Part shown: in pieces, positions 1 to 64,000 of the stretch | Numbering within the stretch: position 1 is the first letter of the stretch | How the letters are laid out: each line of letters starts with the position of its first letter | Assembly (NCBI GenBank): GCA_947259495.1 | Contig: CAMYLV010000016.1 | Coordinates: 44,505-108,504 of the forward strand | Source: an uncultured Desulfobacterales bacterium | Lineage (GTDB): Bacteria; Desulfobacterota; Desulfobacteria; Desulfobacterales; JAHEIW01 | DNA: 64,000 nt | Reading direction: 5' to 3' | Program-made: the position numbers and the translations under genes | Notes under the pieces: generated by a model | Told to the model about the DNA's origin: nothing | What the model saw: only the letters and a program-made list of their open reading frames with translations | The model's database searches: none

Positions 1-1073
1 TGACCGGTGATCAAATTGACCTTTTTAAATTTCCAGTTCCTCAGTGGTATCCGCTGGACGGTGGGCGCTATATCGGAACGGCCCATTTCATCATCAGCAA
101 AGATCCGGAGACCGGGTGGATCAATCTGGGCACCTACCGCAGCCAGTTGCTTGGAAAAGACAAGATGGGTACCCAGTTTATTAAAGGCAAACACGCTGAC
201 ATCATGCTCAAAAAATACCAGGCCATGGGCAAACCCATGCCCGTAGCTTCGGTTATCGGATGTGACCCCCTGCTCTTTGTCCTGGGAGCGGCCCGGGTCT
301 CAGCCTTTGTATCGGAATATGATGTCGCTGGGGCCCTGCGGGGCGGAGCTGTGGAAGTGGTTAAGGGCGAAACCGTCGATCTTCCGGTGCCGGCTCATGC
401 TGAAATCGTCATCGAGGGCGAAGTGGATGCGGATCAATTTATGGAAGAAGGGCCTTTTGGCGAGTATACCGGTTATTATTCCGGTGTCGGCACCGACCCG
501 CGTAATTTCATCGATGTCAAATGCGTCAGCCACCGAAACAACCCCATTTTGTGGGGAACCACCGTGGGTCGGGCGGTCACCGACACGCATATGACCATGG
601 CCCTCTCATACGGCGCAACCCTCTGGCAGCAGCTGCTGGCCATGAAAATACCGGGCCTTAAAGCGGTTTACTGCCCGCCGGAAGGCTCGGGACGTTTTCT
701 GGCTATCATTTCCATGAAGCAGATGTATCCCGGACATGCCGATCAGGTTCTGACCGCTGCCATCTCCACCGAGATGGGTGCCTATGGTCTGAAGACGGTC
801 ATCGTGGTTGATGAAGATATCGAACCCTGGGATATCCCCAGGGTCATGTATGCCCTTAGTTTCCGATTCCAACCCAATCGATCCCAGGTCATCAAGCGTG
901 GAAGATCAACGCCTCTGGATCCTTCTTTGCCGATCGAAGCCAGGGAAATTACGGGCAGACTCCTGCTGGATGCAACCATTCCGTATGATTGGAAGCATAA
1001 ACCCATTCCGATCGAACTGGATCCGGAAATGGTTGAGAGGATTAAGGGTCGGTGGTCTGAACTGGGCCTTTAG
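1..1073 (+). CDS. UbiD-family (de)carboxylase, 5'-truncated by window edge
   Basis: Frame 3 is open from base 3 (TGDQIDLFKFPVPQWYPLDGGRYIGTAHFIISKDPETGWINLGTYR...). It runs continuously into ORF 147..1073. This DGG-RYIGT / GxYR region is typical of UbiD. The N-terminus lies left of the window. Confidence 0.85.
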   Translation, partial: TGDQIDLFKFPVPQWYPLDGGRYIGTAHFIISKDPETGWINLGTYRSQLLGKDKMGTQFIKGKHADIMLKKYQAMGKPMPVASVIGCDPLLFVLGAARVSAFVSEYDVAGALRGGAVEVVKGETVDLPVPAHAEIVIEGEVDADQFMEEGPFGEYTGYYSGVGTDPRNFIDVKCVSHRNNPILWGTTVGRAVTDTHMTMALSYGATLWQQLLAMKIPGLKAVYCPPEGSGRFLAIISMKQMYPGHADQVLTAAISTEMGAYGLKTVIVVDEDIEPWDIPRVMYALSFRFQPNRSQVIKRGRSTPLDPSLPIEAREITGRLLLDATIPYDWKHKPIPIELDPEMVERIKGRWSELGL

Positions 1074-1254
1074 AACGTAACTCAAGAATGCAACCACGAA
1101 GTGGCTTAGGTTTAAGGCGTCGCTCGCGCAGCGCAGGCGCTTGCGCCGTATCACGCTCCATCCTTTATTATAAAATTATAATAATTCCAGTGTTTTAAAA
1201 CATTTAGTTCACTTTTCACTTTAGCACATATCTTTTGAAAAAGGAACTGCGAAA

Positions 1255-1785
1255 ATGGCAGATAAAAAATTGTTGGACGGCAAACGGGTTCTGGCAGTCG
1301 ACGACGAACAGGATGTTCTGGATACTTTGGTCGATTTACTGCCGATGTGTGAATTGGTAACCGCCTCTTCATTTGAGGAGGCCCGGGAACTGCTGGAATC
1401 CCGGCAGTTCGATCTGGTCATTCTCGATATCATGGGGGTTGACGGTTACGGCCTGCTGGATATGGCGACCCGTAAAAACATCCCGGCGGTCATGCTGACC
1501 GCCCACGCCTGGAGCCCGGATAACCTGGTGCGATCGATCAAAGAGGGTGCGGTCTCCTATCTGCCCAAAGAAGAACTGACAAACATCACAGGCTATTTAA
1601 ATGATGTTTTAACCGCTCAAAAGGAAGGTCGCGATCCATGGGCGTCCTGGCATGATCGCTTGCCGACCTCGTATTTCGAGCGGCGCTGGGGTGCTGCCTG
1701 GCAAGACAACGACCGGAAATTCTGGGAAACTTTTAAAGCCGGTTTAAAGGCCAAGCGCTCCGCATCAAAAAAAGAAGAGGACTAG
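1255..1785 (+). CDS. Stand-alone response regulator (REC domain) with Trp-rich C-terminal tail
   Basis: Has the CheY-like pattern VLAVDDE...DLVILDIMG...MLTA...K. There is no DNA-binding output domain. It is a paralog of 50184..50672. Confidence 0.85.
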   Translation: MADKKLLDGKRVLAVDDEQDVLDTLVDLLPMCELVTASSFEEARELLESRQFDLVILDIMGVDGYGLLDMATRKNIPAVMLTAHAWSPDNLVRSIKEGAVSYLPKEELTNITGYLNDVLTAQKEGRDPWASWHDRLPTSYFERRWGAAWQDNDRKFWETFKAGLKAKRSASKKEED

Positions 1786-1952
1786 AAACTGTCTCTAAAT
1801 CGCACGATATAGAACGAATTAAATCATTACCCATAAATACACAGCAGCGATTTGCAAGCTTAACCGTTTATGATAGCTTTATGTCAACAATTCACCACTG
1901 GCTTAGGTAATTTATTGTGGCGCTGTGTATAGCACTTAAAGGGAGGAAAATT

Positions 1953-3608
1953 GTGAAACCGATCCGTTATCAAAAAGAGATGGTCGCTGAATTCTTGAAC
2001 GAAGGCTACTGGACTCAGGAATTGTTTTACGATTTCTGGGATCGCAATGCCCGCGAGTATGGCGACCGGGAAGCATTGGTGGATTCCAAATATCGCGTTA
2101 CATGGGCGGAAGCCAAACGCCTGGTGGACGGGATTGCCGCTACCTGGGTTCAAATGGGCATCCCCCAATATTCGCGCATCATTATTCAATCGCCGAACAG
2201 TGTTTACGGCTTTCTGGCCAGAATCGCCAGTGAAAGAGCCGGTCTCATATCTCTGACGGTCTATCCGTATCTTCGTCAACGGGAATTGGAATACATGGTG
2301 GAACGAACCGAAGCCGCAGCAGTGGTCATTCCCCATGAATACCGCAAGTTTGATTATCTGGAAATGTATAAAGAACTGCAACAGCGGTTTCCGCACCTCG
2401 AAAATATCTTTCTTTTTGACGACACGGTGCCGGATTCGGCCCCGCAGAACACCTATTCGCTAACCCAGTTGGCCCGGGAGGCCGCTGAAAAACCCATCGA
2501 TGAAAATGTCCTTAAGGAAAGACGATTGGATCCGCTCTGGAATATTGCGCTGCTGACCACCACTTCAGGCACTACCGGACTGCCCAAACTGGTGGAATGG
2601 CCCACTGCCCCCCGGGTTTGCACGTCCAAAGGGCGCGTGAGCATCTGGGGCCTTAACAAGGATGACATTACCATGGCGATTGCCCCGCATGCCGGCGGCG
2701 CAGCCGGAACCCTGACTTATTTTGCCGCACCGTTGGCCGGTGCCAAAACGGTCATGCTAGAAGAGTTCATCCCGGAGGATGCCCTGGCCCTGATTGAAAA
2801 GGAAAAAGCCACGGCTATCGGCGTGGTCCCCACGCATCTGGTGCGCATGCTGGAATGCGACACCTCCAAATATGATCTTAGCTCCCTGCGGTTCATCCGC
2901 TCCGCCGGCGGCTACCTTTCGCCTCAGATTGCCGAAGAAGCCGAGAAAGCCTTCGGTGCTGTCATCACCAGCGATCTGGGCACCCAGGACATGGGCTCGG
3001 TGTCCGGATGTCGGGTCGAAGATAGCAAAGATTTGCGCCGCCGAACCGTCGGGCGCATGCTGCCCGGCAACAAGGTGGTCCTTAAGGATGAAGACGGCAA
3101 TAAGGTGCCGGACGGCGAGCCCGGCATCCTGTATTTCAGAGGTCCCCACGCTCCTGCCGGCTATTATCGCGATGCAGAGCTGACCTCCACTGTGTTCGAT
3201 CCCGATGGGTGGACCACTACCGGCGACATTGTCAAATTCGACCAAGAGTGTCTCTGGATATTGGGCCGCGCCAAAGATATGATCATACGCGGGGGTCAGA
3301 ATATTTATCCAGCTGAAATCGAGGGCTTGCTGAATGATCACCCCAAGGTGGCCTCGGTCGCCGTTGTCGGCTATCCGGACAGGGAAATGGGTGAACGGGC
3401 CTGCGCTTATGTGATACCCAGAGCAGGTCAGGATTTTACCTTCGATGAAATGGTGGAATTCCTGAAAGGCAAACAACTGGCCATGTTCAAACTGCCGGAG
3501 CGCCTGGAGGTTGTTTCGGAATTTCCGGCTGTCGGTGACTCGGGCAAGATCAACAAAGAAACTCTTAAAAAGGAAATTGCGGAGAAGTTAAAGCAGGAAA
3601 GTGCCTAG
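1953..3608 (+). CDS. AMP-dependent aryl/acyl-CoA ligase
   Basis: Contains the AMP-binding motif TTTSGTTGLPK and a C-terminal GKI/K motif. A GTG start at 1953 sits 6 nt after GGGAGG (1941-1946). The listed 1917 start is probably too long. Confidence 0.85.
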   Translation: MKPIRYQKEMVAEFLNEGYWTQELFYDFWDRNAREYGDREALVDSKYRVTWAEAKRLVDGIAATWVQMGIPQYSRIIIQSPNSVYGFLARIASERAGLISLTVYPYLRQRELEYMVERTEAAAVVIPHEYRKFDYLEMYKELQQRFPHLENIFLFDDTVPDSAPQNTYSLTQLAREAAEKPIDENVLKERRLDPLWNIALLTTTSGTTGLPKLVEWPTAPRVCTSKGRVSIWGLNKDDITMAIAPHAGGAAGTLTYFAAPLAGAKTVMLEEFIPEDALALIEKEKATAIGVVPTHLVRMLECDTSKYDLSSLRFIRSAGGYLSPQIAEEAEKAFGAVITSDLGTQDMGSVSGCRVEDSKDLRRRTVGRMLPGNKVVLKDEDGNKVPDGEPGILYFRGPHAPAGYYRDAELTSTVFDPDGWTTTGDIVKFDQECLWILGRAKDMIIRGGQNIYPAEIEGLLNDHPKVASVAVVGYPDREMGERACAYVIPRAGQDFTFDEMVEFLKGKQLAMFKLPERLEVVSEFPAVGDSGKINKETLKKEIAEKLKQESA

Positions 3609-3745
3609 AAGCCATTTCAAAACCTCTTTAGAGCTAATTTTGCGGACTTTTGTTAAAAAGCGCTTAGCGCAGTGGAGCGTAAAATCTTGAATTGTTTGAG
3701 GCAAAAGCCGCAAATCGGCTGGAACGGGGTTTTGAAATGGCTTCT
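3607..3745. repeat. Extended imperfect palindrome directly after the CoA-ligase stop codon
   Basis: Perfect 18-bp arms: AGAAGCCATTTCAAAACC (3607-3624) and GGTTTTGAAATGGCTTCT (3728-3745). Inner arms: TTTGCGGACTTTTG and CAAAAGCCGCAAA. Confidence 0.7.
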
Positions 3746-3758
3746 AACCTTAATTAGC

Positions 3759-3831
3759 CTCATGCAAAGGCGCGAAGTCGCAAAGAAGATTTCTAGCGCT
3801 ATACATTATATGCTAAGCGGCTTTGCGTGAG
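3759..3831. repeat. Second imperfect palindrome built from GCAAAG-type words
   Basis: CTCATGCAAAGGCGC (3759-3773) is complementary to GCGGCTTTGCGTGAG (3817-3831) at 13 of 15 positions. Confidence 0.55.
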
Positions 3832-3853
3832 CAATACCTACCATAGATAACCG

Positions 3854-5065
3854 ATGCAAAAGACCGTACTGATCATTTCAACCCTGGACACCAAGGGACT
3901 GGAAACCGATTATCTGATGGAAAAATTGAAGGGACTGGGTCTCAACACGCTCCTGATGGATATCTCCATGCGCGGCGATGCGCCATCCAGCGCAGACATC
4001 CCACCCGATCGAGTTGCCGCAGCCGGCGGCAGCAATTTTGAAGAAATCCGCAACTCACGCAACCGCTCACAGATCACCAATATTACAATGGCAGGCGCCT
4101 CTCGTATTGCAGCTGATCTGCTTTCTGAAAACAAACTCGACGGATTGATCGCAATGGGCGGCTCGACCGGCACGCTAATGGCCACCGAAGTGATGCGGTC
4201 CCTGCCCTTTGGCATACCCAAAGTAATGATTTCTTCTACGGCAGCACTGCCGGGACTTGCCACCCGCTACATCGGTACCGGCGATATCGCCCTTTTCCAT
4301 TCAGTAATTGAAATTTCGGGGATCACCGATTTGCTCAAAAATGTCATGGATCGTGCAGCTGAAGCCCTGGCCGGGATGGTGCTGGGTACGATCACCTCGC
4401 CCAAAGCCCAAAAAGGTAAAGCAATTGCATTGACCATGCTGGGCCCCTGTGAAAAATGTGCCAGCGCCGTTCGTTCCGGTCTTGAAAACAAGGGCTTTCA
4501 GGTCATTGGTTTTTCGGCTGCCGGTATCGGTGACCGGGCCATGGAAGATATGGTTGCTGATGGTTTCTTTCAGGGCGTCGTTGATCTAGCCCCGGGTGGC
4601 GTCGGCGAACATCTGTACGGATTTATGCGGGATGCCGGACCCCATCGTCTGGAAACAGCCGGCAAGGCCGGTATCCCCCAGATCATTTCAACCTGCAGTG
4701 TCAATCACATGACGCCGGCCAAGTCTAAATACAAGCCGGACTATCATAAGCGCCGCAAGTATGATCTGGATAAATTCAGAACCTGGATTCGTTTATCCAG
4801 CGATGAACTCAAGGAGGTCGCCGGGGCTTTCGCCGCTAAACTCAATAATGCGTCCGGTCCGGTCAGTGTCATCATACCGCAAAAGGGATGGTCCTCTGTG
4901 GACAGCCCGGAAAATCCAACTTACGACCCTGAAGAAGATCAGGTATTTGTCGAAACGCTTCGCGAACAGCTGAATTCCGATGTCAGAATAATTGAAATCC
5001 CGGCCAATATGGAAGATGAAACCTTTGCGCAGGCGGTTGTCATGGCTGCATTGGAGATCTTTTAA
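3854..5065 (+). CDS. UPF0261 / Tm-1-like ATP-binding protein
   Basis: The N-terminus MQKTVLIISTLDTKGLETDYL and the roughly 400-aa length match the UPF0261 family pattern as I remember it. Confidence 0.7.
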   Translation: MQKTVLIISTLDTKGLETDYLMEKLKGLGLNTLLMDISMRGDAPSSADIPPDRVAAAGGSNFEEIRNSRNRSQITNITMAGASRIAADLLSENKLDGLIAMGGSTGTLMATEVMRSLPFGIPKVMISSTAALPGLATRYIGTGDIALFHSVIEISGITDLLKNVMDRAAEALAGMVLGTITSPKAQKGKAIALTMLGPCEKCASAVRSGLENKGFQVIGFSAAGIGDRAMEDMVADGFFQGVVDLAPGGVGEHLYGFMRDAGPHRLETAGKAGIPQIISTCSVNHMTPAKSKYKPDYHKRRKYDLDKFRTWIRLSSDELKEVAGAFAAKLNNASGPVSVIIPQKGWSSVDSPENPTYDPEEDQVFVETLREQLNSDVRIIEIPANMEDETFAQAVVMAALEIF

Positions 5066-5455
5066 ATGGCAACTCTGGATTTTACCGTACAAACCGAAGA
5101 AGATGCTTATAATCTTTCCGCCAATGTCAGACTGATTGGCGCCGACGTGCTGGTGGCCATTTGGGGCGGAGAAAGACCTCATATTGGAGCCGTGGCGGTT
5201 GCCCAGCCCCGCCCCAGCCTCAAAGATCCTGCAGTGACCAGTGCCAGCGCATCCGTTATATGCCTTGTGGGGCACAAGGAAGACGAACTGGCCAAGGCGA
5301 CGGCCGAGATTCTGGCAGCGGCATTGAAAACGCAGGTTGTTGTCACAGCCGGGATCCATTGGGACAACCTGGCGCCGGAAGCCATCCAGCGTATCGTCCG
5401 GCACAGTGAAATTCTGGTAGAGATAATTTTGACCCGGCTTGCCGCCGAAACCTGA
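5066..5455 (+). CDS. Small protein translationally coupled to the UPF0261 gene; possibly an LpdD-like prenyl-FMN chaperone (tentative)
   Basis: TAAATG stop/start junction at 5063-5068. The protein is 129 aa with GGERPHIGAVAV. It lies between UbiD/UbiX-context genes. The family assignment is from memory only. Confidence 0.5.
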   Translation: MATLDFTVQTEEDAYNLSANVRLIGADVLVAIWGGERPHIGAVAVAQPRPSLKDPAVTSASASVICLVGHKEDELAKATAEILAAALKTQVVVTAGIHWDNLAPEAIQRIVRHSEILVEIILTRLAAET

Positions 5456-5462
5456 TCTCGTT

Positions 5463-5568
5463 ATACCGCTTTTCATAATAATGTTCTAAGTCAGGGAATT
5501 GGGGTATAAGTGGTTGTAGAAAAAATCGCTTGAATAACGGAACGTTTTTTTGACAACCACTGTAAAAG
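5463..5568 (+). repeat. Copy 1 of a roughly 105-nt intergenic element with interleaved hairpins and a T-run
   Basis: About 80% identical by eye to 48144-48248. Arms: AATGTTC (5480-5486) with GAACGTT (5540-5546) followed by T7, and AGTGGTTGT (5509-5517) with ACAACCACT (5553-5561). Contains TTGACA. Confidence 0.7.
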
Positions 5569-5656
5569 AACTCTGGGATAGACGTAAAAGTATATTCTTT
5601 TAATCCAAAATCATGTATATTAAAAAATAAGATTATATAACCAAAAGGAATAATTG

Positions 5657-6277
5657 ATGGCTAAACGAATTGTAATCGGTATATCCGGTGCCAGTGGGGT
5701 CACCTATGGGGTCCGTATGCTGGAGTTACTCGGAGAAATGGATTTCGAAACCCATTTGATTATCTCCAAGGCCGGCCGGTTAAATATCGAGATCGAAACA
5801 GACTACCAACCCGATGCCGTTGAAGCCATGGCGGATTTTACCTACGACCATAAGGATATGGCTGCATCTTTAGCAAGCGGGTCTTTTTTAACCGAAGGCA
5901 TGGTGGTCGTACCCTGCACCATTAAATCGCTTTCCGGCATCGCCAATTCCTATAATGAAAACCTGCTGGTGCGGGCAGCGGATGTCACCTTAAAAGAAAA
6001 GCGGAAACTGGTGCTGGTTATCAGGGAAACACCGCTGCATGTTGGGCACCTGCGCCTGATGACCCTGGCTGCTGAAATGGGCGCCCATCTGCTGCCCCCG
6101 GTCCCTTCATTTTACCATCAGCCCAAAACCATCGAAGATATCATTGACCAAACCATCGGCAAAGTTTTCGACTATATGGGCATTGAACACGATCTGTTCA
6201 AGCGCTGGGGAGAAAACAAACAGATAGAAAAACCCCGCAAAAAGAATACCCGAATTTTACTGGCACAAAAAAAATGA
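5657..6277 (+). CDS. ubiX: Flavin prenyltransferase UbiX
   Basis: MAKRIVIGISGASGVTYG...VVPCTIKSLSGIA is a classic UbiX/Pad1 sequence. The ATG at 5657 follows AAAGGA. Confidence 0.9.
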   Translation: MAKRIVIGISGASGVTYGVRMLELLGEMDFETHLIISKAGRLNIEIETDYQPDAVEAMADFTYDHKDMAASLASGSFLTEGMVVVPCTIKSLSGIANSYNENLLVRAADVTLKEKRKLVLVIRETPLHVGHLRLMTLAAEMGAHLLPPVPSFYHQPKTIEDIIDQTIGKVFDYMGIEHDLFKRWGENKQIEKPRKKNTRILLAQKK

Positions 6278-6376
6278 TCAGATTGCCGGTCGTTTCATTC
6301 TGATTGATAGCGGCTGAAAAGATTTTCAATTGAAATATTCGACAGCGGCGGGCACTTGGTTTGGAATTCTATTTCC

Positions 6377-7117
6377 TTATTTCTTTCTTTTGTCTTTTAA
6401 ATAAATTGCCTTTGAGGGTCCAACGCCAATAGCTCTCTCTTCGATTTGGAATAGCTTTGTTGCTGATGCAAGTTCCCCCAACTTTTTGTAACCATAGTTT
6501 CGTGGATCAAACTCTGGTGCCTGCTTGGCAATGTTGCTACCCACGGATGCAAGATGAGCCCAACCAGAATCGTCCGAAGATGCCTCAACAGCGTTTCTTA
6601 ATAAATTAACGAGCTTCGTGTCTTTCTTAAGCCCGCTGGTTGTCTTGCGCCTTATTTTCTCACTATAATCACCTTCGGAACGCAGCACTTCAGTGAAAAC
6701 AAACTTATCACACGCAGAAACGAATGCTTCAGGGGTTTTTCCCTCCCCAAATCCATATACAAAAAGGCCCGCTTCCCTTATCCTTGATGCTAACTTGGTA
6801 AAATCACTATCGCTGGATACGATACAAAAACCGTCAAATTTGCCCGTGTAAAGCAAATCCATTGCGTCAATTATCAATGCACTGTCGGTTGCATTTTTCC
6901 CTGAAGTATACCCAAATTGCTGTATGGGCTGTATTGAATACTGTAAAAGAACTTCCTTCCACCCTTTAAGGCCTGCTCGCGTCCAGTCACCGTAAATCCT
7001 TTTTACATTAGCGGTTCCATATTTTGCGATTTCCGATAGTAGTCCGTCAACAATAGAAGGTTGGGCGTTGTCTGCATCTATTAATACGGCCAATTTTTCA
7101 ATTTTTTCGTCTGACAT
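6377..7117 (-). CDS. NYN-domain (LabA-like) protein with C-terminal OST-HTH/LOTUS-like region
   Basis: LAVLIDADNA...KNATDSALIIDAMD...IVSSDSDF matches the NYN pattern. The C-terminal roughly 70 aa resemble OST-HTH. Confidence 0.8.
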   Translation of the reverse strand: MSDEKIEKLAVLIDADNAQPSIVDGLLSEIAKYGTANVKRIYGDWTRAGLKGWKEVLLQYSIQPIQQFGYTSGKNATDSALIIDAMDLLYTGKFDGFCIVSSDSDFTKLASRIREAGLFVYGFGEGKTPEAFVSACDKFVFTEVLRSEGDYSEKIRRKTTSGLKKDTKLVNLLRNAVEASSDDSGWAHLASVGSNIAKQAPEFDPRNYGYKKLGELASATKLFQIEERAIGVGPSKAIYLKDKRKK

Positions 7118-7360
7118 ATTTTCCTTTTATGATTCTAACATTTATATGGGGCGGTGAATCCGCCGGCTTCTGATTGTTCTGCGAATGGATTTAGGCGCCT
7201 CATCGAATGGTTCGCGCAACAGCAGCCGCGATAGAACGATTCGAGCTTACTACTGTCGTCCCGACGCGGTCTGCTGCATGCGCTTTTTAGCTGCCTTTAG
7301 TCTCTATAGTAATAATTTCGACGTGCTCCATCGAAACGCTTCGTTTTTATGCAACACTTC

Positions 7361-7498
7361 TTAAAACAAGCGCCCTGATCCACAGGGACATGGATCGTTT
7401 CTGCCAAGTTTCTCGATCAGTTCCTTGTCCCCATGCACGATGCGAATCCCTCGCTTCACATTTGCTTCGGAAGGGAAACCTCTTCTGCGCTTGCTCAT
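7361..7498 (-). pseudogene. SEC-C motif protein remnant (frameshifted)
   Basis: A 45-codon minus-strand ORF ends ...[14 protein letters not shown]. The expected KKCC continues in another frame. Upstream minus-strand frames carry stop-broken protein-like sequence up to about 8000. Confidence 0.45.
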
Positions 7499-7972
7499 CG
7501 GCTCAAAATAACACCTTCCCTCTGCGTTGTTTCTTCCGTTTCATGGTACACCTCACTTTCTATGGCGGCCTCACCACGGGACAGCTAACTTTAATACCAA
7601 ATGGCAGTCGTCGATTTTGATCTTTTAATATGTCCAATTCCTCGCCGCCCTTTTGACGATATGAATCCCGTTCAATTTCCTTCGAGCTCCCCGCCGCATT
7701 CAATAGGCGTATTAACCATGAACATACCAGCTTCCGCCGCCTCAGACATTTCAAGCTGGCTTCGCAGCTGTGCAGTTTTTTCATCGTCTTTATTCATGCC
7801 GGCAACAAGAAAAGCAAAGCCACGCGGTGTCAGCCTCTCATCCGCTTTTTTTGCCAGACATTTGCAAATGGGGAGCCCCAGATCGGTAGATGAGCTACAG
7901 GCCTTAACAAATGCGTTAATGTCATCGGATGTGATTCCGGAAATGGGGGACCGTTACGGGTCACTTGCAATA

Positions 7973-8040
7973 GGAAATTCAGAAGCAACTAATATGGGCT
8001 TATACCCAAATCGATGGGGTTTAGTCAATCATAATCGAGA
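7973..8040 (+). repeat. Island-boundary direct repeat, copy a
   Basis: The core TTATACCCAAATCGATGGGGTTTAGTCAAT (8000-8029) is identical 30/30 to 25788-25817. It also resembles 22998-23040. Confidence 0.75.
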
Positions 8041-8101
8041 ATAACGATGGGTGGTGATTTACTGAAAGACTGTCGAAAAAGTTCAAACATTTAGTTAACA
8101 T

Positions 8102-8497
8102 CTATTTTAATATTGCGTTCTGAATATACCCTTGCGTTTTACGGGGGTAAGGTTTTCGATGATTTAGACTAAATCTGCGTTCTGACCGTATTTTTCTTGC
8201 TACTTGGCTTCTTCGGTCAAACCCTTTTCTACGGTCCCTGCCCAATCTTTTTTCTGGGAAATAAGTTATACAAAAAAATTTCCGCCTATCCTTTCCTGAA
8301 CGGGTTCCACCATTATCTGTCAGCTTTAATTTCCTGGTCGCCAATATCTGGTCTTTTTTAAGTACACTAATGATATATTTCAATTTTTTCCGAATTGTTT
8401 TGGCATGCATTTTTTTATGTTTGGATAAAACGTAACCACAATATTGACATTTATGCATCCCTTCTTGCGGTAGCTTACATCTTGGACAGTTTTTCAT
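8102..8497 (-). CDS. Zinc-ribbon protein with basic [DE]RR-repeat tail
   Basis: N-terminal CPRC...CQYC. Repeated GKDRRK, GRDRRKGFDRR and SERR motifs. The motif is shared with 24140..24355. Confidence 0.5.
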   Translation of the reverse strand: MKNCPRCKLPQEGMHKCQYCGYVLSKHKKMHAKTIRKKLKYIISVLKKDQILATRKLKLTDNGGTRSGKDRRKFFCITYFPEKRLGRDRRKGFDRRSQVARKIRSERRFSLNHRKPYPRKTQGYIQNAILK

Positions 8498-9110
8498 TTT
8501 TGCTAATGCTTTTTTTAAAAAGAGAGGGTATGATTTTCCACTAATTGAGGCTAACTCTACTACCTGATTACCTTTCTAATAATGGCAGAGATGACGATCA
8601 AAACCAATCCAAGCAATATCATCGACATAGTTTCTGGCTCCAAAATAGGTGGTGTTTGGATAAACTGTCAGTGTTACTTCTGAATTTGAAAAGGGAATTG
8701 GATTTGTGACTTATGAGGAGAAAGTTAAAATTTAATTCAATTTCATTAAATGCCTGAAAATCTATTCAGCCACACGATGAACCACAAAAATTCGAAACTC
8801 AAATTCAATTAAGCAACGGTAGGATTAATTAAATAAAAATGGTAAAGGATGTCAAGTAAAAAGCTGAGAGCTAATAAAAATTTAACAATATTAACAAATA
8901 GTTATGTAGTAATCTAAATATATAGTTATATTGTTTTCTTTGGATAAAGAAATTTTCTATATTGCATTAAATGAAAATTCAAATTTATACAGGGCTTTTA
9001 GATGCCTTGATTAGCTCCTCTTAGCGGACTATCATCTTCCTCTTTTTGAGCAACAGGCTGTATAATCAAACCACAGATACATTGAGAAGCTACCAGTTAT
9101 CACAATAAAG

Positions 9111-9181
9111 GAAATTATTGCAGATACCAAATGGATATCACAGGAATTTTAGCGCTCTGATAGTTGTACTTTGTTGGAAGT
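9111..9181 (+). repeat. Island intergenic repeat family, copy C1
   Basis: Matches 19584-19654 at 66 of 71 positions (GAAATTATTGCAGATAYCAAATG.ATATCACA.GAATTTTAGCGC.CTGATAGTTGTACTTTGTTGGA.GT). Confidence 0.75.
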
Positions 9182-9366
9182 ATAAAAGGTTTTGGAATTG
9201 CAAAGAAACCCGCGATACACAGAAAAAGCGCAAGGTTTAGCAGTGATAAAACAGACTTAACTTGACAATTGCAAATAATAGGTAATGCGTTCTCTTCTGG
9301 GGTCATTCAACAATTTTAAGAAGGTATCATTTACCTGCTTTTCCAGATGCTCCGTTCAGATTATCA

Positions 9367-9876
9367 CTACTTCTCGATAACCATTGTGCCAGCCATTTTA
9401 TCGCCTAGTCTTACCCCTTTCTCATCAGAGAAGATCTTAATAATTTCGATGATAACTAGGATAAAAACAGCAATTCCAATCAGAATATCAATGATCCAGC
9501 CAAGAATTGGTATGAATAAGAAGAACATCATCATGGGACCAAGAGCGAACATCCAGTTTCTTTTCGCAGATGCAGCATAATCGATCTTAGATGTTGGGTC
9601 TTCAATATTTACTACAGATAGTTGCAGCAATTTCTTCCCAATACTTTTATACTCAAGAGCTTCGATAGGTAGAGCATCTCGAAAGAGCATATAAAAAGCC
9701 CCAATAATTCCACCAACAAAAGGTATAAACCCTACAATTATAGAAGCCACAGCATCGATGACAAATGCTATTATCCGCTTAACTGGGTCAGCTTTTGTTA
9801 GTGTGGCATTATTGATCTTTGCTTCATTGGTTTCAGGTTTCTCCTCTTTTGCCTGGACTTCTTTTTCCTCGTTCAT
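9367..9876 (-). CDS. RDD-family membrane protein
   Basis: KRIIAFVIDAV...LFRD...LGDKMAGTMV with 3 hydrophobic segments. The ATG at 9876 follows GGGAGGA. Confidence 0.65.
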   Translation of the reverse strand: MNEEKEVQAKEEKPETNEAKINNATLTKADPVKRIIAFVIDAVASIIVGFIPFVGGIIGAFYMLFRDALPIEALEYKSIGKKLLQLSVVNIEDPTSKIDYAASAKRNWMFALGPMMMFFLFIPILGWIIDILIGIAVFILVIIEIIKIFSDEKGVRLGDKMAGTMVIEK

Positions 9877-10029
9877 AAGACATCCTCCCTGCTGAATACT
9901 TTTTTGTGGACGATTTAAAGGCAATCTCAAAAATGCATCTAACGCCCAATGGCCCACGGATTGTTCCCCAGAATTGAAATGCTCATTTCTCGTGGCAAGA
10001 TGTGGCTCAATTGTCTTTGACCCAATTTC

Positions 10030-11565
10030 CTAGCTTTTTTTATTTAAGCGTTTTATTTCATTCTGCCAGTACTTCATAATATTAGACCCCATAGAGCCAG
10101 CAGCAGTATTAATTTCTGATTTGATATTCTCCTCCATGTTGAGAGGGGTAAATTTAACAGTACCTGTTGCCGGCGAAGCGACAGTTTGTCCTGAGGCCAT
10201 GTCAAATGCCCTGACGGAATAGGCCACCGTTGTGAGCTCCTGGATCCGCCCATAGTATTTTAGCTTCATAGCTCCAGCACGACGTATTTTCGCCAAGAGC
10301 AATATATTCGCCTTATGTTTCGGAACAAATTGTTTGATAGTATACCAAGTCATTGGCAAATCGCCATATTGCGCTTTTTCCATAAGTACGGGTATTTCAG
10401 CAATAGAAATTACTCTCAAACCGCTATCAATCAAACATGTTTCAAGGTGGGCATGAAAAATCGGAATCACGTTTTCATCCCCCGAGACCACCACCAGTGC
10501 GGTAGGAACTTTTGGTAATACCGGGACTACCTGTTTTTTCGTTTGATCGGTATGCGCTTTCAATTGCTCAAGCTCCCCACGTTCATGCTCAATTCTGTCC
10601 GCCTCAGCAAATAAGTGTTTTTTCTCCGCTTCCGGTTCAGGCTCTGCTGTAATGTATTGACTGAATTGGACCGGACGCTTTAATACAAATACAAAATCCC
10701 CCTTGTCCAACTTTGGGTTGTTAATTTTTCCAAATTGGGGATGCTGGGCTTTGTGGGAATAATTGATTACTTTTTCCTGAAGGTATGAACCAAGTTCCTC
10801 TCCGGTGACATAGCCGTCCCGATTGAAATCGGCATAGCCATCCTTGATACCCTGGATAAAACAGATCTTAAACACCGATCGATCGGGCACTTGCTCGTTC
10901 TCTCTGCCTGCGGTAATAAACTCCCTGACCGGTGCGGCGATTTTTTCCTCGATATATTCTGTAGGCGCAGCCCGCACCATGGTAAAGATTGCACCAGAAA
11001 AACATGAATCAAAAACCATCAACACATGCTTGGCCCGGATACGTTTGGCTACGGTTTCAATTTGACGCATATCGATGGCGCGCCGCATAAAGTTTGTTTC
11101 ATCTTGAGTCGGGCGAGGGGCGTCCACCGGAACGATGTAGCCTAATTTTGTACCGTCGGCTTCTTCGAGTGTATGACCATGACCCGAGAACCAAAAAAGA
11201 ACACCCTTGTCTTTTACCTTGCCGGGGCCCGTTATCAGCTTATTCAATGCGTTATCCAAACGGTCCCAATCAGGGTCTTCAAGCAAGTCAACCTGCCAAC
11301 CCATCTCTTTGAGTGTGATGGCAATCTCGCGGGCATCATTTACTGGATTGGGTAGTCTGGGCCAACCGGCTCTGTAATCTGAGCAACCCACTATCAGTGC
11401 ATAATAACCAGAGTAAAGTGATATCTGCTGGGGAGAACCTGAATGGGTCTTGGCCTTAACGAAGATGCCTCTGGAAGTAGCATATATAGGAAGTGTAACG
11501 AACACAAAACTGATGACAATTAAAAATAGACAAGCACCCAGAACTCTTGTTTGACTGAAGATCAT
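10030..11565 (-). CDS. Caspase-like (peptidase C14) protein with N-terminal signal/anchor and uncharacterised C-terminal domain
   Basis: A catalytic His/Cys dyad context is present (FWFSGHGH and MVFDSCFSG). The N-terminus is hydrophobic. Confidence 0.8.
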   Translation of the reverse strand: MIFSQTRVLGACLFLIVISFVFVTLPIYATSRGIFVKAKTHSGSPQQISLYSGYYALIVGCSDYRAGWPRLPNPVNDAREIAITLKEMGWQVDLLEDPDWDRLDNALNKLITGPGKVKDKGVLFWFSGHGHTLEEADGTKLGYIVPVDAPRPTQDETNFMRRAIDMRQIETVAKRIRAKHVLMVFDSCFSGAIFTMVRAAPTEYIEEKIAAPVREFITAGRENEQVPDRSVFKICFIQGIKDGYADFNRDGYVTGEELGSYLQEKVINYSHKAQHPQFGKINNPKLDKGDFVFVLKRPVQFSQYITAEPEPEAEKKHLFAEADRIEHERGELEQLKAHTDQTKKQVVPVLPKVPTALVVVSGDENVIPIFHAHLETCLIDSGLRVISIAEIPVLMEKAQYGDLPMTWYTIKQFVPKHKANILLLAKIRRAGAMKLKYYGRIQELTTVAYSVRAFDMASGQTVASPATGTVKFTPLNMEENIKSEINTAAGSMGSNIMKYWQNEIKRLNKKS

Positions 11566-11864
11566 TTGTCCCCCTCTTTTATGTTATTATAGAAGAGTTT
11601 TGCCGAACTAAAAAATCTTAAAAGGACAAATTTGTCTTGATAACAATCTTATAGTCTATTAAACTGACAAGGTCAATTGAATCGTAAAAATAAACCTCAA
11701 AAGCTCGATTACCACACCTTGTGGCACAACTCGATATCATACTCGAATGTTGGCAAGCTATCTGCAACTACAACAAGTCCCTAATACCTGAATCTGAGCC
11801 GCTTATTTATTTGTCGATCAACTTCAATCGAGCTGACTATCATTTAAAATGAAAGGGGGAGATT

Positions 11865-12881
11865 ATGAAAAGGCGTAAATGTTGGGCTGCAATTGGATGT
11901 ATCGTAATGTTTTTTGTAGCGGGCCTGCTTTTTCATGGATGCAAAACGATTCAGCCTAAGCCCGAAGCGAAAGTCACTGAAGCGGGGGGACCTTCTATTG
12001 AAGAAGCCCAGAGTGCAGCCTACGGCGGCCCTATGGCAAGAATTGCCGTATCGCGATTCACTGACAAGACCGGAAAAGGTTGGTGGAGCCGTGATGTCGG
12101 CGATGGTATGGCTGACATGTTGGCCACGGCGCTTTTCCACACCAACCGCTACATTGTGCTGGAGCGGCAGCAACTGCGAGATGTTCTCCGGGAGCAGGAT
12201 CTGGGGGCATCCGGAAGAGTCAAACAGCAAACGGCCGCACCTATCGGCGAAATTGAGGGAGCAGAGCTTTTGATCACTGGCGCTGTGACCGAGTTTGAAG
12301 GTGCCGCTTCCGGTACCAAGGGCGGTTTAGGCGGCTGGGGAAGCGGAGTGGTTGGAGCTGTTTTAGGGGCTTATAAAAAATCGCACATGGCGATTGACGT
12401 GCGTGTCATCGATACAAAGACCTCCCGAATTGTAGCTGTTACCTCTGTAGAAGGATCTGCAACGGACATCGGTGGCTTGGGGGCTTTAGGAGGCGCTGTC
12501 GGTGGTGGAGCCTTAGGGGGTGCTTTGGGTGGTTGGTCAAAGACCCCAACCGAGAAAGCGTTGCGAATCTGTATAAAAAATTCGGTTGATTTTATTGTCA
12601 GTAAAACACCTGCCCAATACTACCATTTTGGCTCTGGTGGAACGGCAGTTCAACCTACATCAGCAACGCCGGCATCGACTGCTCCTCAGTCACAGGAGCC
12701 GTCTGTTCAGGTGACAGGTTCTTCGGTAAACATTCGTTCCGGACCGGGAACAAGTCACGATATAATCGGCAGTGTGAGGCGCGGAGATCGCCTGGTTCTC
12801 CTGGGCGAAAGCGGAAATTGGTTTCAGGTGCGCCTGCCCAATGGAAAAGTAGGATATATTATCAATAAGCTTTGTAAATAA
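11865..12881 (+). CDS. CsgG-like lipoprotein with C-terminal bacterial SH3 domain
   Basis: Lipobox LLFHGC. CsgG-like IAVSRFTDKTG...LERQQLRDVLREQDL...LLITGAVTEFE. Gly-rich loop. SH3b-like VNIRSGPGTSHDIIGSV...GNWFQV. Confidence 0.7.
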   Translation: MKRRKCWAAIGCIVMFFVAGLLFHGCKTIQPKPEAKVTEAGGPSIEEAQSAAYGGPMARIAVSRFTDKTGKGWWSRDVGDGMADMLATALFHTNRYIVLERQQLRDVLREQDLGASGRVKQQTAAPIGEIEGAELLITGAVTEFEGAASGTKGGLGGWGSGVVGAVLGAYKKSHMAIDVRVIDTKTSRIVAVTSVEGSATDIGGLGALGGAVGGGALGGALGGWSKTPTEKALRICIKNSVDFIVSKTPAQYYHFGSGGTAVQPTSATPASTAPQSQEPSVQVTGSSVNIRSGPGTSHDIIGSVRRGDRLVLLGESGNWFQVRLPNGKVGYIINKLCK

Positions 12882-12976
12882 GCCCTCGAGCTAGCTTTGT
12901 TGTTTTGCCTATCGCGTTTTTCCATCTTGTGTCAAACAGGGAGCCCGAACAATGCGGCTAAGTTGTGATTTAATTT

Positions 12977-13024
12977 AAATATCACAGATATTTTCAGAAT
13001 TGATATTTACGACATTGTTGGAGT
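12977..13024 (+). repeat. Island repeat family, partial copy C7
   Basis: AAATATCACAGATATTTTCAGAATTGATATTTACGACATTGTTGGAGTT aligns to the right half of C1, including the GTTGGAG box. Confidence 0.45.
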
Positions 13025-13043
13025 TATCTGTAGACCAGCGGTG

Positions 13044-13075
13044 AATAAAAAGGCAGAGCCAATATTGACTCTGCC
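13044..13075 (-). terminator. Rho-independent terminator candidate downstream of 13116..13595
   Basis: On the minus strand: GGCAGAG-N10-CTCTGCC followed by TTTTTATT. Confidence 0.55.
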
Positions 13076-13115
13076 CCAAAAATCTATAATGACCGACCTC
13101 CTATATATTTTTAAT

Positions 13116-13595
13116 TTATTCAGATTTAGGCAATTCAAATGTCCCTTTTATTATAATGCAATTTTGAAAAGTTCCCGGAGCGATAGATTTGCCACGCTGG
13201 AGCATACTCCATGTACCACCGCCTTTAATGTTCTCCCATTTGCCGGTACCCAATAAAAATTTCCATTCACCACCATTACCATTACCATCCCATCTTACAA
13301 CATTTATATCCCCATTAAGATACATGTATTTACAATACCCGCTCTGCTTTATTTCATCACCTGTTCTTTCGAATATACCCGCACCTATTTCGGAGACATT
13401 GTGAAGCATTTCCGAATTCGTATTGCTTCGAAGCATTCCTTTTAGTTCAAGACCTATAATCATCAATTCTTTGCTATTGTGAACCATAGTGGCTGTCCCT
13501 GATCTACAGGCCATTGATTCGAAAGGGTCTGAAGCCTGAACGGCTGGGATGAAAACGAAAATAGCGAGAAGTGTAATTAAAAATGATCGAATCAT
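13116..13595 (-). CDS. Secreted hypothetical protein
   Basis: Signal peptide MIRSFLITLLAIFVFIPAVQA. AAAGGAGG lies upstream of the ATG. Confidence 0.6.
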   Translation of the reverse strand: MIRSFLITLLAIFVFIPAVQASDPFESMACRSGTATMVHNSKELMIIGLELKGMLRSNTNSEMLHNVSEIGAGIFERTGDEIKQSGYCKYMYLNGDINVVRWDGNGNGGEWKFLLGTGKWENIKGGGTWSMLQRGKSIAPGTFQNCIIIKGTFELPKSE

Positions 13596-13698
13596 AGAGC
13601 GCCTCCTTTCATTTGATTATCAAAAATGTTTTTCTTCAAAAGGCTATTCAGAATCCCAACAGGATTGACAACCTCTTGTTGGGAGAAGGGTTGGCAAA

Positions 13699-13779
13699 AT
13701 TTGAGTGGTTTCTCCATTGAATCTTTACCTGATTGTTAGGTTAAAGTTTAAGGGAAACCAGTTTCTATTTCAGCAGGAA
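13699..13779 (-). promoter_or_regulatory. Conserved leader motif, copy U1 (candidate cis-regulatory RNA or operator region)
   Basis: About 88% identical by eye to 17547-17626. It lies 104-184 nt upstream of the 13595 start. Nested stems: GGTTTC/GAAACC and CTTTAACCT/AGGTAAAG. Confidence 0.5.
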
Positions 13780-13963
13780 AAGTATTTAGAAGTTGAGAAT
13801 CGATTCGACGATGAGTAGGAGTAGCCGATAAGAATTTATTAGAACTAACAACACGTGTGAGATTGAGCTTCAGATGAGTTCAATATTAAAGTTCAAATAT
13901 TATGGACACCATGTAATGTCAATAAAATTCAAGTAAATATATTGAGAATACATGGGTTTTGCC

Positions 13964-14031
13964 GAAATTTCAGATACCATTTGAGTATCACAGGTTTTTT
14001 TGGATTTCAAATGTTTGAATACGTTGGAGAT
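13964..14031 (+). repeat. Island repeat family, copy C3
   Basis: CAGATACCATTTGAGTATCACAGG...CGTTGGAGAT has the same box order as C1/C2. It lies directly 3' of the S41 gene. Confidence 0.55.
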
Positions 14032-14041
14032 ATTCCAAATT

Positions 14042-15037
14042 TTAATCTGAATCATTCCGATTTATAATATCCTCTTGAATCAAGTTCTTGATTCTTTCCA
14101 TTTCAACATCTTTACCAAGTCGATAATCATCTATTGTTCGAGATACCAGAATATCCGGTATTACTCCTCGATCTGGATTTTCACCTGGCAGTGTGTAAAT
14201 AGCTAAAGGAATAGAACCTTTTAATCTACTGTTTGAGAGCTTTGCCGTTACTGGGTCGCTATTAAAGCTTATTCTACCGGCAGTTTCTCTCCCAATTACT
14301 AACCCAAATTCATTGGCCTTGAAAACTGCTGCGAAAACCACCCCAGCAGAAAATGTTTTTTCAGAAATTAGAAGAAATACTTTCCCTTTAAATTTATTCG
14401 ACGCCTCATAAGGCACTCTCATTCTATGATTAACAGCTTCTATGTAGTCACCATTCTTTGCATTAGCTAAATGATTGCCAGCTTTTCCAGCATAGATACT
14501 GTTACGCATTATTTCACTAACTTTAAACTCGAATAGTTTTGCAATTTGGTATTCTGAAGGTGTTAAATTATCAAGAAGATAGAATCCCCAATAACCACTC
14601 CCGCCGCGATTTTCCCTAATGTCAATAACCAAATAAGAAGACTCAGCATATTTATTGAAAAATGAGTCTATAAATTGTTTATAGCTCTCAGCTTTTCCAT
14701 AACTGAAACCTGGCATTTTTAGGACTGGAATTTCTTCATCTTGGATAAAAAACGAATATTTACTGTATTTGTTGTCATGCTGAGTTACAGTTTTGTTAAA
14801 CTCTTTTAAAGTAACAGATTTGAGTTCTGTGATCCTAACTTTTGAGTCGAGTTTATATTTAACCTTCCAAGGCGGTGTGACTTTCAAATACTTAAGAAGC
14901 AGTATATGAAAATAGTCCTCAAAAAAAGACCATTTAACATGATCTAAAGAGGTATGAAATAATTGAGAGCACTCTTTAAACAGTGAAGTGAACCCATCCG
15001 ATTGCACAAAAATTAGTTGAGTGTTAAGAGGGGTCAC
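14042..15037 (-). CDS. S41-family (tail-specific-like) serine peptidase
   Basis: LVIDIRENRGGSG and ISEKTFSAGVVFA (Ser nucleophile context), plus GRETAG. The start is uncertain (GTG) and no signal peptide is evident. Confidence 0.75.
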   Translation of the reverse strand: MTPLNTQLIFVQSDGFTSLFKECSQLFHTSLDHVKWSFFEDYFHILLLKYLKVTPPWKVKYKLDSKVRITELKSVTLKEFNKTVTQHDNKYSKYSFFIQDEEIPVLKMPGFSYGKAESYKQFIDSFFNKYAESSYLVIDIRENRGGSGYWGFYLLDNLTPSEYQIAKLFEFKVSEIMRNSIYAGKAGNHLANAKNGDYIEAVNHRMRVPYEASNKFKGKVFLLISEKTFSAGVVFAAVFKANEFGLVIGRETAGRISFNSDPVTAKLSNSRLKGSIPLAIYTLPGENPDRGVIPDILVSRTIDDYRLGKDVEMERIKNLIQEDIINRNDSD

Positions 15038-15132
15038 ACTTTTTTAAAAAAAATCGAACAGATGCTGTGAATGACGCTTGAGGTTGAGAATTGCAAATTA
15101 TTTGACTGAAATCCAAATACGACAAAGGTACC

Positions 15133-15208
15133 GATACATTGAGAATACATGCATTTTGGCATTTTTACAGATACGAAATGGATGTCTGGATTTGTAAGCT
15201 CACTGGTA
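15133..15208 (+). repeat. Island repeat family, degenerate copy C6
   Basis: GATACATTGAGAATACATG...CAGATACGAAATGGATGTCTGG shares its left boxes with 13940-13990 and 9078-9145. Confidence 0.35.
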
Positions 15209-15569
15209 TCTGAATTGTTTGTAAAATCCAACAGAAAATATCGCATTAAATTTCAGCCATTACATAGGAGAATAGTACGATAATCAGTGCGCTTTTTCAA
15301 AATTTATTTTTAATATTAATAATTCTTTATATGAGCATCTCGGCCTGCGACAATTTTAAAAATGGGTGTCAATTCGCTTCTCCTGTCAGAATTTTTTTGG
15401 AGCTGTTGTGGATATTTCAATGGCAAGGAGTTTGAGCGTAAGAACAGGAAGGCGGGTCACTTTGATAACAAGATTTTCAATGCTTGCCATAGAAGCCATA
15501 CAATGAGGATTATAATCCAACAGATAATTGTTACGTGGAGTATTTTTAACATTCTGACTACTGAATTTC

Positions 15570-15803
15570 CTAACTGAATATAAGTTTATCTAATTGATGT
15601 TCTGAAATATGGGCAAGACGGCCAATCTCTTGTGCTTGCATAATAAGTTCAAAGGGAGGCTCCTTGCCCTTGTAGCGAAGTTTTGAAATTTTTAAGACTA
15701 AATTCAAATAATCACGTTTGAGTTTCATAAAATTTTTGTCGTCTGTTTCCATTTTGATTTTCTGCAAATTTAGGTGTTTTGGGTGACCCCCAAGCGAGGC
15801 CAC
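15570..15803 (-). CDS. Small helical hypothetical protein (start uncertain, possibly Met at 15752)
   Basis: Supported by the ORF only. No family was recognised. Confidence 0.3.
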   Translation of the reverse strand: MASLGGHPKHLNLQKIKMETDDKNFMKLKRDYLNLVLKISKLRYKGKEPPFELIMQAQEIGRLAHISEHQLDKLIFS

Positions 15804-15955
15804 TCACGGACAAAAGCCATGGGCATGGCGCTTATTGATCATGGTATGTCCATATAAAATATCGGGAATTTTTGGTTAGAACTTGAATTAGATTTGCCAA
15901 CGATCTGATCAACCGGGGCATTTAAAGGTATTGGGTATTGGGGGGATGTTATTGG

Positions 15956-16507
15956 GGGGTCGGGCCGCGCTAACAATTCGACATTATACGACATACATCA
16001 TAAAATCAAGCCGTTTAGGCCTTAGAAGCCCCATTTTAGGGGCAAAATCACCCTTCTAAGAAATAGTTTAATTGACTTCAAAAGTCATATGCGGTGGCTG
16101 CCGGCTTAGTCCAAAGATGAATTGAAGATAGCGCATCATTAATGGATTGAGGAGGAATTGAAAAAATCACAGCTGGTTCGCCAGAGCAAGGGGACGCAAA
16201 GCATTGCTGTTGGAGAAAAATCGTTTGTTGAACAAATCAAAAACCGTCTTGGTATTCGTTCTAAAGGTTGGAAGATTCTCGAAGATGAAGGTGACTACCA
16301 GTTATGTGACCGTCAGACCGGTTATTGCGACAGCGCCCAATTTATTAATTCAAATTCTTTTTATTGGGATTTAGACAATAAACCCGCAGACTTCCCTATT
16401 CCTTAAAGAGCCCATTTTACCCATAGAATGGCATTGCTAAGCCCAAAAATCGGTCCTTTTTTTAACTCTTTTTATTAATTATCAGACACTTACTGCGGCC
16501 CGACCCC
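15956..16507. mobile_element. Decayed small element bounded by perfect 13-bp inverted repeats around a COG1943 transposase remnant
   Basis: GGGGTCGGGCCGC (15956-15968) and GCGGCCCGACCCC (16495-16507). The outer flanks are word repeats (GGTATTGGGTATTGGGG and CATTTTG x4). Confidence 0.45.
16158..16406 (+). pseudogene. C-terminal remnant of an IS200-like/COG1943 (Y1, RAYT-type) transposase
   Basis: QSIAVGEKSFVEQIKNRLGIRSKGWKI...YQL...NSFYWD matches the conserved C-terminal tail of this family as I remember it. The catalytic N-terminal part is absent. Confidence 0.55.
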
Positions 16508-16552
16508 ATTTTGCACCATTTTGCATTTTGCATTTTGCTATAGTTGAAATGA

Positions 16553-16849
16553 TTACCAGAGGCCTACAGCATAAATATTGAACTCTGTTTTGGTTCGAAG
16601 ATGCTTCTTGATATTTTCATAAAGTTCGATACGACGTGGGTCCCCAGTCCAGTGCTGCCAGCGCTCTAAAGATGTCCACCTGCTTATTACCAAACATTCC
16701 TCCGGGCGATCTAAGTGAAAAAATGTTTCGCCTGAAATATAACCTGGTTGTCTGACTGCAAGAGCTCTTAATTCTATGATGTGAGGCAAGAGTATCTTCG
16801 CATTGACCCCGTTCTTTGTTACATGCTTTATTAAAACTCCAATCGCCAT
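16553..16849 (-). CDS. Antibiotic-biosynthesis-monooxygenase (ABM) fold protein
   Basis: The protein is 98 aa. PGYISGETF...VISRWTSLERWQHW is typical of the ABM domain. GGAGG lies before the ATG. Confidence 0.65.
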   Translation of the reverse strand: MAIGVLIKHVTKNGVNAKILLPHIIELRALAVRQPGYISGETFFHLDRPEECLVISRWTSLERWQHWTGDPRRIELYENIKKHLRTKTEFNIYAVGLW

Positions 16850-16954
16850 GTCCCCCTCCCCTCTTTAGTTTATATTTGATACTAAAGGAAATTTAATTTT
16901 TGAGGTATGGATGAAATTCATTGAGTCAGATGTGAAACTGATACACACAACTTA

Positions 16955-17401
16955 TCACATATTGAAGATAGATGATAAACAGCAGACCCTACAAACATGT
17001 GTCTTCGCGAAGGAAAAGGGCAAACTCTGACTTTTGATGTATTCAACTGCCCCACTCAACTCCTCCAACCACCGACTGAGACTATAACCAATACCATGCA
17101 GGTAAGCACTAATGCCAGCAGACTGGAGAGCTGCATAAGAAGCTTCCTGGATTTGGTCATCGTCTATTCCACTGAGCCGTTACTGCTCAGTATGGAAGGG
17201 CGTTCAGTACTGACAACGGCCAGCAGCTGCAGCTCCAAAAGCGACTAATGCTTTATCACGTGCAGGCAGCTTGCTGTCGCTAAGGAACCATGCAGTAAGT
17301 CGCCACTGGTGTTCGAGCTGCGAATCCGGCAGTCCATCAAGCCAGCCCGGCACTCCGCCTAGTGTCTGAGAAATTTGAGCAAGGATTTCTTGTCTCGTCA
17401 T
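16955..17401 (-). pseudogene. AhpD/carboxymuconolactone-decarboxylase-family gene with in-frame TGA at the CxxC position (candidate Sec) and an in-frame TAA 8 codons later
   Basis: MTRQEILAQ... (ATG 17401 after AAGGAG). ...AAAAGRCQY-TGA(17204-17206)-TPFHTEQ-TAA(17180-17182)-RLSGIDDDQIQEASYAALQSAGISAYLHG. The family pattern C-x-Y-C-x3-H...G.t.eEi.EA continues in frame through both stops. Confidence 0.5.
17171..17191 (-). promoter_or_regulatory. SECIS-like hairpin 12 nt downstream of the in-frame UGA
   Basis: RNA ACUGAGC-AGUAACG-GCUCAGU: 7-bp stem, 7-nt loop with G at loop position 2. The loop G is about 24 nt from the UGA. Confidence 0.35.
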
Positions 17402-17546
17402 TGGATTTTTCTCCTTTTGTGGATAGGGTGCGATTCGCATCAATGGTTTACAATAAATAGCACCAAAACAGGTCAGGTTTGCTGACTTAAACGAGTGGAT
17501 TACACTCCTAACAGAAAAAAATTTTTTTAGGAGCCGGGTAGGCACA

Positions 17547-17626
17547 TTTTGAGAGGTTTCTCCATTGAAGCTTTACCTTATTGGTAGGTTAAAGTTTACA
17601 GGAAACCAGAATCTATTGCAGTGGAA
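17547..17626 (-). promoter_or_regulatory. Conserved leader motif, copy U2
   Basis: Lies 146-225 nt upstream of the AhpD-like ATG. See 13699-13779. Confidence 0.5.
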
Positions 17627-17888
17627 TGTGTCGCTTAGAGTGAGAGGATAAATTCATGATGAAAGCTAATTTCAGGGCAAAATGAAAAAGCGCTGTTTTC
17701 CTGTTGCCACATTGTGGTATTTTTGTCAAGCTAATTTTGGATCATTGTAGGTCAGGTCTTAAATCGAGAGGATTATGAATTATCATTGAACTGGCATTGA
17801 AAATGATGTTGATGAGAAGGGTGAAGAGGAATTTTATTTTCTTTGAATAAGTTCGTTTTTATTTTTCCAGTTATTTTAACTTGAATTG

Positions 17889-19538
17889 TTAATTCTGCAT
17901 TTTAATGATCACCGAGGTTATGTCATCTTCTATTCTTGACTCACTTATAAATTTATCCAAGATGTCAAAAATTGCATCCAATATTTGTGTTGCGTCTGAA
18001 GATGAGTTTTGTCGAATTGCAGATAGGATTGGCTCTTTGCCTAACATCTCTCCATTTTTATTGCGCGCCTCCCAGATTCCATCTGTACTGAGAAAAACGA
18101 TTTGACCATTTGAAAAATCGGTTTCTTTATTATCCTCGTAGACCCATTCGGCATCCAAACCAAGAGCTATTCCCGATCCTCCAAGTTCACTGAATGAATC
18201 TGAGCCAGGATCATAAACAATGGCGGGATCATGTCCCGCCCGCACCCAATCAAGGCGTTTGGATTCTGTATCAAGAGTTAAAAAAAACATTGTCATAAAT
18301 TGCCCGGAATCTTCAACATCTTTAACCAACTGACGGTTCACATCAGAAATGATATTGGCCGTGCTGCCCGGTAAAAATACCCGCTGCCGCAATGAAGAAC
18401 GAACAGTGGCCATAAGTAATGCAGAAGAAATACCATGCCCTGAGACATCGCCAATCGCAACCCCAATTTTCTGCTCATCATTATCTTCAATAGATATAAA
18501 ATCATAATAATCACCACCGGTTTCATCGCAGTAAACGCTTTTTCCGGCTATATCGATCCCGTTAACCTTTATATTACTTTTTGGAAGAAGATTTTGTTGA
18601 ACCTCCTTTGCTAAATTAAGAGACTGCTGCATTCTTTCACGTTCCTTCAGACCCGCGGTCATTTCATTGATCACATCACCCGTATACCCAATTTCATCAT
18701 TAGAGGTAACTTGCACTTTTTTGTCAAAGCGGCCGTTTCTTACCCCCCGCAGGGTAATGATGATCTCCTTGAAGGGTATCGTCAGATTTCTGCCTACCAG
18801 CATCGTCAAACATATGCCAAAACCGATAAATATGAATGTATTAGTGAATATAACAGGCCTTAGCTGCTGTATTGCCAATGCCGGGTCCGAGTATTTTAGG
18901 GAGATTCTATGAAAAAGATGCAAAATTGTTAAGAGGGGAATCAGATTGCAAGCAAAAAGCATTGCAACCAGCCGGGTGCGGATCCGGATGCGCAGGGTCT
19001 TCGGGATGGCAGTAAGTCCACCTTCCGGGAAAAAATGCGGTGCCAGTCGCTTTTGTGAAATATGCTCCAACAAAAAAAAAGCAACAATCACGGTGATAGA
19101 GCCAGTGCTCAGGCTTAATAACAACGCGCGTTGCATCAAATCCGATCCTAAACCAAGGCTCCAGTAAATAGCCGTCCAAATTATAGCCGCCAACATCCAC
19201 ATACTCAAATCCAGGGCCATGAGAAAAAAGGGTTCGTTGAGCACTTTTTGGCGGGCCCTGTTCTCCAGTTCCGCCGACACTTCTGAGCGTTTGAATTTGG
19301 CATTTAGATATAACCGAATGGGTCTTTCATATAGCAGAGTCATCACCACGACAAATAAAAAGGCCAATGGCGTAAAAATTGTATCCATCACATCGACAGC
19401 AGTAAATTTCCATATATCTGCAGGCAACGGTTCCGCCCTGAACATCAGCTTATGAACAAATACAACGGAAAATAAATTGGCAAATGCATTCGCAAAAATC
19501 ATTTCGTTTTTTAGGTGGAAAAGTTTAAATTTTGTCAT
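17889..19538 (-). CDS. Membrane-bound PP2C/SpoIIE-family phosphatase with HAMP linker
   Basis: Multiple N-terminal TM segments. HAMP-like IPFKEIIITLRGVRNGRFDKKV. PP2C motifs GGDYYDF, GDVSGHG and DGIWEA. Confidence 0.85.
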   Translation of the reverse strand: MTKFKLFHLKNEMIFANAFANLFSVVFVHKLMFRAEPLPADIWKFTAVDVMDTIFTPLAFLFVVVMTLLYERPIRLYLNAKFKRSEVSAELENRARQKVLNEPFFLMALDLSMWMLAAIIWTAIYWSLGLGSDLMQRALLLSLSTGSITVIVAFFLLEHISQKRLAPHFFPEGGLTAIPKTLRIRIRTRLVAMLFACNLIPLLTILHLFHRISLKYSDPALAIQQLRPVIFTNTFIFIGFGICLTMLVGRNLTIPFKEIIITLRGVRNGRFDKKVQVTSNDEIGYTGDVINEMTAGLKERERMQQSLNLAKEVQQNLLPKSNIKVNGIDIAGKSVYCDETGGDYYDFISIEDNDEQKIGVAIGDVSGHGISSALLMATVRSSLRQRVFLPGSTANIISDVNRQLVKDVEDSGQFMTMFFLTLDTESKRLDWVRAGHDPAIVYDPGSDSFSELGGSGIALGLDAEWVYEDNKETDFSNGQIVFLSTDGIWEARNKNGEMLGKEPILSAIRQNSSSDATQILDAIFDILDKFISESRIEDDITSVIIKMQN

Positions 19539-19583
19539 GATACTGCTCTCCTACAAGCTGATAATTGAATACCAGCATGGAAC

Positions 19584-19654
19584 GAAATTATTGCAGATAT
19601 CAAATGTATATCACAAGAATTTTAGCGCCCTGATAGTTGTACTTTGTTGGAGGT
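19584..19654 (+). repeat. Island repeat family, copy C2
   Basis: Matches C1 (9111-9181) at 66 of 71 positions. It fills most of the 144-bp spacer between two minus-strand genes. Confidence 0.75.
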
Positions 19655-19682
19655 GTCTGCATTTCAATTATATGATGACTGG

Positions 19683-21143
19683 CTATTGGGGAAGTTGGTT
19701 CCCATACCATTTCCAATGTCCGTTATCTTTAATTAGCTTACTGCCGGTCATAAAGAGGGCTTCAAAATATTTATCTTTAAGCCAAACATCAATTTTAGCC
19801 TCATCGCCTTCAGGCTCAAACTTGGTGATGATAATTTTAGCCTCAGAAGTATAAGATAAAGTTCCTTCTAAAAATTTTAAAGCCATTTGTTTGGTAACGC
19901 CATAATGAAGAAATCGATCCGAAATTAAATCGGCCATTGTCACCACATCTTTATTAAATCTAGCTTGATTATAATCTGTTATGAATGCTTTTACATCAGT
20001 GGGCAATTCCACGGCTTTTAGTGGTTTTTTCGGTGGTCTTTTCCTTTGAACAGAGACTGCAACTAAATCAAATAAAGGACTATAATGAATTGAAGTTGGG
20101 GGATGAGGCTGGGCTGTTTTCGATGTTACAGCAATAACAAGGTCAAGTTCCGGAACGACCACTATAAATTGCCCCCGCCTTCCCCAAGCCCTGAAACTGC
20201 TGCAGCCATCGACTTTCTTCACCCACCATTGATACCCGTATCCAAACGAACCATATATTGGCGAGCTGAAAGTCTTTATCTGTTGATCGGTGGATTCTTT
20301 CACCCAATATTCAGAGACAATAGATTGACCGTTCCAATATCCATTATTCAAGTACAGGAAACCGATTTTTGCTAAATCTCGTGCTGAGAGGCCCAAACCG
20401 AAACCGCCAATGTAGTATCCTTGTGGGTCTTGATGCCAATAGGCTGATTGTATCCCTAACGGTTCAAAAAGGTTTCTCTTTGCAAAATCCAAGGTGCTGG
20501 ATTTAGTCGACTTGGACAGAATTATGGACAGAAGATGTGATGTTGATGAATTGTAATTAAATACATCCCCCGGATTTTTTTCCTGCGGAAGTTGAATCGT
20601 GAATTTTGCCCAGTTCGAGGAAGTATACCAGAACCGCATTACAGGTCCCCGATCGTTCCACCTAAAACCTGCACTCATTGTCAAAAGGTGTCTAAGACTG
20701 ATCTTCTTTTTCCTCGGATCAAGGTCCTCTGTGATATATTCAGGAAAAAATTCGGTTAGTTTTTGATCCACGCTTTTAAGATAACCTTTGTCCAGTGCTA
20801 TACCAATTAGGGCTGAGGTAACACTTTTGGTAACTGAATGAACGACAGCGTATTTTTCAGGGCTTCCCCAAGAGTAGTATTTCTCAAAAACTAAATAGCC
20901 GTTCTTAACAACCAACAAACTGAAAGCATCGGGAAGTCTATTTTGGACAAATTCGTCCGCTATCCTTAGCTTAGCAGAATCCATACCCTGAATCTCCGGG
21001 GTAGAAGTCCTCCAACCGCTGGTAGGCCAGTATTCGCGCTTTTTTGGTTGTTCGCAAAATGCATATTCAGTCAAGAAGGCAAAAAGGGAGAAAGTAAGAA
21101 TACAAAATGTTTTTTTACTATAACTCAAATTAAATATTTTCAT
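19683..21143 (-). CDS. Beta-lactamase-fold serine hydrolase with C-terminal extra domain
   Basis: SxxK motif HSVTKSV. N-terminal signal-like segment. The ATG at 21143 follows AAAGGAGA. Confidence 0.8.
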   Translation of the reverse strand: MKIFNLSYSKKTFCILTFSLFAFLTEYAFCEQPKKREYWPTSGWRTSTPEIQGMDSAKLRIADEFVQNRLPDAFSLLVVKNGYLVFEKYYSWGSPEKYAVVHSVTKSVTSALIGIALDKGYLKSVDQKLTEFFPEYITEDLDPRKKKISLRHLLTMSAGFRWNDRGPVMRFWYTSSNWAKFTIQLPQEKNPGDVFNYNSSTSHLLSIILSKSTKSSTLDFAKRNLFEPLGIQSAYWHQDPQGYYIGGFGLGLSARDLAKIGFLYLNNGYWNGQSIVSEYWVKESTDQQIKTFSSPIYGSFGYGYQWWVKKVDGCSSFRAWGRRGQFIVVVPELDLVIAVTSKTAQPHPPTSIHYSPLFDLVAVSVQRKRPPKKPLKAVELPTDVKAFITDYNQARFNKDVVTMADLISDRFLHYGVTKQMALKFLEGTLSYTSEAKIIITKFEPEGDEAKIDVWLKDKYFEALFMTGSKLIKDNGHWKWYGNQLPQ

Positions 21144-21302
21144 TTTTTTCTCCTTTCTGCTGAAAATATGACTCACAAAACATGTTATTTTGTCTTAAAC
21201 ATCATAGTGATGCTAATTTGCGATGAGAATAACAAAGTTTTGCCAATTTTGCCGATATGATTTGGATATATGATACTTACCACGCAATCAACTGTCTTTT
21301 CT

Positions 21303-21377
21303 AATTTCTGTCATCTGCGATTAAAATAGAATATCACAAAAAATTTCAGAACTGTTATCTGCCGTTTAGTTGGAGGT
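21303..21377 (+). repeat. Island repeat family, diverged copy C4
   Basis: ...AATATCACAAAAAATTTCAGAACTGTTATCTGCCGTTTAGTTGGAGGT shares the ATATCACA box and the GTTGGAGGT box. Confidence 0.45.
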
Positions 21378-21637
21378 ATTACGAATTTCCAAATCGAAAA
21401 GGTTTGATACAAATAGTTTGGCCTTATCACAAAAATGACCCAAAAAGGCCAACCACAACATATGGCAGGATTCTCCGCAGATTAACGGCGGCGGGCGTTG
21501 AGTACGCCTCGCCACAAACTTTTGTGGGGCCTTGCGCAGCAGAAAAAAGTCTCATTTCTGAATCGGACACTCATTAGTGCCAAGATCCTTTCGGGGATGA
21601 GCACTAATTAAAACCTTCATTTAGAAACATAACCAGT

Positions 21638-22660
21638 TTAGGCTGTCATATTGACTATTGTCCGACCCTTGTGTTTGCCTTGTAACATACGGTCGATGGC
21701 CTGATCCAGATCGACCAGGGTAATTTCTTCCACGACCGTTTCCATCATTGGGATTTTCCATTCATCGGCGAGTTTCTCCCAAGTCTTGAGCCGGTTCGGC
21801 ATCGGGCAATTCTGGGAATCGATACCCACGAGGCTGACCCCACGCAGGATGAAGGGATATACATTGATCGGCAACTCAGGTGATGCCACATTACCGCGGT
21901 GGCCAGGATATCTCCTCCTACCGTGTCGATGCTGCCTGCCCAGCGAGACTTGTGAAGCGGACGACCACTTTGATCTGTGGCCTCTTCGATGCTGATAATA
22001 CGCTGTGCGCCGATTTCTTTTAGATATTCCGACTCATCTACCAAACCATTGACGGCAACGACCGTGTAACCCAATTTTGACAAAATTGCCACGGCAATGC
22101 TGCCAACGCCGCCGCTGGCGCCTGATACCAGCACCTCACCATGTTCCGGCAAAATGCTCCCATGAACGGTCAGTTGAAAGACTGACAGGGCCGCCGTAAA
22201 CCCGGCCGTTCCATAGCACATGGCCTCTCTTGACGTCAGTCCCTTGGGCAGGGGAACCACCCATTGGCCGGGTACCCGAATATATTGGCCAAACCCCCCT
22301 GCCGTGTTCATGCCTAAATCATAACTGGTGAACCCGAATATATTGGCCAAACCCCCCTGCCGTGTTCATGCCTAAATCATAACTGGTGACGATAACATCA
22401 TCTCTGGGTTTAAGGGCGATATCAGTGCTTTCCACCACCACACCTGCTGCGTCGATGCCGGGTGTATGGGGATAGCTGCGTGTTACGCCTTTATTGCCGC
22501 TGGCTGATAACGCATCTTTGTAATTCAAAGATGAATAGTGCACCTCGACCACAACGTCTCCCGGGGGAAGGTCGTCTATGGTTTTGTTGAGGATCTGACG
22601 CGTGTATTTTTTGTCGTTAGTTTCTTCTACTACCAAGGCCTTAAATAATTCATCTGTCAT
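21638..22660 (-). pseudogene. YhdH/AcuI-type NADPH:quinone (acrylyl-CoA) oxidoreductase, disrupted twice
   Basis: Three collinear ORF pieces (22319..22672, 21745..22350, 21638..21889). SYDLGMNTAGGFGQYIRV is encoded twice. The first break is a 58-bp duplication. The second break, near 21890, removes part of the conserved region before PFILRGV. Confidence 0.8.
22274..22389. repeat. Perfect 58-bp tandem duplication inside the oxidoreductase pseudogene
   Basis: 22274-22331 and 22332-22389 are identical when read base by base. 58 is not a multiple of 3, so the duplication shifts the frame. Confidence 0.9.
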
Positions 22661-22778
22661 TTTAACCTCCACAAGTGTCTGGGTTATAGATATACTTTTT
22701 GCCGAACGAGCTCAATTGCTGATCTGGGTTAAATATTTCACAAGTGTACTAAGAGTCATGTTTAAATTTTGCACGGAT

Positions 22779-22841
22779 TTATCCGATGACATCTGCGCTG
22801 AGAATCGCTGCGAGCTTACGCTTAAAACCTTCATCTGCCAT
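22779..22841 (-). pseudogene. 20-codon N-terminal remnant of a class III adenylate/guanylate cyclase-type protein
   Basis: GGAGG-N7-ATG, then MADEGFKRKLAAILSADVIG*. KLAAILSADVVGYS is the usual start of the cyclase homology domain in such proteins. Confidence 0.4.
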
Positions 22842-22945
22842 GTGCCACCTCCGTTTATAAGGTTTTAAACTTTGGAATTCAGTATGTTGATTATTCACAG
22901 AAACGCAGTATCAGACGAGCAACAAGATTCGATTCAAGGATTTGC

Positions 22946-23040
22946 GAACCATTTCAGGTCAGGTGGAATAGAAGCTTCAGAAATTGTTAAATAGACTTTA
23001 TAGACAAATGTATGGGATTTAGTCAATCATTATTGAGAGT
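22946..23040 (+). repeat. Island direct repeat, internal copy b
   Basis: Its right part matches copy a at about 36 of 43 positions. Its left part (GAACCATTTCAGGTCAGGTGGAATAGAAGCTTCAGAAATTGTT) parallels 25736-25778. Confidence 0.65.
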
Positions 23041-23141
23041 TCGGAAAGGTGCTGATAATTTACAAAAAACCAAATATCAGTCAGTTGCAGATTTATTGAG
23101 ATTACATTCAAAATCACAAAGTTCCAGATATCAAACGCAAT

Positions 23142-23190
23142 GAAATTATTGCAGATACATAACAGATACCATAATGTATACCTTAATTCG
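23142..23190 (+). repeat. Island repeat family, rearranged copy C5
   Basis: GAAATTATTGCAGATAC, then a reiterated CAGATACC box. It is immediately upstream of the recombinase remnant. Confidence 0.4.
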
Positions 23191-23222
23191 AAAAAAATAC
23201 GCACCGATGCTATTCGGTGGTA

Positions 23223-23387
23223 ATGGAGAAATTCTGTGAGGTGTTTGGAGATCATCAACTTGGTGGGCCTACTGTTGATGATGTTATGGGCTTCCTAACT
23301 CAGGTAACGGATGGATGCAAGACTCAAACAAAACGCATCGGCTCTGCCCACCTTTCTGCATTTTTCAATTTCACTGAAATTATTTAA
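23223..23387 (+). pseudogene. N-terminal (SAM-like domain) remnant of a tyrosine recombinase/integrase
   Basis: A 54-codon ORF MEKFCEVFGDHQLGGPTVDDVMGFLTQVTDGCKTQTKRIGSAHLSAFFNF has the pattern of integrase N-terminal domains. The catalytic domain is missing. Confidence 0.45.
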
Positions 23388-24139
23388 ATCTTAACCGGGC
23401 ACTATTGAGGGGCGGTAAGTGTTAACCTCTATTATTTAATTATTTTATTCGTTTTGTAAAATCTATGGTTCAGGTAATGATCAATCTTGTAAGGTTTTGT
23501 GCCAACCTTATTTTTAATCATTTCATCAACCAGCATATTTTGATTATTCGTTAAAAAGATAACTTTTTGCCTGGAAAGGGCTCCGCAACTTCTCAGGTTT
23601 GTAGATCTCGAGGCTTGCAGGCCTGCTTTTGACTGGTTTTTAGAAATACATTTCGATATATAATTCTTATAGCATTTATCTAACAATCCAATATTAAAGC
23701 GTGGCACCAGGTTTTGATATATCTGAGTGTAGTGAAAATATTGCCAACACCCTTGAACTTGTGAAACATTGCATTATCATTATTGGCGACTTCTGGGATG
23801 TTTGTGCATTTTTTCTGCTGAGAAATTAACAACGGCATCTTGGAAGCTACATCCATTAGGGGTGGTTCAAATTGAACTGCCCCTTTTTTTGTCCATATTG
23901 ACATTCTATCGTCCCCAAGAGAATACAATCAAAAAGGCCGGGCCGACCAGGCCTGGTAGGTAAACCCTGTTGCCATCTGCCGTGCAAATGCTGTAACCTC
24001 ATCGTAATATTCTGTCTCTCTACAATTGACTGGGCAATATGTTGCCTATTTCATCTTTCTCCTCCTCCTTAACGCGGTGGCCCATATGATTGATGGGCCG
24101 CCCGATAGAAATTGTATCAAACTGCACAGGAGGTCAAAA

Positions 24140-24355
24140 ATGCCACAGGTTCTTCGTATAATTCCAGAAAGACGCACCGGCAAAGACAGACGCAGAATCT
24201 TTAGTCTGCACCGTTTTTTCCACAAAGGTCCTGAAAGAAGAAAGGCGTTGCACGACCGAAGGTTGCAGAAAGAAAGGCGAGATGGTTGGGTTAGAATCAG
24301 CAGATGGTCAAGTACCAAATTGCATGATTTAAAAATCTCAAGATACTTGCATTAG
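24140..24355 (+). CDS. Small basic [DE]RR-repeat protein
   Basis: AGGAGG-N6-ATG at 24140. ERRTGKDRRR, PERRKALHDRR and KERRDGW repeats. Shares the motif with 8102..8497. Confidence 0.45.
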   Translation: MPQVLRIIPERRTGKDRRRIFSLHRFFHKGPERRKALHDRRLQKERRDGWVRISRWSSTKLHDLKISRYLH

Positions 24356-24527
24356 AAATAATCCAAAGCCCACCATCATTTTTAAGGTCTTTACCCACCA
24401 TGATTTCCCCTAAAATGAGATTCCACAGTGACACTGCTTCTAAAAGACTTTCACATGTAGGCGTTCTGTTGTCACAAACCGAGCTACCTACCGTAAAGTT
24501 GTCATGCTCATTAATTTTGCAGGTGAG

Positions 24528-24941
24528 CTACATTTGCAGCTTTTGGTCCTGAACATCATGGGTGTCATTGTCACCAGCGGCAGAACGCAACAGAGCGTTG
24601 CGCTGGTCAGGATCAAGGTACTCTGAAGACCAATCAAGAGGTGTTATACCTTGGGTTGATGGTTGGGTGAGACTGGCGCCATTTTCAATGAGCAACTGGG
24701 CGACCTCTACACGACCGTTTCGCACGGCAAAATGAAGCGGTGTCAAACCAAACCGTGAGTCCAGGGCGTTCACAAGGTGTCCCTCTTTAAGTAGCTTGCG
24801 AACCTTATTGATTTTGTCGGTCTTGGCTGCTTCATGAAGTTGGCAATTCTTCAGATATTTGTAAATCGAGAAACCCTCCCTAAGGAGAAAAACAGCAAGG
24901 ACTACAACGATAATAGGCAAAATTTTTATAAAGTTCTCCAT
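24528..24941 (-). CDS. Membrane-anchored ankyrin-repeat protein
   Basis: N-terminal TM segment. LTPLHFAVRNGRVEVAQLLIENGASL is an ankyrin consensus. Confidence 0.8.
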   Translation of the reverse strand: MENFIKILPIIVVVLAVFLLREGFSIYKYLKNCQLHEAAKTDKINKVRKLLKEGHLVNALDSRFGLTPLHFAVRNGRVEVAQLLIENGASLTQPSTQGITPLDWSSEYLDPDQRNALLRSAAGDNDTHDVQDQKLQM

Positions 24942-25064
24942 TGATCAACTCCCAAAACAACCCTTACAATCTGACATGTCGGCAAATGAATTCAGGGGTG
25001 AGAAGATTTCTAATCGAATTTAGTTTTGGGCTCTTGCCGATATCTGATTTTCGAGTAGATCGAA

Positions 25065-25619
25065 TTACCATTTATAGCGCACCCTGTTATAGCGCATCTT
25101 GCTGTAGCGCATACTGGACCAATCGTCGAAACTTACACCGATTCCATGGGTGCTGCTCCAAATAATTTTTCCACCCAGTTGAATATTTTTGTAGGAAAAT
25201 GGACTAAAGAAAGCGAGAGTTATTTTCTGACCGATGGGAAGCGGATCTTCAATATCGATATAAACGCCGGTCGAATTTACATCAAGAATTAAACCGTTGT
25301 AGCTTTGTTTTTCAAGCTTACACTTGACCGGTATCAAACAGAGTTTTCTGGGTAATGTGCGTTCGTCAATGATAGATTTAGCGTATTCTAATAATAATAA
25401 CTGTTCTCTCTCTGACATATTCAAAATAAGCTCTAACAAACGTGAAAAGGTCGTGTTGTACCGCATGAATTTTGGTTTGCCAGTAAGCTCCTCTGAACTA
25501 TTCATAATTGACACTTTCTTGTAAGGATTATTTGTAAGTTTTCTTTTCTTAGTTTCTGAGAAATCCTTCTGGTCAAAAACATTACCAGATCGTCTGAGCG
25601 CTCTATATTTTTTGCTCAT
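25065..25619 (-). CDS. PilZ-domain protein
   Basis: RTLPRK (RxxxR) is followed by LILDVNSTGVYI. The C-terminal half looks like a beta-barrel. Confidence 0.6.
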   Translation of the reverse strand: MSKKYRALRRSGNVFDQKDFSETKKRKLTNNPYKKVSIMNSSEELTGKPKFMRYNTTFSRLLELILNMSEREQLLLLEYAKSIIDERTLPRKLCLIPVKCKLEKQSYNGLILDVNSTGVYIDIEDPLPIGQKITLAFFSPFSYKNIQLGGKIIWSSTHGIGVSFDDWSSMRYSKMRYNRVRYKW

Positions 25620-25735
25620 AATGATTTTTCATCATATCGTGTCTCATATGTTAAAGTAACAGATCAACTCATTGTGCAGATTATCCGAAGGAGCGCAAGA
25701 ACCAGATGAAAACCGCAGTCGATTCTATAGTTGGA

Positions 25736-25817
25736 GAACCATTTCAGATCAGTTGGAGTGGGAGAATCAGAAATTGTTTAGATGCGTTTATACCCAAATC
25801 GATGGGGTTTAGTCAAT
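25736..25817 (+). repeat. Island-boundary direct repeat, copy c
   Basis: The 30-bp core 25788-25817 is identical to 8000-8029. It is preceded by two GTTGGAG boxes (25730-25736, 25752-25758). Confidence 0.75.
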
Positions 25818-25885
25818 ACCCCAGTTGCTGCCAGCCAATATTTTCCGATCGTCATTTTTCGGATCAAAAGCGACGGTTGCCTCTA

Positions 25886-27193
25886 TTATCCGATGACCGA
25901 AAAACTGGAATCCGTATTGATTTCGCGATTTCGGCAGAAAGATCCCACGTTGAGATGGCGTCGCGTATATTTTAGATAAAACTGCAAGGGATCTGCATCG
26001 TGGTCGCGCCCTTTCTCACAGGTGTCGATCAGTTCAGCCATCATGGCTCCCGCAACCGGAGCATTCTTGTATTGATTGCCACTGGTGCCGATTGCCATAT
26101 AAAATCCGGGAAGGTCGGATTTGTCGTAAATGGGAATCCAGTCATCGCTGCAATCATAGAGAGCAACCACGCCCTGATACTGGTTGGGGACGGCCAGATC
26201 TCTGATCCGCATGCCTTCGCGCATGATCATGCATTTGAACTGGTCGGTAAAATTCGTGTCGTACTCGTCCGGATTTTCCACCCACAGCCGCGGATCACAT
26301 TCCGGATCTTCACTGCCGATCAGAAAATGGTTACCCACCTCAGGACGCGAGTAGCAACCGATATCTCCATCAGACGTAATGACACCATCCCGCTCCCAAT
26401 TTACGCCTTTGGGTGCAGGTACATGGGCAACTTCCTGCTTCATCGGCCGTGTTTTGATCTTCATCGATTCTTCTACGCCGGCCATTTGATTGATCAAATA
26501 TGAGTGGGGGCCGGCCACATTCACCACAACCGGCGCTTCGATTTCAGTGCCGTCGTTGAGCTTGACACCGGCCGTACGCCCTTGTTTCTGCAATATCTCG
26601 GTAACTTCCACCCTGTAAAGAAAGTCCGCCTGTTTAGCCTGGGCCGCCACCATGACATTGTGGGTGGAAAGTTTAGGATCTGAGATATAGCCGGATTCGG
26701 GGATCCAGAGGGCGCCGGGGATGGTCTCTGCGGTGGTTTGACCGAATTCCGGATCATCAACCCATTTTTGCGGAAAATAGCTGGCCAGACTAACATTCGG
26801 CAGGTAGCGGTCGATCTCCTCGGGTTGCAGGTCCAAATAACCCACACCGAATTCGTCCAGGGCAGCTTTCACCCGGCTGAGATTCTTATTGATGGGGGTC
26901 TTGAAAACCAGAGCCCCGGTATTGCGATAGGCGGCCATGCCGTCGGGATCTCTTACCTCGAGGTATGAGGGCCAATCCAGCCAGTAGAAATAACCTTCTC
27001 TTGCCAGCGCGACGCCCTCGGTTGTGGAGTAATGGAAACGGATAATAGCGCAGGATCCACCCGTGGACCCCATACCGGCGTCAGCGAGTTTGTCCACATT
27101 CAGGGTCCGGTAACCCAGTTTGGCCAATTCGAAGGCGATGCAACATCCGATAACTCCTGAACCAATAATGACCGCATCGTATTTATTTTTCAT
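25886..27193 (-). CDS. FAD-dependent oxidoreductase (DAO / sarcosine-oxidase-beta-like)
   Basis: The dinucleotide-binding site is YDAVIIGSGVIGCCIAFELAK. The ATG at 27193 is 6 nt after AAGGAGG. Confidence 0.8.
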   Translation of the reverse strand: MKNKYDAVIIGSGVIGCCIAFELAKLGYRTLNVDKLADAGMGSTGGSCAIIRFHYSTTEGVALAREGYFYWLDWPSYLEVRDPDGMAAYRNTGALVFKTPINKNLSRVKAALDEFGVGYLDLQPEEIDRYLPNVSLASYFPQKWVDDPEFGQTTAETIPGALWIPESGYISDPKLSTHNVMVAAQAKQADFLYRVEVTEILQKQGRTAGVKLNDGTEIEAPVVVNVAGPHSYLINQMAGVEESMKIKTRPMKQEVAHVPAPKGVNWERDGVITSDGDIGCYSRPEVGNHFLIGSEDPECDPRLWVENPDEYDTNFTDQFKCMIMREGMRIRDLAVPNQYQGVVALYDCSDDWIPIYDKSDLPGFYMAIGTSGNQYKNAPVAGAMMAELIDTCEKGRDHDADPLQFYLKYTRRHLNVGSFCRNREINTDSSFSVIG

Positions 27194-27303
27194 CAAACGC
27201 CTCCTTTTATATGATCATTAATTTTCATGCAAAATGCAGGTTATGAATATCAAAGAAGAGCACAGCTTTCAAGAGACCGCTTATCTATTGACCTGAACGG
27301 TGG

Positions 27304-28728
27304 TCAGATGGGATGCGGTGCATCCCACCAACCAATAACAGTGCCGTATCGCTGCCACCGGAGCCCTTCCCGGCGTTCAATTTCTCTGATCCAATCTCCC
27401 AGAGCGGAAGCGTGATGGATCACAAGAGGCGTGCTGTGGGGGGGTAGGACATCGTTTTGCAGGCCATACAGGTAAATGGTTTTTTGAATTTCGGCTGCGG
27501 TCTCTTCGGTATCCCATGCGGTGGGATGGATAAATCCGTGGTTGGCCCCTTCCCTGCTTGAATATCCGAATGCATCTCCAAATTCTTCTTTGAGCTGCCG
27601 CATCAGTCGTATGGCCTGCAGATTTTTTGCAACACTCAATCCCTTGTTCAGATTTCGCAGGATGCGGTCATCAAATGACTCAAATCCGATTGAACTCAAT
27701 AACACAAAAAGGCCACGCCGGGCGGCAACCGCCAACACCGCTCTTAAATGCTGAATCCCGGAAATGAGCCCATCTGCCCTTAAGGTCAGATTGATCTGTG
27801 ATATTCCGATGTGCCGCGAATGGACCGCACTCAGTAAGTCGGAAAGAACCGGCAGCGGATATTCATTAATGAGTTCAAAGGGTATCTTTCTACCATCCGG
27901 TGCCTCAGGCAGACAGCGGATTTGCTGGATCACCGTTTCTGTGTCCAGCGTGCCTTGAAAGCCTTTGTCTACGGCCACGTCGCAAAAGCTGCAGCCACGC
28001 ATGCGAAGCCTGGTTGCTTTGTCCTGGCCTCTGCTGACGGAAGCCGGATAATCGATGCGGGGTTCGGTGGTGCGGGCTGCATGGGGGCAGCCGATGTGTT
28101 GTAAAATCTGTCCCGTCCTGACATTTAAGGGTGCCAGTCCATCTTTTGCGAGTATGTAGATATTCTCCCAGCGCACCCTCCCCAGGTAATTGGGATCCCA
28201 AACTTTCGGGGCATTTTGTCTGACGATGCCATCCGCGTCCACAACCAAAAGCCCGGGGATGGACAATACGTCATTCGTATCCAGACGATTTAGCAACGGG
28301 AGCACCTGCTCTGCCGGCCCCTGCAAACCGTAGCTGAAGGATTCCCACAAACCCTTAAACCGATGGGGATGATCCCGCCAGTCCCTTTCTCCTGAAAAAT
28401 CAACGTTTGCCTGCGGACCCGCCAGAATGGTGACGGCCCCCTCGGCCTTCAGCTCAGCGGCCAGGGAGAAAAGATCTTCGCGGCCACTCAAAGCGGAAAA
28501 GCCGATGATGGGTCTGTGGACGCCAAAATAATCTGCCAGTACCTTTTTCAGCGCAATCCGGTCATCTTCCCGACTGACGGCGATCACGATGCACTCACAG
28601 GCGCTGTGGTCTTCGATGATGGTGGCCGCCATCTGGGGACCCAGAAGACCGTAAGTCTCACCTTTGAAAAAGCTGGTAATGACGGCCATTTTTTTTGCGG
28701 GACGGTATGTTGTGCGGAGGGCTGTCAT
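27304..28728 (-). CDS. B12-binding-domain-like / radical-SAM-like protein with non-canonical Cys spacing
   Basis: N-terminal Rossmann-like segment. HIGCPH...(31 aa)...GCSFCDV replaces a compact CxxxCxxC. A TIM-barrel-like region follows. Confidence 0.5.
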   Translation of the reverse strand: MTALRTTYRPAKKMAVITSFFKGETYGLLGPQMAATIIEDHSACECIVIAVSREDDRIALKKVLADYFGVHRPIIGFSALSGREDLFSLAAELKAEGAVTILAGPQANVDFSGERDWRDHPHRFKGLWESFSYGLQGPAEQVLPLLNRLDTNDVLSIPGLLVVDADGIVRQNAPKVWDPNYLGRVRWENIYILAKDGLAPLNVRTGQILQHIGCPHAARTTEPRIDYPASVSRGQDKATRLRMRGCSFCDVAVDKGFQGTLDTETVIQQIRCLPEAPDGRKIPFELINEYPLPVLSDLLSAVHSRHIGISQINLTLRADGLISGIQHLRAVLAVAARRGLFVLLSSIGFESFDDRILRNLNKGLSVAKNLQAIRLMRQLKEEFGDAFGYSSREGANHGFIHPTAWDTEETAAEIQKTIYLYGLQNDVLPPHSTPLVIHHASALGDWIREIERREGLRWQRYGTVIGWWDAPHPI

Positions 28729-28740
28729 TTATTCATCTAT

Positions 28741-28778
28741 AGAAAAAATAGAGGTCCCCAGATGAACCGGGGACCCCC
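28741..28778 (-). terminator. Rho-independent terminator candidate after the AOR ferredoxin subunit
   Basis: On the minus strand: GGTCCCC-N9-GGGGACC followed by TCTATTTTTTCT. Confidence 0.6.
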
Positions 28779-28899
28779 ATCATTAATCCAAGATAAAATC
28801 ATAGTGGGATTTATTCGGAATTTGATGCTTGAAAATTGGGATTTAAACGAATTTATTTAAATCTATAAGTTTTTAAACCAATCCGTAAAATGGTGTCAG

Positions 28900-29397
28900 T
28901 TAAAATTGATTCTCCAACGCAGCGGCATCCTTGCTCGCGGAAGATACCCGTTCCGCTGCCTTGCGCCGCTTGGAGATGCTCACTTTATCGGCTTCAACAA
29001 AGTCCACGGCTTTTTCCTCACAGAATCGGACACACTGCGGATCGCCGTCACAGAGGTCGCACTTGAAGACCTTTCTGTCGGTAGGATTAAATATCATGGC
29101 ACCGAAAGGACATGCGCTCACACAGGAACGGCATCCAATGCAGACATCATAATCCACCACGACCCTTTCCAATTCCGCATTGCGTGAGATCGCCTTAACC
29201 GGGCAAACATTCAAACAGGGTGCATCCTGACACTGCTGGCAGGACATCGGGATATACAGACCTTCGGCCTCCCATTTAACCACCCGGATCCGGCTTCTGG
29301 CAGGATTCGATATTCCATCATGCGAAACAGCGCACACAAGCTCACACAGCTGACAGCCCGTGCACTTCTGGTGATCTATATATAGCACTTTAGCCAT
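28900..29397 (-). CDS. Poly-[4Fe-4S] ferredoxin-like AOR electron-transfer subunit
   Basis: Four Cys clusters (CTGCQLCELVC, CQQCQDAPC, CIGCRSCVSACP, CDLCDGDPQC). It is adjacent to the AOR gene. TAGGAGG RBS. Confidence 0.85.
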   Translation of the reverse strand: MAKVLYIDHQKCTGCQLCELVCAVSHDGISNPARSRIRVVKWEAEGLYIPMSCQQCQDAPCLNVCPVKAISRNAELERVVVDYDVCIGCRSCVSACPFGAMIFNPTDRKVFKCDLCDGDPQCVRFCEEKAVDFVEADKVSISKRRKAAERVSSASKDAAALENQF

Positions 29398-29455
29398 TTA
29401 TATCCTCCTATCTAATTGAGCGAAAACCGCTCAATTAGGTTTAACTCAATTGGGA

Positions 29456-31396
29456 TTACAGCATATGGGACGGCTCATTTTCCAGGCCGAGGTTTTTCAA
29501 GGTCTCTTTTTTAGGAACACCCTCTCGATCGAGTCCCTGGTGCTTGTATAATTCATCGACCATCTTGACGAATTTTTTCTTGTCGATCGTCAGACCGATC
29601 ACATCGATGGCGCCGCGTTTGCAGGGCTCATCGAAATAACGGTGGTTCAACATATCGCCTTTCTCAAGATCGTTGCGGGTTAACCCTTCCCTTAAGTTGA
29701 AGAGTCTTTCGATCATGTTGCATCGTCGGGCGGCCTCCCAGATCTCTTCGGGTGTCATTTCGAGTCCGGTATTATAATAAAGCACTTTTGACCAATCCTC
29801 GAAATTGGGCAGTGTCGGTCCCAGGAAGGTTGTATGATATTTGCAGATTCCGAGACAGTCGACGCCCATGAAACAGTTTTCCTGCCAGAAAACCTGCCAG
29901 GGTTTGCCGACATATTCGGTATGCTCGGAGCTCAGCGGCCCGTCATAGGGTACGGGGCTGCCGTAAATCTTCCTTAAAACCTTTTCCGGCAGATGGTATA
30001 AATCGATGGCCGGCCTGCTCCTCAAATGGTCCGAACCCCTTGACGCGGTGGCAACATTGAGCGCCAGTGCCGGTGTGGGCCGTTCATCCGAATGCAAATT
30101 GCTCATGCCTTTGACCTGAACAAGATAATCAAAAGATTTCTTCCCGATCTTTTTCGAGGCTGGAATTCCGCCGTCGGCAAGTGCATCTGCCAGCCAGCCT
30201 TTGCGGTAGCAGATCCGTTCAACCATTTCCAGGACCACCTTGTCATTACCCCAGCTCAGATCGAGCCCATCGGTTTCTTTGTCGGTAATGATACCCAGCT
30301 CGTAGAGCTCCATAGCCCAGGAAATAAGGCTGCCGGTTTCAAGATTATCCATCCCGAACTGATTGACCAGATAATTGCCGGTCAGAACCGTCTCAGCCCG
30401 GGGTGTGTCGGTCTCGGCCCCAAATGCCCCCAGAGAGGTGTATTCGGGACCTTCATCGTATTTTCCGGCCAGGGGGCCTCCCGGAATTTTATACTGGGCG
30501 CGGCAATGGACCTGGCAGCCGAAGCAACCCGTCATATGATGGGGTCCCATTGACTCTTCAGCAATTTCATCAATACGCTCGGGTTCGATGTCATCGGCAT
30601 ATTCACACTGATTGTATTGAAAATTTCGGGTCCGGACACCGCCCCAGCAATTCGTCGCACCCCAGATGAAAGGGGTCCCTAACACACCCTGGGTTTGGTT
30701 CACCTTGGCGCTCACGATTTGATCGATGAAGCGTTTATTGTATTCCAGAGCTTCAACCGGATGGGCAATCTGGATGTCCATGGTCCCGCGGGCAGCAACA
30801 GCCTTCAGATTCTTGGAACCCATGACACATCCCATACCCGTGCGACCGCCGGAATTTTTGATTCCCGTCATCACGTTGGCAAACCGAACCAGATTTTCTC
30901 CGGCCGGCCCGATAACGCAACTTTTGACTTCCTCGTCTCCCAGATCTTCCCGGATGGCCCACTGGGTGTCGGTTACGGATTTACCCCAGATATCGCGCGC
31001 GTCGCGAATTCCGATTTCGCCGTTGTTAATCGAGATATAAACGGGATGTTCGGCCTTGCCTTTGATGACCAGATGGTGAAAGCCTGCCCAGGCCAGCTCG
31101 GGTGCAAAAAACCCGCCCATGTTCGTGCTGCCCAGCAATCCGGTCAGCGGCGATTTGGCCATAATATGCGTTCTGGCAGTTGCGGAAGCGCAGGTGGCGG
31201 TCAGAATACCGCCGCTGATCAACAGGGTGTTTGCAGGCCCCAGCGGATTACATCCCTTTTTTGTATGGTTATACAGCAGATAAGCATCCAGTCCGCGGCC
31301 GCCCAAAAATTTCTTGCGGATATCGAGCGGAATCGGTTTGGTTTCGACATCACCGGTGGTGAGATCGATGTATGCGATCTTTCGGTTTAACGCCAT
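29456..31396 (-). CDS. aor: Tungsten-type aldehyde:ferredoxin oxidoreductase
   Basis: 646 aa with AOR N-terminal and pterin-binding domain patterns (GGRGL...LISGG..., GLDxxS, CxxC region). Confidence 0.9.
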   Translation of the reverse strand: MALNRKIAYIDLTTGDVETKPIPLDIRKKFLGGRGLDAYLLYNHTKKGCNPLGPANTLLISGGILTATCASATARTHIMAKSPLTGLLGSTNMGGFFAPELAWAGFHHLVIKGKAEHPVYISINNGEIGIRDARDIWGKSVTDTQWAIREDLGDEEVKSCVIGPAGENLVRFANVMTGIKNSGGRTGMGCVMGSKNLKAVAARGTMDIQIAHPVEALEYNKRFIDQIVSAKVNQTQGVLGTPFIWGATNCWGGVRTRNFQYNQCEYADDIEPERIDEIAEESMGPHHMTGCFGCQVHCRAQYKIPGGPLAGKYDEGPEYTSLGAFGAETDTPRAETVLTGNYLVNQFGMDNLETGSLISWAMELYELGIITDKETDGLDLSWGNDKVVLEMVERICYRKGWLADALADGGIPASKKIGKKSFDYLVQVKGMSNLHSDERPTPALALNVATASRGSDHLRSRPAIDLYHLPEKVLRKIYGSPVPYDGPLSSEHTEYVGKPWQVFWQENCFMGVDCLGICKYHTTFLGPTLPNFEDWSKVLYYNTGLEMTPEEIWEAARRCNMIERLFNLREGLTRNDLEKGDMLNHRYFDEPCKRGAIDVIGLTIDKKKFVKMVDELYKHQGLDREGVPKKETLKNLGLENEPSHML

Positions 31397-31397
31397 C

Positions 31398-31658
31398 TTA
31401 GGATACCCCCTTTTCCTTTAATTTTTCTTCCGCCAATTTCTTGTTGACCGCCCAGACCGGACCCCGAATACGGGGAAAATTGGGATTGACCCAATGGATC
31501 CGGTATTCCATTCCGCAGGTCGGGCATTTGGCGGTCTTGCTGCCCTTTTCCGGCTGAATTCTTTCCATGCAGCTCGGATTATGGCATCTGAACTTACCGT
31601 AGGTCCGGGTCTTGCGAAGACTTTCGGCCGTTGAAAGGCCTTGCTTATCGGTCGCCAT
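31398..31658 (-). CDS. Zinc-ribbon small protein coupled to aor
   Basis: AGGAGA RBS. CHNPSC...CPTC. Its stop lies 1 nt before the aor ATG. Confidence 0.55.
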   Translation of the reverse strand: MATDKQGLSTAESLRKTRTYGKFRCHNPSCMERIQPEKGSKTAKCPTCGMEYRIHWVNPNFPRIRGPVWAVNKKLAEEKLKEKGVS

Positions 31659-31796
31659 GCTTCTCTCCTTTGTTTTATTAGAACCCATCCAAAAATGCGT
31701 CCGGAAGCGCAGAGCTTTACTTTTATGATGGCTTCTGTGGAATTTTATCCGCTTAACGCAAACCTGACTTTGCGGAGGGTTGCATACAGTCAAATA

Positions 31797-31814
31797 TGTT
31801 CATCATCATGAACA
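31797..31814. promoter_or_regulatory. Dyad operator candidate Op1 (TGTTCAT-N4-ATGAACA)
   Basis: Perfect 7-bp inverted repeat in the iclR/aor divergent spacer. Confidence 0.55.
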
Positions 31815-31974
31815 AATCGTCTTTCTAAGCTTGATACCACAAAGCGTTTTTTTGATCAAGCGAAAATATCGCTCTCATCTTATTATTTCGACCTGTATTT
31901 GGTACTCAAAGTATCAATTACAGATTAAATCCTGACTATAATGAGATCCTTAATTTGGACTTTACGAAATTGTC

Positions 31975-31990
31975 GTTCATTGAGATGAAC
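31975..31990. promoter_or_regulatory. Dyad operator candidate Op2 (GTTCAT-N4-ATGAAC)
   Basis: Same dyad, about 45 bp upstream of the iclR start. Confidence 0.55.
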
Positions 31991-32034
31991 ATAATTATGT
32001 TGACAAATACCGATATCCGATTGTATCCTCAGTT

Positions 32035-32838
32035 ATGAAAAAATATGGCGCACCCTCTGTAAAAAAGGCATTTGCCATCCTCGGTGCCATTTCCTCGTCC
32101 AGAGTTGGCCTGGGAGTGAGCGAACTGGCCAAAAACCTCAAGATGGCCAAGAGCACGGTTCATGGGATGGCCTCGGCCCTGGAAGAACTGGGCGCCGTCA
32201 TGCGGGATCCGCTGACCAAAAAATATAAACTGGGTTTTACTCTGCTCGAAATTGGCCGTTCGGCCTACACCCAGATTGATCTCAAAACGTCGGCACGACC
32301 GGTCATGGAAGACCTGATGGAAAAAACCCAGACATCGGTTTTTCTGGGTATCCTGAACTGGGACCATGTGACCATACTGGATATTGTCGAATCCAGACAG
32401 GATCTCAAAATCACAGCCCCCGTCGGCACCACCATACCCATGCTGGCCGGAGCCGTGGGCAAGGTCTTTCTGGCATCCATGGATGACGAGCAGGCCCGCA
32501 AAATCGTTAAATCCAAGGGATTGCCCCGCTTTACGGCCAATTCGATCGTCGATACGGCATCGTATTTTCAGGAGCTAAAGCAAGTCAGTGAACAAGGCTT
32601 CGCCGTTGATGATGAGGAATATATTCTCGGTGTCCGGGCGGTGGCATCACCGCTGATCGGTCTGGGACAATTGAGGTCGGCCATCTGGATCGTCGGGTTC
32701 AAGGCCAGTCTTGATGAAAAAAAGATGAAAACACTTACCGGCGAAACCCACAAGGCCGCCGCGACCATTAGCCGGCGGATTCAACAACAGCTCATTGCTC
32801 CCCAAAACGGCCAATTTAGTGAAAGACAAGTGATTTGA
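32035..32838 (+). CDS. IclR-family transcriptional regulator
   Basis: N-terminal wHTH (KAFAILGAISSSRVGLGVSELAKNLKMAKSTVHGM) and a C-terminal IclR effector domain. Confidence 0.85.
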   Translation: MKKYGAPSVKKAFAILGAISSSRVGLGVSELAKNLKMAKSTVHGMASALEELGAVMRDPLTKKYKLGFTLLEIGRSAYTQIDLKTSARPVMEDLMEKTQTSVFLGILNWDHVTILDIVESRQDLKITAPVGTTIPMLAGAVGKVFLASMDDEQARKIVKSKGLPRFTANSIVDTASYFQELKQVSEQGFAVDDEEYILGVRAVASPLIGLGQLRSAIWIVGFKASLDEKKMKTLTGETHKAAATISRRIQQQLIAPQNGQFSERQVI

Positions 32839-34240
32839 CCGTAACCGGAAATACCTGACCGGCCACCAGGGGCTCACCGATATCGACCCAATCACCTTCT
32901 TTGAGCGTTAGCTCATCAAGAGTCAGTAAATTGGTTTTTAAATCCGTTTCACGGCGAATAACGTTTCCGACACCGCACGCAATGTCGGTTCCAAAAATTA
33001 AAATAATCGGGAGGCCGTTCTTTATTGAATCGGCATGGGCCGCTTCAATTGATCTGGCAAACAATTCCAGCCGGGGATAGGACGCCTGAACCGGATTCTT
33101 AAAATATAGCGCCACAACGTCCTCGCCTTCGACCCGGTCAAATCGCCGGAAGGCGGCATTTATCTGCGATACAATATGTTCAAAACTTAAATTTGATGGG
33201 TCTACATCCACCCGAAGGACCGGCACGTTTCTGATCGGAAACACAATCTGATCGTCCATAAAACAAGAGCTGCCCGATATGGATAATGAATAGGCACCGG
33301 CACCAATGACGGTGGCTCTGATTTTATTGGCAGGTTCAACAACCGCGGCAGTCAATCCGGGTGTCAAGGCATTAATTTGTTCGGCCAGAATTTTCCCGAT
33401 ATCGTCATAATGGTTTAACCCGCCGTACATCAGTTCAGCAACCCCACCGGAAAATGAATATTCGTCAATGCGGCCGGGAAGTTGCAGATCATCGGTCTGT
33501 ATAAGCTGCCGGGCTAAGCGGGATTTGGCGGGCCCCGTGATCACCTCGAACAAAATCTTGCCAAACGTTGCGGCGATGCTTTTGATCTCTGCTTTTGAAA
33601 TGCGATCCCCGATTGTATAGTTCAGCCCTAAATGCTGCATCACGGCCTGGGCCGGTTGGTCGATGCGCCAGATTTTTCCTTTGGAGCTGACGCCCAGCAC
33701 TCGCCCACCGACAGAGATGCAACTGGTCGACAGGGTCTGCCCATTTTTGATGACGGCGATGTTTGATGTTCCGCCGCCGATATCGCAGGATAAGATGGTC
33801 TTATTTCGATCTTTAGATCGCGCTACCGCGCCGGAACCCATTGCGGCGATTAAGCTTTCGAAATTGGGTCCTGCTGTGGCCGCTACAAATTTTCCGGCAT
33901 CATTGGATAACGCTTCGGCAATTTGCCGGGCGTTTTTCTTGCGAGCAGACTCGCCGGTGACAATGACCGCGCCGGTTTGGATATCTTTCGGATGAATTCC
34001 CGCACGTTCATATTCTGCTTTAAAAAATTCAGTTAATTTACCGATATCAATTGTTTTATCGTCTGATAAAGGCGTATGAATGATATTGCCTTCATAGACG
34101 ATGTGTCTTTGCTGAATTTTAAAGCGACGGGTAACCGAACGCTCATCTTTTTTCAGCAAGAGTTTGGAAAAGACCAGATGACTGGTTGAACTCCCGACAT
34201 CCACCCCAACTGAAAGTATGTCAAATTCGTTTGTTTCCAT
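32816..34240 (-). CDS. EutA-like ASKHA-fold ATPase (reactivase/activase-like)
   Basis: LSVGVDVGSSTSHLVFS...VIVTGESA...DIGGGTSNIAV matches the EutA family pattern. Its 3' end overlaps the iclR 3' end convergently. Confidence 0.7.
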   Translation of the reverse strand: METNEFDILSVGVDVGSSTSHLVFSKLLLKKDERSVTRRFKIQQRHIVYEGNIIHTPLSDDKTIDIGKLTEFFKAEYERAGIHPKDIQTGAVIVTGESARKKNARQIAEALSNDAGKFVAATAGPNFESLIAAMGSGAVARSKDRNKTILSCDIGGGTSNIAVIKNGQTLSTSCISVGGRVLGVSSKGKIWRIDQPAQAVMQHLGLNYTIGDRISKAEIKSIAATFGKILFEVITGPAKSRLARQLIQTDDLQLPGRIDEYSFSGGVAELMYGGLNHYDDIGKILAEQINALTPGLTAAVVEPANKIRATVIGAGAYSLSISGSSCFMDDQIVFPIRNVPVLRVDVDPSNLSFEHIVSQINAAFRRFDRVEGEDVVALYFKNPVQASYPRLELFARSIEAAHADSIKNGLPIILIFGTDIACGVGNVIRRETDLKTNLLTLDELTLKEGDWVDIGEPLVAGQVFPVTVKSLVFH

Positions 34241-34247
34241 AATCAAA

Positions 34248-34404
34248 GGTTCAGAGGTTCTGCGTTCTGCGTTCAGGCTTCAGGGTTTCGCGTTCAGAGG
34301 TTCAGGGTATCGGGCCTTGACTAGACGGAGCTCGTCGCAGACTGTCGGTTGGCGATGGCGACTATCTACCGTTATCTAACCTTTGAACGTTGAACCTTTG
34401 AACC
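34248..34404. repeat. Word-repeat imperfect palindrome (GGTTCAGAGG words)
   Basis: GGTTCAGAGGTTCTGCGTTC (34248-34267) matches the reverse complement of 34385-34404 at 17 of 20 positions. There are additional GTTCAG repeats. Confidence 0.5.
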
Positions 34405-34442
34405 CGTGACTCAAGCCAGAAACCTTTATTCGGGGCAACGGT

Positions 34443-35141
34443 TTAGCTATTTTTATTTGGGTGCGATTTTGAACCATCGCCCAGCCCGGCTCTTACCCGC
34501 TTTCGCACCCCGGACGCACCGCCCGGGCGCCAGTCTTTGGATGAGCGGATTTCTTCATAGCAGTGCAGTTTGTCCATCTTTTTGAGCCGCGCAACAATCT
34601 GGGTCCAGGCGCAAGGCGTGCCCTGGCCAACTTCACAGAACCCCCCTTTGGAACCGCCGCAGGGGCCGTTAAAAAGACTTTTCGCGCAGCGCGCAACCGG
34701 ACATATGCCGCCGGTATGAATCAGAATACAATTGCCGCAACCTTTGCATTTTTCGGTCCATGAACCCGGTTTATCCGATGCGCCCAGAAAGGTCGTATTT
34801 AAGGCCGGAATCACCGGCACCGGTTCAAGTTCATCTGCCAGGGTTTGAACACCGGCGCCGCAGGCCAGCGACAGAACTGCATCGGTCCCGGGGGGAATCT
34901 CCTGATAATCGTGCACCAGATCCCGCTCACACTGCCTGAGGATTGACCCGACCACAAATTTCGGCGGTGGACCCTGATAATGCCGTATCTGAGAGAGCTC
35001 GCGACTGAGCTGTTCAGCCTCCCTTTCGCCGCCCGAAAGACAGACCGTCACGCAACTGCCGCAGCCCAGAACAAGCACCTGTTTGTAGTCTTTGATGGCA
35101 GAAACTATTTCTTCCAGCGGTTTTAAATCTCCAACGATCAT
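34443..35141 (-). CDS. MetV-like protein (methylene-THF reductase C-terminal domain family), Cys-rich
   Basis: VLVLGCGSCVTVCLSGG..., CKGCGNC, ICPVARCAKSLFNGPCGG. No metF is nearby. Confidence 0.6.
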   Translation of the reverse strand: MIVGDLKPLEEIVSAIKDYKQVLVLGCGSCVTVCLSGGEREAEQLSRELSQIRHYQGPPPKFVVGSILRQCERDLVHDYQEIPPGTDAVLSLACGAGVQTLADELEPVPVIPALNTTFLGASDKPGSWTEKCKGCGNCILIHTGGICPVARCAKSLFNGPCGGSKGGFCEVGQGTPCAWTQIVARLKKMDKLHCYEEIRSSKDWRPGGASGVRKRVRAGLGDGSKSHPNKNS

Positions 35142-35153
35142 CTGTACCTCAAT

Positions 35154-35546
35154 TTAAGTTTTATTTTCTTCGCCCGGTTTTGAGGGCAGCATCTTGGCGG
35201 CCGCCGCATATTGCCGGTGCTTTGGACAGAGTGTTTCACTGGCTGAATTCAGTTTGCTTTCCATTTTTTGCTGAAAGGCCGGCGAATAAAGTACTTCGCC
35301 GCATAACCGGCAATGAATCAAATCAAGCGCAATGACGTCATCCCATTCGCCCACTAAAAGATGCTGGAACTCGATGGCACGCTGGGGGCAAACTCGCCAG
35401 CATTGACCGCAGCGCGCACATTTGGTCATATTGTGTTTGAGTGTCCGCCTGCCGCCCTGATCGTCAAACCCCAATGCTGAAGCCGGGCAATTTTCCACGC
35501 AGGCCAGACATCCGTTACAATTATCATTAACTCGAAAATAAGACAT
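35154..35546 (-). CDS. 2x[4Fe-4S] ferredoxin-domain protein with Cys-containing C-terminal extension
   Basis: CNGCLACVENCP and CARCGQCWRVCP. Confidence 0.75.
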   Translation of the reverse strand: MSYFRVNDNCNGCLACVENCPASALGFDDQGGRRTLKHNMTKCARCGQCWRVCPQRAIEFQHLLVGEWDDVIALDLIHCRLCGEVLYSPAFQQKMESKLNSASETLCPKHRQYAAAAKMLPSKPGEENKT

Positions 35547-35723
35547 TAGTTTTCACCGGTATCTATTTAAAATATTAAACTTTTTAATTTATAAATGAAT
35601 CAAGCATAGCGCATAGGGCATAGCGTCCGAATGAAAGAAGAAAAAAATGGTATATTTTAACGCCATGCGCTTTGTCCTTTGCCTTCATTTTTTAAAATTT
35701 GAAACGTTCAATTTAGGAAAAAC

Positions 35724-36011
35724 CTAGCCGCCGCCGACTAAAAGCATTATCTTAACCTTATCACCGTCTTTCAGCGGCCGCTGTGACAATTTATTTCGGG
35801 GTACAAAGCCTTCGTCATTGAGCATCACCTGGATTGTCATATCCAGCTCGCCGCTGTCGTCCAACAATACTTTACGCGCCTTGCTACCGGTTCGGTTTAC
35901 AATATGCGCAATGAGATCCGCCACCGAGCCGTCAGCCATTTCCAGTTCGGTCTTTCTGCCGATTAATTTGGACAGGGACGGCAACCCGAGAGATTCTACC
36001 TGGATTTTCAA
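35724..36011 (-). CDS. MoaD/ThiS-family ubiquitin-like sulfur-carrier protein
   Basis: 95 aa ending ...LLVGGG. AGGAGG-N5-TTG start. Confidence 0.7.
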   Translation of the reverse strand: MKIQVESLGLPSLSKLIGRKTELEMADGSVADLIAHIVNRTGSKARKVLLDDSGELDMTIQVMLNDEGFVPRNKLSQRPLKDGDKVKIMLLVGGG

Positions 36012-36040
36012 TGAAACCTCCTAAAAAATGCTTGATGACG

Positions 36041-36167
36041 GAGCGTCAAGCTTTGGCGTGACTTGAAGACCAGCCCACCGGGCTTTGAAGAGCGCCTCTT
36101 CGGGGCTTTAAGTCAGAGGCAAATTTTATTTTACCTTTAGCGAAGCGCTCTTCAAGTGAAACGCTCC
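36041..36167. repeat. Structured imperfect palindrome (CTTGAAGA words)
   Basis: GGAGCGT...TGACTTGAAGA is complementary to TCTTCAAGTGAAACGCTCC. Inner hairpins: GAAGAG-CGC-CTCTTC and GCCC-ACC-GGGC. Confidence 0.55.
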
Positions 36168-36216
36168 TATAGTACCAGCGCACTGCGCGGGGACGACCCG
36201 ATAATCCTGAGCGGGA

Positions 36217-36705
36217 TTATCGCTTATGATGTCGTGTCGCCCGGGCGTAAGATTTGGCAGCCTGGCGCATGCGACCGGTGCTGACGTTGCTGGTTGCCTG
36301 ATAGTCAACCGCTCTGGTATAGCAAAAGCGCACGCATTGCGGGTCGCCATCACACAGATTGCATTTGAAAACGCGGCCCCGCCCTGTATTCCATCGCATG
36401 GCACCAAAGGGACAGGCTGCAACACACATTTTGCAGCCGATGCAGAGGTCATGGTTGATGGTGACGCTTTCAAGCACCTCATCGCGGTAGATGGCATCTT
36501 GGGGACAGACTTCCAGACAGGGAGCATCTTCACACTGCTGACAGCTCATGGGTATATAAACGCCGATGTGTTCCCATTTAACCACCTGAATCCGGGCCAA
36601 AGAGGGGTTGCTCACCCCATAATGCCTGACCGAACAAACGAGCTCGCAGTTCCGGCAACCGGTGCACTTTTCCGGATCTATCGTCAGTAATTTCTTGGCC
36701 ATCAT
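36217..36705 (-). CDS. Paralog of the AOR poly-ferredoxin subunit
   Basis: Collinear with 28900..29397 (KCTGCRNCELVC, CQQCEDAPC, CIGCKMCVAACPFGAM, FKCNLCDGDPQCVRFC). No AOR catalytic gene follows. Confidence 0.8.
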   Translation of the reverse strand: MMAKKLLTIDPEKCTGCRNCELVCSVRHYGVSNPSLARIQVVKWEHIGVYIPMSCQQCEDAPCLEVCPQDAIYRDEVLESVTINHDLCIGCKMCVAACPFGAMRWNTGRGRVFKCNLCDGDPQCVRFCYTRAVDYQATSNVSTGRMRQAAKSYARATRHHKR

Positions 36706-36765
36706 CAACCCCTTGTGTCGAACAGGATTGTCACAGATAACGACAACCCAATCACTATTAAGATT

Positions 36766-36781
36766 GTTCACTTCAATGAAC
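36766..36781. promoter_or_regulatory. Dyad operator candidate Op3 (GTTCAC-N4-ATGAAC)
   Basis: Lies about 60 bp upstream of the 36705 start. Confidence 0.5.
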
Positions 36782-36894
36782 GATTAAGATGATTTATACT
36801 ATCAGCTAAAACTGTTTTGTCAAGCAGTATGTTGTTAGATATTAAATTACATGGCTAAAGTATGGAGTTGATTCATATCAATTGACGATAAATC

Positions 36895-36910
36895 GTTCAT
36901 CATAATGAAC
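36895..36910. promoter_or_regulatory. Dyad operator candidate Op4 (GTTCAT-N4-ATGAAC)
   Basis: Perfect dyad in the spacer between the ferredoxin operon and the ABC importer. Confidence 0.55.
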
Positions 36911-37346
36911 TTTATTATTCTAACTGTATCGCCGAGCAATATACATGAATCCACCGCTGCGGGGACCATACCAAATAATAAAACATCAAAGACCAATTGC
37001 CAGTTCTCGGAATAATCAATATCGATCCAACCTGAATATGCCATTGTAAATAATGCTCAGGCATAACAAATTTCTTGACAACCCGCCACGGTTCATATAG
37101 CTACCACAGAGTAGCTATTTCATAGCTATATTGCCTGCACTTAGATGATCTATATAAATGGTTGCCAGGCTAAACTTAATCGCTTATTCAATAACGTTGA
37201 GAAAGGCGATTCTCATCCACAAACCGCTCGGAGCCGCTTGCCACCGTTACCCCGCAGCGGTAAAATCCGCAGCACCGTTTCCAAATAAATGCTTTAACCT
37301 GTTTTCTCCCGTATGCTGGGGGGAAGCCCACAAAAGGAGGCGTCTA

Positions 37347-38627
37347 ATGAAACGTAACGTATTCTTACTCTGTCTTGCGATAGTCGCTGTGTTTGTCTGG
37401 ATGATACCCGGGCCGACTGTCTATGCTGCCGAGCCGATTGTTATCGGCGTCCCCACTTCCATGGGTTTTCTGGAAGGCAAAGAATCTCACAAGGCGGTTC
37501 AAATTGCGGTCAGCGAGATTAACGCCCAGGGCGGTGTCAATGTCGGCGGTACCAAACGGCTTTTAAAGGTCGCCGCAACAGACCTGCGGGATGCCGCTCC
37601 CGGCGTCCCCGTACCGGAAGCATTGCTGGGTCTGGAGAAAATCATCCTGGAAAAGAAACCGACTGCCATTGTCGTGGGGCCATTTCGTTCGGAAGCTTTG
37701 ATCGCAGGCATGGATATCATTGCCAAATACAAGGTGCCGATGCTGGGCACCATTGCGATGAGCCCCGGTTCCGAGAAAAAAATCAAAGGAGATCCGGAAA
37801 AATATAAATATATTTTTAGAACCTGCCTCAATGCGGTGCATCTGGTGAAATATTTGGCCGGCAGCATGGCGCTGATCAATAAGGAATTCGGGTTCAACAA
37901 AGTTTTCGTTATGCATCAAGACGTTGCCTGGGCTAGAGCAACAGCAGGATTTGTCAAAAAAGTGTATTTCGACAAGGCCGGCTGGGAGGTTTTAGGTATG
38001 GAGGCTTATCCAACAGGCACCTCTGATTTTTCATCCGCCCTGATGAAAGCGCGGGCCAAGGGTGCTCAAGTCATTATGCCGATATTTGATATGCCCCAGA
38101 GCGGCATTCTGGTGAAACAATGGAAATCAATGAAAGTGCCCGCTTTGATGGCCGGCTTTATCTCACCCCTGGCCGGATCGGAAGCCTGGAAGACTTTTGA
38201 TGGTAAAATCGGCGGCGCCATGAACAGCATCTTTGAGCTGGGCAGTGCCATTTATTCCCCGAAAGTACCCAAGTCGAAGGAATTTTTTAATAAATATAAA
38301 AGAACGTTTGGCAAACCCGTCCAGGGCGGCCACGGCATTGCGCCCTCCTATGAATCGGTCTATATCCTGGCCGAAGCGATTGAGCGGGCCGGCAGCCTGG
38401 ACCCGGACGCCATTGTAGCGGAACTGAAGAAAACAGACCGCAATGGTGTCATGGGACGTGTTCGATATGACGAGGGCAATCAGGCCGTCTTTGGTACCGA
38501 CCCCGGTGAAACAGCCATCGGCCTGGTTTTTCAGTGGACAGATGACGGGCAGCGCAGGATCGTATTCCCGGCGTCTGTTGCCGAGGCCAAAATCCAGCTG
38601 CCGCCCGGATTAAAGTCTCTGAAATAG
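37347..38627 (+). CDS. ABC transporter substrate-binding protein (Liv/branched-chain-amino-acid type)
   Basis: AAGGAGG-N6-ATG at 37347. Signal peptide ...TVYAAEP. Peripla_BP_6-like pattern. The listed 37158 start is an artefactual extension. Confidence 0.85.
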   Translation: MKRNVFLLCLAIVAVFVWMIPGPTVYAAEPIVIGVPTSMGFLEGKESHKAVQIAVSEINAQGGVNVGGTKRLLKVAATDLRDAAPGVPVPEALLGLEKIILEKKPTAIVVGPFRSEALIAGMDIIAKYKVPMLGTIAMSPGSEKKIKGDPEKYKYIFRTCLNAVHLVKYLAGSMALINKEFGFNKVFVMHQDVAWARATAGFVKKVYFDKAGWEVLGMEAYPTGTSDFSSALMKARAKGAQVIMPIFDMPQSGILVKQWKSMKVPALMAGFISPLAGSEAWKTFDGKIGGAMNSIFELGSAIYSPKVPKSKEFFNKYKRTFGKPVQGGHGIAPSYESVYILAEAIERAGSLDPDAIVAELKKTDRNGVMGRVRYDEGNQAVFGTDPGETAIGLVFQWTDDGQRRIVFPASVAEAKIQLPPGLKSLK

Positions 38628-38810
38628 GCGCTCGGGGTCCGCAAAATTAACGTGTCCATGTTCGATTAGCTTAAAGCGGAAGATTGATATATTCATACCG
38701 CTTAGCAGGGTAATGTTGCGGGTCATCGACCACCCGTTCACCTGTACCAAACCGCAGCAGAAATAGAGGTTTAAACAGGTTACCATAATAAAACTGGAGA
38801 AAACGATTTA

Positions 38811-39683
38811 ATGTTCATCGGCACCGTGCTTTACGCTGTGGTAAACAGCGTTATTTTAGCGTTGTTGGCGATCGGTTTCAATTTAACTTTCGGCATCAGC
38901 GGTGTGGCGAATTTTGCCTACGGGGCCCTGTATATCATGTCCGCCTACCTGAGCTGGATGCTCTTGAATCTTTTGGAGCTCCCGTTTCTACTCGCAGCTG
39001 TCATATCCATCCTCATTACCACTCTGTGCGGGGCACTGATGTACCGTTTCGTATTGCTGCGTGTGCGGGGTCAGGCGCTTTCCGAAGTGATCGCAACCTT
39101 TGGCATTGGTCTGGCCATACTGGAGTTGTTCCGATACCTGGGCTTTGTGGGATTTGAGTACACCCTGCCCGTGCTTATCGACCATAGCTTTGTTATTTTC
39201 GGCGCCTATATTGACATGCAACGCATTTTAATCGTTATTGTCGGTGCGGTGCTGGTCATTTTCCTATGGCTTTTTACCCACCATACGTCTATCGGACTCG
39301 CTTTCAGAGGGATTGCCCAGGATGAACGCACGGCCCTTAGCCTGGGCATCAATTCAGATCGAATCGCAACTTTAAGCGTCTCCTTTGGTGCCGGTCTGGC
39401 CGCCATCGCAGCCACCATTATCATCCCGCTTGGAAGCATATCCCCAAGCGAAGGATACGATGTACTGATCAAAGCGCTTGCGGTGTGCATTATCGGCGGC
39501 CTGGGCAGCACCGGCGGTGTTATTGTTGCCAGTTTTGTCATCGGTTTTGCCGAACGCTTTACAGACAGTTATATCAGCTCGCACTGGACGATGATTGTCA
39601 GCCTGGCGGCGATACTGATCGTGCTGACCATTAAACCTTCCGGTCTCTTCGGCAAACAAAAAGAGCTGGAAGAGCGAATTTAA
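38811..39683 (+). CDS. ABC permease, LivH-like
   Basis: Polytopic membrane protein with the LivH pattern (GISGVANFAYGALYIM...). Confidence 0.85.
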   Translation: MFIGTVLYAVVNSVILALLAIGFNLTFGISGVANFAYGALYIMSAYLSWMLLNLLELPFLLAAVISILITTLCGALMYRFVLLRVRGQALSEVIATFGIGLAILELFRYLGFVGFEYTLPVLIDHSFVIFGAYIDMQRILIVIVGAVLVIFLWLFTHHTSIGLAFRGIAQDERTALSLGINSDRIATLSVSFGAGLAAIAATIIIPLGSISPSEGYDVLIKALAVCIIGGLGSTGGVIVASFVIGFAERFTDSYISSHWTMIVSLAAILIVLTIKPSGLFGKQKELEERI

Positions 39684-39687
39684 AAAA

Positions 39688-40737
39688 GTGAAATCGGATT
39701 TCGGAATGCGGAATGCGCAGCTAAACTCAACCGATTCTAAACACCGGCGCAAAGAACGCATCGATCGCGGCATCAAAGCCCGCTCCAGCGATATCTTTGC
39801 CCTGTCGTCCTGGCGTGAGATGCTCTATCTGGCGGCACCCAGATGTATACCCATCGTCGGGTGCCTGATGCTGCCGCTGGTGCTCGGTATTTACTGGCAA
39901 AAGGTCTTGCTCAGTGTGGCGGTTTTTGCGCTGTTGGCCATCAGCTGGGATATCTTGGAGCAAAGCGGCATGATATCGCTGGGACAGGCACTTTTTTTCG
40001 GCATGGGCGCTTACACGGCCGGCGTTTTCAATCACTATTTCGGCTGGCCACCATTTTTAACCATCCCCTTTGCTTCCATTTTAGGTGGGTTGATCTCTAC
40101 CGTCATTCTGCTTCCGGTGCTGCGGCTGAGAGGCATTTACTTTTCCATGGTGACCCTGATCATCCCGCTGATGCTGGTACGGATTGTCGAAGCCACCAGG
40201 ATCTTTGGGGGCACCGAAGGGTTGAGTGGCATTACGCCCCTGCCCTCAAAATGGCTCGAACTCTATCTGATTGTCGGCGCCCTGTTGGGGGCCCTCTTTG
40301 GCTTCCGCCGGATGATGGGATCAGATTACGGTCTGGTCTTAAAGGCCATCAGAGACAATGATCGATCGGTCATGAATGCGGGCATCAATGTATATTGGTT
40401 TAAGGCGCAGGCACTGTTTATTGCCAGTGCAATCGGGGCTTTTGCAGGCGCCTTTATGACCCACGTCTATATGTTCGTCGGTATGCCGGTCTTTGCGCTG
40501 GATTATTCCATCCTGCCCATTGCGGCTGCGGTGGTGGGCGGACCCGGCACACTGGCGGGTGCCACCCTGGGCGCTTTTATTCTGGTTCCGCTGTCAGAAA
40601 TCTTGCGTGGCATCGGTGGGCTGCGCATCGTAATCTACGGACTGTTTCTGGTGGTGTTTATCGTTGCCCTGCCGGAAGGCATCTTCCACTATATTCAGCG
40701 CAAATATCACCAGTTTGAACGCTGGGTGGAGGTGTAG
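39688..40737 (+). CDS. ABC permease, LivM-like (start uncertain)
   Basis: The GTG is 4 nt after the livH stop. LivM-like core (SLGQALFFGMGAYTAG). Confidence 0.8.
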   Translation: MKSDFGMRNAQLNSTDSKHRRKERIDRGIKARSSDIFALSSWREMLYLAAPRCIPIVGCLMLPLVLGIYWQKVLLSVAVFALLAISWDILEQSGMISLGQALFFGMGAYTAGVFNHYFGWPPFLTIPFASILGGLISTVILLPVLRLRGIYFSMVTLIIPLMLVRIVEATRIFGGTEGLSGITPLPSKWLELYLIVGALLGALFGFRRMMGSDYGLVLKAIRDNDRSVMNAGINVYWFKAQALFIASAIGAFAGAFMTHVYMFVGMPVFALDYSILPIAAAVVGGPGTLAGATLGAFILVPLSEILRGIGGLRIVIYGLFLVVFIVALPEGIFHYIQRKYHQFERWVEV

Positions 40738-40739
40738 GC

Positions 40740-41492
40740 ATGCACCCGTCTCCGCTGCTCAAGGTCGCCGGCCTTTATAAAAACTTCGGAGGGGTCCAGG
40801 CCATTCATGACTTGAGCTTTGACCTGGCCCGGGGAGAGCTATTGGGCCTGATCGGCCCCAACGGCTCGGGAAAAACGACGGCCGTGAATCTGATCACCGG
40901 TTTTGTCAAACCCACCGAAGGCAATATTATTTACAACGGACAGAATATCAGTGGGTTGCCGCCCTACAAAATTATCCGAATGGGGATCGCGCGCACCTTC
41001 CAGATGGTCAAGCCTTTCTATCAGTTGCCGGCTTATAAAAACATGATTATTCCGCTGTATTCACCGCGGGTCAAAAAAAGGGTCGGCGGGAAATATGGTG
41101 ACCGCGACGCGGTGGCCCTGGATCTTCTGGAAGAAGTCGGCTTTGAACGCGATGCCTTCGTGGCCTACAAAAGCGCCAGTGTGTTGCCCCAGGGCTACCT
41201 CAAACGCCTGGAACTGGCCAAAGCCATCGCCCTGCAGCCGGATTTGATTATTCTGGATGAACTGTTTTCGGGCTTGAGCCTGGCTGAAGTGGCCAGTATC
41301 GTGCCGATCATTGAAAAATTGCGCCTGGAAGGCAAAACCATTATTATGATCGAGCATCGCTTAAAGGAGCTTTTTAGAATCGCTGACCGCATCATCGTTT
41401 TAAATTACGGTGAAAAAATCGCGGAGGGGTTTTCAAACGAAGTGATGGAGAGCGATGCCGTCAAGAAAGCATATCTAGGAGCAGAAGCTTAA
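40740..41492 (+). CDS. ABC ATPase, LivG-like
   Basis: Walker A GPNGSGKTT, signature LSGL-type region, Walker B ILDE. Confidence 0.85.
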   Translation: MHPSPLLKVAGLYKNFGGVQAIHDLSFDLARGELLGLIGPNGSGKTTAVNLITGFVKPTEGNIIYNGQNISGLPPYKIIRMGIARTFQMVKPFYQLPAYKNMIIPLYSPRVKKRVGGKYGDRDAVALDLLEEVGFERDAFVAYKSASVLPQGYLKRLELAKAIALQPDLIILDELFSGLSLAEVASIVPIIEKLRLEGKTIIMIEHRLKELFRIADRIIVLNYGEKIAEGFSNEVMESDAVKKAYLGAEA

Positions 41493-41512
41493 TTTTCATT
41501 TAAAAATGGCCC

Positions 41513-41611
41513 TTTTTCCGATGAGCTGCGTTCTCCGCGGGTTTCAGCCCTCGACGTACTCTAAGTACGCCTCAAGCTGAAACCCTTGTGCGGCCTTGCT
41601 CATCGAAAAAA
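41513..41611. repeat. Nested palindrome inserted between the two ABC ATPase genes
   Basis: Outer arms TTTTTCCGATGAGC and GCTCATCGAAAAAA (13 of 14). Inner perfect 10-bp arms GGGTTTCAGC and GCTGAAACCC (41539-41548, 41576-41585). Core GTACT-CTA-AGTAC. Confidence 0.6.
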
Positions 41612-41736
41612 TTGCTCATTTCCATATTGAAAATCAACTATTGCTGTGCTTTGGGAAAACCATTCTCGGATGGGCGAAAATAATTAGGCAGCTGAAAATC
41701 GTATTTCTTTTGTTCCAGCGGATTAAGGATTTGAAA

Positions 41737-42483
41737 ATGTTGGAAGTTCAAAATTTGATGGTTTTTTTTGAGAACGCCCTGGCCATCAATGACTTAAACA
41801 TAGAAGTCGATGAAGGTGAAATAGTGGGTGTCATCGGCTCAAACAGTGCCGGAAAAACCACCCTGATGAATGCACTCTCCGGCCTGATCATCGACATGCG
41901 TATCAAAGAAAAGCGCAGAGGCGGCGAACGCATCACCGTTTACGGAAATATCCTCTTTAACGGTCAAGACATCACTGAAACGCGCCCCGATGACCGGGTC
42001 AAAATGGGCATTGTGCTTTGCCGTGAACGACACCCCATTTTCCCTGAAAGCAGCGTGCTGGAAAATTTAAAGATCGCCGGATACTTGAAAAAGCGGCCGG
42101 AGGTACTTGACTCCATTAAATATGTTTTTGACCTTTTTCCGGCTCTGCCCAAATTAAAAACCCGCAAAGCCGGATTTTTAAGCGGCGGGGAGCAGCAAAT
42201 GCTGGCCATCGGTATGGCGTTGATCGTGCGTCCGAAGCTTTTGTTGCTGGATGAGCCGCTCCTCGGGTTGAGCCCCATGATGCAACAGGTGGTCGTGGAC
42301 GCGGTTGCGCATCTTAAAAAAAGGACCGGGATCACGGTGGTCATCAGTGAACAGTTTGCCCGGCCGGTTTTGCCGATGATCGACAAAGGCTATATCGTCG
42401 AAAACGGGATGCTGACCTTATCGGGCACCGGCCAGGAGCTAATGGACAACCCTGAAATTAAATCCGCATATTTTGGAATCTGA
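41737..42483 (+). CDS. ABC ATPase, LivF-like
   Basis: Walker A GSNSAGKTT, LSGGEQQ, LLLDEP. The ATG at 41737 follows AAGGA. Confidence 0.85.
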   Translation: MLEVQNLMVFFENALAINDLNIEVDEGEIVGVIGSNSAGKTTLMNALSGLIIDMRIKEKRRGGERITVYGNILFNGQDITETRPDDRVKMGIVLCRERHPIFPESSVLENLKIAGYLKKRPEVLDSIKYVFDLFPALPKLKTRKAGFLSGGEQQMLAIGMALIVRPKLLLLDEPLLGLSPMMQQVVVDAVAHLKKRTGITVVISEQFARPVLPMIDKGYIVENGMLTLSGTGQELMDNPEIKSAYFGI

Positions 42484-42492
42484 CACTTGCCA

Positions 42493-44139
42493 ATGGACCC
42501 CAAAACAACCCGCAATATTTATGCAACTTTTGCCGAAACCGCCGATCAAAGAAAAAGCCGTACGGCTGTCGTGTACCTGGGCACGCGGTTTTCCTACGAA
42601 CAGGTAAAAGAGATGGCGGAGCGGTTTGCCGGCGCCCTCAGCCATGCCGGTCTACGAGCCGGACAGAAAATTATCATTTACGTTCCCAACAGTATCCAGT
42701 GGGTGGTGGCCTGGCTGGGCATTCAAAAAATGGGGGGCGTCTGCGTGCCCATCACGCCGATCTATACCCCCCATGACCTCAAATACATCGCCAACGACAG
42801 CGGGGCCGAGGCCATTGTCTGCGCCGACACCAATTTTGGCTACGTCACCAGCGTGCTGTCAGAAACGCAGCTTAAAAAAGTAATCGTCACCAAAATGGCC
42901 GATCTGCTGCCCTGGTGGAAACGGGGATTCGGCTGGCTGTTTGATATCATCCCCCGGGGGAAAACTGCGCTGGACCAAAACACCTACTCCTTTCGCAAGT
43001 TACTGGCTCAACACCGCCAGTCAGCACGCGGGCAGCCGGCTGATGGACCGGACGGCAATGACATTGCTGAAATTCTGTACACGGGGGGCACCACCAAATT
43101 CCCCAAAGGGGTCCCCTTCACCCACAACCTGTTCCTGGTATCAGCCCGTGAACAGATCACCATCAGTCAATCCCTGTTTCCGCCTGAAAAAAATGTGATT
43201 CTGGGAAATGCACCCCTGTTTCACATTCTGGGACAGACCTGCGGCCTGGCGACCCTTTTAGTGGGCGGAACTTTGATTTTGCAGCCCAAAATCAACCTGG
43301 ATGCGGCCCTGGATGCTATGCAGCGGTTTAAGGCCAGAACCATGATCGGGGTACCCACCCTGTACCGCATGATTTTAGAGCATGTTCGCCTCGGACAATA
43401 TGACCTGAGCTCGGTCGATTACTGGTTTAGCGCCGGCGACCTGCTGCCGATTGAAATCGGCAAGCGCTGGGAGAAAAAATTCGGTCGCAAAATTCTTCAG
43501 GGGTACGGGGCGACCGAAACCTGCGGCGGGGTTTCCATGTGCCCGGTGGATATCGACATCCCGCCCAAAAGCGTCGGTCGCATTATGGCAACCAAAAAAA
43601 TAAAAATCGTGGACCCGGCAACCCTTGAACCGGTCAACGTCGGAGATCCTGGTGAGTTGCTGGTTTCCTCTGATCATATGGTAACCTATTACTTGAATAA
43701 ACCCGAAGAAACCACTGAATCATTTATAGAAATAGACGATATAAAATGGTATCGCACCGCCGACGTCATGTCCATGGATGCAGACGGCAACCTGTATTTT
43801 GTAGACCGCACGGTCGACACCATCAAACACAAGGGCTATCGGGTATCGGCTTCTGAAATCGAATCCGTCCTTCAGGAACATCCGGCGGTCATCGGCGCCT
43901 GCGTGGTTGGCGTGCCAGATGAAAAAGTCGGCGAGCGCATCAAAGCCTATGTGGTGCTCAAAGAAGATATAAAAGGTATCACCGGCTATGAGTTGATCAA
44001 ATGGTGCCGCGAAAGCCTGGTCGCGTACAAAGTGCCCCAGTATATTGAATTCCGGGACATGCTTCCCAAGTCCAAGGTCGGCAAACTGCTCAGGCGTGAA
44101 ATCCGGGATGAGGAACAGCGCAGGAAAGAAACCCGTTAA
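42493..44139 (+). CDS. AMP-dependent acyl/aryl-CoA ligase
   Basis: YTGGTTKFPKG, GYGATE, and a C-terminal GKLLRRE-type motif. It directly follows the importer genes. Confidence 0.85.
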   Translation: MDPKTTRNIYATFAETADQRKSRTAVVYLGTRFSYEQVKEMAERFAGALSHAGLRAGQKIIIYVPNSIQWVVAWLGIQKMGGVCVPITPIYTPHDLKYIANDSGAEAIVCADTNFGYVTSVLSETQLKKVIVTKMADLLPWWKRGFGWLFDIIPRGKTALDQNTYSFRKLLAQHRQSARGQPADGPDGNDIAEILYTGGTTKFPKGVPFTHNLFLVSAREQITISQSLFPPEKNVILGNAPLFHILGQTCGLATLLVGGTLILQPKINLDAALDAMQRFKARTMIGVPTLYRMILEHVRLGQYDLSSVDYWFSAGDLLPIEIGKRWEKKFGRKILQGYGATETCGGVSMCPVDIDIPPKSVGRIMATKKIKIVDPATLEPVNVGDPGELLVSSDHMVTYYLNKPEETTESFIEIDDIKWYRTADVMSMDADGNLYFVDRTVDTIKHKGYRVSASEIESVLQEHPAVIGACVVGVPDEKVGERIKAYVVLKEDIKGITGYELIKWCRESLVAYKVPQYIEFRDMLPKSKVGKLLRREIRDEEQRRKETR

Positions 44140-44163
44140 GCTTGGCCGGGAATCGGCCAAGCT
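44139..44163 (+). terminator. Terminator-like hairpin overlapping the ligase stop
   Basis: AGCTTGGCC-N7-GGCCAAGCT (9-bp stem). The T-tract after it is weak. Confidence 0.4.
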
Positions 44164-44370
44164 GTTATTGGTTACCGGTTATTCGTTATTGGTTAAATTC
44201 AGCTTTCCCTGAGATAAACTGATTTGCATCGACAAAATCTACAGATGACATGAACGTTTCAAATGAAGTACCGAATCAACAACCGACCGATTAAGATATA
44301 TCCATAATAAAGTCATTATTCCGCTTTTCTGTGTCTCTATTCAAAAATTTGATCTAACAAAGTATTCTTG

Positions 44371-44414
44371 TTGACAGCGACTGCGTCCTTGTTATATTCT
44401 TTTTATGGAATATA
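44371..44414 (+). promoter_or_regulatory. Sigma70-like promoter with overlapping dyad upstream of arsR
   Basis: TTGACA (44371-44376), 16 nt, TATATT (44393-44398). Perfect dyad TATATTC-N8-GAATATA (44393-44414). Confidence 0.5.
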
Positions 44415-44424
44415 TGGAGGCGCT

Positions 44425-44769
44425 ATGAAAAATTTTATTAAGGTGATGAAAGCCCTGTCTGATCCGAATCGGGTTAAGATATTAAAACTGTTGCAGCAGA
44501 AAACCATGTGTGTGTGTGAATTGCAGGGTGCGCTGCAGATATCACAGCCAAGTGTTTCAAAAGCGCTTAAAATGCTGGAAGAAGCAGGCCTGGTAGACTA
44601 CAAAAAAGAAGGACTGTGGGTAAATTATTATCTGGCGGATGGCAAGACCAGCCCTTATGCAGCCAGTCTTTTGGGCAATCTCAAACATTGGCTGGATGAT
44701 GATCCGGAAGTGTCAGGACTCATTAAAAAAGTACCCTTTTTAAACCGCGCCGAACTGTGCAATCTATAG
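44425..44769 (+). CDS. arsR: ArsR/SmtB-family metalloregulator
   Basis: ALSDPNRVKILKLLQQKTMCVCELQGALQISQPSVSKALKMLEEAGLV. Confidence 0.85.
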   Translation: MKNFIKVMKALSDPNRVKILKLLQQKTMCVCELQGALQISQPSVSKALKMLEEAGLVDYKKEGLWVNYYLADGKTSPYAASLLGNLKHWLDDDPEVSGLIKKVPFLNRAELCNL

Positions 44770-44878
44770 TTTTCATAATATGCTTAAATAGGTATATAGC
44801 ATCTTGTTAACTGAACCTTGCATGAAAATCAACGAGAAAAGGTTTTTTATAAATTCAGGCATAAGGAACAGAAACGGA

Positions 44879-46264
44879 ATGCAAAATGCTACTGTTATGG
44901 ATGAAGGCCGAGCGAGTGCTGCGGCAGTTGGAGAACATACCAAGGCGCCACCCCCCAGTCAGGTGGACTGGAGGAGTATCTGGAAGCCGCTGGGTATTAT
45001 CATCGGCGGGTTTCTGTTATTCTTCTGGCTACCGGTCGCCAACAGTCGATTTAGCGGCGCGCTGATTGAATCTTTGGCTCTGGCGAAGTGGTATGCTCAG
45101 GAGCATGTGATACTTTGCCTGGTCCCGGCATTTTTTATTGCAGGCGCAATTGCCTGTTTCGTATCTCAGGCGGCTGTCATTAAATACTTAGGCGTCGGGG
45201 CCAAGAAAACTCTCGCCTACGGGGTGGCCTCGGTGTCCGGCACCATATTAGCGGTCTGCTCCTGCACCGTGCTCCCTCTTTTTGCAGGCATCTGGAAGCG
45301 AGGAGCCGGATTGGGACCTGCGACCGCTTTTCTATACTCCGGTCCTGCGATAAATGTGCTGGCAATTGTGCTTACCGCCCGCGTTCTCGGGGTAACCCTC
45401 GGAATGGCCAGGGCCGTGGGGGCGGTGATCTTCAGCATTGTTATCGGCCTTCTCATGCATCTTTTATTCAGGAAAGAGGAACAAGCAAAGGCCGAGTCCC
45501 CTGTTTATATGCCCGAGCCGGAGGTGCAACGACCCCTGTGGCAGAATGTGATTTATTTTGCGACGATGGTGAGTATCCTTGTTTTTGGGACCTGGGGCAA
45601 GCCGGCGCAACCCTTAGGTCTGTGGCATAGCATTTACAGCATCAAGTGGATGATAACCGGCGGGTTTGCGACGCTACTGGCGATAATGCTCGTCGCCTGG
45701 TTCAAGGTTAAAGCATATAAATTGGTCCCGGCAGTAGCAGCGGTTTTGGTCCCGGCGCTGCTCTTTCCTCATGAACCGCTCATCGCCTATTCCGGTGGAA
45801 TCATCGCGCTGGTGGCGCTGCTTACGACCACCAGAGGCGAAACCGAAAACTGGTTTCTTGCAACCTGGGACTTTACCAAACAGATCATACCGCTGCTGTT
45901 TGCCGGTGTTTTGGTCGCCGGTATGCTGTTGGGACGACCCGGATCAGAGGGTCTCATCTCATCTCATTGGGTGAACAGCTTGGTCGGAGGCAACTCCCTG
46001 TGGGCCAACCTGTTTGCCTCTGTAGCCGGTGCATTTATGTATTTTGCCACGCTTACGGAGATCCCGATTCTGCAGGGTCTTCTTGGCGCCGGTATGGGCA
46101 AGGGTCCGGCTTTGGCCCTTTTACTGGCGGGTCCCGCCCTCAGCCTGCCGAATATGATCGTCATTAGAAGTGTTTTAGGGACGACAAAGACCATCACCTT
46201 TGTCAGCCTGGTGGTCGTAATGGCCACGATCAGCGGCATGATCTTCGGCCGTTTTTTTGTCTGA
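44879..46264 (+). CDS. Polytopic permease (DUF318/ArsP-like family)
   Basis: About 10 TM segments. CSCTVLP motif. The arsR / thioredoxin-like neighbourhood is typical of this family. Confidence 0.65.
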   Translation: MQNATVMDEGRASAAAVGEHTKAPPPSQVDWRSIWKPLGIIIGGFLLFFWLPVANSRFSGALIESLALAKWYAQEHVILCLVPAFFIAGAIACFVSQAAVIKYLGVGAKKTLAYGVASVSGTILAVCSCTVLPLFAGIWKRGAGLGPATAFLYSGPAINVLAIVLTARVLGVTLGMARAVGAVIFSIVIGLLMHLLFRKEEQAKAESPVYMPEPEVQRPLWQNVIYFATMVSILVFGTWGKPAQPLGLWHSIYSIKWMITGGFATLLAIMLVAWFKVKAYKLVPAVAAVLVPALLFPHEPLIAYSGGIIALVALLTTTRGETENWFLATWDFTKQIIPLLFAGVLVAGMLLGRPGSEGLISSHWVNSLVGGNSLWANLFASVAGAFMYFATLTEIPILQGLLGAGMGKGPALALLLAGPALSLPNMIVIRSVLGTTKTITFVSLVVVMATISGMIFGRFFV

Positions 46265-46369
46265 TCGATCGGTCCCGGCACGCGGGAATTACCCCTAAAG
46301 ATCGCTTAACCGGAAATATGAAAAGATGGCCCGGTAACAATCCGTGGCTGAACAGAAAATTAAATAATC

Positions 46370-46876
46370 ATGACAAAAGATGAAATCACCCAGATAAAAG
46401 TCGGAAATCACCGTATGGGCATTATTGGATTGCAGCATGTTCTGGAGGAAGTTGCCCAGGATTTTGCCGGCAGGCCGAATGATGAGGTGACTGCTGAACT
46501 GATTCGGCGGTTGTGCAAATTGAATTACATACCAGAGAACAGCCAAAAAGATTACGGCCATGCTTTTTTACGGGAACTTAAAAAATTTAGCGGGCAACCT
46601 TATGAAAAAAGCAACATGGAAGGCCTGGAAATCAAGGTCCTAGGCAGCGGTTGTCCCTGTTGCGACGACCTGGAACAGGATCTGATGGCGGTGATGACCG
46701 AAATGAATCTTGCAGCCGACATTGAGCATGTGACCGATCCCGCTGAAATCGGTAATTACGAAGTAACGGGCACCCCTGCGCTGGTCATCAACGGCGTGGT
46801 CAAAGCCGTCGGCTCGATGCCCAAAAAAGCTCAGCTCAGGACATTGCTGAGCGCTGCTGCTGCAAATCATCAATAA
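46370..46876 (+). CDS. Thioredoxin-fold 'redox-active disulfide protein 2'-like domain fused to an unknown N-terminal domain
   Basis: The C-terminal half reads KVLGSGCPCCDDL...TGTPALVINGVV. Confidence 0.7.
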   Translation: MTKDEITQIKVGNHRMGIIGLQHVLEEVAQDFAGRPNDEVTAELIRRLCKLNYIPENSQKDYGHAFLRELKKFSGQPYEKSNMEGLEIKVLGSGCPCCDDLEQDLMAVMTEMNLAADIEHVTDPAEIGNYEVTGTPALVINGVVKAVGSMPKKAQLRTLLSAAAANHQ

Positions 46877-46906
46877 TGCGAAAAATATAGTTAACGAGAT
46901 ATTCTC

Positions 46907-47998
46907 ATGACCGAATCGACCGTAAAAAGACTCTCCTTTCTGGATCGCTTTTTGACCCTCTGGATATTTGTGGCCATGTTTATCGGCGTCGGCATCGGCT
47001 ATCTTTATCCCGAGATCCGCAGGATCATCAACACCTTTCAAGTGGGCACAACCAACATCCCGATTGCAATCGGTTTAATTCTAATGATGTACCCGCCCCT
47101 GGCAAAAGTTAAATACGAGCAGCTCGGCCAGGTTTTTCGCAACTTAAAAGTGTTATTGCTGTCTTTGATTCAAAACTGGTTGATCGGCCCGATTTTAATG
47201 TTTTTGCTGGCCATCACCTTTTTGTCCGGCCGACACGAATATATGGTGGGGTTAATCCTGATCGGTCTGGCCCGCTGTATTGCCATGGTGATTGTCTGGA
47301 ATGATCTGGCAGCCGGCGACCGGGAATACTGCGCCGGGCTGGTGGCCTTTAATTCGATTTTCCAGATCTTGTTTTTCTCGGTTTACGCCTATATTTTCAT
47401 CACGGTGGTACCGCAATGGCTCGGGCTTCAAGGCGCTGTGGTCGATATTTCCATCGGCCAGATTGCCGAAAGTGTTTTCATTTATCTGGGCATCCCATTT
47501 ATTGGCGGGATTATCACCCGTATCATTGGCTTGAAAACAAAAGGCATAGAGTGGTATGAGCAAAAATTTATTCCAAAAATCAGCCCGCTTACCCTTTGCG
47601 CTCTGTTGTTTACCATTTTGGTGATGTTCTCTTTGAAAGGTGAGTTTATCGTCCAGCTGCCGTTCGATGTCATTCGCATTGCCATCCCGCTGTGCATCTA
47701 CTTTGTGTTGATGTTTTTTGTCTCATTCCTTTTATCCATGAAAGTCGGCGCCACCTACGAGCAGTCCACGACCCTGAGTTTCACGGCGGCTTCCAATAAT
47801 TTCGAGCTGGCGATTGCAGTGGCAGTGGCGGTATTCGGCATCGATTCCGGGCAGGCATTTGCCGCGGTCATCGGCCCGCTGGTGGAAGTCCCGGTACTCA
47901 TCAGCCTGGTAAACGTGGCGCTGTGGTTCAAACGTAAATACTTTCCATTCGCCATGGAAACACCAACCGGTGTTTGCCATGTTACCTGCGAACCATAA
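46907..47998 (+). CDS. acr3: ACR3-family arsenite efflux permease
   Basis: [23 protein letters not shown]...[11 protein letters not shown] matches the ACR3 pattern. Confidence 0.9.
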
Positions 47999-48143
47999 AA
48001 CCTGAATTATGAAAGTCTCCGGCACGTGCAAATATTCAGGTAAAAGCTCGCTGCCAGTTATTGGCTACTCGCGACTGGTTGCCGATCCCTGGCAGTTCCT
48101 CCAGGAATTTTTCTCTTTTCAAATACTTTTGTTAAATGCTACT

Positions 48144-48248
48144 ATACTGCCTTTCATAATAATGTTCCGATATATGGAAGTGAGGCATAAGTGGTTATAG
48201 AAAAAAACGTTTGAATATCGGAACGTTTTTTTGACAACCACTATAAAG
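48144..48248 (+). repeat. Copy 2 of the roughly 105-nt interleaved-hairpin element
   Basis: Aligns to 5463-5568. AATGTTCCGATAT pairs with ATATCGGAACGTT, followed by T7. AGTGGTTAT pairs with ACAACCACT. It ends 35 nt before the ade start. Confidence 0.7.
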
Positions 48249-48282
48249 CAGCCGCTACGTTATCAAATACATCGGAAGGGAT

Positions 48283-50079
48283 ATGAACACTCTGGTGATC
48301 AGTGAATCTATGATAGTTAAAAGTCCGGCTGAATCCAAAGCGTTGATGAAGGTGGCGCTGGGACAGGAAAGGGCTGATTTAGCCGTGATCAATGCCCGGC
48401 TGGCAAATGTCTATACCGGAGAAATATTGGATGATTGCGCCATCAGCACCAAAGGACGTTGGATCGCATATGTCGGCCAAAATCCAGACGACACCATCGG
48501 GTCCCAAACCGAAGTCATCGACGCCGGCGGTCAAACGGTTATTCCCGGCCTGATCGACGGTCACACACACCTGGCCTGGCTGTGTAAGATCGATGAATTT
48601 TTGAAATATGCAGCCAAGGGCGGCACCACCACCATCGTTAGCGAAACCCTGGAGGTGTTTCCGGTCGGCGGATATGCGGCTCTGATCGATTATCTGGAAT
48701 CGCTTAAGAATCAGCCCATCAAAATATGGGCAACTGCCCCGGTCATGATTTCCATTAGCAAAGCGGCTCATGGCATTTCGCAAAAAAATCTTCAAAAGCT
48801 GCTTGAACGCGATGATATCGTTGGTCTGGGTGAATCCTACTGGCAGGCAGTCCTTCAGGATCCCGACTGGCTTCTGGCCTTATACGGGCAAACCCTGAGA
48901 GCCGGCAAGACCATTGAGGGACATACCGCCGGCGCCAGTGAAAAAAAGCTGGCGGCCTATATTGCCAATGGCATAACATCCTGTCATGAGCCGATCAATG
49001 CCGAACAGGTCCTCGAGCGGCTGCGGCTGGGACTGCATGTCATGATTCGTGAAGGCGCTGTGCGCAAGGACCTTGAGGAAATTGTCAAAATCAAAGACCG
49101 GGGCATCGATTTGCGCCGCCTGATTCTGGTGAGCGACGGTATATCGCCGGCAGACCTGATGGCAAACGGCTATATGGAAGCCATCCTTCAAAAGGCAATC
49201 GATTGCGGATTTGAACCCATCAACGCTATTCAGATGGCCACATTAAACGTTGCCGAGCATTTTTCGTTAGACCACCTGGTCGGCGGTATTGCGCCGGGGA
49301 GATTTGCTGATTTTGCAATCATTCCGGACATCGCCACCATCGCTGCACAGGTGGTTGTCAGCAATGGACGGGTTATCGCCCGCAACGGAAATTTGTTGAC
49401 CGCTCCGCGAGCGCATTCCTATTCCGCCGACAGTCTAAACACCGTAAAACTGCCGCGCGACCTGAAACCTTCAGATTTTAAGATCCGCGCACCTGAAAAT
49501 GCTGAAAACACAAACGTTCGCGTGATGAACATGGTTACGGATCTGGTGACCGCTGAAATCGAGGAGCGACTTGCGGTCCGCGATGGGCAAATTTTTGCTG
49601 ATCTAAATAATGATATTGTTAAGATCGCCGCTATTGATCGCACCCATAACCCCGGACGGTTGTTTGTGGGGCTGATCAAGGGGTTCGGAATCAAATCCGG
49701 CGCCATCGCCTGCAGCGCTGCCTGGGACACCACCGATATCATCGTAGTCGGCAGCGACGACGGCGACATGGCCACAGCGGTCAACCGCATCCGCAGCCTG
49801 CAGGGCGGCGCGGTCGTCTGTCAGGATGGAAATATACTTGCGGAACTCCCGTTGCCGCTTTATGGCATCGTCGCAGACTTGAAAATTGAAGATCTCGTTC
49901 AACGATTAGAAAATGTAACCCGGGCAGCTCAAAATCAAGGAATCCCCTTCCCTGAACCGGTCCTGTCCCTGATAACGTTAACCGGCGCGGCGATCCCCTA
50001 TTTGCGAATCTGTGAGGAGGGGTTGGTAAATTTAAAAGACGGCAAAGCCGTTTCGCTTTTTATGGTCCAAGGACGCTAA
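48283..50079 (+). CDS. ade: Adenine deaminase (amidohydrolase superfamily)
   Basis: VIPGLIDGHTHL, roughly 600 aa, Ade-like two-domain layout. Confidence 0.8.
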   Translation: MNTLVISESMIVKSPAESKALMKVALGQERADLAVINARLANVYTGEILDDCAISTKGRWIAYVGQNPDDTIGSQTEVIDAGGQTVIPGLIDGHTHLAWLCKIDEFLKYAAKGGTTTIVSETLEVFPVGGYAALIDYLESLKNQPIKIWATAPVMISISKAAHGISQKNLQKLLERDDIVGLGESYWQAVLQDPDWLLALYGQTLRAGKTIEGHTAGASEKKLAAYIANGITSCHEPINAEQVLERLRLGLHVMIREGAVRKDLEEIVKIKDRGIDLRRLILVSDGISPADLMANGYMEAILQKAIDCGFEPINAIQMATLNVAEHFSLDHLVGGIAPGRFADFAIIPDIATIAAQVVVSNGRVIARNGNLLTAPRAHSYSADSLNTVKLPRDLKPSDFKIRAPENAENTNVRVMNMVTDLVTAEIEERLAVRDGQIFADLNNDIVKIAAIDRTHNPGRLFVGLIKGFGIKSGAIACSAAWDTTDIIVVGSDDGDMATAVNRIRSLQGGAVVCQDGNILAELPLPLYGIVADLKIEDLVQRLENVTRAAQNQGIPFPEPVLSLITLTGAAIPYLRICEEGLVNLKDGKAVSLFMVQGR

Positions 50080-50183
50080 AAAATAAATTTTCTTGATCTG
50101 ATATTAATCGACCTTACGTTAATTGCTTGAGGGGTTGGGGAGTTTTTTAAAATCGGTCGCTACATGAACGGAGAACCCGTATT

Positions 50184-50672
50184 ATGGCTGACAAAGACAT
50201 GTTGGAAGGTAAACGAATCCTTTTGGTGGATGATGAACCGGATGTACTGGATACTCTGGTAGATCTGCTGCCCATGTGTGAAACCGTTAAAGCGTCCAAT
50301 TTTAAAGCTGCCAAAGATTATTTGGAATCCGAGTATTTTGATCTGGCGATTCTGGATATCATGGGGGTTGAAGGTTATCAACTGCTGGAAGTTGCCAATC
50401 AAAGAGAAGTGACGGCTGTCATGTTGACTGCCCATGCCCTCAGCCCGGAGAACGTTGTCAAATCCTACAAGGAAGGCGCCGCCTCCTATCTGCCCAAAGA
50501 AGAAATGGTCAACATCGCCTCTTTTTTAAACGACGTTCTCGAGGCCAAAGAACAGGGTAAGAGCCCGTGGGACCGCTGGTATGACCGTATGGGTGCTTTT
50601 TTCGAAAAGAAGTTCGGTAGCAAATGGCAGGACGACGAAAAAGACTTCTGGGAAAAATTTCCATTTTATTAA
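50184..50672 (+). CDS. Stand-alone response regulator, paralog of 1255..1785
   Basis: Collinear over the full length, including the C-terminal PW..W.DR...F....G..WQD....FWE.F tail. Confidence 0.85.
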   Translation: MADKDMLEGKRILLVDDEPDVLDTLVDLLPMCETVKASNFKAAKDYLESEYFDLAILDIMGVEGYQLLEVANQREVTAVMLTAHALSPENVVKSYKEGAASYLPKEEMVNIASFLNDVLEAKEQGKSPWDRWYDRMGAFFEKKFGSKWQDDEKDFWEKFPFY

Positions 50673-50837
50673 ACACCGATGTCTGTTTCCCTCAAATAGT
50701 TTCCCCCCTCCTGGTTTCAGAATCATGTCAAATTTGCCGGAATGAATAGATCAGGCTAAAGCGTTTAACTAATATCAGGATTGGCATGTATCTTGCTGCC
50801 TTTGGGATCTTGACTTTAAACCCGAAGGAGCTTGCGA

Positions 50838-52253
50838 ATGCCGGATAACCTGATGAACCGATTCCCCTATGCACTGAACAATCTTGAAGCAATGAAAATA
50901 CCCCTTCGAGCGAGTACAGAAATGCTCGATCACGGAATTCGATCCCTTTCTTTGGGATTCGACCTGAACAAAAATGTCCAAAACCTCGGATTTCAGCTGG
51001 CCCAAAGATGGTACAGCCTGGCGGACGCCAACCTGCCGAAAGTCTTTAGCCGTTTCACGACCCTCCAGTATCAGGCGCTAAAACATTTTTCTGCCGTTTT
51101 TAAAAATCTTCTGCTAACCCATCTTAAACAAGTGCACCAGGAAAAACGGGGTGAGCTGGAATTTATCAGGCTGTTCACCGAACAGCTTCCCGACCAGGAT
51201 TGGTCGGAGGCCTTTGACGACACCCGCATCCTTCTTGACCTGCCGAGCTTAAAGGTTCTTGACATTTCTAGCGAAGTCAAACATACCCACCATAATTACG
51301 CAGTGGTATTTGCGCCTCGTGCCGGACATCATTCCAATATTGCCGACCGGGTAGCGCTGCATCTGAGAGATCAGGGGCTCACCCGAATGGCGATTGTGGA
51401 GCAAAAATGCGCGGCTGATATTCCCCTTTATGTTGACCAAAAGCGGCACAGGGAAAATTTCGATAGCCAGGTTGACCAATACAAAAAAGTATTGGCTCAT
51501 CTGGAATACCTTACCGGATACCCGCCCCATCTGATTGCCGTTTGCCAACCCGGCCCTTTGCTGATGAGCACCCTGATCCTGAATCCCCATCTAGGAAAAA
51601 CCTTCGGTTCGGCAGGATCACCCATGCACACCGAAGGAGAAAAAGGCGTTTTAACCGATTTTGCCCGCTTGATGGGAGAAAATTATATTGACGGGCTAAT
51701 GCGCTTTTGCGGTCACACAATAGCCGCCACTCGCCCGGGCCATGGAAGGCAGTGCTTTGACGGGGCGCTTCAGGTCTTAGGATTTTACTATTTGGGAATG
51801 GATCAGCATGTTAGAAACTTCAAGCGCCTTTTGCTGGATTTAAAGCAGGGCAACACCGAATCAGCCAGACGCCAGATAGTATTTTACCGGTGGTATCACA
51901 CGGTAAATCACTTTCCGGCTGGTTTTATACAAGATACCTATAAAAAAATTTTTGTTAAAAATGAATTGATTCGGGGAAAACTCTCCGTCGGCAACAAAAT
52001 CATTGGCATCAAAGATTACCCTGGCCATGTCCCGATTTGGGCACTCGGAGGTAGCCAGGATAACATCGCGCCGCCCCTTCAGGCCACCGGTCACGTAAAA
52101 TTGATCAACTCTGTTTCAGAGGGCGACAAGCTAAATTTAACCTGCAGCGGCGGCCATATGGGTTTGTTTCGATCAGAAAAAATTCTTAAAAACTATTATT
52201 CCAAAATAGCAAAGTTTATATTGGATCGCAGCGATCGGGTCATGGCGGTTTAG
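50838..52253 (+). CDS. Intracellular PHA depolymerase-like alpha/beta hydrolase (PhaZa-type, Cys nucleophile context)
   Basis: GAAGGAG-N7-ATG at 50838. HLIAVCQPGP resembles the AVCQP active-site region of intracellular PHB depolymerases (from memory). PHA locus context. Confidence 0.6.
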   Translation: MPDNLMNRFPYALNNLEAMKIPLRASTEMLDHGIRSLSLGFDLNKNVQNLGFQLAQRWYSLADANLPKVFSRFTTLQYQALKHFSAVFKNLLLTHLKQVHQEKRGELEFIRLFTEQLPDQDWSEAFDDTRILLDLPSLKVLDISSEVKHTHHNYAVVFAPRAGHHSNIADRVALHLRDQGLTRMAIVEQKCAADIPLYVDQKRHRENFDSQVDQYKKVLAHLEYLTGYPPHLIAVCQPGPLLMSTLILNPHLGKTFGSAGSPMHTEGEKGVLTDFARLMGENYIDGLMRFCGHTIAATRPGHGRQCFDGALQVLGFYYLGMDQHVRNFKRLLLDLKQGNTESARRQIVFYRWYHTVNHFPAGFIQDTYKKIFVKNELIRGKLSVGNKIIGIKDYPGHVPIWALGGSQDNIAPPLQATGHVKLINSVSEGDKLNLTCSGGHMGLFRSEKILKNYYSKIAKFILDRSDRVMAV

Positions 52254-52320
52254 CGCGAATGCTTTGACTCGCAATCAGGACATCAATTAGGCAAAATTTG
52301 CCGGGCGGCAATGCAACCGG

Positions 52321-52791
52321 TTATTCCTGATGTTTCTTTTTTTCGGTTTTTTTTTCTTTGGATAGTTTTTCGAATACGGACTGAAAGGGGTTTGCTTGCA
52401 TCAGGCTTTTCTGAGCCACCTCGGAGAAGCCCATTCCCATGTCCAGCCATTTTTTAAACTGATCGTCCATCGAACTTTTGTAAGCCAGGTAGCTCTTGAT
52501 GGCTTGCTGCAAATAGTTTTCAAAAAAATCCGCCAGCACGTTGTCACCGTACTGAATGATCATGTAAAGGAACGGCACGGGCAACAATACGTTTTTATTT
52601 TTGGCTTCCTCCAATACGATCTGGGTCAGGATAAAGGCGGTAACATCCGCTTTGGTTTTCGCGTCGATTACCTCCACCTGCTGACCGTTGCGTATGCGCT
52701 CGGCAACTTCATCAAGTGTCACGTACTTGCTCTTTTCTGTGTCGTACAGCCGCCGGTTGGCATATTTTTTTAGCAGAATTTTTTCAGCCAT
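52321..52791 (-). CDS. phaR: PHA synthesis repressor PhaR
   Basis: LLKKYANRRLYDTEKSKYVTLDEV is a hallmark PhaR N-terminus. Confidence 0.85.
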   Translation of the reverse strand: MAEKILLKKYANRRLYDTEKSKYVTLDEVAERIRNGQQVEVIDAKTKADVTAFILTQIVLEEAKNKNVLLPVPFLYMIIQYGDNVLADFFENYLQQAIKSYLAYKSSMDDQFKKWLDMGMGFSEVAQKSLMQANPFQSVFEKLSKEKKTEKKKHQE

Positions 52792-52948
52792 TGTTTTTTT
52801 CCTATTTATTGTCATATTGCAACAATATTTCTTGTCTAAATAGACCCCATTTTAAATCAACTACACAATTAAATTTTATTATATAATATTTACAGTATAT
52901 TATATCATATTCTGATATTTCTTAAAATAAAAAAAAGAGCAAAAATAT

Positions 52949-52998
52949 TTGTGCACTGCACAATTATTGTTGACAAATCAAATTTGCGCAATTATATT
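52949..52998 (+). promoter_or_regulatory. Phasin promoter with upstream palindrome (PhaR operator candidate)
   Basis: TTGTGCA-C-TGCACAA (52949-52963). TTGACA (52970-52975), 17 nt, TATATT (52993-52998). Confidence 0.5.
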
Positions 52999-53051
52999 AC
53001 ATCCTAAAAATGATCAAAAAACTTAATTTTAAAATGGGAGGAAACCTTAAC

Positions 53052-53333
53052 ATGGACTCAAGTCGGATTGCAAAACAAATGATTGATTTTCAAAAAACAA
53101 CCTTTGACAATATGTACAATTCCATGGTTATGCTTCAAGATCACACGGAAAAATTAGCAAACACGCTTTTTGAGCAGGCCACCTGGATTCCGGAGGAAAG
53201 CAGCCGGGTTGTCAACCAGTGGACGGAGATCTTTAAAAAAGGTCGCAATGACCTTAAAGTCGCAGTGGATGATAGCTTCAGTAAAATGGAAAAATTGCTT
53301 ACAGCCGAAAAACAAGCCCACTCGCAACAATAA
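53052..53333 (+). CDS. Phasin-like protein 1
   Basis: GGGAGG RBS. Paralog of the next gene (Q.M..F.KT.FDN....M......E........QATWIPEE). Confidence 0.6.
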   Translation: MDSSRIAKQMIDFQKTTFDNMYNSMVMLQDHTEKLANTLFEQATWIPEESSRVVNQWTEIFKKGRNDLKVAVDDSFSKMEKLLTAEKQAHSQQ

Positions 53334-53363
53334 CCACCACCCCATATAAAGGAGGCTACTAAA

Positions 53364-53630
53364 ATGGATCAAAAACAAATCGCACAGCAGATGATGCAGT
53401 TTAACAAAACCGCTTTTGACAACAGTTTTAATGCCATGACCATGGTATACGAGCAGAGTGAGAAAATGGTCGGCAGTTTCCTGCAGCAGGCTACCTGGAT
53501 CCCCGAAGAGGGCAGAAAAGCCATTGATAACTGGATGCAGTCGTACAAAAAAGGCTGTGAAGATTTCAAAAAACTGGCGGACGAAAATTATCAGAAAGTA
53601 GAGGAGTTCTTCGCTGGCTCCGGAGACTAA
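53364..53630 (+). CDS. Phasin-like protein 2
   Basis: AAAGGAGG RBS. It is a paralog of 53052..53333. Confidence 0.6.
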   Translation: MDQKQIAQQMMQFNKTAFDNSFNAMTMVYEQSEKMVGSFLQQATWIPEEGRKAIDNWMQSYKKGCEDFKKLADENYQKVEEFFAGSGD

Positions 53631-53718
53631 GACGTTTAGATGTGAAGACGGATGCATGCAAGGTTCATGGCTTGCCTGGCATGAACCTTGCCGCAAATTT
53701 GTACAGGAGTGACGCTTT

Positions 53719-55320
53719 ATGAACGAACGCAAAGAACCTTCTGACTATTCATCATTTCTGGCCCAAACCCTCGACAAAAACGTTTCTGCCACTTATCAAC
53801 TTATCAACACCACCCAGAACTACCTCACCGGGCTTTCTAAATATGCCGGCGATTTCATGATTCCTTATCTAATTTCTACCAGTTATTTCAAAAAAGTGGA
53901 GAATGAAAAACTATCGCAAACCTCCCCGTTAGATAGTCTTGCAGCCTACCTAAAGCTCCTGGATTTCAATCTTAATATTTTCAACCGGGGCTTTTTGGGC
54001 GGTCTGGAATCCGTCAACGGCTACGCCCAATTTGAAATGGGTAGCTTCATTGCCGCCGTCTATAATACGTTTTTAAATATGGAAGGGGAAGATCTATACA
54101 CCTTCGTCGAGCGCCAGGCGCGGTTAATGGATCTGGTCGTAAACGTTTACCCCAAGGCGATTCAGGCAATTGAACCCGAGTACGGATTTCATTTTGAGCG
54201 GGGAGAGCATAAACTGGTGGCGGAGACGGACCGTTTTTACCTTTACCGGATTTCTCCCACGGATAAAACAAAAAAAATCAAAAGTTCCGGGAAACCGATC
54301 ATCATCATTCCCCCATATGTTCTGGGCGCCAATATCCTGGGCTTTTTACCCGCCGAAAACAGAAGTTATGCTCACTGTTTTGCCAACCAGGGGATTCCCA
54401 CTTATATCCGAATTTTAAAAGATATCGAAACCTCAGAAGCCCTTCAGGTAATGACCGGTGAAAATGATGCCCGCGATACCCGTCTGTTTTGTGAGACCGT
54501 CATGCAGAGCCACGGCAAACCGATTACCTTAAACGGCTATTGCCAGGGCGGGTTTTCCGCTTTGTGCAATCTGCTTTCCGGCGAGCTGGATGGACTGGTG
54601 GACGCATTTATTACGTGTGTTGCTCCCATGGATGGTACGCGCAGCGAGGGTCTGGCGGACTTTCTGAAAACCCTGCCCCGGCGGTTTAACGACCTGACCT
54701 ACGGCACCAAGACGCTGCCCAACGGTAATACGGTGGCAGACGGCAAATTGATGGGCTGGGTCTACAAGCTCAAAAGCATCGAACAGGAATCGCCGATTTC
54801 CACATTTTACCGGGATCTGATGATGTTTGCCCGAAAAGGCAAGAAAAACTTTCAAATCAGCAAAACCGCGGCAGGTCTGAATTTTTGGCTGAACAATGAA
54901 CGTTTCGATCTTCCCCTGGAAATCACAAAGCTGAGTTTTGCCTCCTATAACGTTCCGATTACAAATGATGGGACCCTACCGGTCAAATTGTTCGATAAAA
55001 AACTCAATCTAAAGCGTCTCAAAGAGATGGCAATCCCCTGGTTGATTTGCTACGGCGAAAGCGACGATTTGGTGGAAAAAGCAACTGCGCTGGCACCGCT
55101 GGATTACATCGAGGCAGAAGTCACCCCTTTTCCAAAAGGGCATGTGGCCATCGCAACGTCGTGGTCCGATCCCAATTCGGCCTGTGCGCTGCACACCCGT
55201 TTCGGAGACGGAAACTGGCGCGGACCGGTTCGCTTTCAGCTGGATCTGGATCGCACCTCGTCTGGGGCCCGATCGCGGAAAGGGCGTGCAAAGGCCGACG
55301 GGAAGGACAGCCATGGATAG
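53719..55320 (+). CDS. Second PHA synthase-like alpha/beta hydrolase (GYCQGG box)
   Basis: Cys lipase-box GYCQGG. Candidate Asp in YGESDDLV and His in PKGHVAI. 533 aa. Confidence 0.7.
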   Translation: MNERKEPSDYSSFLAQTLDKNVSATYQLINTTQNYLTGLSKYAGDFMIPYLISTSYFKKVENEKLSQTSPLDSLAAYLKLLDFNLNIFNRGFLGGLESVNGYAQFEMGSFIAAVYNTFLNMEGEDLYTFVERQARLMDLVVNVYPKAIQAIEPEYGFHFERGEHKLVAETDRFYLYRISPTDKTKKIKSSGKPIIIIPPYVLGANILGFLPAENRSYAHCFANQGIPTYIRILKDIETSEALQVMTGENDARDTRLFCETVMQSHGKPITLNGYCQGGFSALCNLLSGELDGLVDAFITCVAPMDGTRSEGLADFLKTLPRRFNDLTYGTKTLPNGNTVADGKLMGWVYKLKSIEQESPISTFYRDLMMFARKGKKNFQISKTAAGLNFWLNNERFDLPLEITKLSFASYNVPITNDGTLPVKLFDKKLNLKRLKEMAIPWLICYGESDDLVEKATALAPLDYIEAEVTPFPKGHVAIATSWSDPNSACALHTRFGDGNWRGPVRFQLDLDRTSSGARSRKGRAKADGKDSHG

Positions 55321-55786
55321 GCAGTTTCTTGAATTTTTGGGAAGTTTTTTTCTCAATGCCGCTAAAGGCCAAAAACAGCTTGAAGATATGACCCAATGGA
55401 TCGGCGGCGGATTCAGCGGTTCCGATGAGTTAACGAGCATGTTTCGCAAATTCTATGGCATGAACGGGCTGCCGCTGGCTTCGCCGGATAATGCCAAGGC
55501 CTGGGAAAAGGCATCGGAAAATTTCAAGAAATCTTATCATGAGTGGTTGAATCTCATGAGCGTCATTCCCAAAAGCGAGTATCAAATCCTGGGAAAAAAA
55601 TGTGAGGCCCTCGAGGAAAAAGTTGCAACGCAGGATGAAACCATCCGGCATCTGCGAAACCTGCTGAGTGAAAAAGGCCTGCCCTATGCCGATGCAGTTC
55701 AAGGCTTTACCAAAATGATGGAAAAGCAGGGGCATCAATTCCAGGAACTCATGGACAGTGTGGGCAAGGCCTTTAAAAAGGAATAA
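55313..55786 (+). CDS. Coiled-coil protein overlapping the end of the second synthase (PhaE/PhaR-subunit-like?)
   Basis: The ATG at 55313 overlaps the synthase stop (ATGGATAG). The C-terminal coiled coil SEYQILGKKCEALEEKVATQDETIRHLRNLL resembles the PhaE C-terminus at 58614-58700. Confidence 0.55.
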   Translation: MDRQFLEFLGSFFLNAAKGQKQLEDMTQWIGGGFSGSDELTSMFRKFYGMNGLPLASPDNAKAWEKASENFKKSYHEWLNLMSVIPKSEYQILGKKCEALEEKVATQDETIRHLRNLLSEKGLPYADAVQGFTKMMEKQGHQFQELMDSVGKAFKKE

Positions 55787-55789
55787 TCC

Positions 55790-56227
55790 TCATTTTTTTT
55801 TACGACCGGGATTTTTTGGCGGGCTGACCACAGCCTCACCGTCCAGAACAATTACGCCGTTTTGGTTTTCACAGACGGTCTTCAACCGGATCCTGTTTTT
55901 GTCGGCCATGATTTCCGCCACCTCTGCGGAGGCGGTTATGGTATCGCCGATGTGCACCGGTGCTGTAAAATTGAGCGTCTGCCCGATATAAATGGTACCG
56001 GGGCCGGGGAGCCGCGTACCCAGGATGGCGGAAATAAATCCAGCCGGAAGCATTCCGTGGGCGATACGAGTTTTAAAAAAAGTTTTTTCAGCATAGGGCT
56101 CATTGATATGGGCAGGATTAAAATCGCCGGTCACGCCGGCATACAGATAGACATCCGATTCGGAAACAGTTTTGGTAAATTCGGCTCTGTCTCCAAGATT
56201 GAGTTCGTTGATGGTTTTTCCGATCAT
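55790..56227 (-). CDS. phaJ: MaoC-like (R)-specific enoyl-CoA hydratase
   Basis: YAGVTGDFNPAHINEPYAEKTFFKTRIAHGM is a hot-dog fold motif. Confidence 0.8.
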   Translation of the reverse strand: MIGKTINELNLGDRAEFTKTVSESDVYLYAGVTGDFNPAHINEPYAEKTFFKTRIAHGMLPAGFISAILGTRLPGPGTIYIGQTLNFTAPVHIGDTITASAEVAEIMADKNRIRLKTVCENQNGVIVLDGEAVVSPPKNPGRKKK

Positions 56228-56302
56228 GGCCGTTCCTTTCAAAAACGCAGGCATGCGTCTTTTGCATCAATTCAATCTTCGCGTCACGCGTTCAACTGAT
56301 AC

Positions 56303-57349
56303 CTAAAACCAGGAGCGGTGGCTCCAGATATCCTGTTCCAGATCTTCCTTGTCTTTTTGAAGTTTGAGATACATGGAGGCGTTCTGGATGGCCAGGGCTC
56401 CCTGATGGGCCAGGGCTTGAAGCATGGTGACGAAATCCTCCGGAAACTCCCGTTTATTATTGGTGTACAGTCGCAACACCCCGATAATCTCATCCCGCGA
56501 CTTAATCGGTGTAACGATCATAGAGACGATGCCTTCCTTTTTCATCTCATTTTTGTATTGAATCCGTTTGTCTTTTGTTGCATCTTTGATTACTAGGGTT
56601 TCGCCTTTGAGTGCCTGGGCGGCGCTTTTGGTTGCAGATACCAGCCCCTTGTTCAAAAATTCATCACTGAGGCCATAGCTGGCCACCAATTTCAATTCGC
56701 CGCTGTCTTTATCCAGCAAACGGATGGCCGCCCCTTTCATACCCAGAGCTTGGCAGATATCGACCGTCAGATTGTTTAAGATCTTCTTTATATCGAGACT
56801 GGAATTGATATGAGAAGCCAGATCGAGAAAAAGCGTGGCGTTTTTCTGTATCCGACCCAGCAGCCGGGCATGCTCAATGGCAATACCGCCCTGCTCGGCA
56901 AGGGCTGACAGAAAATCGATCTCGTCTTTGCTAAAATCCCTTGTCTTAGCGGTGTACAGCGATAAAATTCCCATGGCCTGGTTTTTGACCATCACCGGTA
57001 CGCTCAGAATTGTGGCAATTCCTTCCGCTTTTTTGGCGTCATGATGTTCCAGGAGCGGGTCGGAGGTGGCATCCCGAAAATGCAGATGGCCCGCTTCGAT
57101 GATTTCTGCGACAATCCGCCGGGCTTTCAACGGTTTCTGGAGTAAATACTTATCGGACAACCCCTTCTGGGCCACCGGAACAAAGACATCCTTTTCCGCC
57201 ACGGCCAGAAACAGACAGGCGGCCTTGGCACTCATGGTATCGATGGCGCTCTGAACGATCAGATTCAAAAGTTTTTCACTGGAAAGGGTTGTTCCAAAGG
57301 CTTTACTCACCTTGCAAAATGTTCTGAAATAATCTTTCTCCTTGGTCAT
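56303..57349 (-). CDS. Tandem GAF-domain protein without output domain
   Basis: Two GAF-like repeats (...LSVPVMVKNQAMGILSLY... and ...MIVTPIKSRDEIIGVLRLY...). Confidence 0.8.
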   Translation of the reverse strand: MTKEKDYFRTFCKVSKAFGTTLSSEKLLNLIVQSAIDTMSAKAACLFLAVAEKDVFVPVAQKGLSDKYLLQKPLKARRIVAEIIEAGHLHFRDATSDPLLEHHDAKKAEGIATILSVPVMVKNQAMGILSLYTAKTRDFSKDEIDFLSALAEQGGIAIEHARLLGRIQKNATLFLDLASHINSSLDIKKILNNLTVDICQALGMKGAAIRLLDKDSGELKLVASYGLSDEFLNKGLVSATKSAAQALKGETLVIKDATKDKRIQYKNEMKKEGIVSMIVTPIKSRDEIIGVLRLYTNNKREFPEDFVTMLQALAHQGALAIQNASMYLKLQKDKEDLEQDIWSHRSWF

Positions 57350-57363
57350 AAAATATCTCCTCG

Positions 57364-58557
57364 CTATCCGGATCGTTGGGCATGCTTTTGGGACCGCCGG
57401 GATGATTTAGATTTTACTGCAGCGATGGTGGCTGCTTTTTTTGTGGTGGCTGACTTTTTCTTGCGCGGTTTTCGATCCGGTTCATCTCTTTCCGCGAGCC
57501 AGGCAGCTATCCGGGGAGCAAATTCTCTCTGGCACTTTGAACTCACATAGATACCGATATGCCCGGTTTCCAGGCAAACATCGGTTGAATCCTTACTGCC
57601 GACGCGACCCGTCAAAAGCTCGCAGGCTTCCGGTGGAACCAGATGATCATACTTGCCATAAAAATTGAGTAACGGCATGGTGATATTTTTCAGATCAACC
57701 CGCTTTCCCCCCACTTCGAGCTTGCTTTGAATCAGTAGATTTTTCTGGTAGAAATCCTTAATGAACTGCCGAAATGTTTCTCCCGGCAGATCCGGACTGT
57801 CAAAGATCCATTTTTCCATGCGGACGAAATTTTCCACAAATTGTTTATTGTCTATTTTCTCAAAGAACCCCACGTATTTGTCAATCATCAAACGGGCCGG
57901 ATTCAGCAGCAGAAAGCCGAAATTCATGGCATCGCCGGAAATATTGCCATAAGTATCCGTGAGGCGATCCGGGTCGACTGCTTTCATCCACAAATGCAAA
58001 AGACCTTTGTCTGTGTCGAAATTTGTCGGGGTTACCGTGGTAATTAGGTTCTTAATTTTGGCGGGATTCAAAGACGAATAGATCACACAGAAGGTACCGC
58101 CCATGCAAATCCCCATGAGGTTTATCTTTTCCAGATTGTGTTTCTGCCGAATGAAATCCACCATCGTATCCATGTAGCCGTTTACATGGTCGTCAATGGT
58201 AAGGAATTTATCTTTGCGGGACGGATATCCCCAATCGATCATGTAAAGATCGATCCCGTGTGCCAGCAGGGTTTCAACAACACTTCTTCCCGGTTGAAGA
58301 TCCAGCATGGTTTCCCGGTTGATGAGGGCATAAACCACCAGTAGCGGCGTTTTTAATTTAATATCGGTTACCGGTATATAGTGCTTCAGTTTTACCCGGT
58401 CTTCTTGACACACGACTTCGTAAGGCGTTGCGGCAATTTTCGAATCCAGCGGTCCGAGCAGGACATCTGAAGCCTTATGTGCCCGCGCGCGAGCCTTATC
58501 GGCCTCTTCGACGAGCTTTGACAAGATAAGATCTACTGGAATTTTAGGCTTACCCAT
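57364..58557 (-). CDS. phaC: Class III PHA synthase catalytic subunit with basic C-terminal tail
   Basis: GICMGG box, GKYDHLVP, ETGHIGIYVS. It follows phaE. Confidence 0.85.
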   Translation of the reverse strand: MGKPKIPVDLILSKLVEEADKARARAHKASDVLLGPLDSKIAATPYEVVCQEDRVKLKHYIPVTDIKLKTPLLVVYALINRETMLDLQPGRSVVETLLAHGIDLYMIDWGYPSRKDKFLTIDDHVNGYMDTMVDFIRQKHNLEKINLMGICMGGTFCVIYSSLNPAKIKNLITTVTPTNFDTDKGLLHLWMKAVDPDRLTDTYGNISGDAMNFGFLLLNPARLMIDKYVGFFEKIDNKQFVENFVRMEKWIFDSPDLPGETFRQFIKDFYQKNLLIQSKLEVGGKRVDLKNITMPLLNFYGKYDHLVPPEACELLTGRVGSKDSTDVCLETGHIGIYVSSKCQREFAPRIAAWLAERDEPDRKPRKKKSATTKKAATIAAVKSKSSRRSQKHAQRSG

Positions 58558-58613
58558 GACATCACCCCGTAATTTTCTTTTGGATTATGAAAAGGGTCTA
58601 AACGATGTTCGTA

Positions 58614-59507
58614 TTAATGATCCAAATTCTTTTCCAATGCTTTTATCCGCTTTTTCAAAAGGTAAATTTCCTTGTAGAGATCATCCATATCCTTTTGGGT
58701 CGAGATGGGCAATGTGTTCAGCATATCTTCCATAAGGTCATTTTTTGCAGCAGCAAATTCAGACATAGTATCCAGTGTTTTTCCCATCGTTTGGACGTAT
58801 TCCGAGGATTGAAAAAGGGTCATGTAATGCCCTTCCAATATTTTTATCCACATTTGATAATATTGTTTTGAATCTTCCGGGAGCTCGCCTGCTTCAGAGA
58901 GCTCTCCGAGCTTTTCCTGCATAACACTAAATGACTTTGTTACCGGCAGATAAAGCAGCCGCAGGAATTCGCTTATGGCCGCCTGAAACAAATTAAATTT
59001 GTCTAAAGTCTGGTTGGCTTTTTCCTGGTAAAAGCGCGTCAGTCCCAGTTGGGGTATATTGAAAAATTGTCTGAATTCTTTCTCGTAAATCTCAGTCCAG
59101 GCTTTAAAAGCATTTTCGTCAAGATCCTCAAACGTATAAGCTTCGGTAGATTTCCCAATCCGTCCTGCCCTTTCAAACCACTTATGCTGAAACTCAAGAA
59201 AACCGCTAAGACTCGTTTGAGCCACCTTCATCAGGATTTCAGGCATGGTACCCGATCCTTTAAGCATGGAATCCAAGATTTCAGGTTGGGCCATTGTCGA
59301 CGATAAAACTTGCCAGGTTTTCATAGCGGCATCCATAGACGTTTGCGCATGACCGGATGCGCCGCTTGGAGATGCATCCGAAGGCCGGATTGTAGCGGCC
59401 GCATCGGACCAAACCCGGAACATATTTCCCCATACATCGCCGGCCGTCTTCATCCATGCTGAAAATATGTCTTGCCTGCTTTCATTTTTATCATGCTTTG
59501 CATTCAT
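58614..59507 (-). CDS. phaE: Class III PHA synthase subunit PhaE
   Basis: Lies immediately upstream of phaC. Roughly 300 aa with a C-terminal coiled coil. GAGGGA RBS before the ATG at 59507. Confidence 0.7.
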   Translation of the reverse strand: MNAKHDKNESRQDIFSAWMKTAGDVWGNMFRVWSDAAATIRPSDASPSGASGHAQTSMDAAMKTWQVLSSTMAQPEILDSMLKGSGTMPEILMKVAQTSLSGFLEFQHKWFERAGRIGKSTEAYTFEDLDENAFKAWTEIYEKEFRQFFNIPQLGLTRFYQEKANQTLDKFNLFQAAISEFLRLLYLPVTKSFSVMQEKLGELSEAGELPEDSKQYYQMWIKILEGHYMTLFQSSEYVQTMGKTLDTMSEFAAAKNDLMEDMLNTLPISTQKDMDDLYKEIYLLKKRIKALEKNLDH

Positions 59508-59882
59508 CGATCGTCCCTCGCATGGCTCCACCAGAAACCCTTCTGTCACCGATCACAAGTGTCATCCGAATATCGAAGATGAGGCCATTTGTCAACTTGG
59601 GTGTTATTATCGAAAAGGTAAGGCTGCAGGCTTAACAGAGGCCGTCACCAACAGCCAGCGCATCAGGTGTGCATTTGAGCGGAATGAGTGGTCAGATACC
59701 TTCTGGAATAATTTTAAAACTAAGCCAGCGAAAACGGTAATCATGACCACTCACCTTCGGACGGAATACCATCATTAGCCGAGCAAGTGCCACTTTGGAA
59801 CTTCAGGCCATACCCAACTGAGGGGCTACATCCCTTTGCCTAAATATCATTAACCCATAGAGGACTTTCCCGTTAACGAAAA

Positions 59883-60218
59883 CTACACCGCAAAATCCTG
59901 AATTCTGGCTTTGGGCGCATTTTTCTTAACAGAGGCAATGCCTTTTTGCATAGACGCTTTGCTCGAATAGGATTCACTTTTTCCGATAACCTGTTTATTG
60001 GCAGCCAGAAGAACAAAGTAAGGTTGCCCCTTCTTTGTTAGCTTCTGTTCAAAACGGGTCGCCTTGCGGCAGTTGTTACAGACTGCTTTGATTCCGTTTT
60101 TTGCGGCCGCTTTGGTTTTGTACGTTTGGCTTGTCAGAACCACTTTACCGTTGGCCGCTTTAAGGTTAAACGAGAACTTACCGCTTTTGCCCTTTTTCAA
60201 CTCGAATTTACCAATCAT
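59883..60218 (-). CDS. YegP/UPF0339 (DUF1508) tandem-repeat protein
   Basis: Two repeats: FSFNLKAANGKVVLTSQTYKTKAAAKNGIKAV and YFVLLAANKQVIGKSESYSSKASMQKGIASV. Confidence 0.8.
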   Translation of the reverse strand: MIGKFELKKGKSGKFSFNLKAANGKVVLTSQTYKTKAAAKNGIKAVCNNCRKATRFEQKLTKKGQPYFVLLAANKQVIGKSESYSSKASMQKGIASVKKNAPKARIQDFAV

Positions 60219-60411
60219 AAGACCCCCTTTGGTTTGCGGTGGACGAATCATTACTACGCGCATTCGATATTTATTGCCCAGCGGTTGTTGGGCGATTCTA
60301 ATGTCCACAATTTCTCACAAGATATTATTTGCGTATCACAACTTTGTCACAGGCTCAATAGGTATCATGCACGGCAGCAGGATAATCATATTTATACAGA
60401 GAAGATTACGG

Positions 60412-60591
60412 TCAGTTTAAATCAACTAAATCCGATACATTAATTTCGAGCATTTTGACACTGGCCAGTATGCGGACGGTGTTGCGGGCAATGGCCGGAA
60501 AATCTTCTCCGATGCGATTGAGATCCGCGGCTGTTTTCTTCAGCAGCTGAATTTTGGCGTCGATTTCATTTAAATCTGTTTGCGGTACCAT
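60412..60591 (-). CDS. Unlisted 59-aa ORF (just below the ORF-track cutoff)
   Basis: GAGGAG-N5-ATG. MVPQTDLNEIDAKIQLLKKTAADLNRIGEDFPAIARNTVRILASVKMLEINVSDLVDLN. Helical, on the same strand as its neighbours. Confidence 0.5.
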   Translation of the reverse strand: MVPQTDLNEIDAKIQLLKKTAADLNRIGEDFPAIARNTVRILASVKMLEINVSDLVDLN

Positions 60592-60652
60592 CGATTCTCC
60601 TCATTTTTATATTAATACGGTTATGCAGAAATCCCCAAATTAGTCTCTTTCA

Positions 60653-60732
60653 ACCACGAAGAGCACGTAGGACCCGAAGAGGGGGTTTTAATTTATTCAT
60701 CCTGCCTTTGTGATCTTCGTGATCTTCGTGGT
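60653..60732. repeat. CACGAAG-word imperfect palindrome
   Basis: ACCACGAAGAGCACG (60653-60667) is complementary to CGTGATCTTCGTGGT (60718-60732) at 14 of 15 positions. TGATCTTCG occurs twice in tandem. Confidence 0.6.
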
Positions 60733-60779
60733 GAGATCACTTTCGGACGTAAACGACTGGAACTTTCCAGACAACCGCG

Positions 60780-62117
60780 TTATTTTTTTTTGCGTAAATC
60801 TTTGAAACGCTTAGCCTTAACTTCATACCTGGGCAGAGTTTCGCAGCCGCAAATTTCAATATCATAGCGCAGGTTGGTCTTCAGTCTTAGCTGGTCCACC
60901 AGCTCGTTTTCAATAAGCGTGCATTGGTCCTCGGCCTGCGGCAACACCTCCACCCTGAGCTTAATCCTATCGGCATCCCCCGCTTTTTCCACGATGACCT
61001 CATATTCATCGCCTAAACCTCTGATGCTGCGTACAACCTCTTCTATAGCCGAAGGTGCCAGCAGTACCCCTTTGACCTTGGTAATATCATCAGCCCGGCC
61101 GACCACACCGCCTTTGATCAAACGCGAGGTTCGCCCGCAGGAACAGGGCTCAGCAGCCCATTCGATCACATCTTTGGAATCAAAACGCACGCAGGGCTGG
61201 GCCATGCGGTCCAGGGCGGTGATCACCATCTTGCCTCGGTGTCCGGGTTCTTCGATGATCTTGCCGGTTTCGACATCTTCGATTTCCACCAGAAACAATC
61301 CTTCGTTGACATGCATGCCGCCGGGCTGATCGGCGCACTCAAATGACCAGGCCCCAATTTCAGTTGCGCCCGCGTGATCGTATACTTCAGCCCCCCAGGC
61401 TTCCTGCAGGCGCTTTTTGGTGCTGGCGATGCTGGCACCGCATTCACCGGCACACGTAATTTTTTTGATTGGCAGTTTTGCAGGGTCGATACCCATTTTC
61501 AGGCGGGCGGTTTCGGCCATACCCAGAATATAGGTGGGGGTGCCCATCATCGCGGTCGCCTGCAATTCCTGGATCTTTAAAATCCGCGCCTTGGTATCCA
61601 GCACGCCTCCCGGAATCACCTCGCAGCCGATTTTTTCAGCAGCATAATGGCCGGCCCAGAAGGCCACGAATATATTATAGCCGAAAGGGATAAAAACCCG
61701 ATCTTGCGGTCGGTATCCCTGGGCCCAGAGGATATACGACCAGCACTCCATCCACCATTCCCAATCCTGCCAGGTGTCGGGTTGATAGACGGGTTGGCCG
61801 GTGGTGCCGCTGGTCTGGCGAAAGATGGTGACCTCATCTAAAGGCACGCAGAGAGCTTCGCCGTAGGGAAAGGGTTCCTTGCGCTGGATGTCCCGCATCA
61901 TTGATTTTTCCACTTTAGGAACCCGTTGAATATCCTCAAACGATTGAATGTCTCCCGGTTTTATGCCGGCATCATCATACAGGCGCCGGTGGAAGACGGA
62001 GTGTTCGCAGATCCATCGAAAGATCTTTTTGAATTTGCTGAATTGCAGCTGTTTGATTTTTTGGGGCGGGAGCGTTTCCAGAACCGGATTCCAGTAAATT
62101 TGTTTAGAATTCATCAC
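60780..62117 (-). CDS. Phenylacetate-CoA-ligase-like (PaaK / F390-synthetase family) adenylating enzyme
   Basis: RQTSGTTGQPVY, the roughly 440-aa size and the C-terminal KAKRFKD are typical of PaaK-like ligases. Confidence 0.8.
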   Translation of the reverse strand: MMNSKQIYWNPVLETLPPQKIKQLQFSKFKKIFRWICEHSVFHRRLYDDAGIKPGDIQSFEDIQRVPKVEKSMMRDIQRKEPFPYGEALCVPLDEVTIFRQTSGTTGQPVYQPDTWQDWEWWMECWSYILWAQGYRPQDRVFIPFGYNIFVAFWAGHYAAEKIGCEVIPGGVLDTKARILKIQELQATAMMGTPTYILGMAETARLKMGIDPAKLPIKKITCAGECGASIASTKKRLQEAWGAEVYDHAGATEIGAWSFECADQPGGMHVNEGLFLVEIEDVETGKIIEEPGHRGKMVITALDRMAQPCVRFDSKDVIEWAAEPCSCGRTSRLIKGGVVGRADDITKVKGVLLAPSAIEEVVRSIRGLGDEYEVIVEKAGDADRIKLRVEVLPQAEDQCTLIENELVDQLRLKTNLRYDIEICGCETLPRYEVKAKRFKDLRKKK

Positions 62118-62150
62118 AACTCCTTGGTTACTGTAATACTTATGCTGCCT

Positions 62151-63587
62151 TTAACTGAATCTGGCCCATTGCGGTGCCGGCTTCGATGTGGGTTTGCGCC
62201 CGTAAAAGATATCATCCATAAAGTAAAAGAGTCGGCGCGATAAGCGATTGCGACTGATCAGGGTCCGGATGATCTTGTGAGGAAAGGTGTTGGCATGGCT
62301 CCAGGGGCACACCCGCATACAGACATTGCAGTCGGTACCGACTTTACCCCAGTAGTCAAAACAGGTTTCGGCATTCAGCTTCCAGCGCAGGGTCCCGTTG
62401 ACTTCCGTTGGATCAGCCAGCGGGATGGAGTTTGAAGGGCAGCAATTGGCACACTTTTTACACCTCTTGCAAAAGTCTTCAACACCGATATCAACAGGGC
62501 TGTCCACAACCAGCTCAAGATCGGTGGTAACAGCGGCCAACCTGACCCGTGGGCCAAAATCTTTGGTCATTAAGTAGCCCAGCCGGCCGGTTTCGCCCAG
62601 ACCAGCATCAACGGCCAGCGGGACAAGAGCGGCATCATAGTGCCGCAGGTGGTTGGCGGTGGCCGAATAGCCCAAATTGGCTACATAGGCCGCCAACTGG
62701 GTGGCGATGAAGGCGCCCTGGGCATAATTACTCATACTGGCGATCACCGTCGGCGTGTGGGGTGCGGTGCCCACCAGTTCAAAAGCCATCTCTGTGGTGA
62801 AGACCACCGCATATGTATGGGTGGCTTCGATTTCTTTGCCCCAGTCCTCCCAGTTTTCACGAAAGATCTCTCCGCGTTTGGAATACAGCCACAGCGGATT
62901 GATCTTGGTAATTCCGACCTGCTTGGCGCCCAGATTCAGGGTATAGCCCTTGATACGTCTGCTGGCCTCCTGCGGGCTGATCTCAACCCGCTGTTCCTTA
63001 AATTCCGGGTGGGCAGCCGGTTGATATGTTTCCGATGCCGACAGATTCAGGGCGATACCCTGAGAGGACAGGGTCGCCGCAATATTGGGCCTGTCTTTGG
63101 GTTTATCGATGGCACCGGGTTGCCCTAAAGGTCCGCCCTTTTTTCTGCGGGCGGCATCCATCTTTTCATATTCAGGCCGCATGGCGTAATAGGCCCTGTA
63201 TTGTTCTGACCCCGGCCGAATCGTACGATTTCTGGCAAATACGACATCCCTTTCATCAACCCTTTTTACATCACCGACAATGGCTCCGCGGGTCCCCTCA
63301 AGCGCCCTGGCATTTTGTCCAGTTTTGCGCATGAGCAATACACAAAGAACAACACCTGAAATCAATCCTAAAATCAGCAACAACCTGCCGGCCTCAGTGC
63401 TGAAAAAGCCAATGCGTTCAAGATATATTAGCGCCAACACCAGTCCCAGCATCAGGATGAACTGGAGGGTGCTAAAAAAGGCGGCCCGGCTTTCTTTTTC
63501 CCACACACAAGAAACACAATAAGCCAAACCGATAAAAGCCTGCACGCTGGCGCTCAGAAGCGCAACAAAAAATAGAAAATTCTCCAT
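62151..63587 (-). CDS. Reductive-dehalogenase-superfamily-like Fe-S protein with N-terminal membrane anchor
   Basis: Three N-terminal TM segments and no RR (TAT) motif. The C-terminal FCKRCKKCANCCP...CFDYWGKVGTDCNVCMRVCPW matches the RdhA/QueG-type double-cluster pattern. Confidence 0.55.
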   Translation of the reverse strand: MENFLFFVALLSASVQAFIGLAYCVSCVWEKESRAAFFSTLQFILMLGLVLALIYLERIGFFSTEAGRLLLILGLISGVVLCVLLMRKTGQNARALEGTRGAIVGDVKRVDERDVVFARNRTIRPGSEQYRAYYAMRPEYEKMDAARRKKGGPLGQPGAIDKPKDRPNIAATLSSQGIALNLSASETYQPAAHPEFKEQRVEISPQEASRRIKGYTLNLGAKQVGITKINPLWLYSKRGEIFRENWEDWGKEIEATHTYAVVFTTEMAFELVGTAPHTPTVIASMSNYAQGAFIATQLAAYVANLGYSATANHLRHYDAALVPLAVDAGLGETGRLGYLMTKDFGPRVRLAAVTTDLELVVDSPVDIGVEDFCKRCKKCANCCPSNSIPLADPTEVNGTLRWKLNAETCFDYWGKVGTDCNVCMRVCPWSHANTFPHKIIRTLISRNRLSRRLFYFMDDIFYGRKPTSKPAPQWARFS

Positions 63588-63645
63588 AAGGCAAGCCCTA
63601 AATTACCAGAAGGATTTCAAATTGTCTGCACAGGTTTTTGACTCA

Positions 63646-64000
63646 CTAAAAGGCCGGCAAATTGCTCTGAAGAAACCACTTTCCCCGTTCTTCGTCATAT
63701 TCCCATTTTTGGCGGTCAATTAGCGTTTTCACGGTCACATCTTTCATTCGGTAATACTGGAAATCGACAATTTGGATGATCTTCGATTTGTCCTCTGAAA
63801 TAATCGTTTGTTTGACTTTGTAATTCGTAACTCTGACAGTGCGGTAGTCTTCAAAATCCGGCAACGGTTCGTCCCTTGCCGTTAGCTTTTTAAAGGCAAA
63901 TGCGGCTTCGAATTCCCCCCATCGAATAGCCCGTATGTAAGCTCTGGAGGTTTCGTCAAATTGACTCATTTTTTCACCGGTCTGCATTGACGCGCATCCC
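63646..64000 (-). CDS. Hypothetical (lipo)protein, 5' end beyond right window edge
   Basis: The frame is open to base 64000 (..GCASMQTGEKMSQFDE..), suggesting a lipobox Cys just inside the window. Confidence 0.45.
   Translation of the reverse strand, partial: GCASMQTGEKMSQFDETSRAYIRAIRWGEFEAAFAFKKLTARDEPLPDFEDYRTVRVTNYKVKQTIISEDKSKIIQIVDFQYYRMKDVTVKTLIDRQKWEYDEERGKWFLQSNLPAF

Follow-up and report, generated by a model that had tools for sequence, protein, structure and literature searches.

A five-gene operon encoding a EutA-family ATPase is the probable retained tail of a tungsten AOR operon in an uncultured Desulfobacterales bacterium

The 64-kb stretch of DNA analysed here (the window) carries on its minus strand a five-gene operon in which none of the ORFs encodes a catalytic protein. 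On balance, we favour the view that this operon is the retained tail of a tungsten AOR operon, that it belongs to a single IclR regulon, and that its products now serve the AOR encoded nearby (AOR1), with the EutA-like ATPase as an activase or reactivase. The tail ties an ATPase known only as a repair factor of B12 enzymes to an unusual tungsten enzyme in its vicinity.

Gene calls in the window show that the five ORFs are real and lie at the minus-strand coordinates given in an earlier note on this DNA, and domain searches bear out the domains which that note assigned to all five proteins. They are listed below, followed by the genes of the AOR1 operon:

36217-36705, minus strand: polyFd2, an AorA-type polyferredoxin of 162 aa (Pfam Fer4_11 and Fer4_7)
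35724-36011, minus strand: ThiS/MoaD-like beta-grasp protein of 95 aa, with a VGGG C-terminus
35154-35546, minus strand: Fd130, a 2x[4Fe-4S] ferredoxin of 130 aa (Pfam Fer4 families)
34443-35141, minus strand: DUF5981/MetV-like Cys-rich protein of 232 aa with 14 Cys (PF12225)
32816-34240, minus strand: EutA-family ASKHA ATPase of 474 aa (PF06277, EutA, 5.5e-140)
31398-31658, minus strand: small86, a zinc-ribbon protein of 86 aa with four Cys, its gene translationally coupled to that of AOR1
29456-31396, minus strand: AOR1, catalytic subunit of an AOR/WOR-family tungsten enzyme (AFOR_N and AFOR_C domains)
28900-29397, minus strand: polyFd1, an AorA-type polyferredoxin, partner of AOR1
27304-28728, minus strand: 474-aa protein resembling cobalamin-dependent radical SAM enzymes (AlphaFold2/Foldseek)

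PolyFd2 has 16 Cys forming four [4Fe-4S] cluster motifs and is 59% identical to polyFd1, in agreement with its earlier description as a paralog of the AOR electron-transfer subunit. The ThiS/MoaD-like protein exceeds the cutoff of the ThiS family PF02597 (28.1 bits, cutoff 22.5), stays under that of TIGR01687 moaD_arch (28.9 bits, cutoff 49.5), is matched by PDB 2cu3 (ThiS) at 5e-4 and shares 29% identity with a ThiS paired with ThiF in a related locus (L021). Fd130 combines two 4Fe-4S motifs with a C-terminal CxxC...CP extension, and PF12225 (DUF5981/MTHFR C-terminal) covers residues 111-205 of the MetV-like protein at 1.3e-33. The Fd130 and DUF5981 genes are 12 bp apart in the window and overlap in L001, and the DUF5981 gene overlaps the start of the EutA-like gene in L014, L015 and L028; this spacing counts in favour of a coupling of the last three genes. 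No metF, eutB or eutC occurs among the annotated ORFs of about 24-46 kb of the window. Gaps of 200 nt are also present within the operon, so that separate transcription units are possible.

The earlier note correctly described the operon as devoid of a catalytic subunit. This is, however, not a feature of the system, because the catalytic gene was lost in this lineage together with its small upstream neighbour. In eight non-redundant sister-lineage loci (L028, L029, L032, L033, L038, L039, L045 and L056), a small86'-AOR2 gene pair is found directly upstream of the orthologous polyFd2 gene, and ThiS, Fd130, DUF5981 and EutA genes follow. Identities with the window proteins are 65-74% for polyFd2 and 75-77% for EutA; AOR2 is 56% identical to AOR1, and small86' is a paralogue of small86 (47% identity), itself annotated as an 86-aa gene in L001-L003. 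Using tblastn, AOR2 was not found in the 64-kb window, where AOR1 is the sole AOR, and the rest of the genome may encode it. These gene orders indicate a seven-gene ancestral operon, small86'-AOR2-polyFd2-ThiS-Fd130-DUF5981-EutA, whose two head genes were deleted in this lineage. Judging from its position, polyFd2 was the former dedicated partner of the lost AOR2.

The regulatory features of the region are the following:

31798-31990: operator-like dyad pair, GTTCATCATCATGAAC (31798-31813) and GTTCATTGAGATGAAC (31975-31990), between the small86-AOR1 operon and iclR
32035-32838, plus strand: IclR-family regulator (HTH_IclR and IclR_C domains)
36766-36910: operator-like dyad pair, GTTCACTTCAATGAAC (36766-36781) and GTTCATCATAATGAAC (36895-36910), in the divergent promoter region of polyFd2 and the ABC transporter
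37158-44139, plus strand: Liv-type ABC transporter (binding protein, two permeases, two ATPases) and acyl-CoA ligase, divergent to polyFd2
42487-44139, plus strand: the AMP-forming acyl-CoA ligase, generic and fatty-acid-CoA-ligase-like

The window contains exactly four copies of the dyad GTTCA-N6-TGAAC (at 31798, 31975, 36766 and 36895), against 0.03 expected, and none of 100 shuffles reached that number; the dyads shared with the AOR locus that the earlier note had pointed out are therefore real. All four copies fall in two divergent promoter regions. The pair spaced by about 130 nt precedes polyFd2 in the window and small86', the operon head, in related loci, where the 177-nt spacing of the other pair is also kept. 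The arrangement of the transporter and ligase genes is conserved in L001, L002, L033, L039, L045 and L056. Since the dyads occupy two divergent promoter regions and recur at conserved positions in related loci, the operons form one regulon. It comprises the five-gene tail, the small86-AOR1-polyFd1 operon, the Liv-type transporter and the acyl-CoA ligase. The dyads are presumably bound by the IclR-family regulator, whose gene is convergent with the EutA-like gene (the 3' ends overlap by 23 nt). Transcription of the tail would still start from the original promoter/operator region, under the control of IclR, together with the operon running from small86 through AOR1 and polyFd1 to the 474-aa gene.

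All comparators are MAGs or metagenome contigs. Among the 22 Desulfobacterales-clade loci with enough sequence, DUF5981 precedes the EutA-like gene in 21 and IclR is its downstream neighbour in all 22, so that the co-occurrence of the five genes, which the earlier note had left to be checked, does extend well beyond this genome. Moreover, AOR1 is found beyond IclR in 20 out of 20 loci according to the neighbourhood table. In at least 18 Desulfobacterales MAG loci that lack AOR2, the tail genes remain intact (66-94% protein identity), always alongside the IclR gene and a small86-AOR1-polyferredoxin operon; this retention argues for selection on the tail. Conserved synteny, a shared operator and the AOR2 gene heading the same operon in sister lineages make the link of the five genes to AOR a strong one. 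In remoter relatives of the AOR clade (L047-L051), no EutA-like, DUF5981 or ThiS gene is found nearby. In L050 this covers some 8 kb on the downstream side of the gene for the membrane-anchored ferredoxin (memFd), and this locus has MoaA, MoeA and MobB instead. Thus, the requirement for the ATPase, or else its linkage, is not universal.

AOR/WOR enzymes are known to take on varied accessory modules (PMC12096430). The best PDB matches of AOR1 are 9mqx (3e-86) and 1aor (4e-86), ahead of BamB (5e-59). Its second shell is non-canonical (Glu313 to Thr, Tyr427 to Ser, Tyr452 to Arg) and is kept in 12 orthologues; the Thr in place of the catalytic Glu313 of canonical AORs is also present in AOR2. The best reading is that AOR1 and AOR2 represent a new, uncharacterised AOR/WOR clade with an altered active site. 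The whole of Fd130 is homologous to the cytoplasmic domain of memFd, encoded in the AOR1 operons of L016 and L027 (27-28% identity, 1e-11 and 3e-13). Single-AOR loci possess either memFd (L016) or Fd130 and DUF5981 (window lineage), whereas double-AOR loci possess both. Since its homologue is encoded within AOR operons, we infer that Fd130 is a redox partner of AOR. PolyFd2, Fd130 and the MetV-like protein would then constitute a soluble Fe-S electron conduit for AOR1, in place of the memFd lost in this lineage. The MoaD-like protein may contribute to tungsten-pterin cofactor supply, by analogy with AorD/AorE of Aromatoleum, whose aor operon includes MoaD-like genes (PMC6365974); this precedent agrees with the role suggested in the earlier note.

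The EutA-like ATPase, with intact ASKHA phosphate motifs (D14-x-G16, D153-x-GGGT), would have the tungsten enzyme itself as its target and activate or reactivate it at the expense of ATP, by analogy with EutA and ethanolamine ammonia-lyase. It could power maturation, cofactor loading or repair, with electrons possibly provided by Fd130 and the MetV-like protein. The 9.4-kb contig L016 keeps IclR, memFd, small86, AOR1, polyFd1 and EutA and has no Fd130, DUF5981 or ThiS; together with the constant adjacency to IclR and the position of AOR1 beyond it, this indicates that the presence of EutA follows that of the enzyme and not that of the electron module. It should, however, be noted that we know of no pterin enzyme that is the target of a EutA-family protein, and that the tungsten cofactor is deeply buried. 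All NCBIfam EutA equivalogs score under cutoff (at best 400.8 bits for 598), and the nearest relatives outside the clade are stand-alone genes of Asgard archaea, in uninformative contexts.

Alternatively, the EutA-like ATPase could work with Fd130 and the MetV-like protein as a split reductive activase resembling RACo/RamA or an 'archerase'. ATP hydrolysis, per turnover or per activation, would then push electrons uphill into the tungsten centre, so that the enzyme could reduce, at very low potential, an acid or else an acyl- or aryl-CoA formed by the ligase of the regulon. We regard this as possible but unlikely. The close spacing of the Fe-S and ATPase genes would fit it, as would the uptake system and CoA ligase of the regulon, reminiscent of aryl-CoA reductase regulons, the UbiD/UbiX and HcrABC-like aromatic-catabolism genes nearby and an active site without the aldehyde-oxidation residue Glu313. 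AOR/WOR-family reactions lie near -580 to -650 mV, and BamB requires an energy-coupled electron supply (PMC12096430). However, these AORs resemble Pyrococcus AOR more closely than BamB and lack Cys at the position where BamB has its tungsten ligand, and the membrane ferredoxin and cytochrome c3 encoded in the AOR1 operon of sister lineages suggest electron output, in substrate oxidation, rather than input. The HgdC activator (1hux) is the first Foldseek match of the AlphaFold2 model of the ATPase (pLDDT 75), but the matches are to generic ASKHA folds only, with TM-scores of 0.24-0.34. Moreover, none of the RACo domains of Pfam matches the protein. It also has no conserved Cys, hence no bridging cluster as in HgdC or BcrAD, which excludes that it is by itself an ATPase transferring electrons through an Fe-S cluster. 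The retention of EutA in L016, with neither Fd130 nor DUF5981 nearby, also disfavours such an assembly.

It is rather doubtful that the module serves the 474-aa protein. In this reading, the EutA-like ATPase would draw electrons from Fd130 and the MetV-like protein to reactivate or reductively activate a corrinoid cofactor of the 474-aa protein, in a manner parallel to EutA with ethanolamine ammonia-lyase or to RamA/RACo with corrinoid proteins. To our knowledge, the only characterised EutA-family member is indeed the reactivase of a B12 enzyme, and MetV-type proteins belong to methyl and corrinoid metabolism in acetogens. The 474-aa gene belongs to the same regulon and comes next after polyFd1 in most loci, and the predicted structure resembles cobalamin-dependent radical SAM enzymes (OxsB 1.5e-8, TokK 7e-7; MiaB is also matched). 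Nevertheless, cobalamin binding is only predicted, from a model of pLDDT 65 falling below 50 around a degenerate motif of invariant Cys (C214, C246-x-x-C249), and no cobalamin riboswitch was found. The gene is a member of the AOR1 operon, and the EutA-like gene a member of that of AOR2. L014 does not have the 474-aa gene in an adjacent position, and L021 has it with ThiS, ThiF and cytochrome c3 but no EutA-like gene across the 21 kb examined. The B12/radical-SAM link drawn in the earlier note thus keeps its fold likeness and is weaker than the AOR link. Least probable by far is that the five genes have been functionless since the loss of AOR2 and are becoming pseudogenes. The operon head is deleted, polyFd2 is also gone from L014, L015 and L018, and all tail genes but EutA are missing near AOR1 in L016. 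Yet all five reading frames are preserved both in the window and in many species-level AOR2-less MAGs, the operator pairs are conserved, and the loss is ordered, the AOR2-specific polyferredoxin disappearing first while ThiS, Fd130, DUF5981 and EutA remain.

The five minus-strand open reading frames that the earlier note had assigned to one operon, and the type that it had given to each, were upheld by Pfam and NCBIfam searches.

36705-36217, minus strand: polyFd2, a polyferredoxin of 162 aa with 16 Cys (Pfam/NCBIfam)
36011-35724, minus strand: ThiS/MoaD-like protein of 95 aa, C-terminus VGGG (PF02597)
35546-35154, minus strand: Fd130, a 2x[4Fe-4S] ferredoxin with a C-terminal CxxC...CP extension
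35141-34443, minus strand: DUF5981/MetV-like protein of 232 aa with 14 Cys, MTHFR C-terminal domain (1.3e-33)
34240-32816, minus strand: EutA-family protein (PF06277, 5.5e-140, full length)

As that note had also proposed, no catalytic subunit is present among the annotated genes of the operon, and the upstream neighbour of polyFd2 in the window is a divergent transporter promoter, with no AOR gene. Neither metF nor eutB or eutC was found among the annotated neighbours of the operon in the window; the MTHFR gene metF is likewise missing from the annotated neighbours in the related loci examined. The MetV-like protein matches PF12225 with 114.9 bits (cutoff 23). PolyFd2 carries four [4Fe-4S] Cys motifs in about 160 aa, as expected of an AorA-type protein, and its 16 Cys are placed equivalently in polyFd1 (28900-29397), the polyferredoxin of the neighbouring operon, to which it is 59% identical. 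The ThiS-like protein has the beta-grasp family assignment (PF02597, 28.1 bits, cutoff 22.5) and the C-terminal Gly-Gly of MoaD/ThiS sulfur carriers; it is matched by the ThiS of PDB entry 2cu3 at 5e-4, and its score against the MoaD-specific model TIGR01687 is 28.9 bits, under the cutoff of 49.5. No E1 partner (MoeB/ThiF) and no MoaE was found near its gene in the annotated part of the window. In the related locus L021, a ThiS paralogue (29% identical) is paired with ThiF, beside a 470-aa gene.

The surroundings of the operon comprise the following features.

27304-28728, minus strand: 474-aa protein, past polyFd1, no Pfam assignment
29456-31396, minus strand: AOR1, AOR/WOR family, 646 aa; follows small86 (an 86-aa zinc ribbon) and precedes polyFd1, both on the same strand
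31798 and 31975: dyad pair between iclR and small86-AOR1
32035-32838, plus strand: IclR regulator, immediately downstream of the EutA-like gene and convergent with it
36766 and 36895: dyad pair between polyFd2 and the transporter
37158-44139: Liv-type ABC transporter and AMP-forming acyl-CoA ligase, upstream of the operon and divergent from it

A sister lineage carries the operon in a longer form. It is represented by eight non-redundant loci (L028, L029, L032, L033, L038, L039, which lies on the same contig as L027, L045 and L056), and its EutA-like proteins are 75-77% identical to that of the window. Directly upstream of the orthologous polyFd2, 8/8 of these loci have a small86 paralogue (small86', 47% identical to small86) followed by a second AOR gene, AOR2, whose 642-aa product contains AFOR_N and AFOR_C and is 56% identical to AOR1. 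The genes ThiS, Fd130, DUF5981 and EutA follow polyFd2 in this order. The flanks are as in the window, with the transporter and ligase divergent upstream, together with a 130-nt dyad pair, and with IclR and the AOR1 operon downstream. When the 64-kb window was searched with AOR2 by tblastn, AOR1 alone was returned. The headed sister operons and this search together show that small86' and AOR2 were cleanly deleted in the window lineage, fusing the promoter-operator region to polyFd2, the absence of AOR2 being established for the 64 kb of the window. The seemingly orphan five-gene operon is the tail of a tungsten-AOR operon.

The association of these genes is widely conserved. Database clusters with at least 78% identity to the EutA-like protein number more than 120; the source names given among these matches are all Desulfobacterales or Deltaproteobacteria MAGs, most matches being unlabelled. 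A scan of species-representative genomes yielded 17 loci and a metagenome scan 31 more; the comparators are MAGs or metagenome contigs throughout. Counting non-redundant Desulfobacterales-clade loci with enough flanking sequence, DUF5981 lies directly upstream of the EutA-like gene in 21/22 and IclR downstream of it in 22/22, and AOR1 is found past IclR in all 20 of 20 (counted by eye from the locus table). The five genes are clearly not confined to this genome; such a confinement is what the earlier note had named as fatal to its reading.

The two operons also share an operator-like sequence. In the 64-kb window, the motif GTTCA-N6-TGAAC has exactly four occurrences, for an expectation of 0.03, arranged as one pair at each operon; the shared dyads that had been noticed from the sequence were thus borne out. 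Their spacings of about 177 and 130 nt recur at equivalent sites in related loci. The dyads are best read as the predicted operator of the IclR protein, which would make both operons and the transporter-ligase operon members of a single regulon. In NCBIfam, generic models only are matched by the ligase and by the binding protein of the transporter, with no substrate indicated. An Rfam scan of positions 25-45 kb revealed no Moco, tungsten-cofactor or cobalamin riboswitch, the sole match being a sub-threshold one attributable to chance. The 3' ends of iclR and of the EutA-like gene overlap by 23 nt (32816-32838), and the called genes overlap in L002 and L003 too.

Three lineage states can be distinguished by their AOR genes and by their ferredoxins, which include memFd, a membrane-anchored ferredoxin.

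AOR, ferredoxin and DUF5981 genes in the three lineage states.
Sister lineage: AOR1 and AOR2; memFd heads the AOR1 operon, Fd130 and DUF5981 are in the AOR2 operon
Window lineage: AOR1 only; Fd130 and DUF5981, no memFd
L016: AOR1 only; memFd, with no Fd130, DUF5981 or ThiS on the 9.4-kb contig

AOR2 and memFd are gone from the window lineage, which retains AOR1, polyFd2, ThiS, Fd130, DUF5981 and EutA. L016, in which memFd also heads the AOR1 operon, retains memFd, small86, AOR1, polyFd1, IclR and EutA. Within the window lineage, some members (L014, L015 and L018) are also without polyFd2, the AOR2-specific subunit, and the dyads are found there directly upstream of ThiS. Over its full length, Fd130 is a homologue of the memFd cytoplasmic domain. 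Single-AOR genomes thus have either memFd or Fd130 with DUF5981, and double-AOR genomes have both, a distribution in keeping with memFd on the one hand, and Fd130 with DUF5981 on the other, acting as alternative electron conduits of these AORs. The EutA-like gene is retained in all three states, which suggests that its product has the enzyme as its target and is not an obligatory component of one conduit. More distant AOR-clade relatives (L047-L051) have no EutA-like gene nearby, which counts against a universal need for the ATPase; in L050, MoaA, MoeA and MobB are adjacent in place of that gene. The memFd proteins (L016, 2775-3794; L027, 5827-6858) have 339-343 aa, with about 5-6 predicted hydrophobic segments in a membrane part without Pfam domain and a C-terminal domain made of 2x[4Fe-4S] and CxxC...CPxC.

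AOR1 contains AFOR_N (7.8e-72) and AFOR_C (2.7e-95) domains, and its closest PDB matches are the AORs of 9mqx (3e-86) and 1aor (Pyrococcus furiosus, 4e-86), BamB being more distant (5e-59). Its CFGCQVHC motif aligns with Cys288/291/295 of the Pyrococcus enzyme. Besides these [4Fe-4S] cysteines, Thr243, Glu311, Tyr312 and His448 (Pyrococcus numbering) are retained, and three residues are substituted, Glu313 by Thr, Tyr427 by Ser and Tyr452 by Arg, invariantly across 12 orthologues. AOR2 also has Thr at the Glu313 position (GPDFTS; EGPEYTS in AOR1). Cys322 is the tungsten-ligating residue of BamB and YdhV. No Cys occurs in the corresponding region of AOR1 (residues 299-345, the 47 residues after the cluster motif), the Cys322 position being placed by the near-identical numbering of the phmmer match and not by a residue-level alignment. 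Homologues of BamD-I are not present in the loci examined. Membership of AOR1 in the BamB group was rejected on these two points and on its greater closeness to the Pyrococcus AOR. In known AORs, Glu313 is universally conserved and has an acid-base role (2025 review, PMC12096430). The substituted second shell and the missing tungsten-ligand Cys indicate that AOR1 and AOR2 are neither canonical AORs nor of the BamB type, and point to an uncharacterised AOR/WOR clade that would catalyse a different reaction. Both paralogues, AOR1 of the window and AOR2 as encoded in L039 (8831-10759), are changed at Tyr427 and Tyr452, with no Cys in the BamB/YdhV tungsten-ligand region. AOR1 is unusually conserved, its identity reaching 98% between MAGs that have EutA-like proteins of 81-87% identity.

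Residues 10-476 of the EutA-like protein align with positions 3-475 of the 475 of the PF06277 profile. All four NCBIfam EutA equivalog cutoffs are missed, the best score being that of NF007992 (400.8 bits, cutoff 598) and the three others amounting to 240-292 bits for cutoffs of 769-952. Genes eutBC were found neither in the window neighbourhood nor in 26 related loci, in which the neighbours are IclR, AOR and Fe-S genes. The nucleotide-binding motifs D14-x-G16 and D153-x-GGGT are kept in 129-132 of 132 aligned relatives, and among these same relatives none of the four Cys of the protein is conserved. The protein is probably an active ATPase devoid of Fe-S cluster; its identification as an Fe-S 'archerase' was ruled out by the lack of any conserved Cys. 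An AlphaFold2 model (pLDDT 75) retrieved generic ASKHA structures (HgdC, Ppx/GppA, MreB) with TM-scores of 0.24-0.34. In Pfam, at E<=0.01, the sequence matches EutA, MreB and FtsA only, and no RACo family. A PDB sequence search gave no match for the EutA-like, MetV-like or 474-aa proteins, and exact-sequence look-up of the window EutA-like protein and of a database entry identical to it (100%) returned no record.

Beyond the Desulfobacterales clade, the closest relatives of the EutA-like protein are Asgard archaeal proteins of 600-720 aa (46-54% identity). The other relatives listed in a search of 50%-identity clusters, including any bona fide EutA, are about 32-40% identical. Because the Asgard proteins are closer than these, their kinship with the EutA-like clade hints at inter-domain gene transfer, and also that this branch has a non-eut role. 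A MetV-EutA 'Rosetta stone' fusion was considered for the 670-720-aa relatives and rejected, since Pfam recognises no domain in their 200-aa N-terminal extension; the window contains no match to a profile made from 86 of these extensions. The Asgard relatives (L022, L023, L024; P0391-P0510) span Heimdall-, Thor-, Odin- and Promethearchaeota, carry a CxxC...H motif in the 200-aa extension and are encoded by stand-alone genes in uninformative contexts.

AOR/WOR enzymes recruit differing accessory modules, such as AorC, Wor1ABC and BamD-I (PMC12096430). The closest described system is the aorABCDE operon of Aromatoleum. As in Aromatoleum aromaticum AorABC(DE), a tungsten AOR, a four-cluster polyferredoxin (AorA) and MoaD-like genes are associated in an operon, and an Fe-S chain joins the enzyme to a third redox module. 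However, an AorC-type FAD subunit is lacking here and is replaced by a 2x[4Fe-4S] ferredoxin, a MetV-like protein, a EutA-family ATPase and an 86-aa zinc ribbon. Moreover, the catalytic gene precedes that of the polyferredoxin, its product is devoid of Glu313, Tyr427 and Tyr452, and the catalytic gene of the five-gene operon is gone from the window. The BamB-BamC pair resembles the locus in that a polyferredoxin gene comes after the gene for an AOR/WOR catalytic subunit of about 650 aa, in an obligately anaerobic Desulfobacterota host with CoA ligases and aromatic-catabolism genes nearby, but the polyferredoxin has here four clusters instead of three, and BamDEFGHI homologues are missing. With the MetV subunit of MetFV, the window protein shares a C-terminal PF12225 domain (1.3e-33) in a Cys-rich chain of about 230 aa, which would suit an Fe-S subunit for electron transfer. 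In contrast to MetV, no metF accompanies it in the loci examined, and its gene is translationally coupled to those of a ferredoxin and of a EutA-family ATPase; its partner is presumably an Fe-S protein or the tungsten enzyme, and not a flavoprotein.

Within this framework, polyFd2, Fd130 and the MetV-like protein would serve AOR1 as a soluble electron conduit. The MoaD-like protein would contribute to tungsten-pterin supply, as proposed for the MoaD-like AorD and AorE of Aromatoleum, which are regarded as tungsten-cofactor maturation factors (PMC6365974). The EutA-family ATPase would activate or reactivate the tungsten enzyme at the expense of ATP. Like EutA, the ethanolamine ammonia-lyase reactivase, it is a stand-alone PF06277 protein of about 470 aa with intact ASKHA motifs. 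It differs in its sub-cutoff equivalog scores, in having neither eutBC, a eut operon nor a recognised AdoCbl enzyme nearby, and in the conservation of its gene beside a tungsten-enzyme locus.

RACo and RamA, which reductively activate corrinoid enzymes, spend ATP to activate a cofactor at very low potential, and RamA contains a 2x[4Fe-4S] domain. Since the Fd130-DUF5981 and DUF5981-EutA gene pairs are closely spaced or overlapping in several genomes, the Fe-S proteins may similarly feed electrons to the tungsten enzyme during an ATP-dependent activation. The resemblance to RACo/RamA, an ASKHA ATPase with ferredoxin-type Fe-S modules, is architectural only: the modules are here separate polypeptides, RACo domains gave no Pfam match, and a corrinoid protein is no more than putative here. 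In a more radical variant, ATP-coupled electron injection would occur at every turnover; the absence of conserved Cys in the EutA-like protein argues against direct electron transfer of the HgdC/BcrAD type. In its most specific form, the proposal is that the EutA-family ATPase, the ferredoxin and the MetV-like protein make up an ATP-driven reductive activase of a new tungsten clade dedicated to the very low-potential reduction of an imported acid or of its CoA ester, which we regard as improbable. Class I benzoyl-CoA reductases rely on BcrAD-type ATPases and class II enzymes on electron bifurcation. If true, the reductive activase would be a third energy-coupling strategy for tungsten/Fe-S reductases beside these two, and the first function of the EutA family outside B12 enzymology. 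To our knowledge, the only characterised member of this family is a repair factor of a B12 enzyme. An action of the ATPase on the tungsten enzyme, as an activase or a reactivase, would widen the scope of the family to the activation or repair of pterin enzymes.

The reactions of AOR/WOR tungsten enzymes include some with the lowest potentials in biology, and many clades of these enzymes are uncharacterised. The locus defines such a clade, widespread in marine-sediment Desulfobacterales, with an altered catalytic second shell and an undescribed accessory set (zinc-ribbon subunit, two polyferredoxins, soluble or membrane ferredoxin, MetV-like and MoaD-like proteins, EutA-family ATPase). Literature searches on EutA with AOR, tungsten or sulfate reducers, and on DUF5981/MetV-like proteins, retrieved nothing relevant, and no description was found of this accessory set combined with an altered active site and a two-operon regulon. 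What is new here is the accessory set, in particular the EutA-family ATPase, the MetV-like protein, the soluble or membrane ferredoxin and the zinc ribbon, together with that active site and that regulon. The lineage variants (double AOR, single AOR with a soluble module, single AOR with a membrane module) amount to a natural experiment showing which parts travel together, and lead to testable predictions for the heterologous expression of oxygen-sensitive tungsten enzymes.

The earlier note had linked the operon to the nearby radical-SAM-like gene with a B12 domain, that of the 474-aa protein. The fold resemblance holds: the model (pLDDT 65) resembles cobalamin-dependent radical SAM enzymes and MiaB, with OxsB at 1.5e-8, and the CxxxCxxC motif is reduced to C246-x-x-C249 and a distant invariant C214. 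The tie to the EutA-like gene is weaker than that to AOR, because the 474-aa gene, which comes after polyFd1 in most of the loci, is non-adjacent in L014, because in the 21 kb of L021 a gene of this type occurs with ThiS, ThiF, cytochrome c3 and a truncated AOR and no EutA-like gene, and because no cobalamin or Moco riboswitch was detected. The cytochrome is a tetrahaem c3, whose gene comes after the 474-aa-type gene in L021 (10001-11413) and in sister loci L027 (10001-11425) and L028.

The wider neighbourhood looks like an aromatic-acid catabolism island. Positions 147-6277 encode a UbiD-family decarboxylase (cut by the window start), a response regulator, an aryl-CoA-type ligase, a UPF0261 protein, a PAC_bac/LpdD-like small protein and a UbiX flavin prenyltransferase; this set recurs beside the AOR cluster in L002, L003, L014 and L021. 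L027 and L028 have in addition HcrABC-like (4-hydroxybenzoyl-CoA-reductase-type) genes, a second ligase and a second IclR. The next 19 kb or so (6400-25800) are probably an inserted island. Their GC content is 36-44%, for about 50% in the flanks, and they separate sets that adjoin in L002 and L003, namely UbiX, LpdD-like, UPF0261 and ligase on one side and the 474-aa gene and AOR on the other. Genes in this segment encode NYN/LOTUS, caspase-domain, CsgG-SH3, S41 peptidase, SpoIIE phosphatase, beta-lactamase-fold, ankyrin and PilZ proteins. At the other end of the window (56303-63587), class III PHA synthase genes (PhaC-like, 57364-58557; PhaE, 58614-59549) are found with genes for a double-GAF protein, a PaaK-type ligase (60780-62117) and a 478-aa Fe-S protein (62151-63587), none of which has a link to the five-gene operon. 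Finally, the acyl-CoA ligase gene is followed at 44368-47998 by genes for an ArsR regulator, an ArsP-type permease, a thioredoxin-domain protein and an SBF/ACR3-type transporter, likely an arsenic or metalloid resistance cluster; an ArsR gene comes after the ligase in L001 and L039 too.
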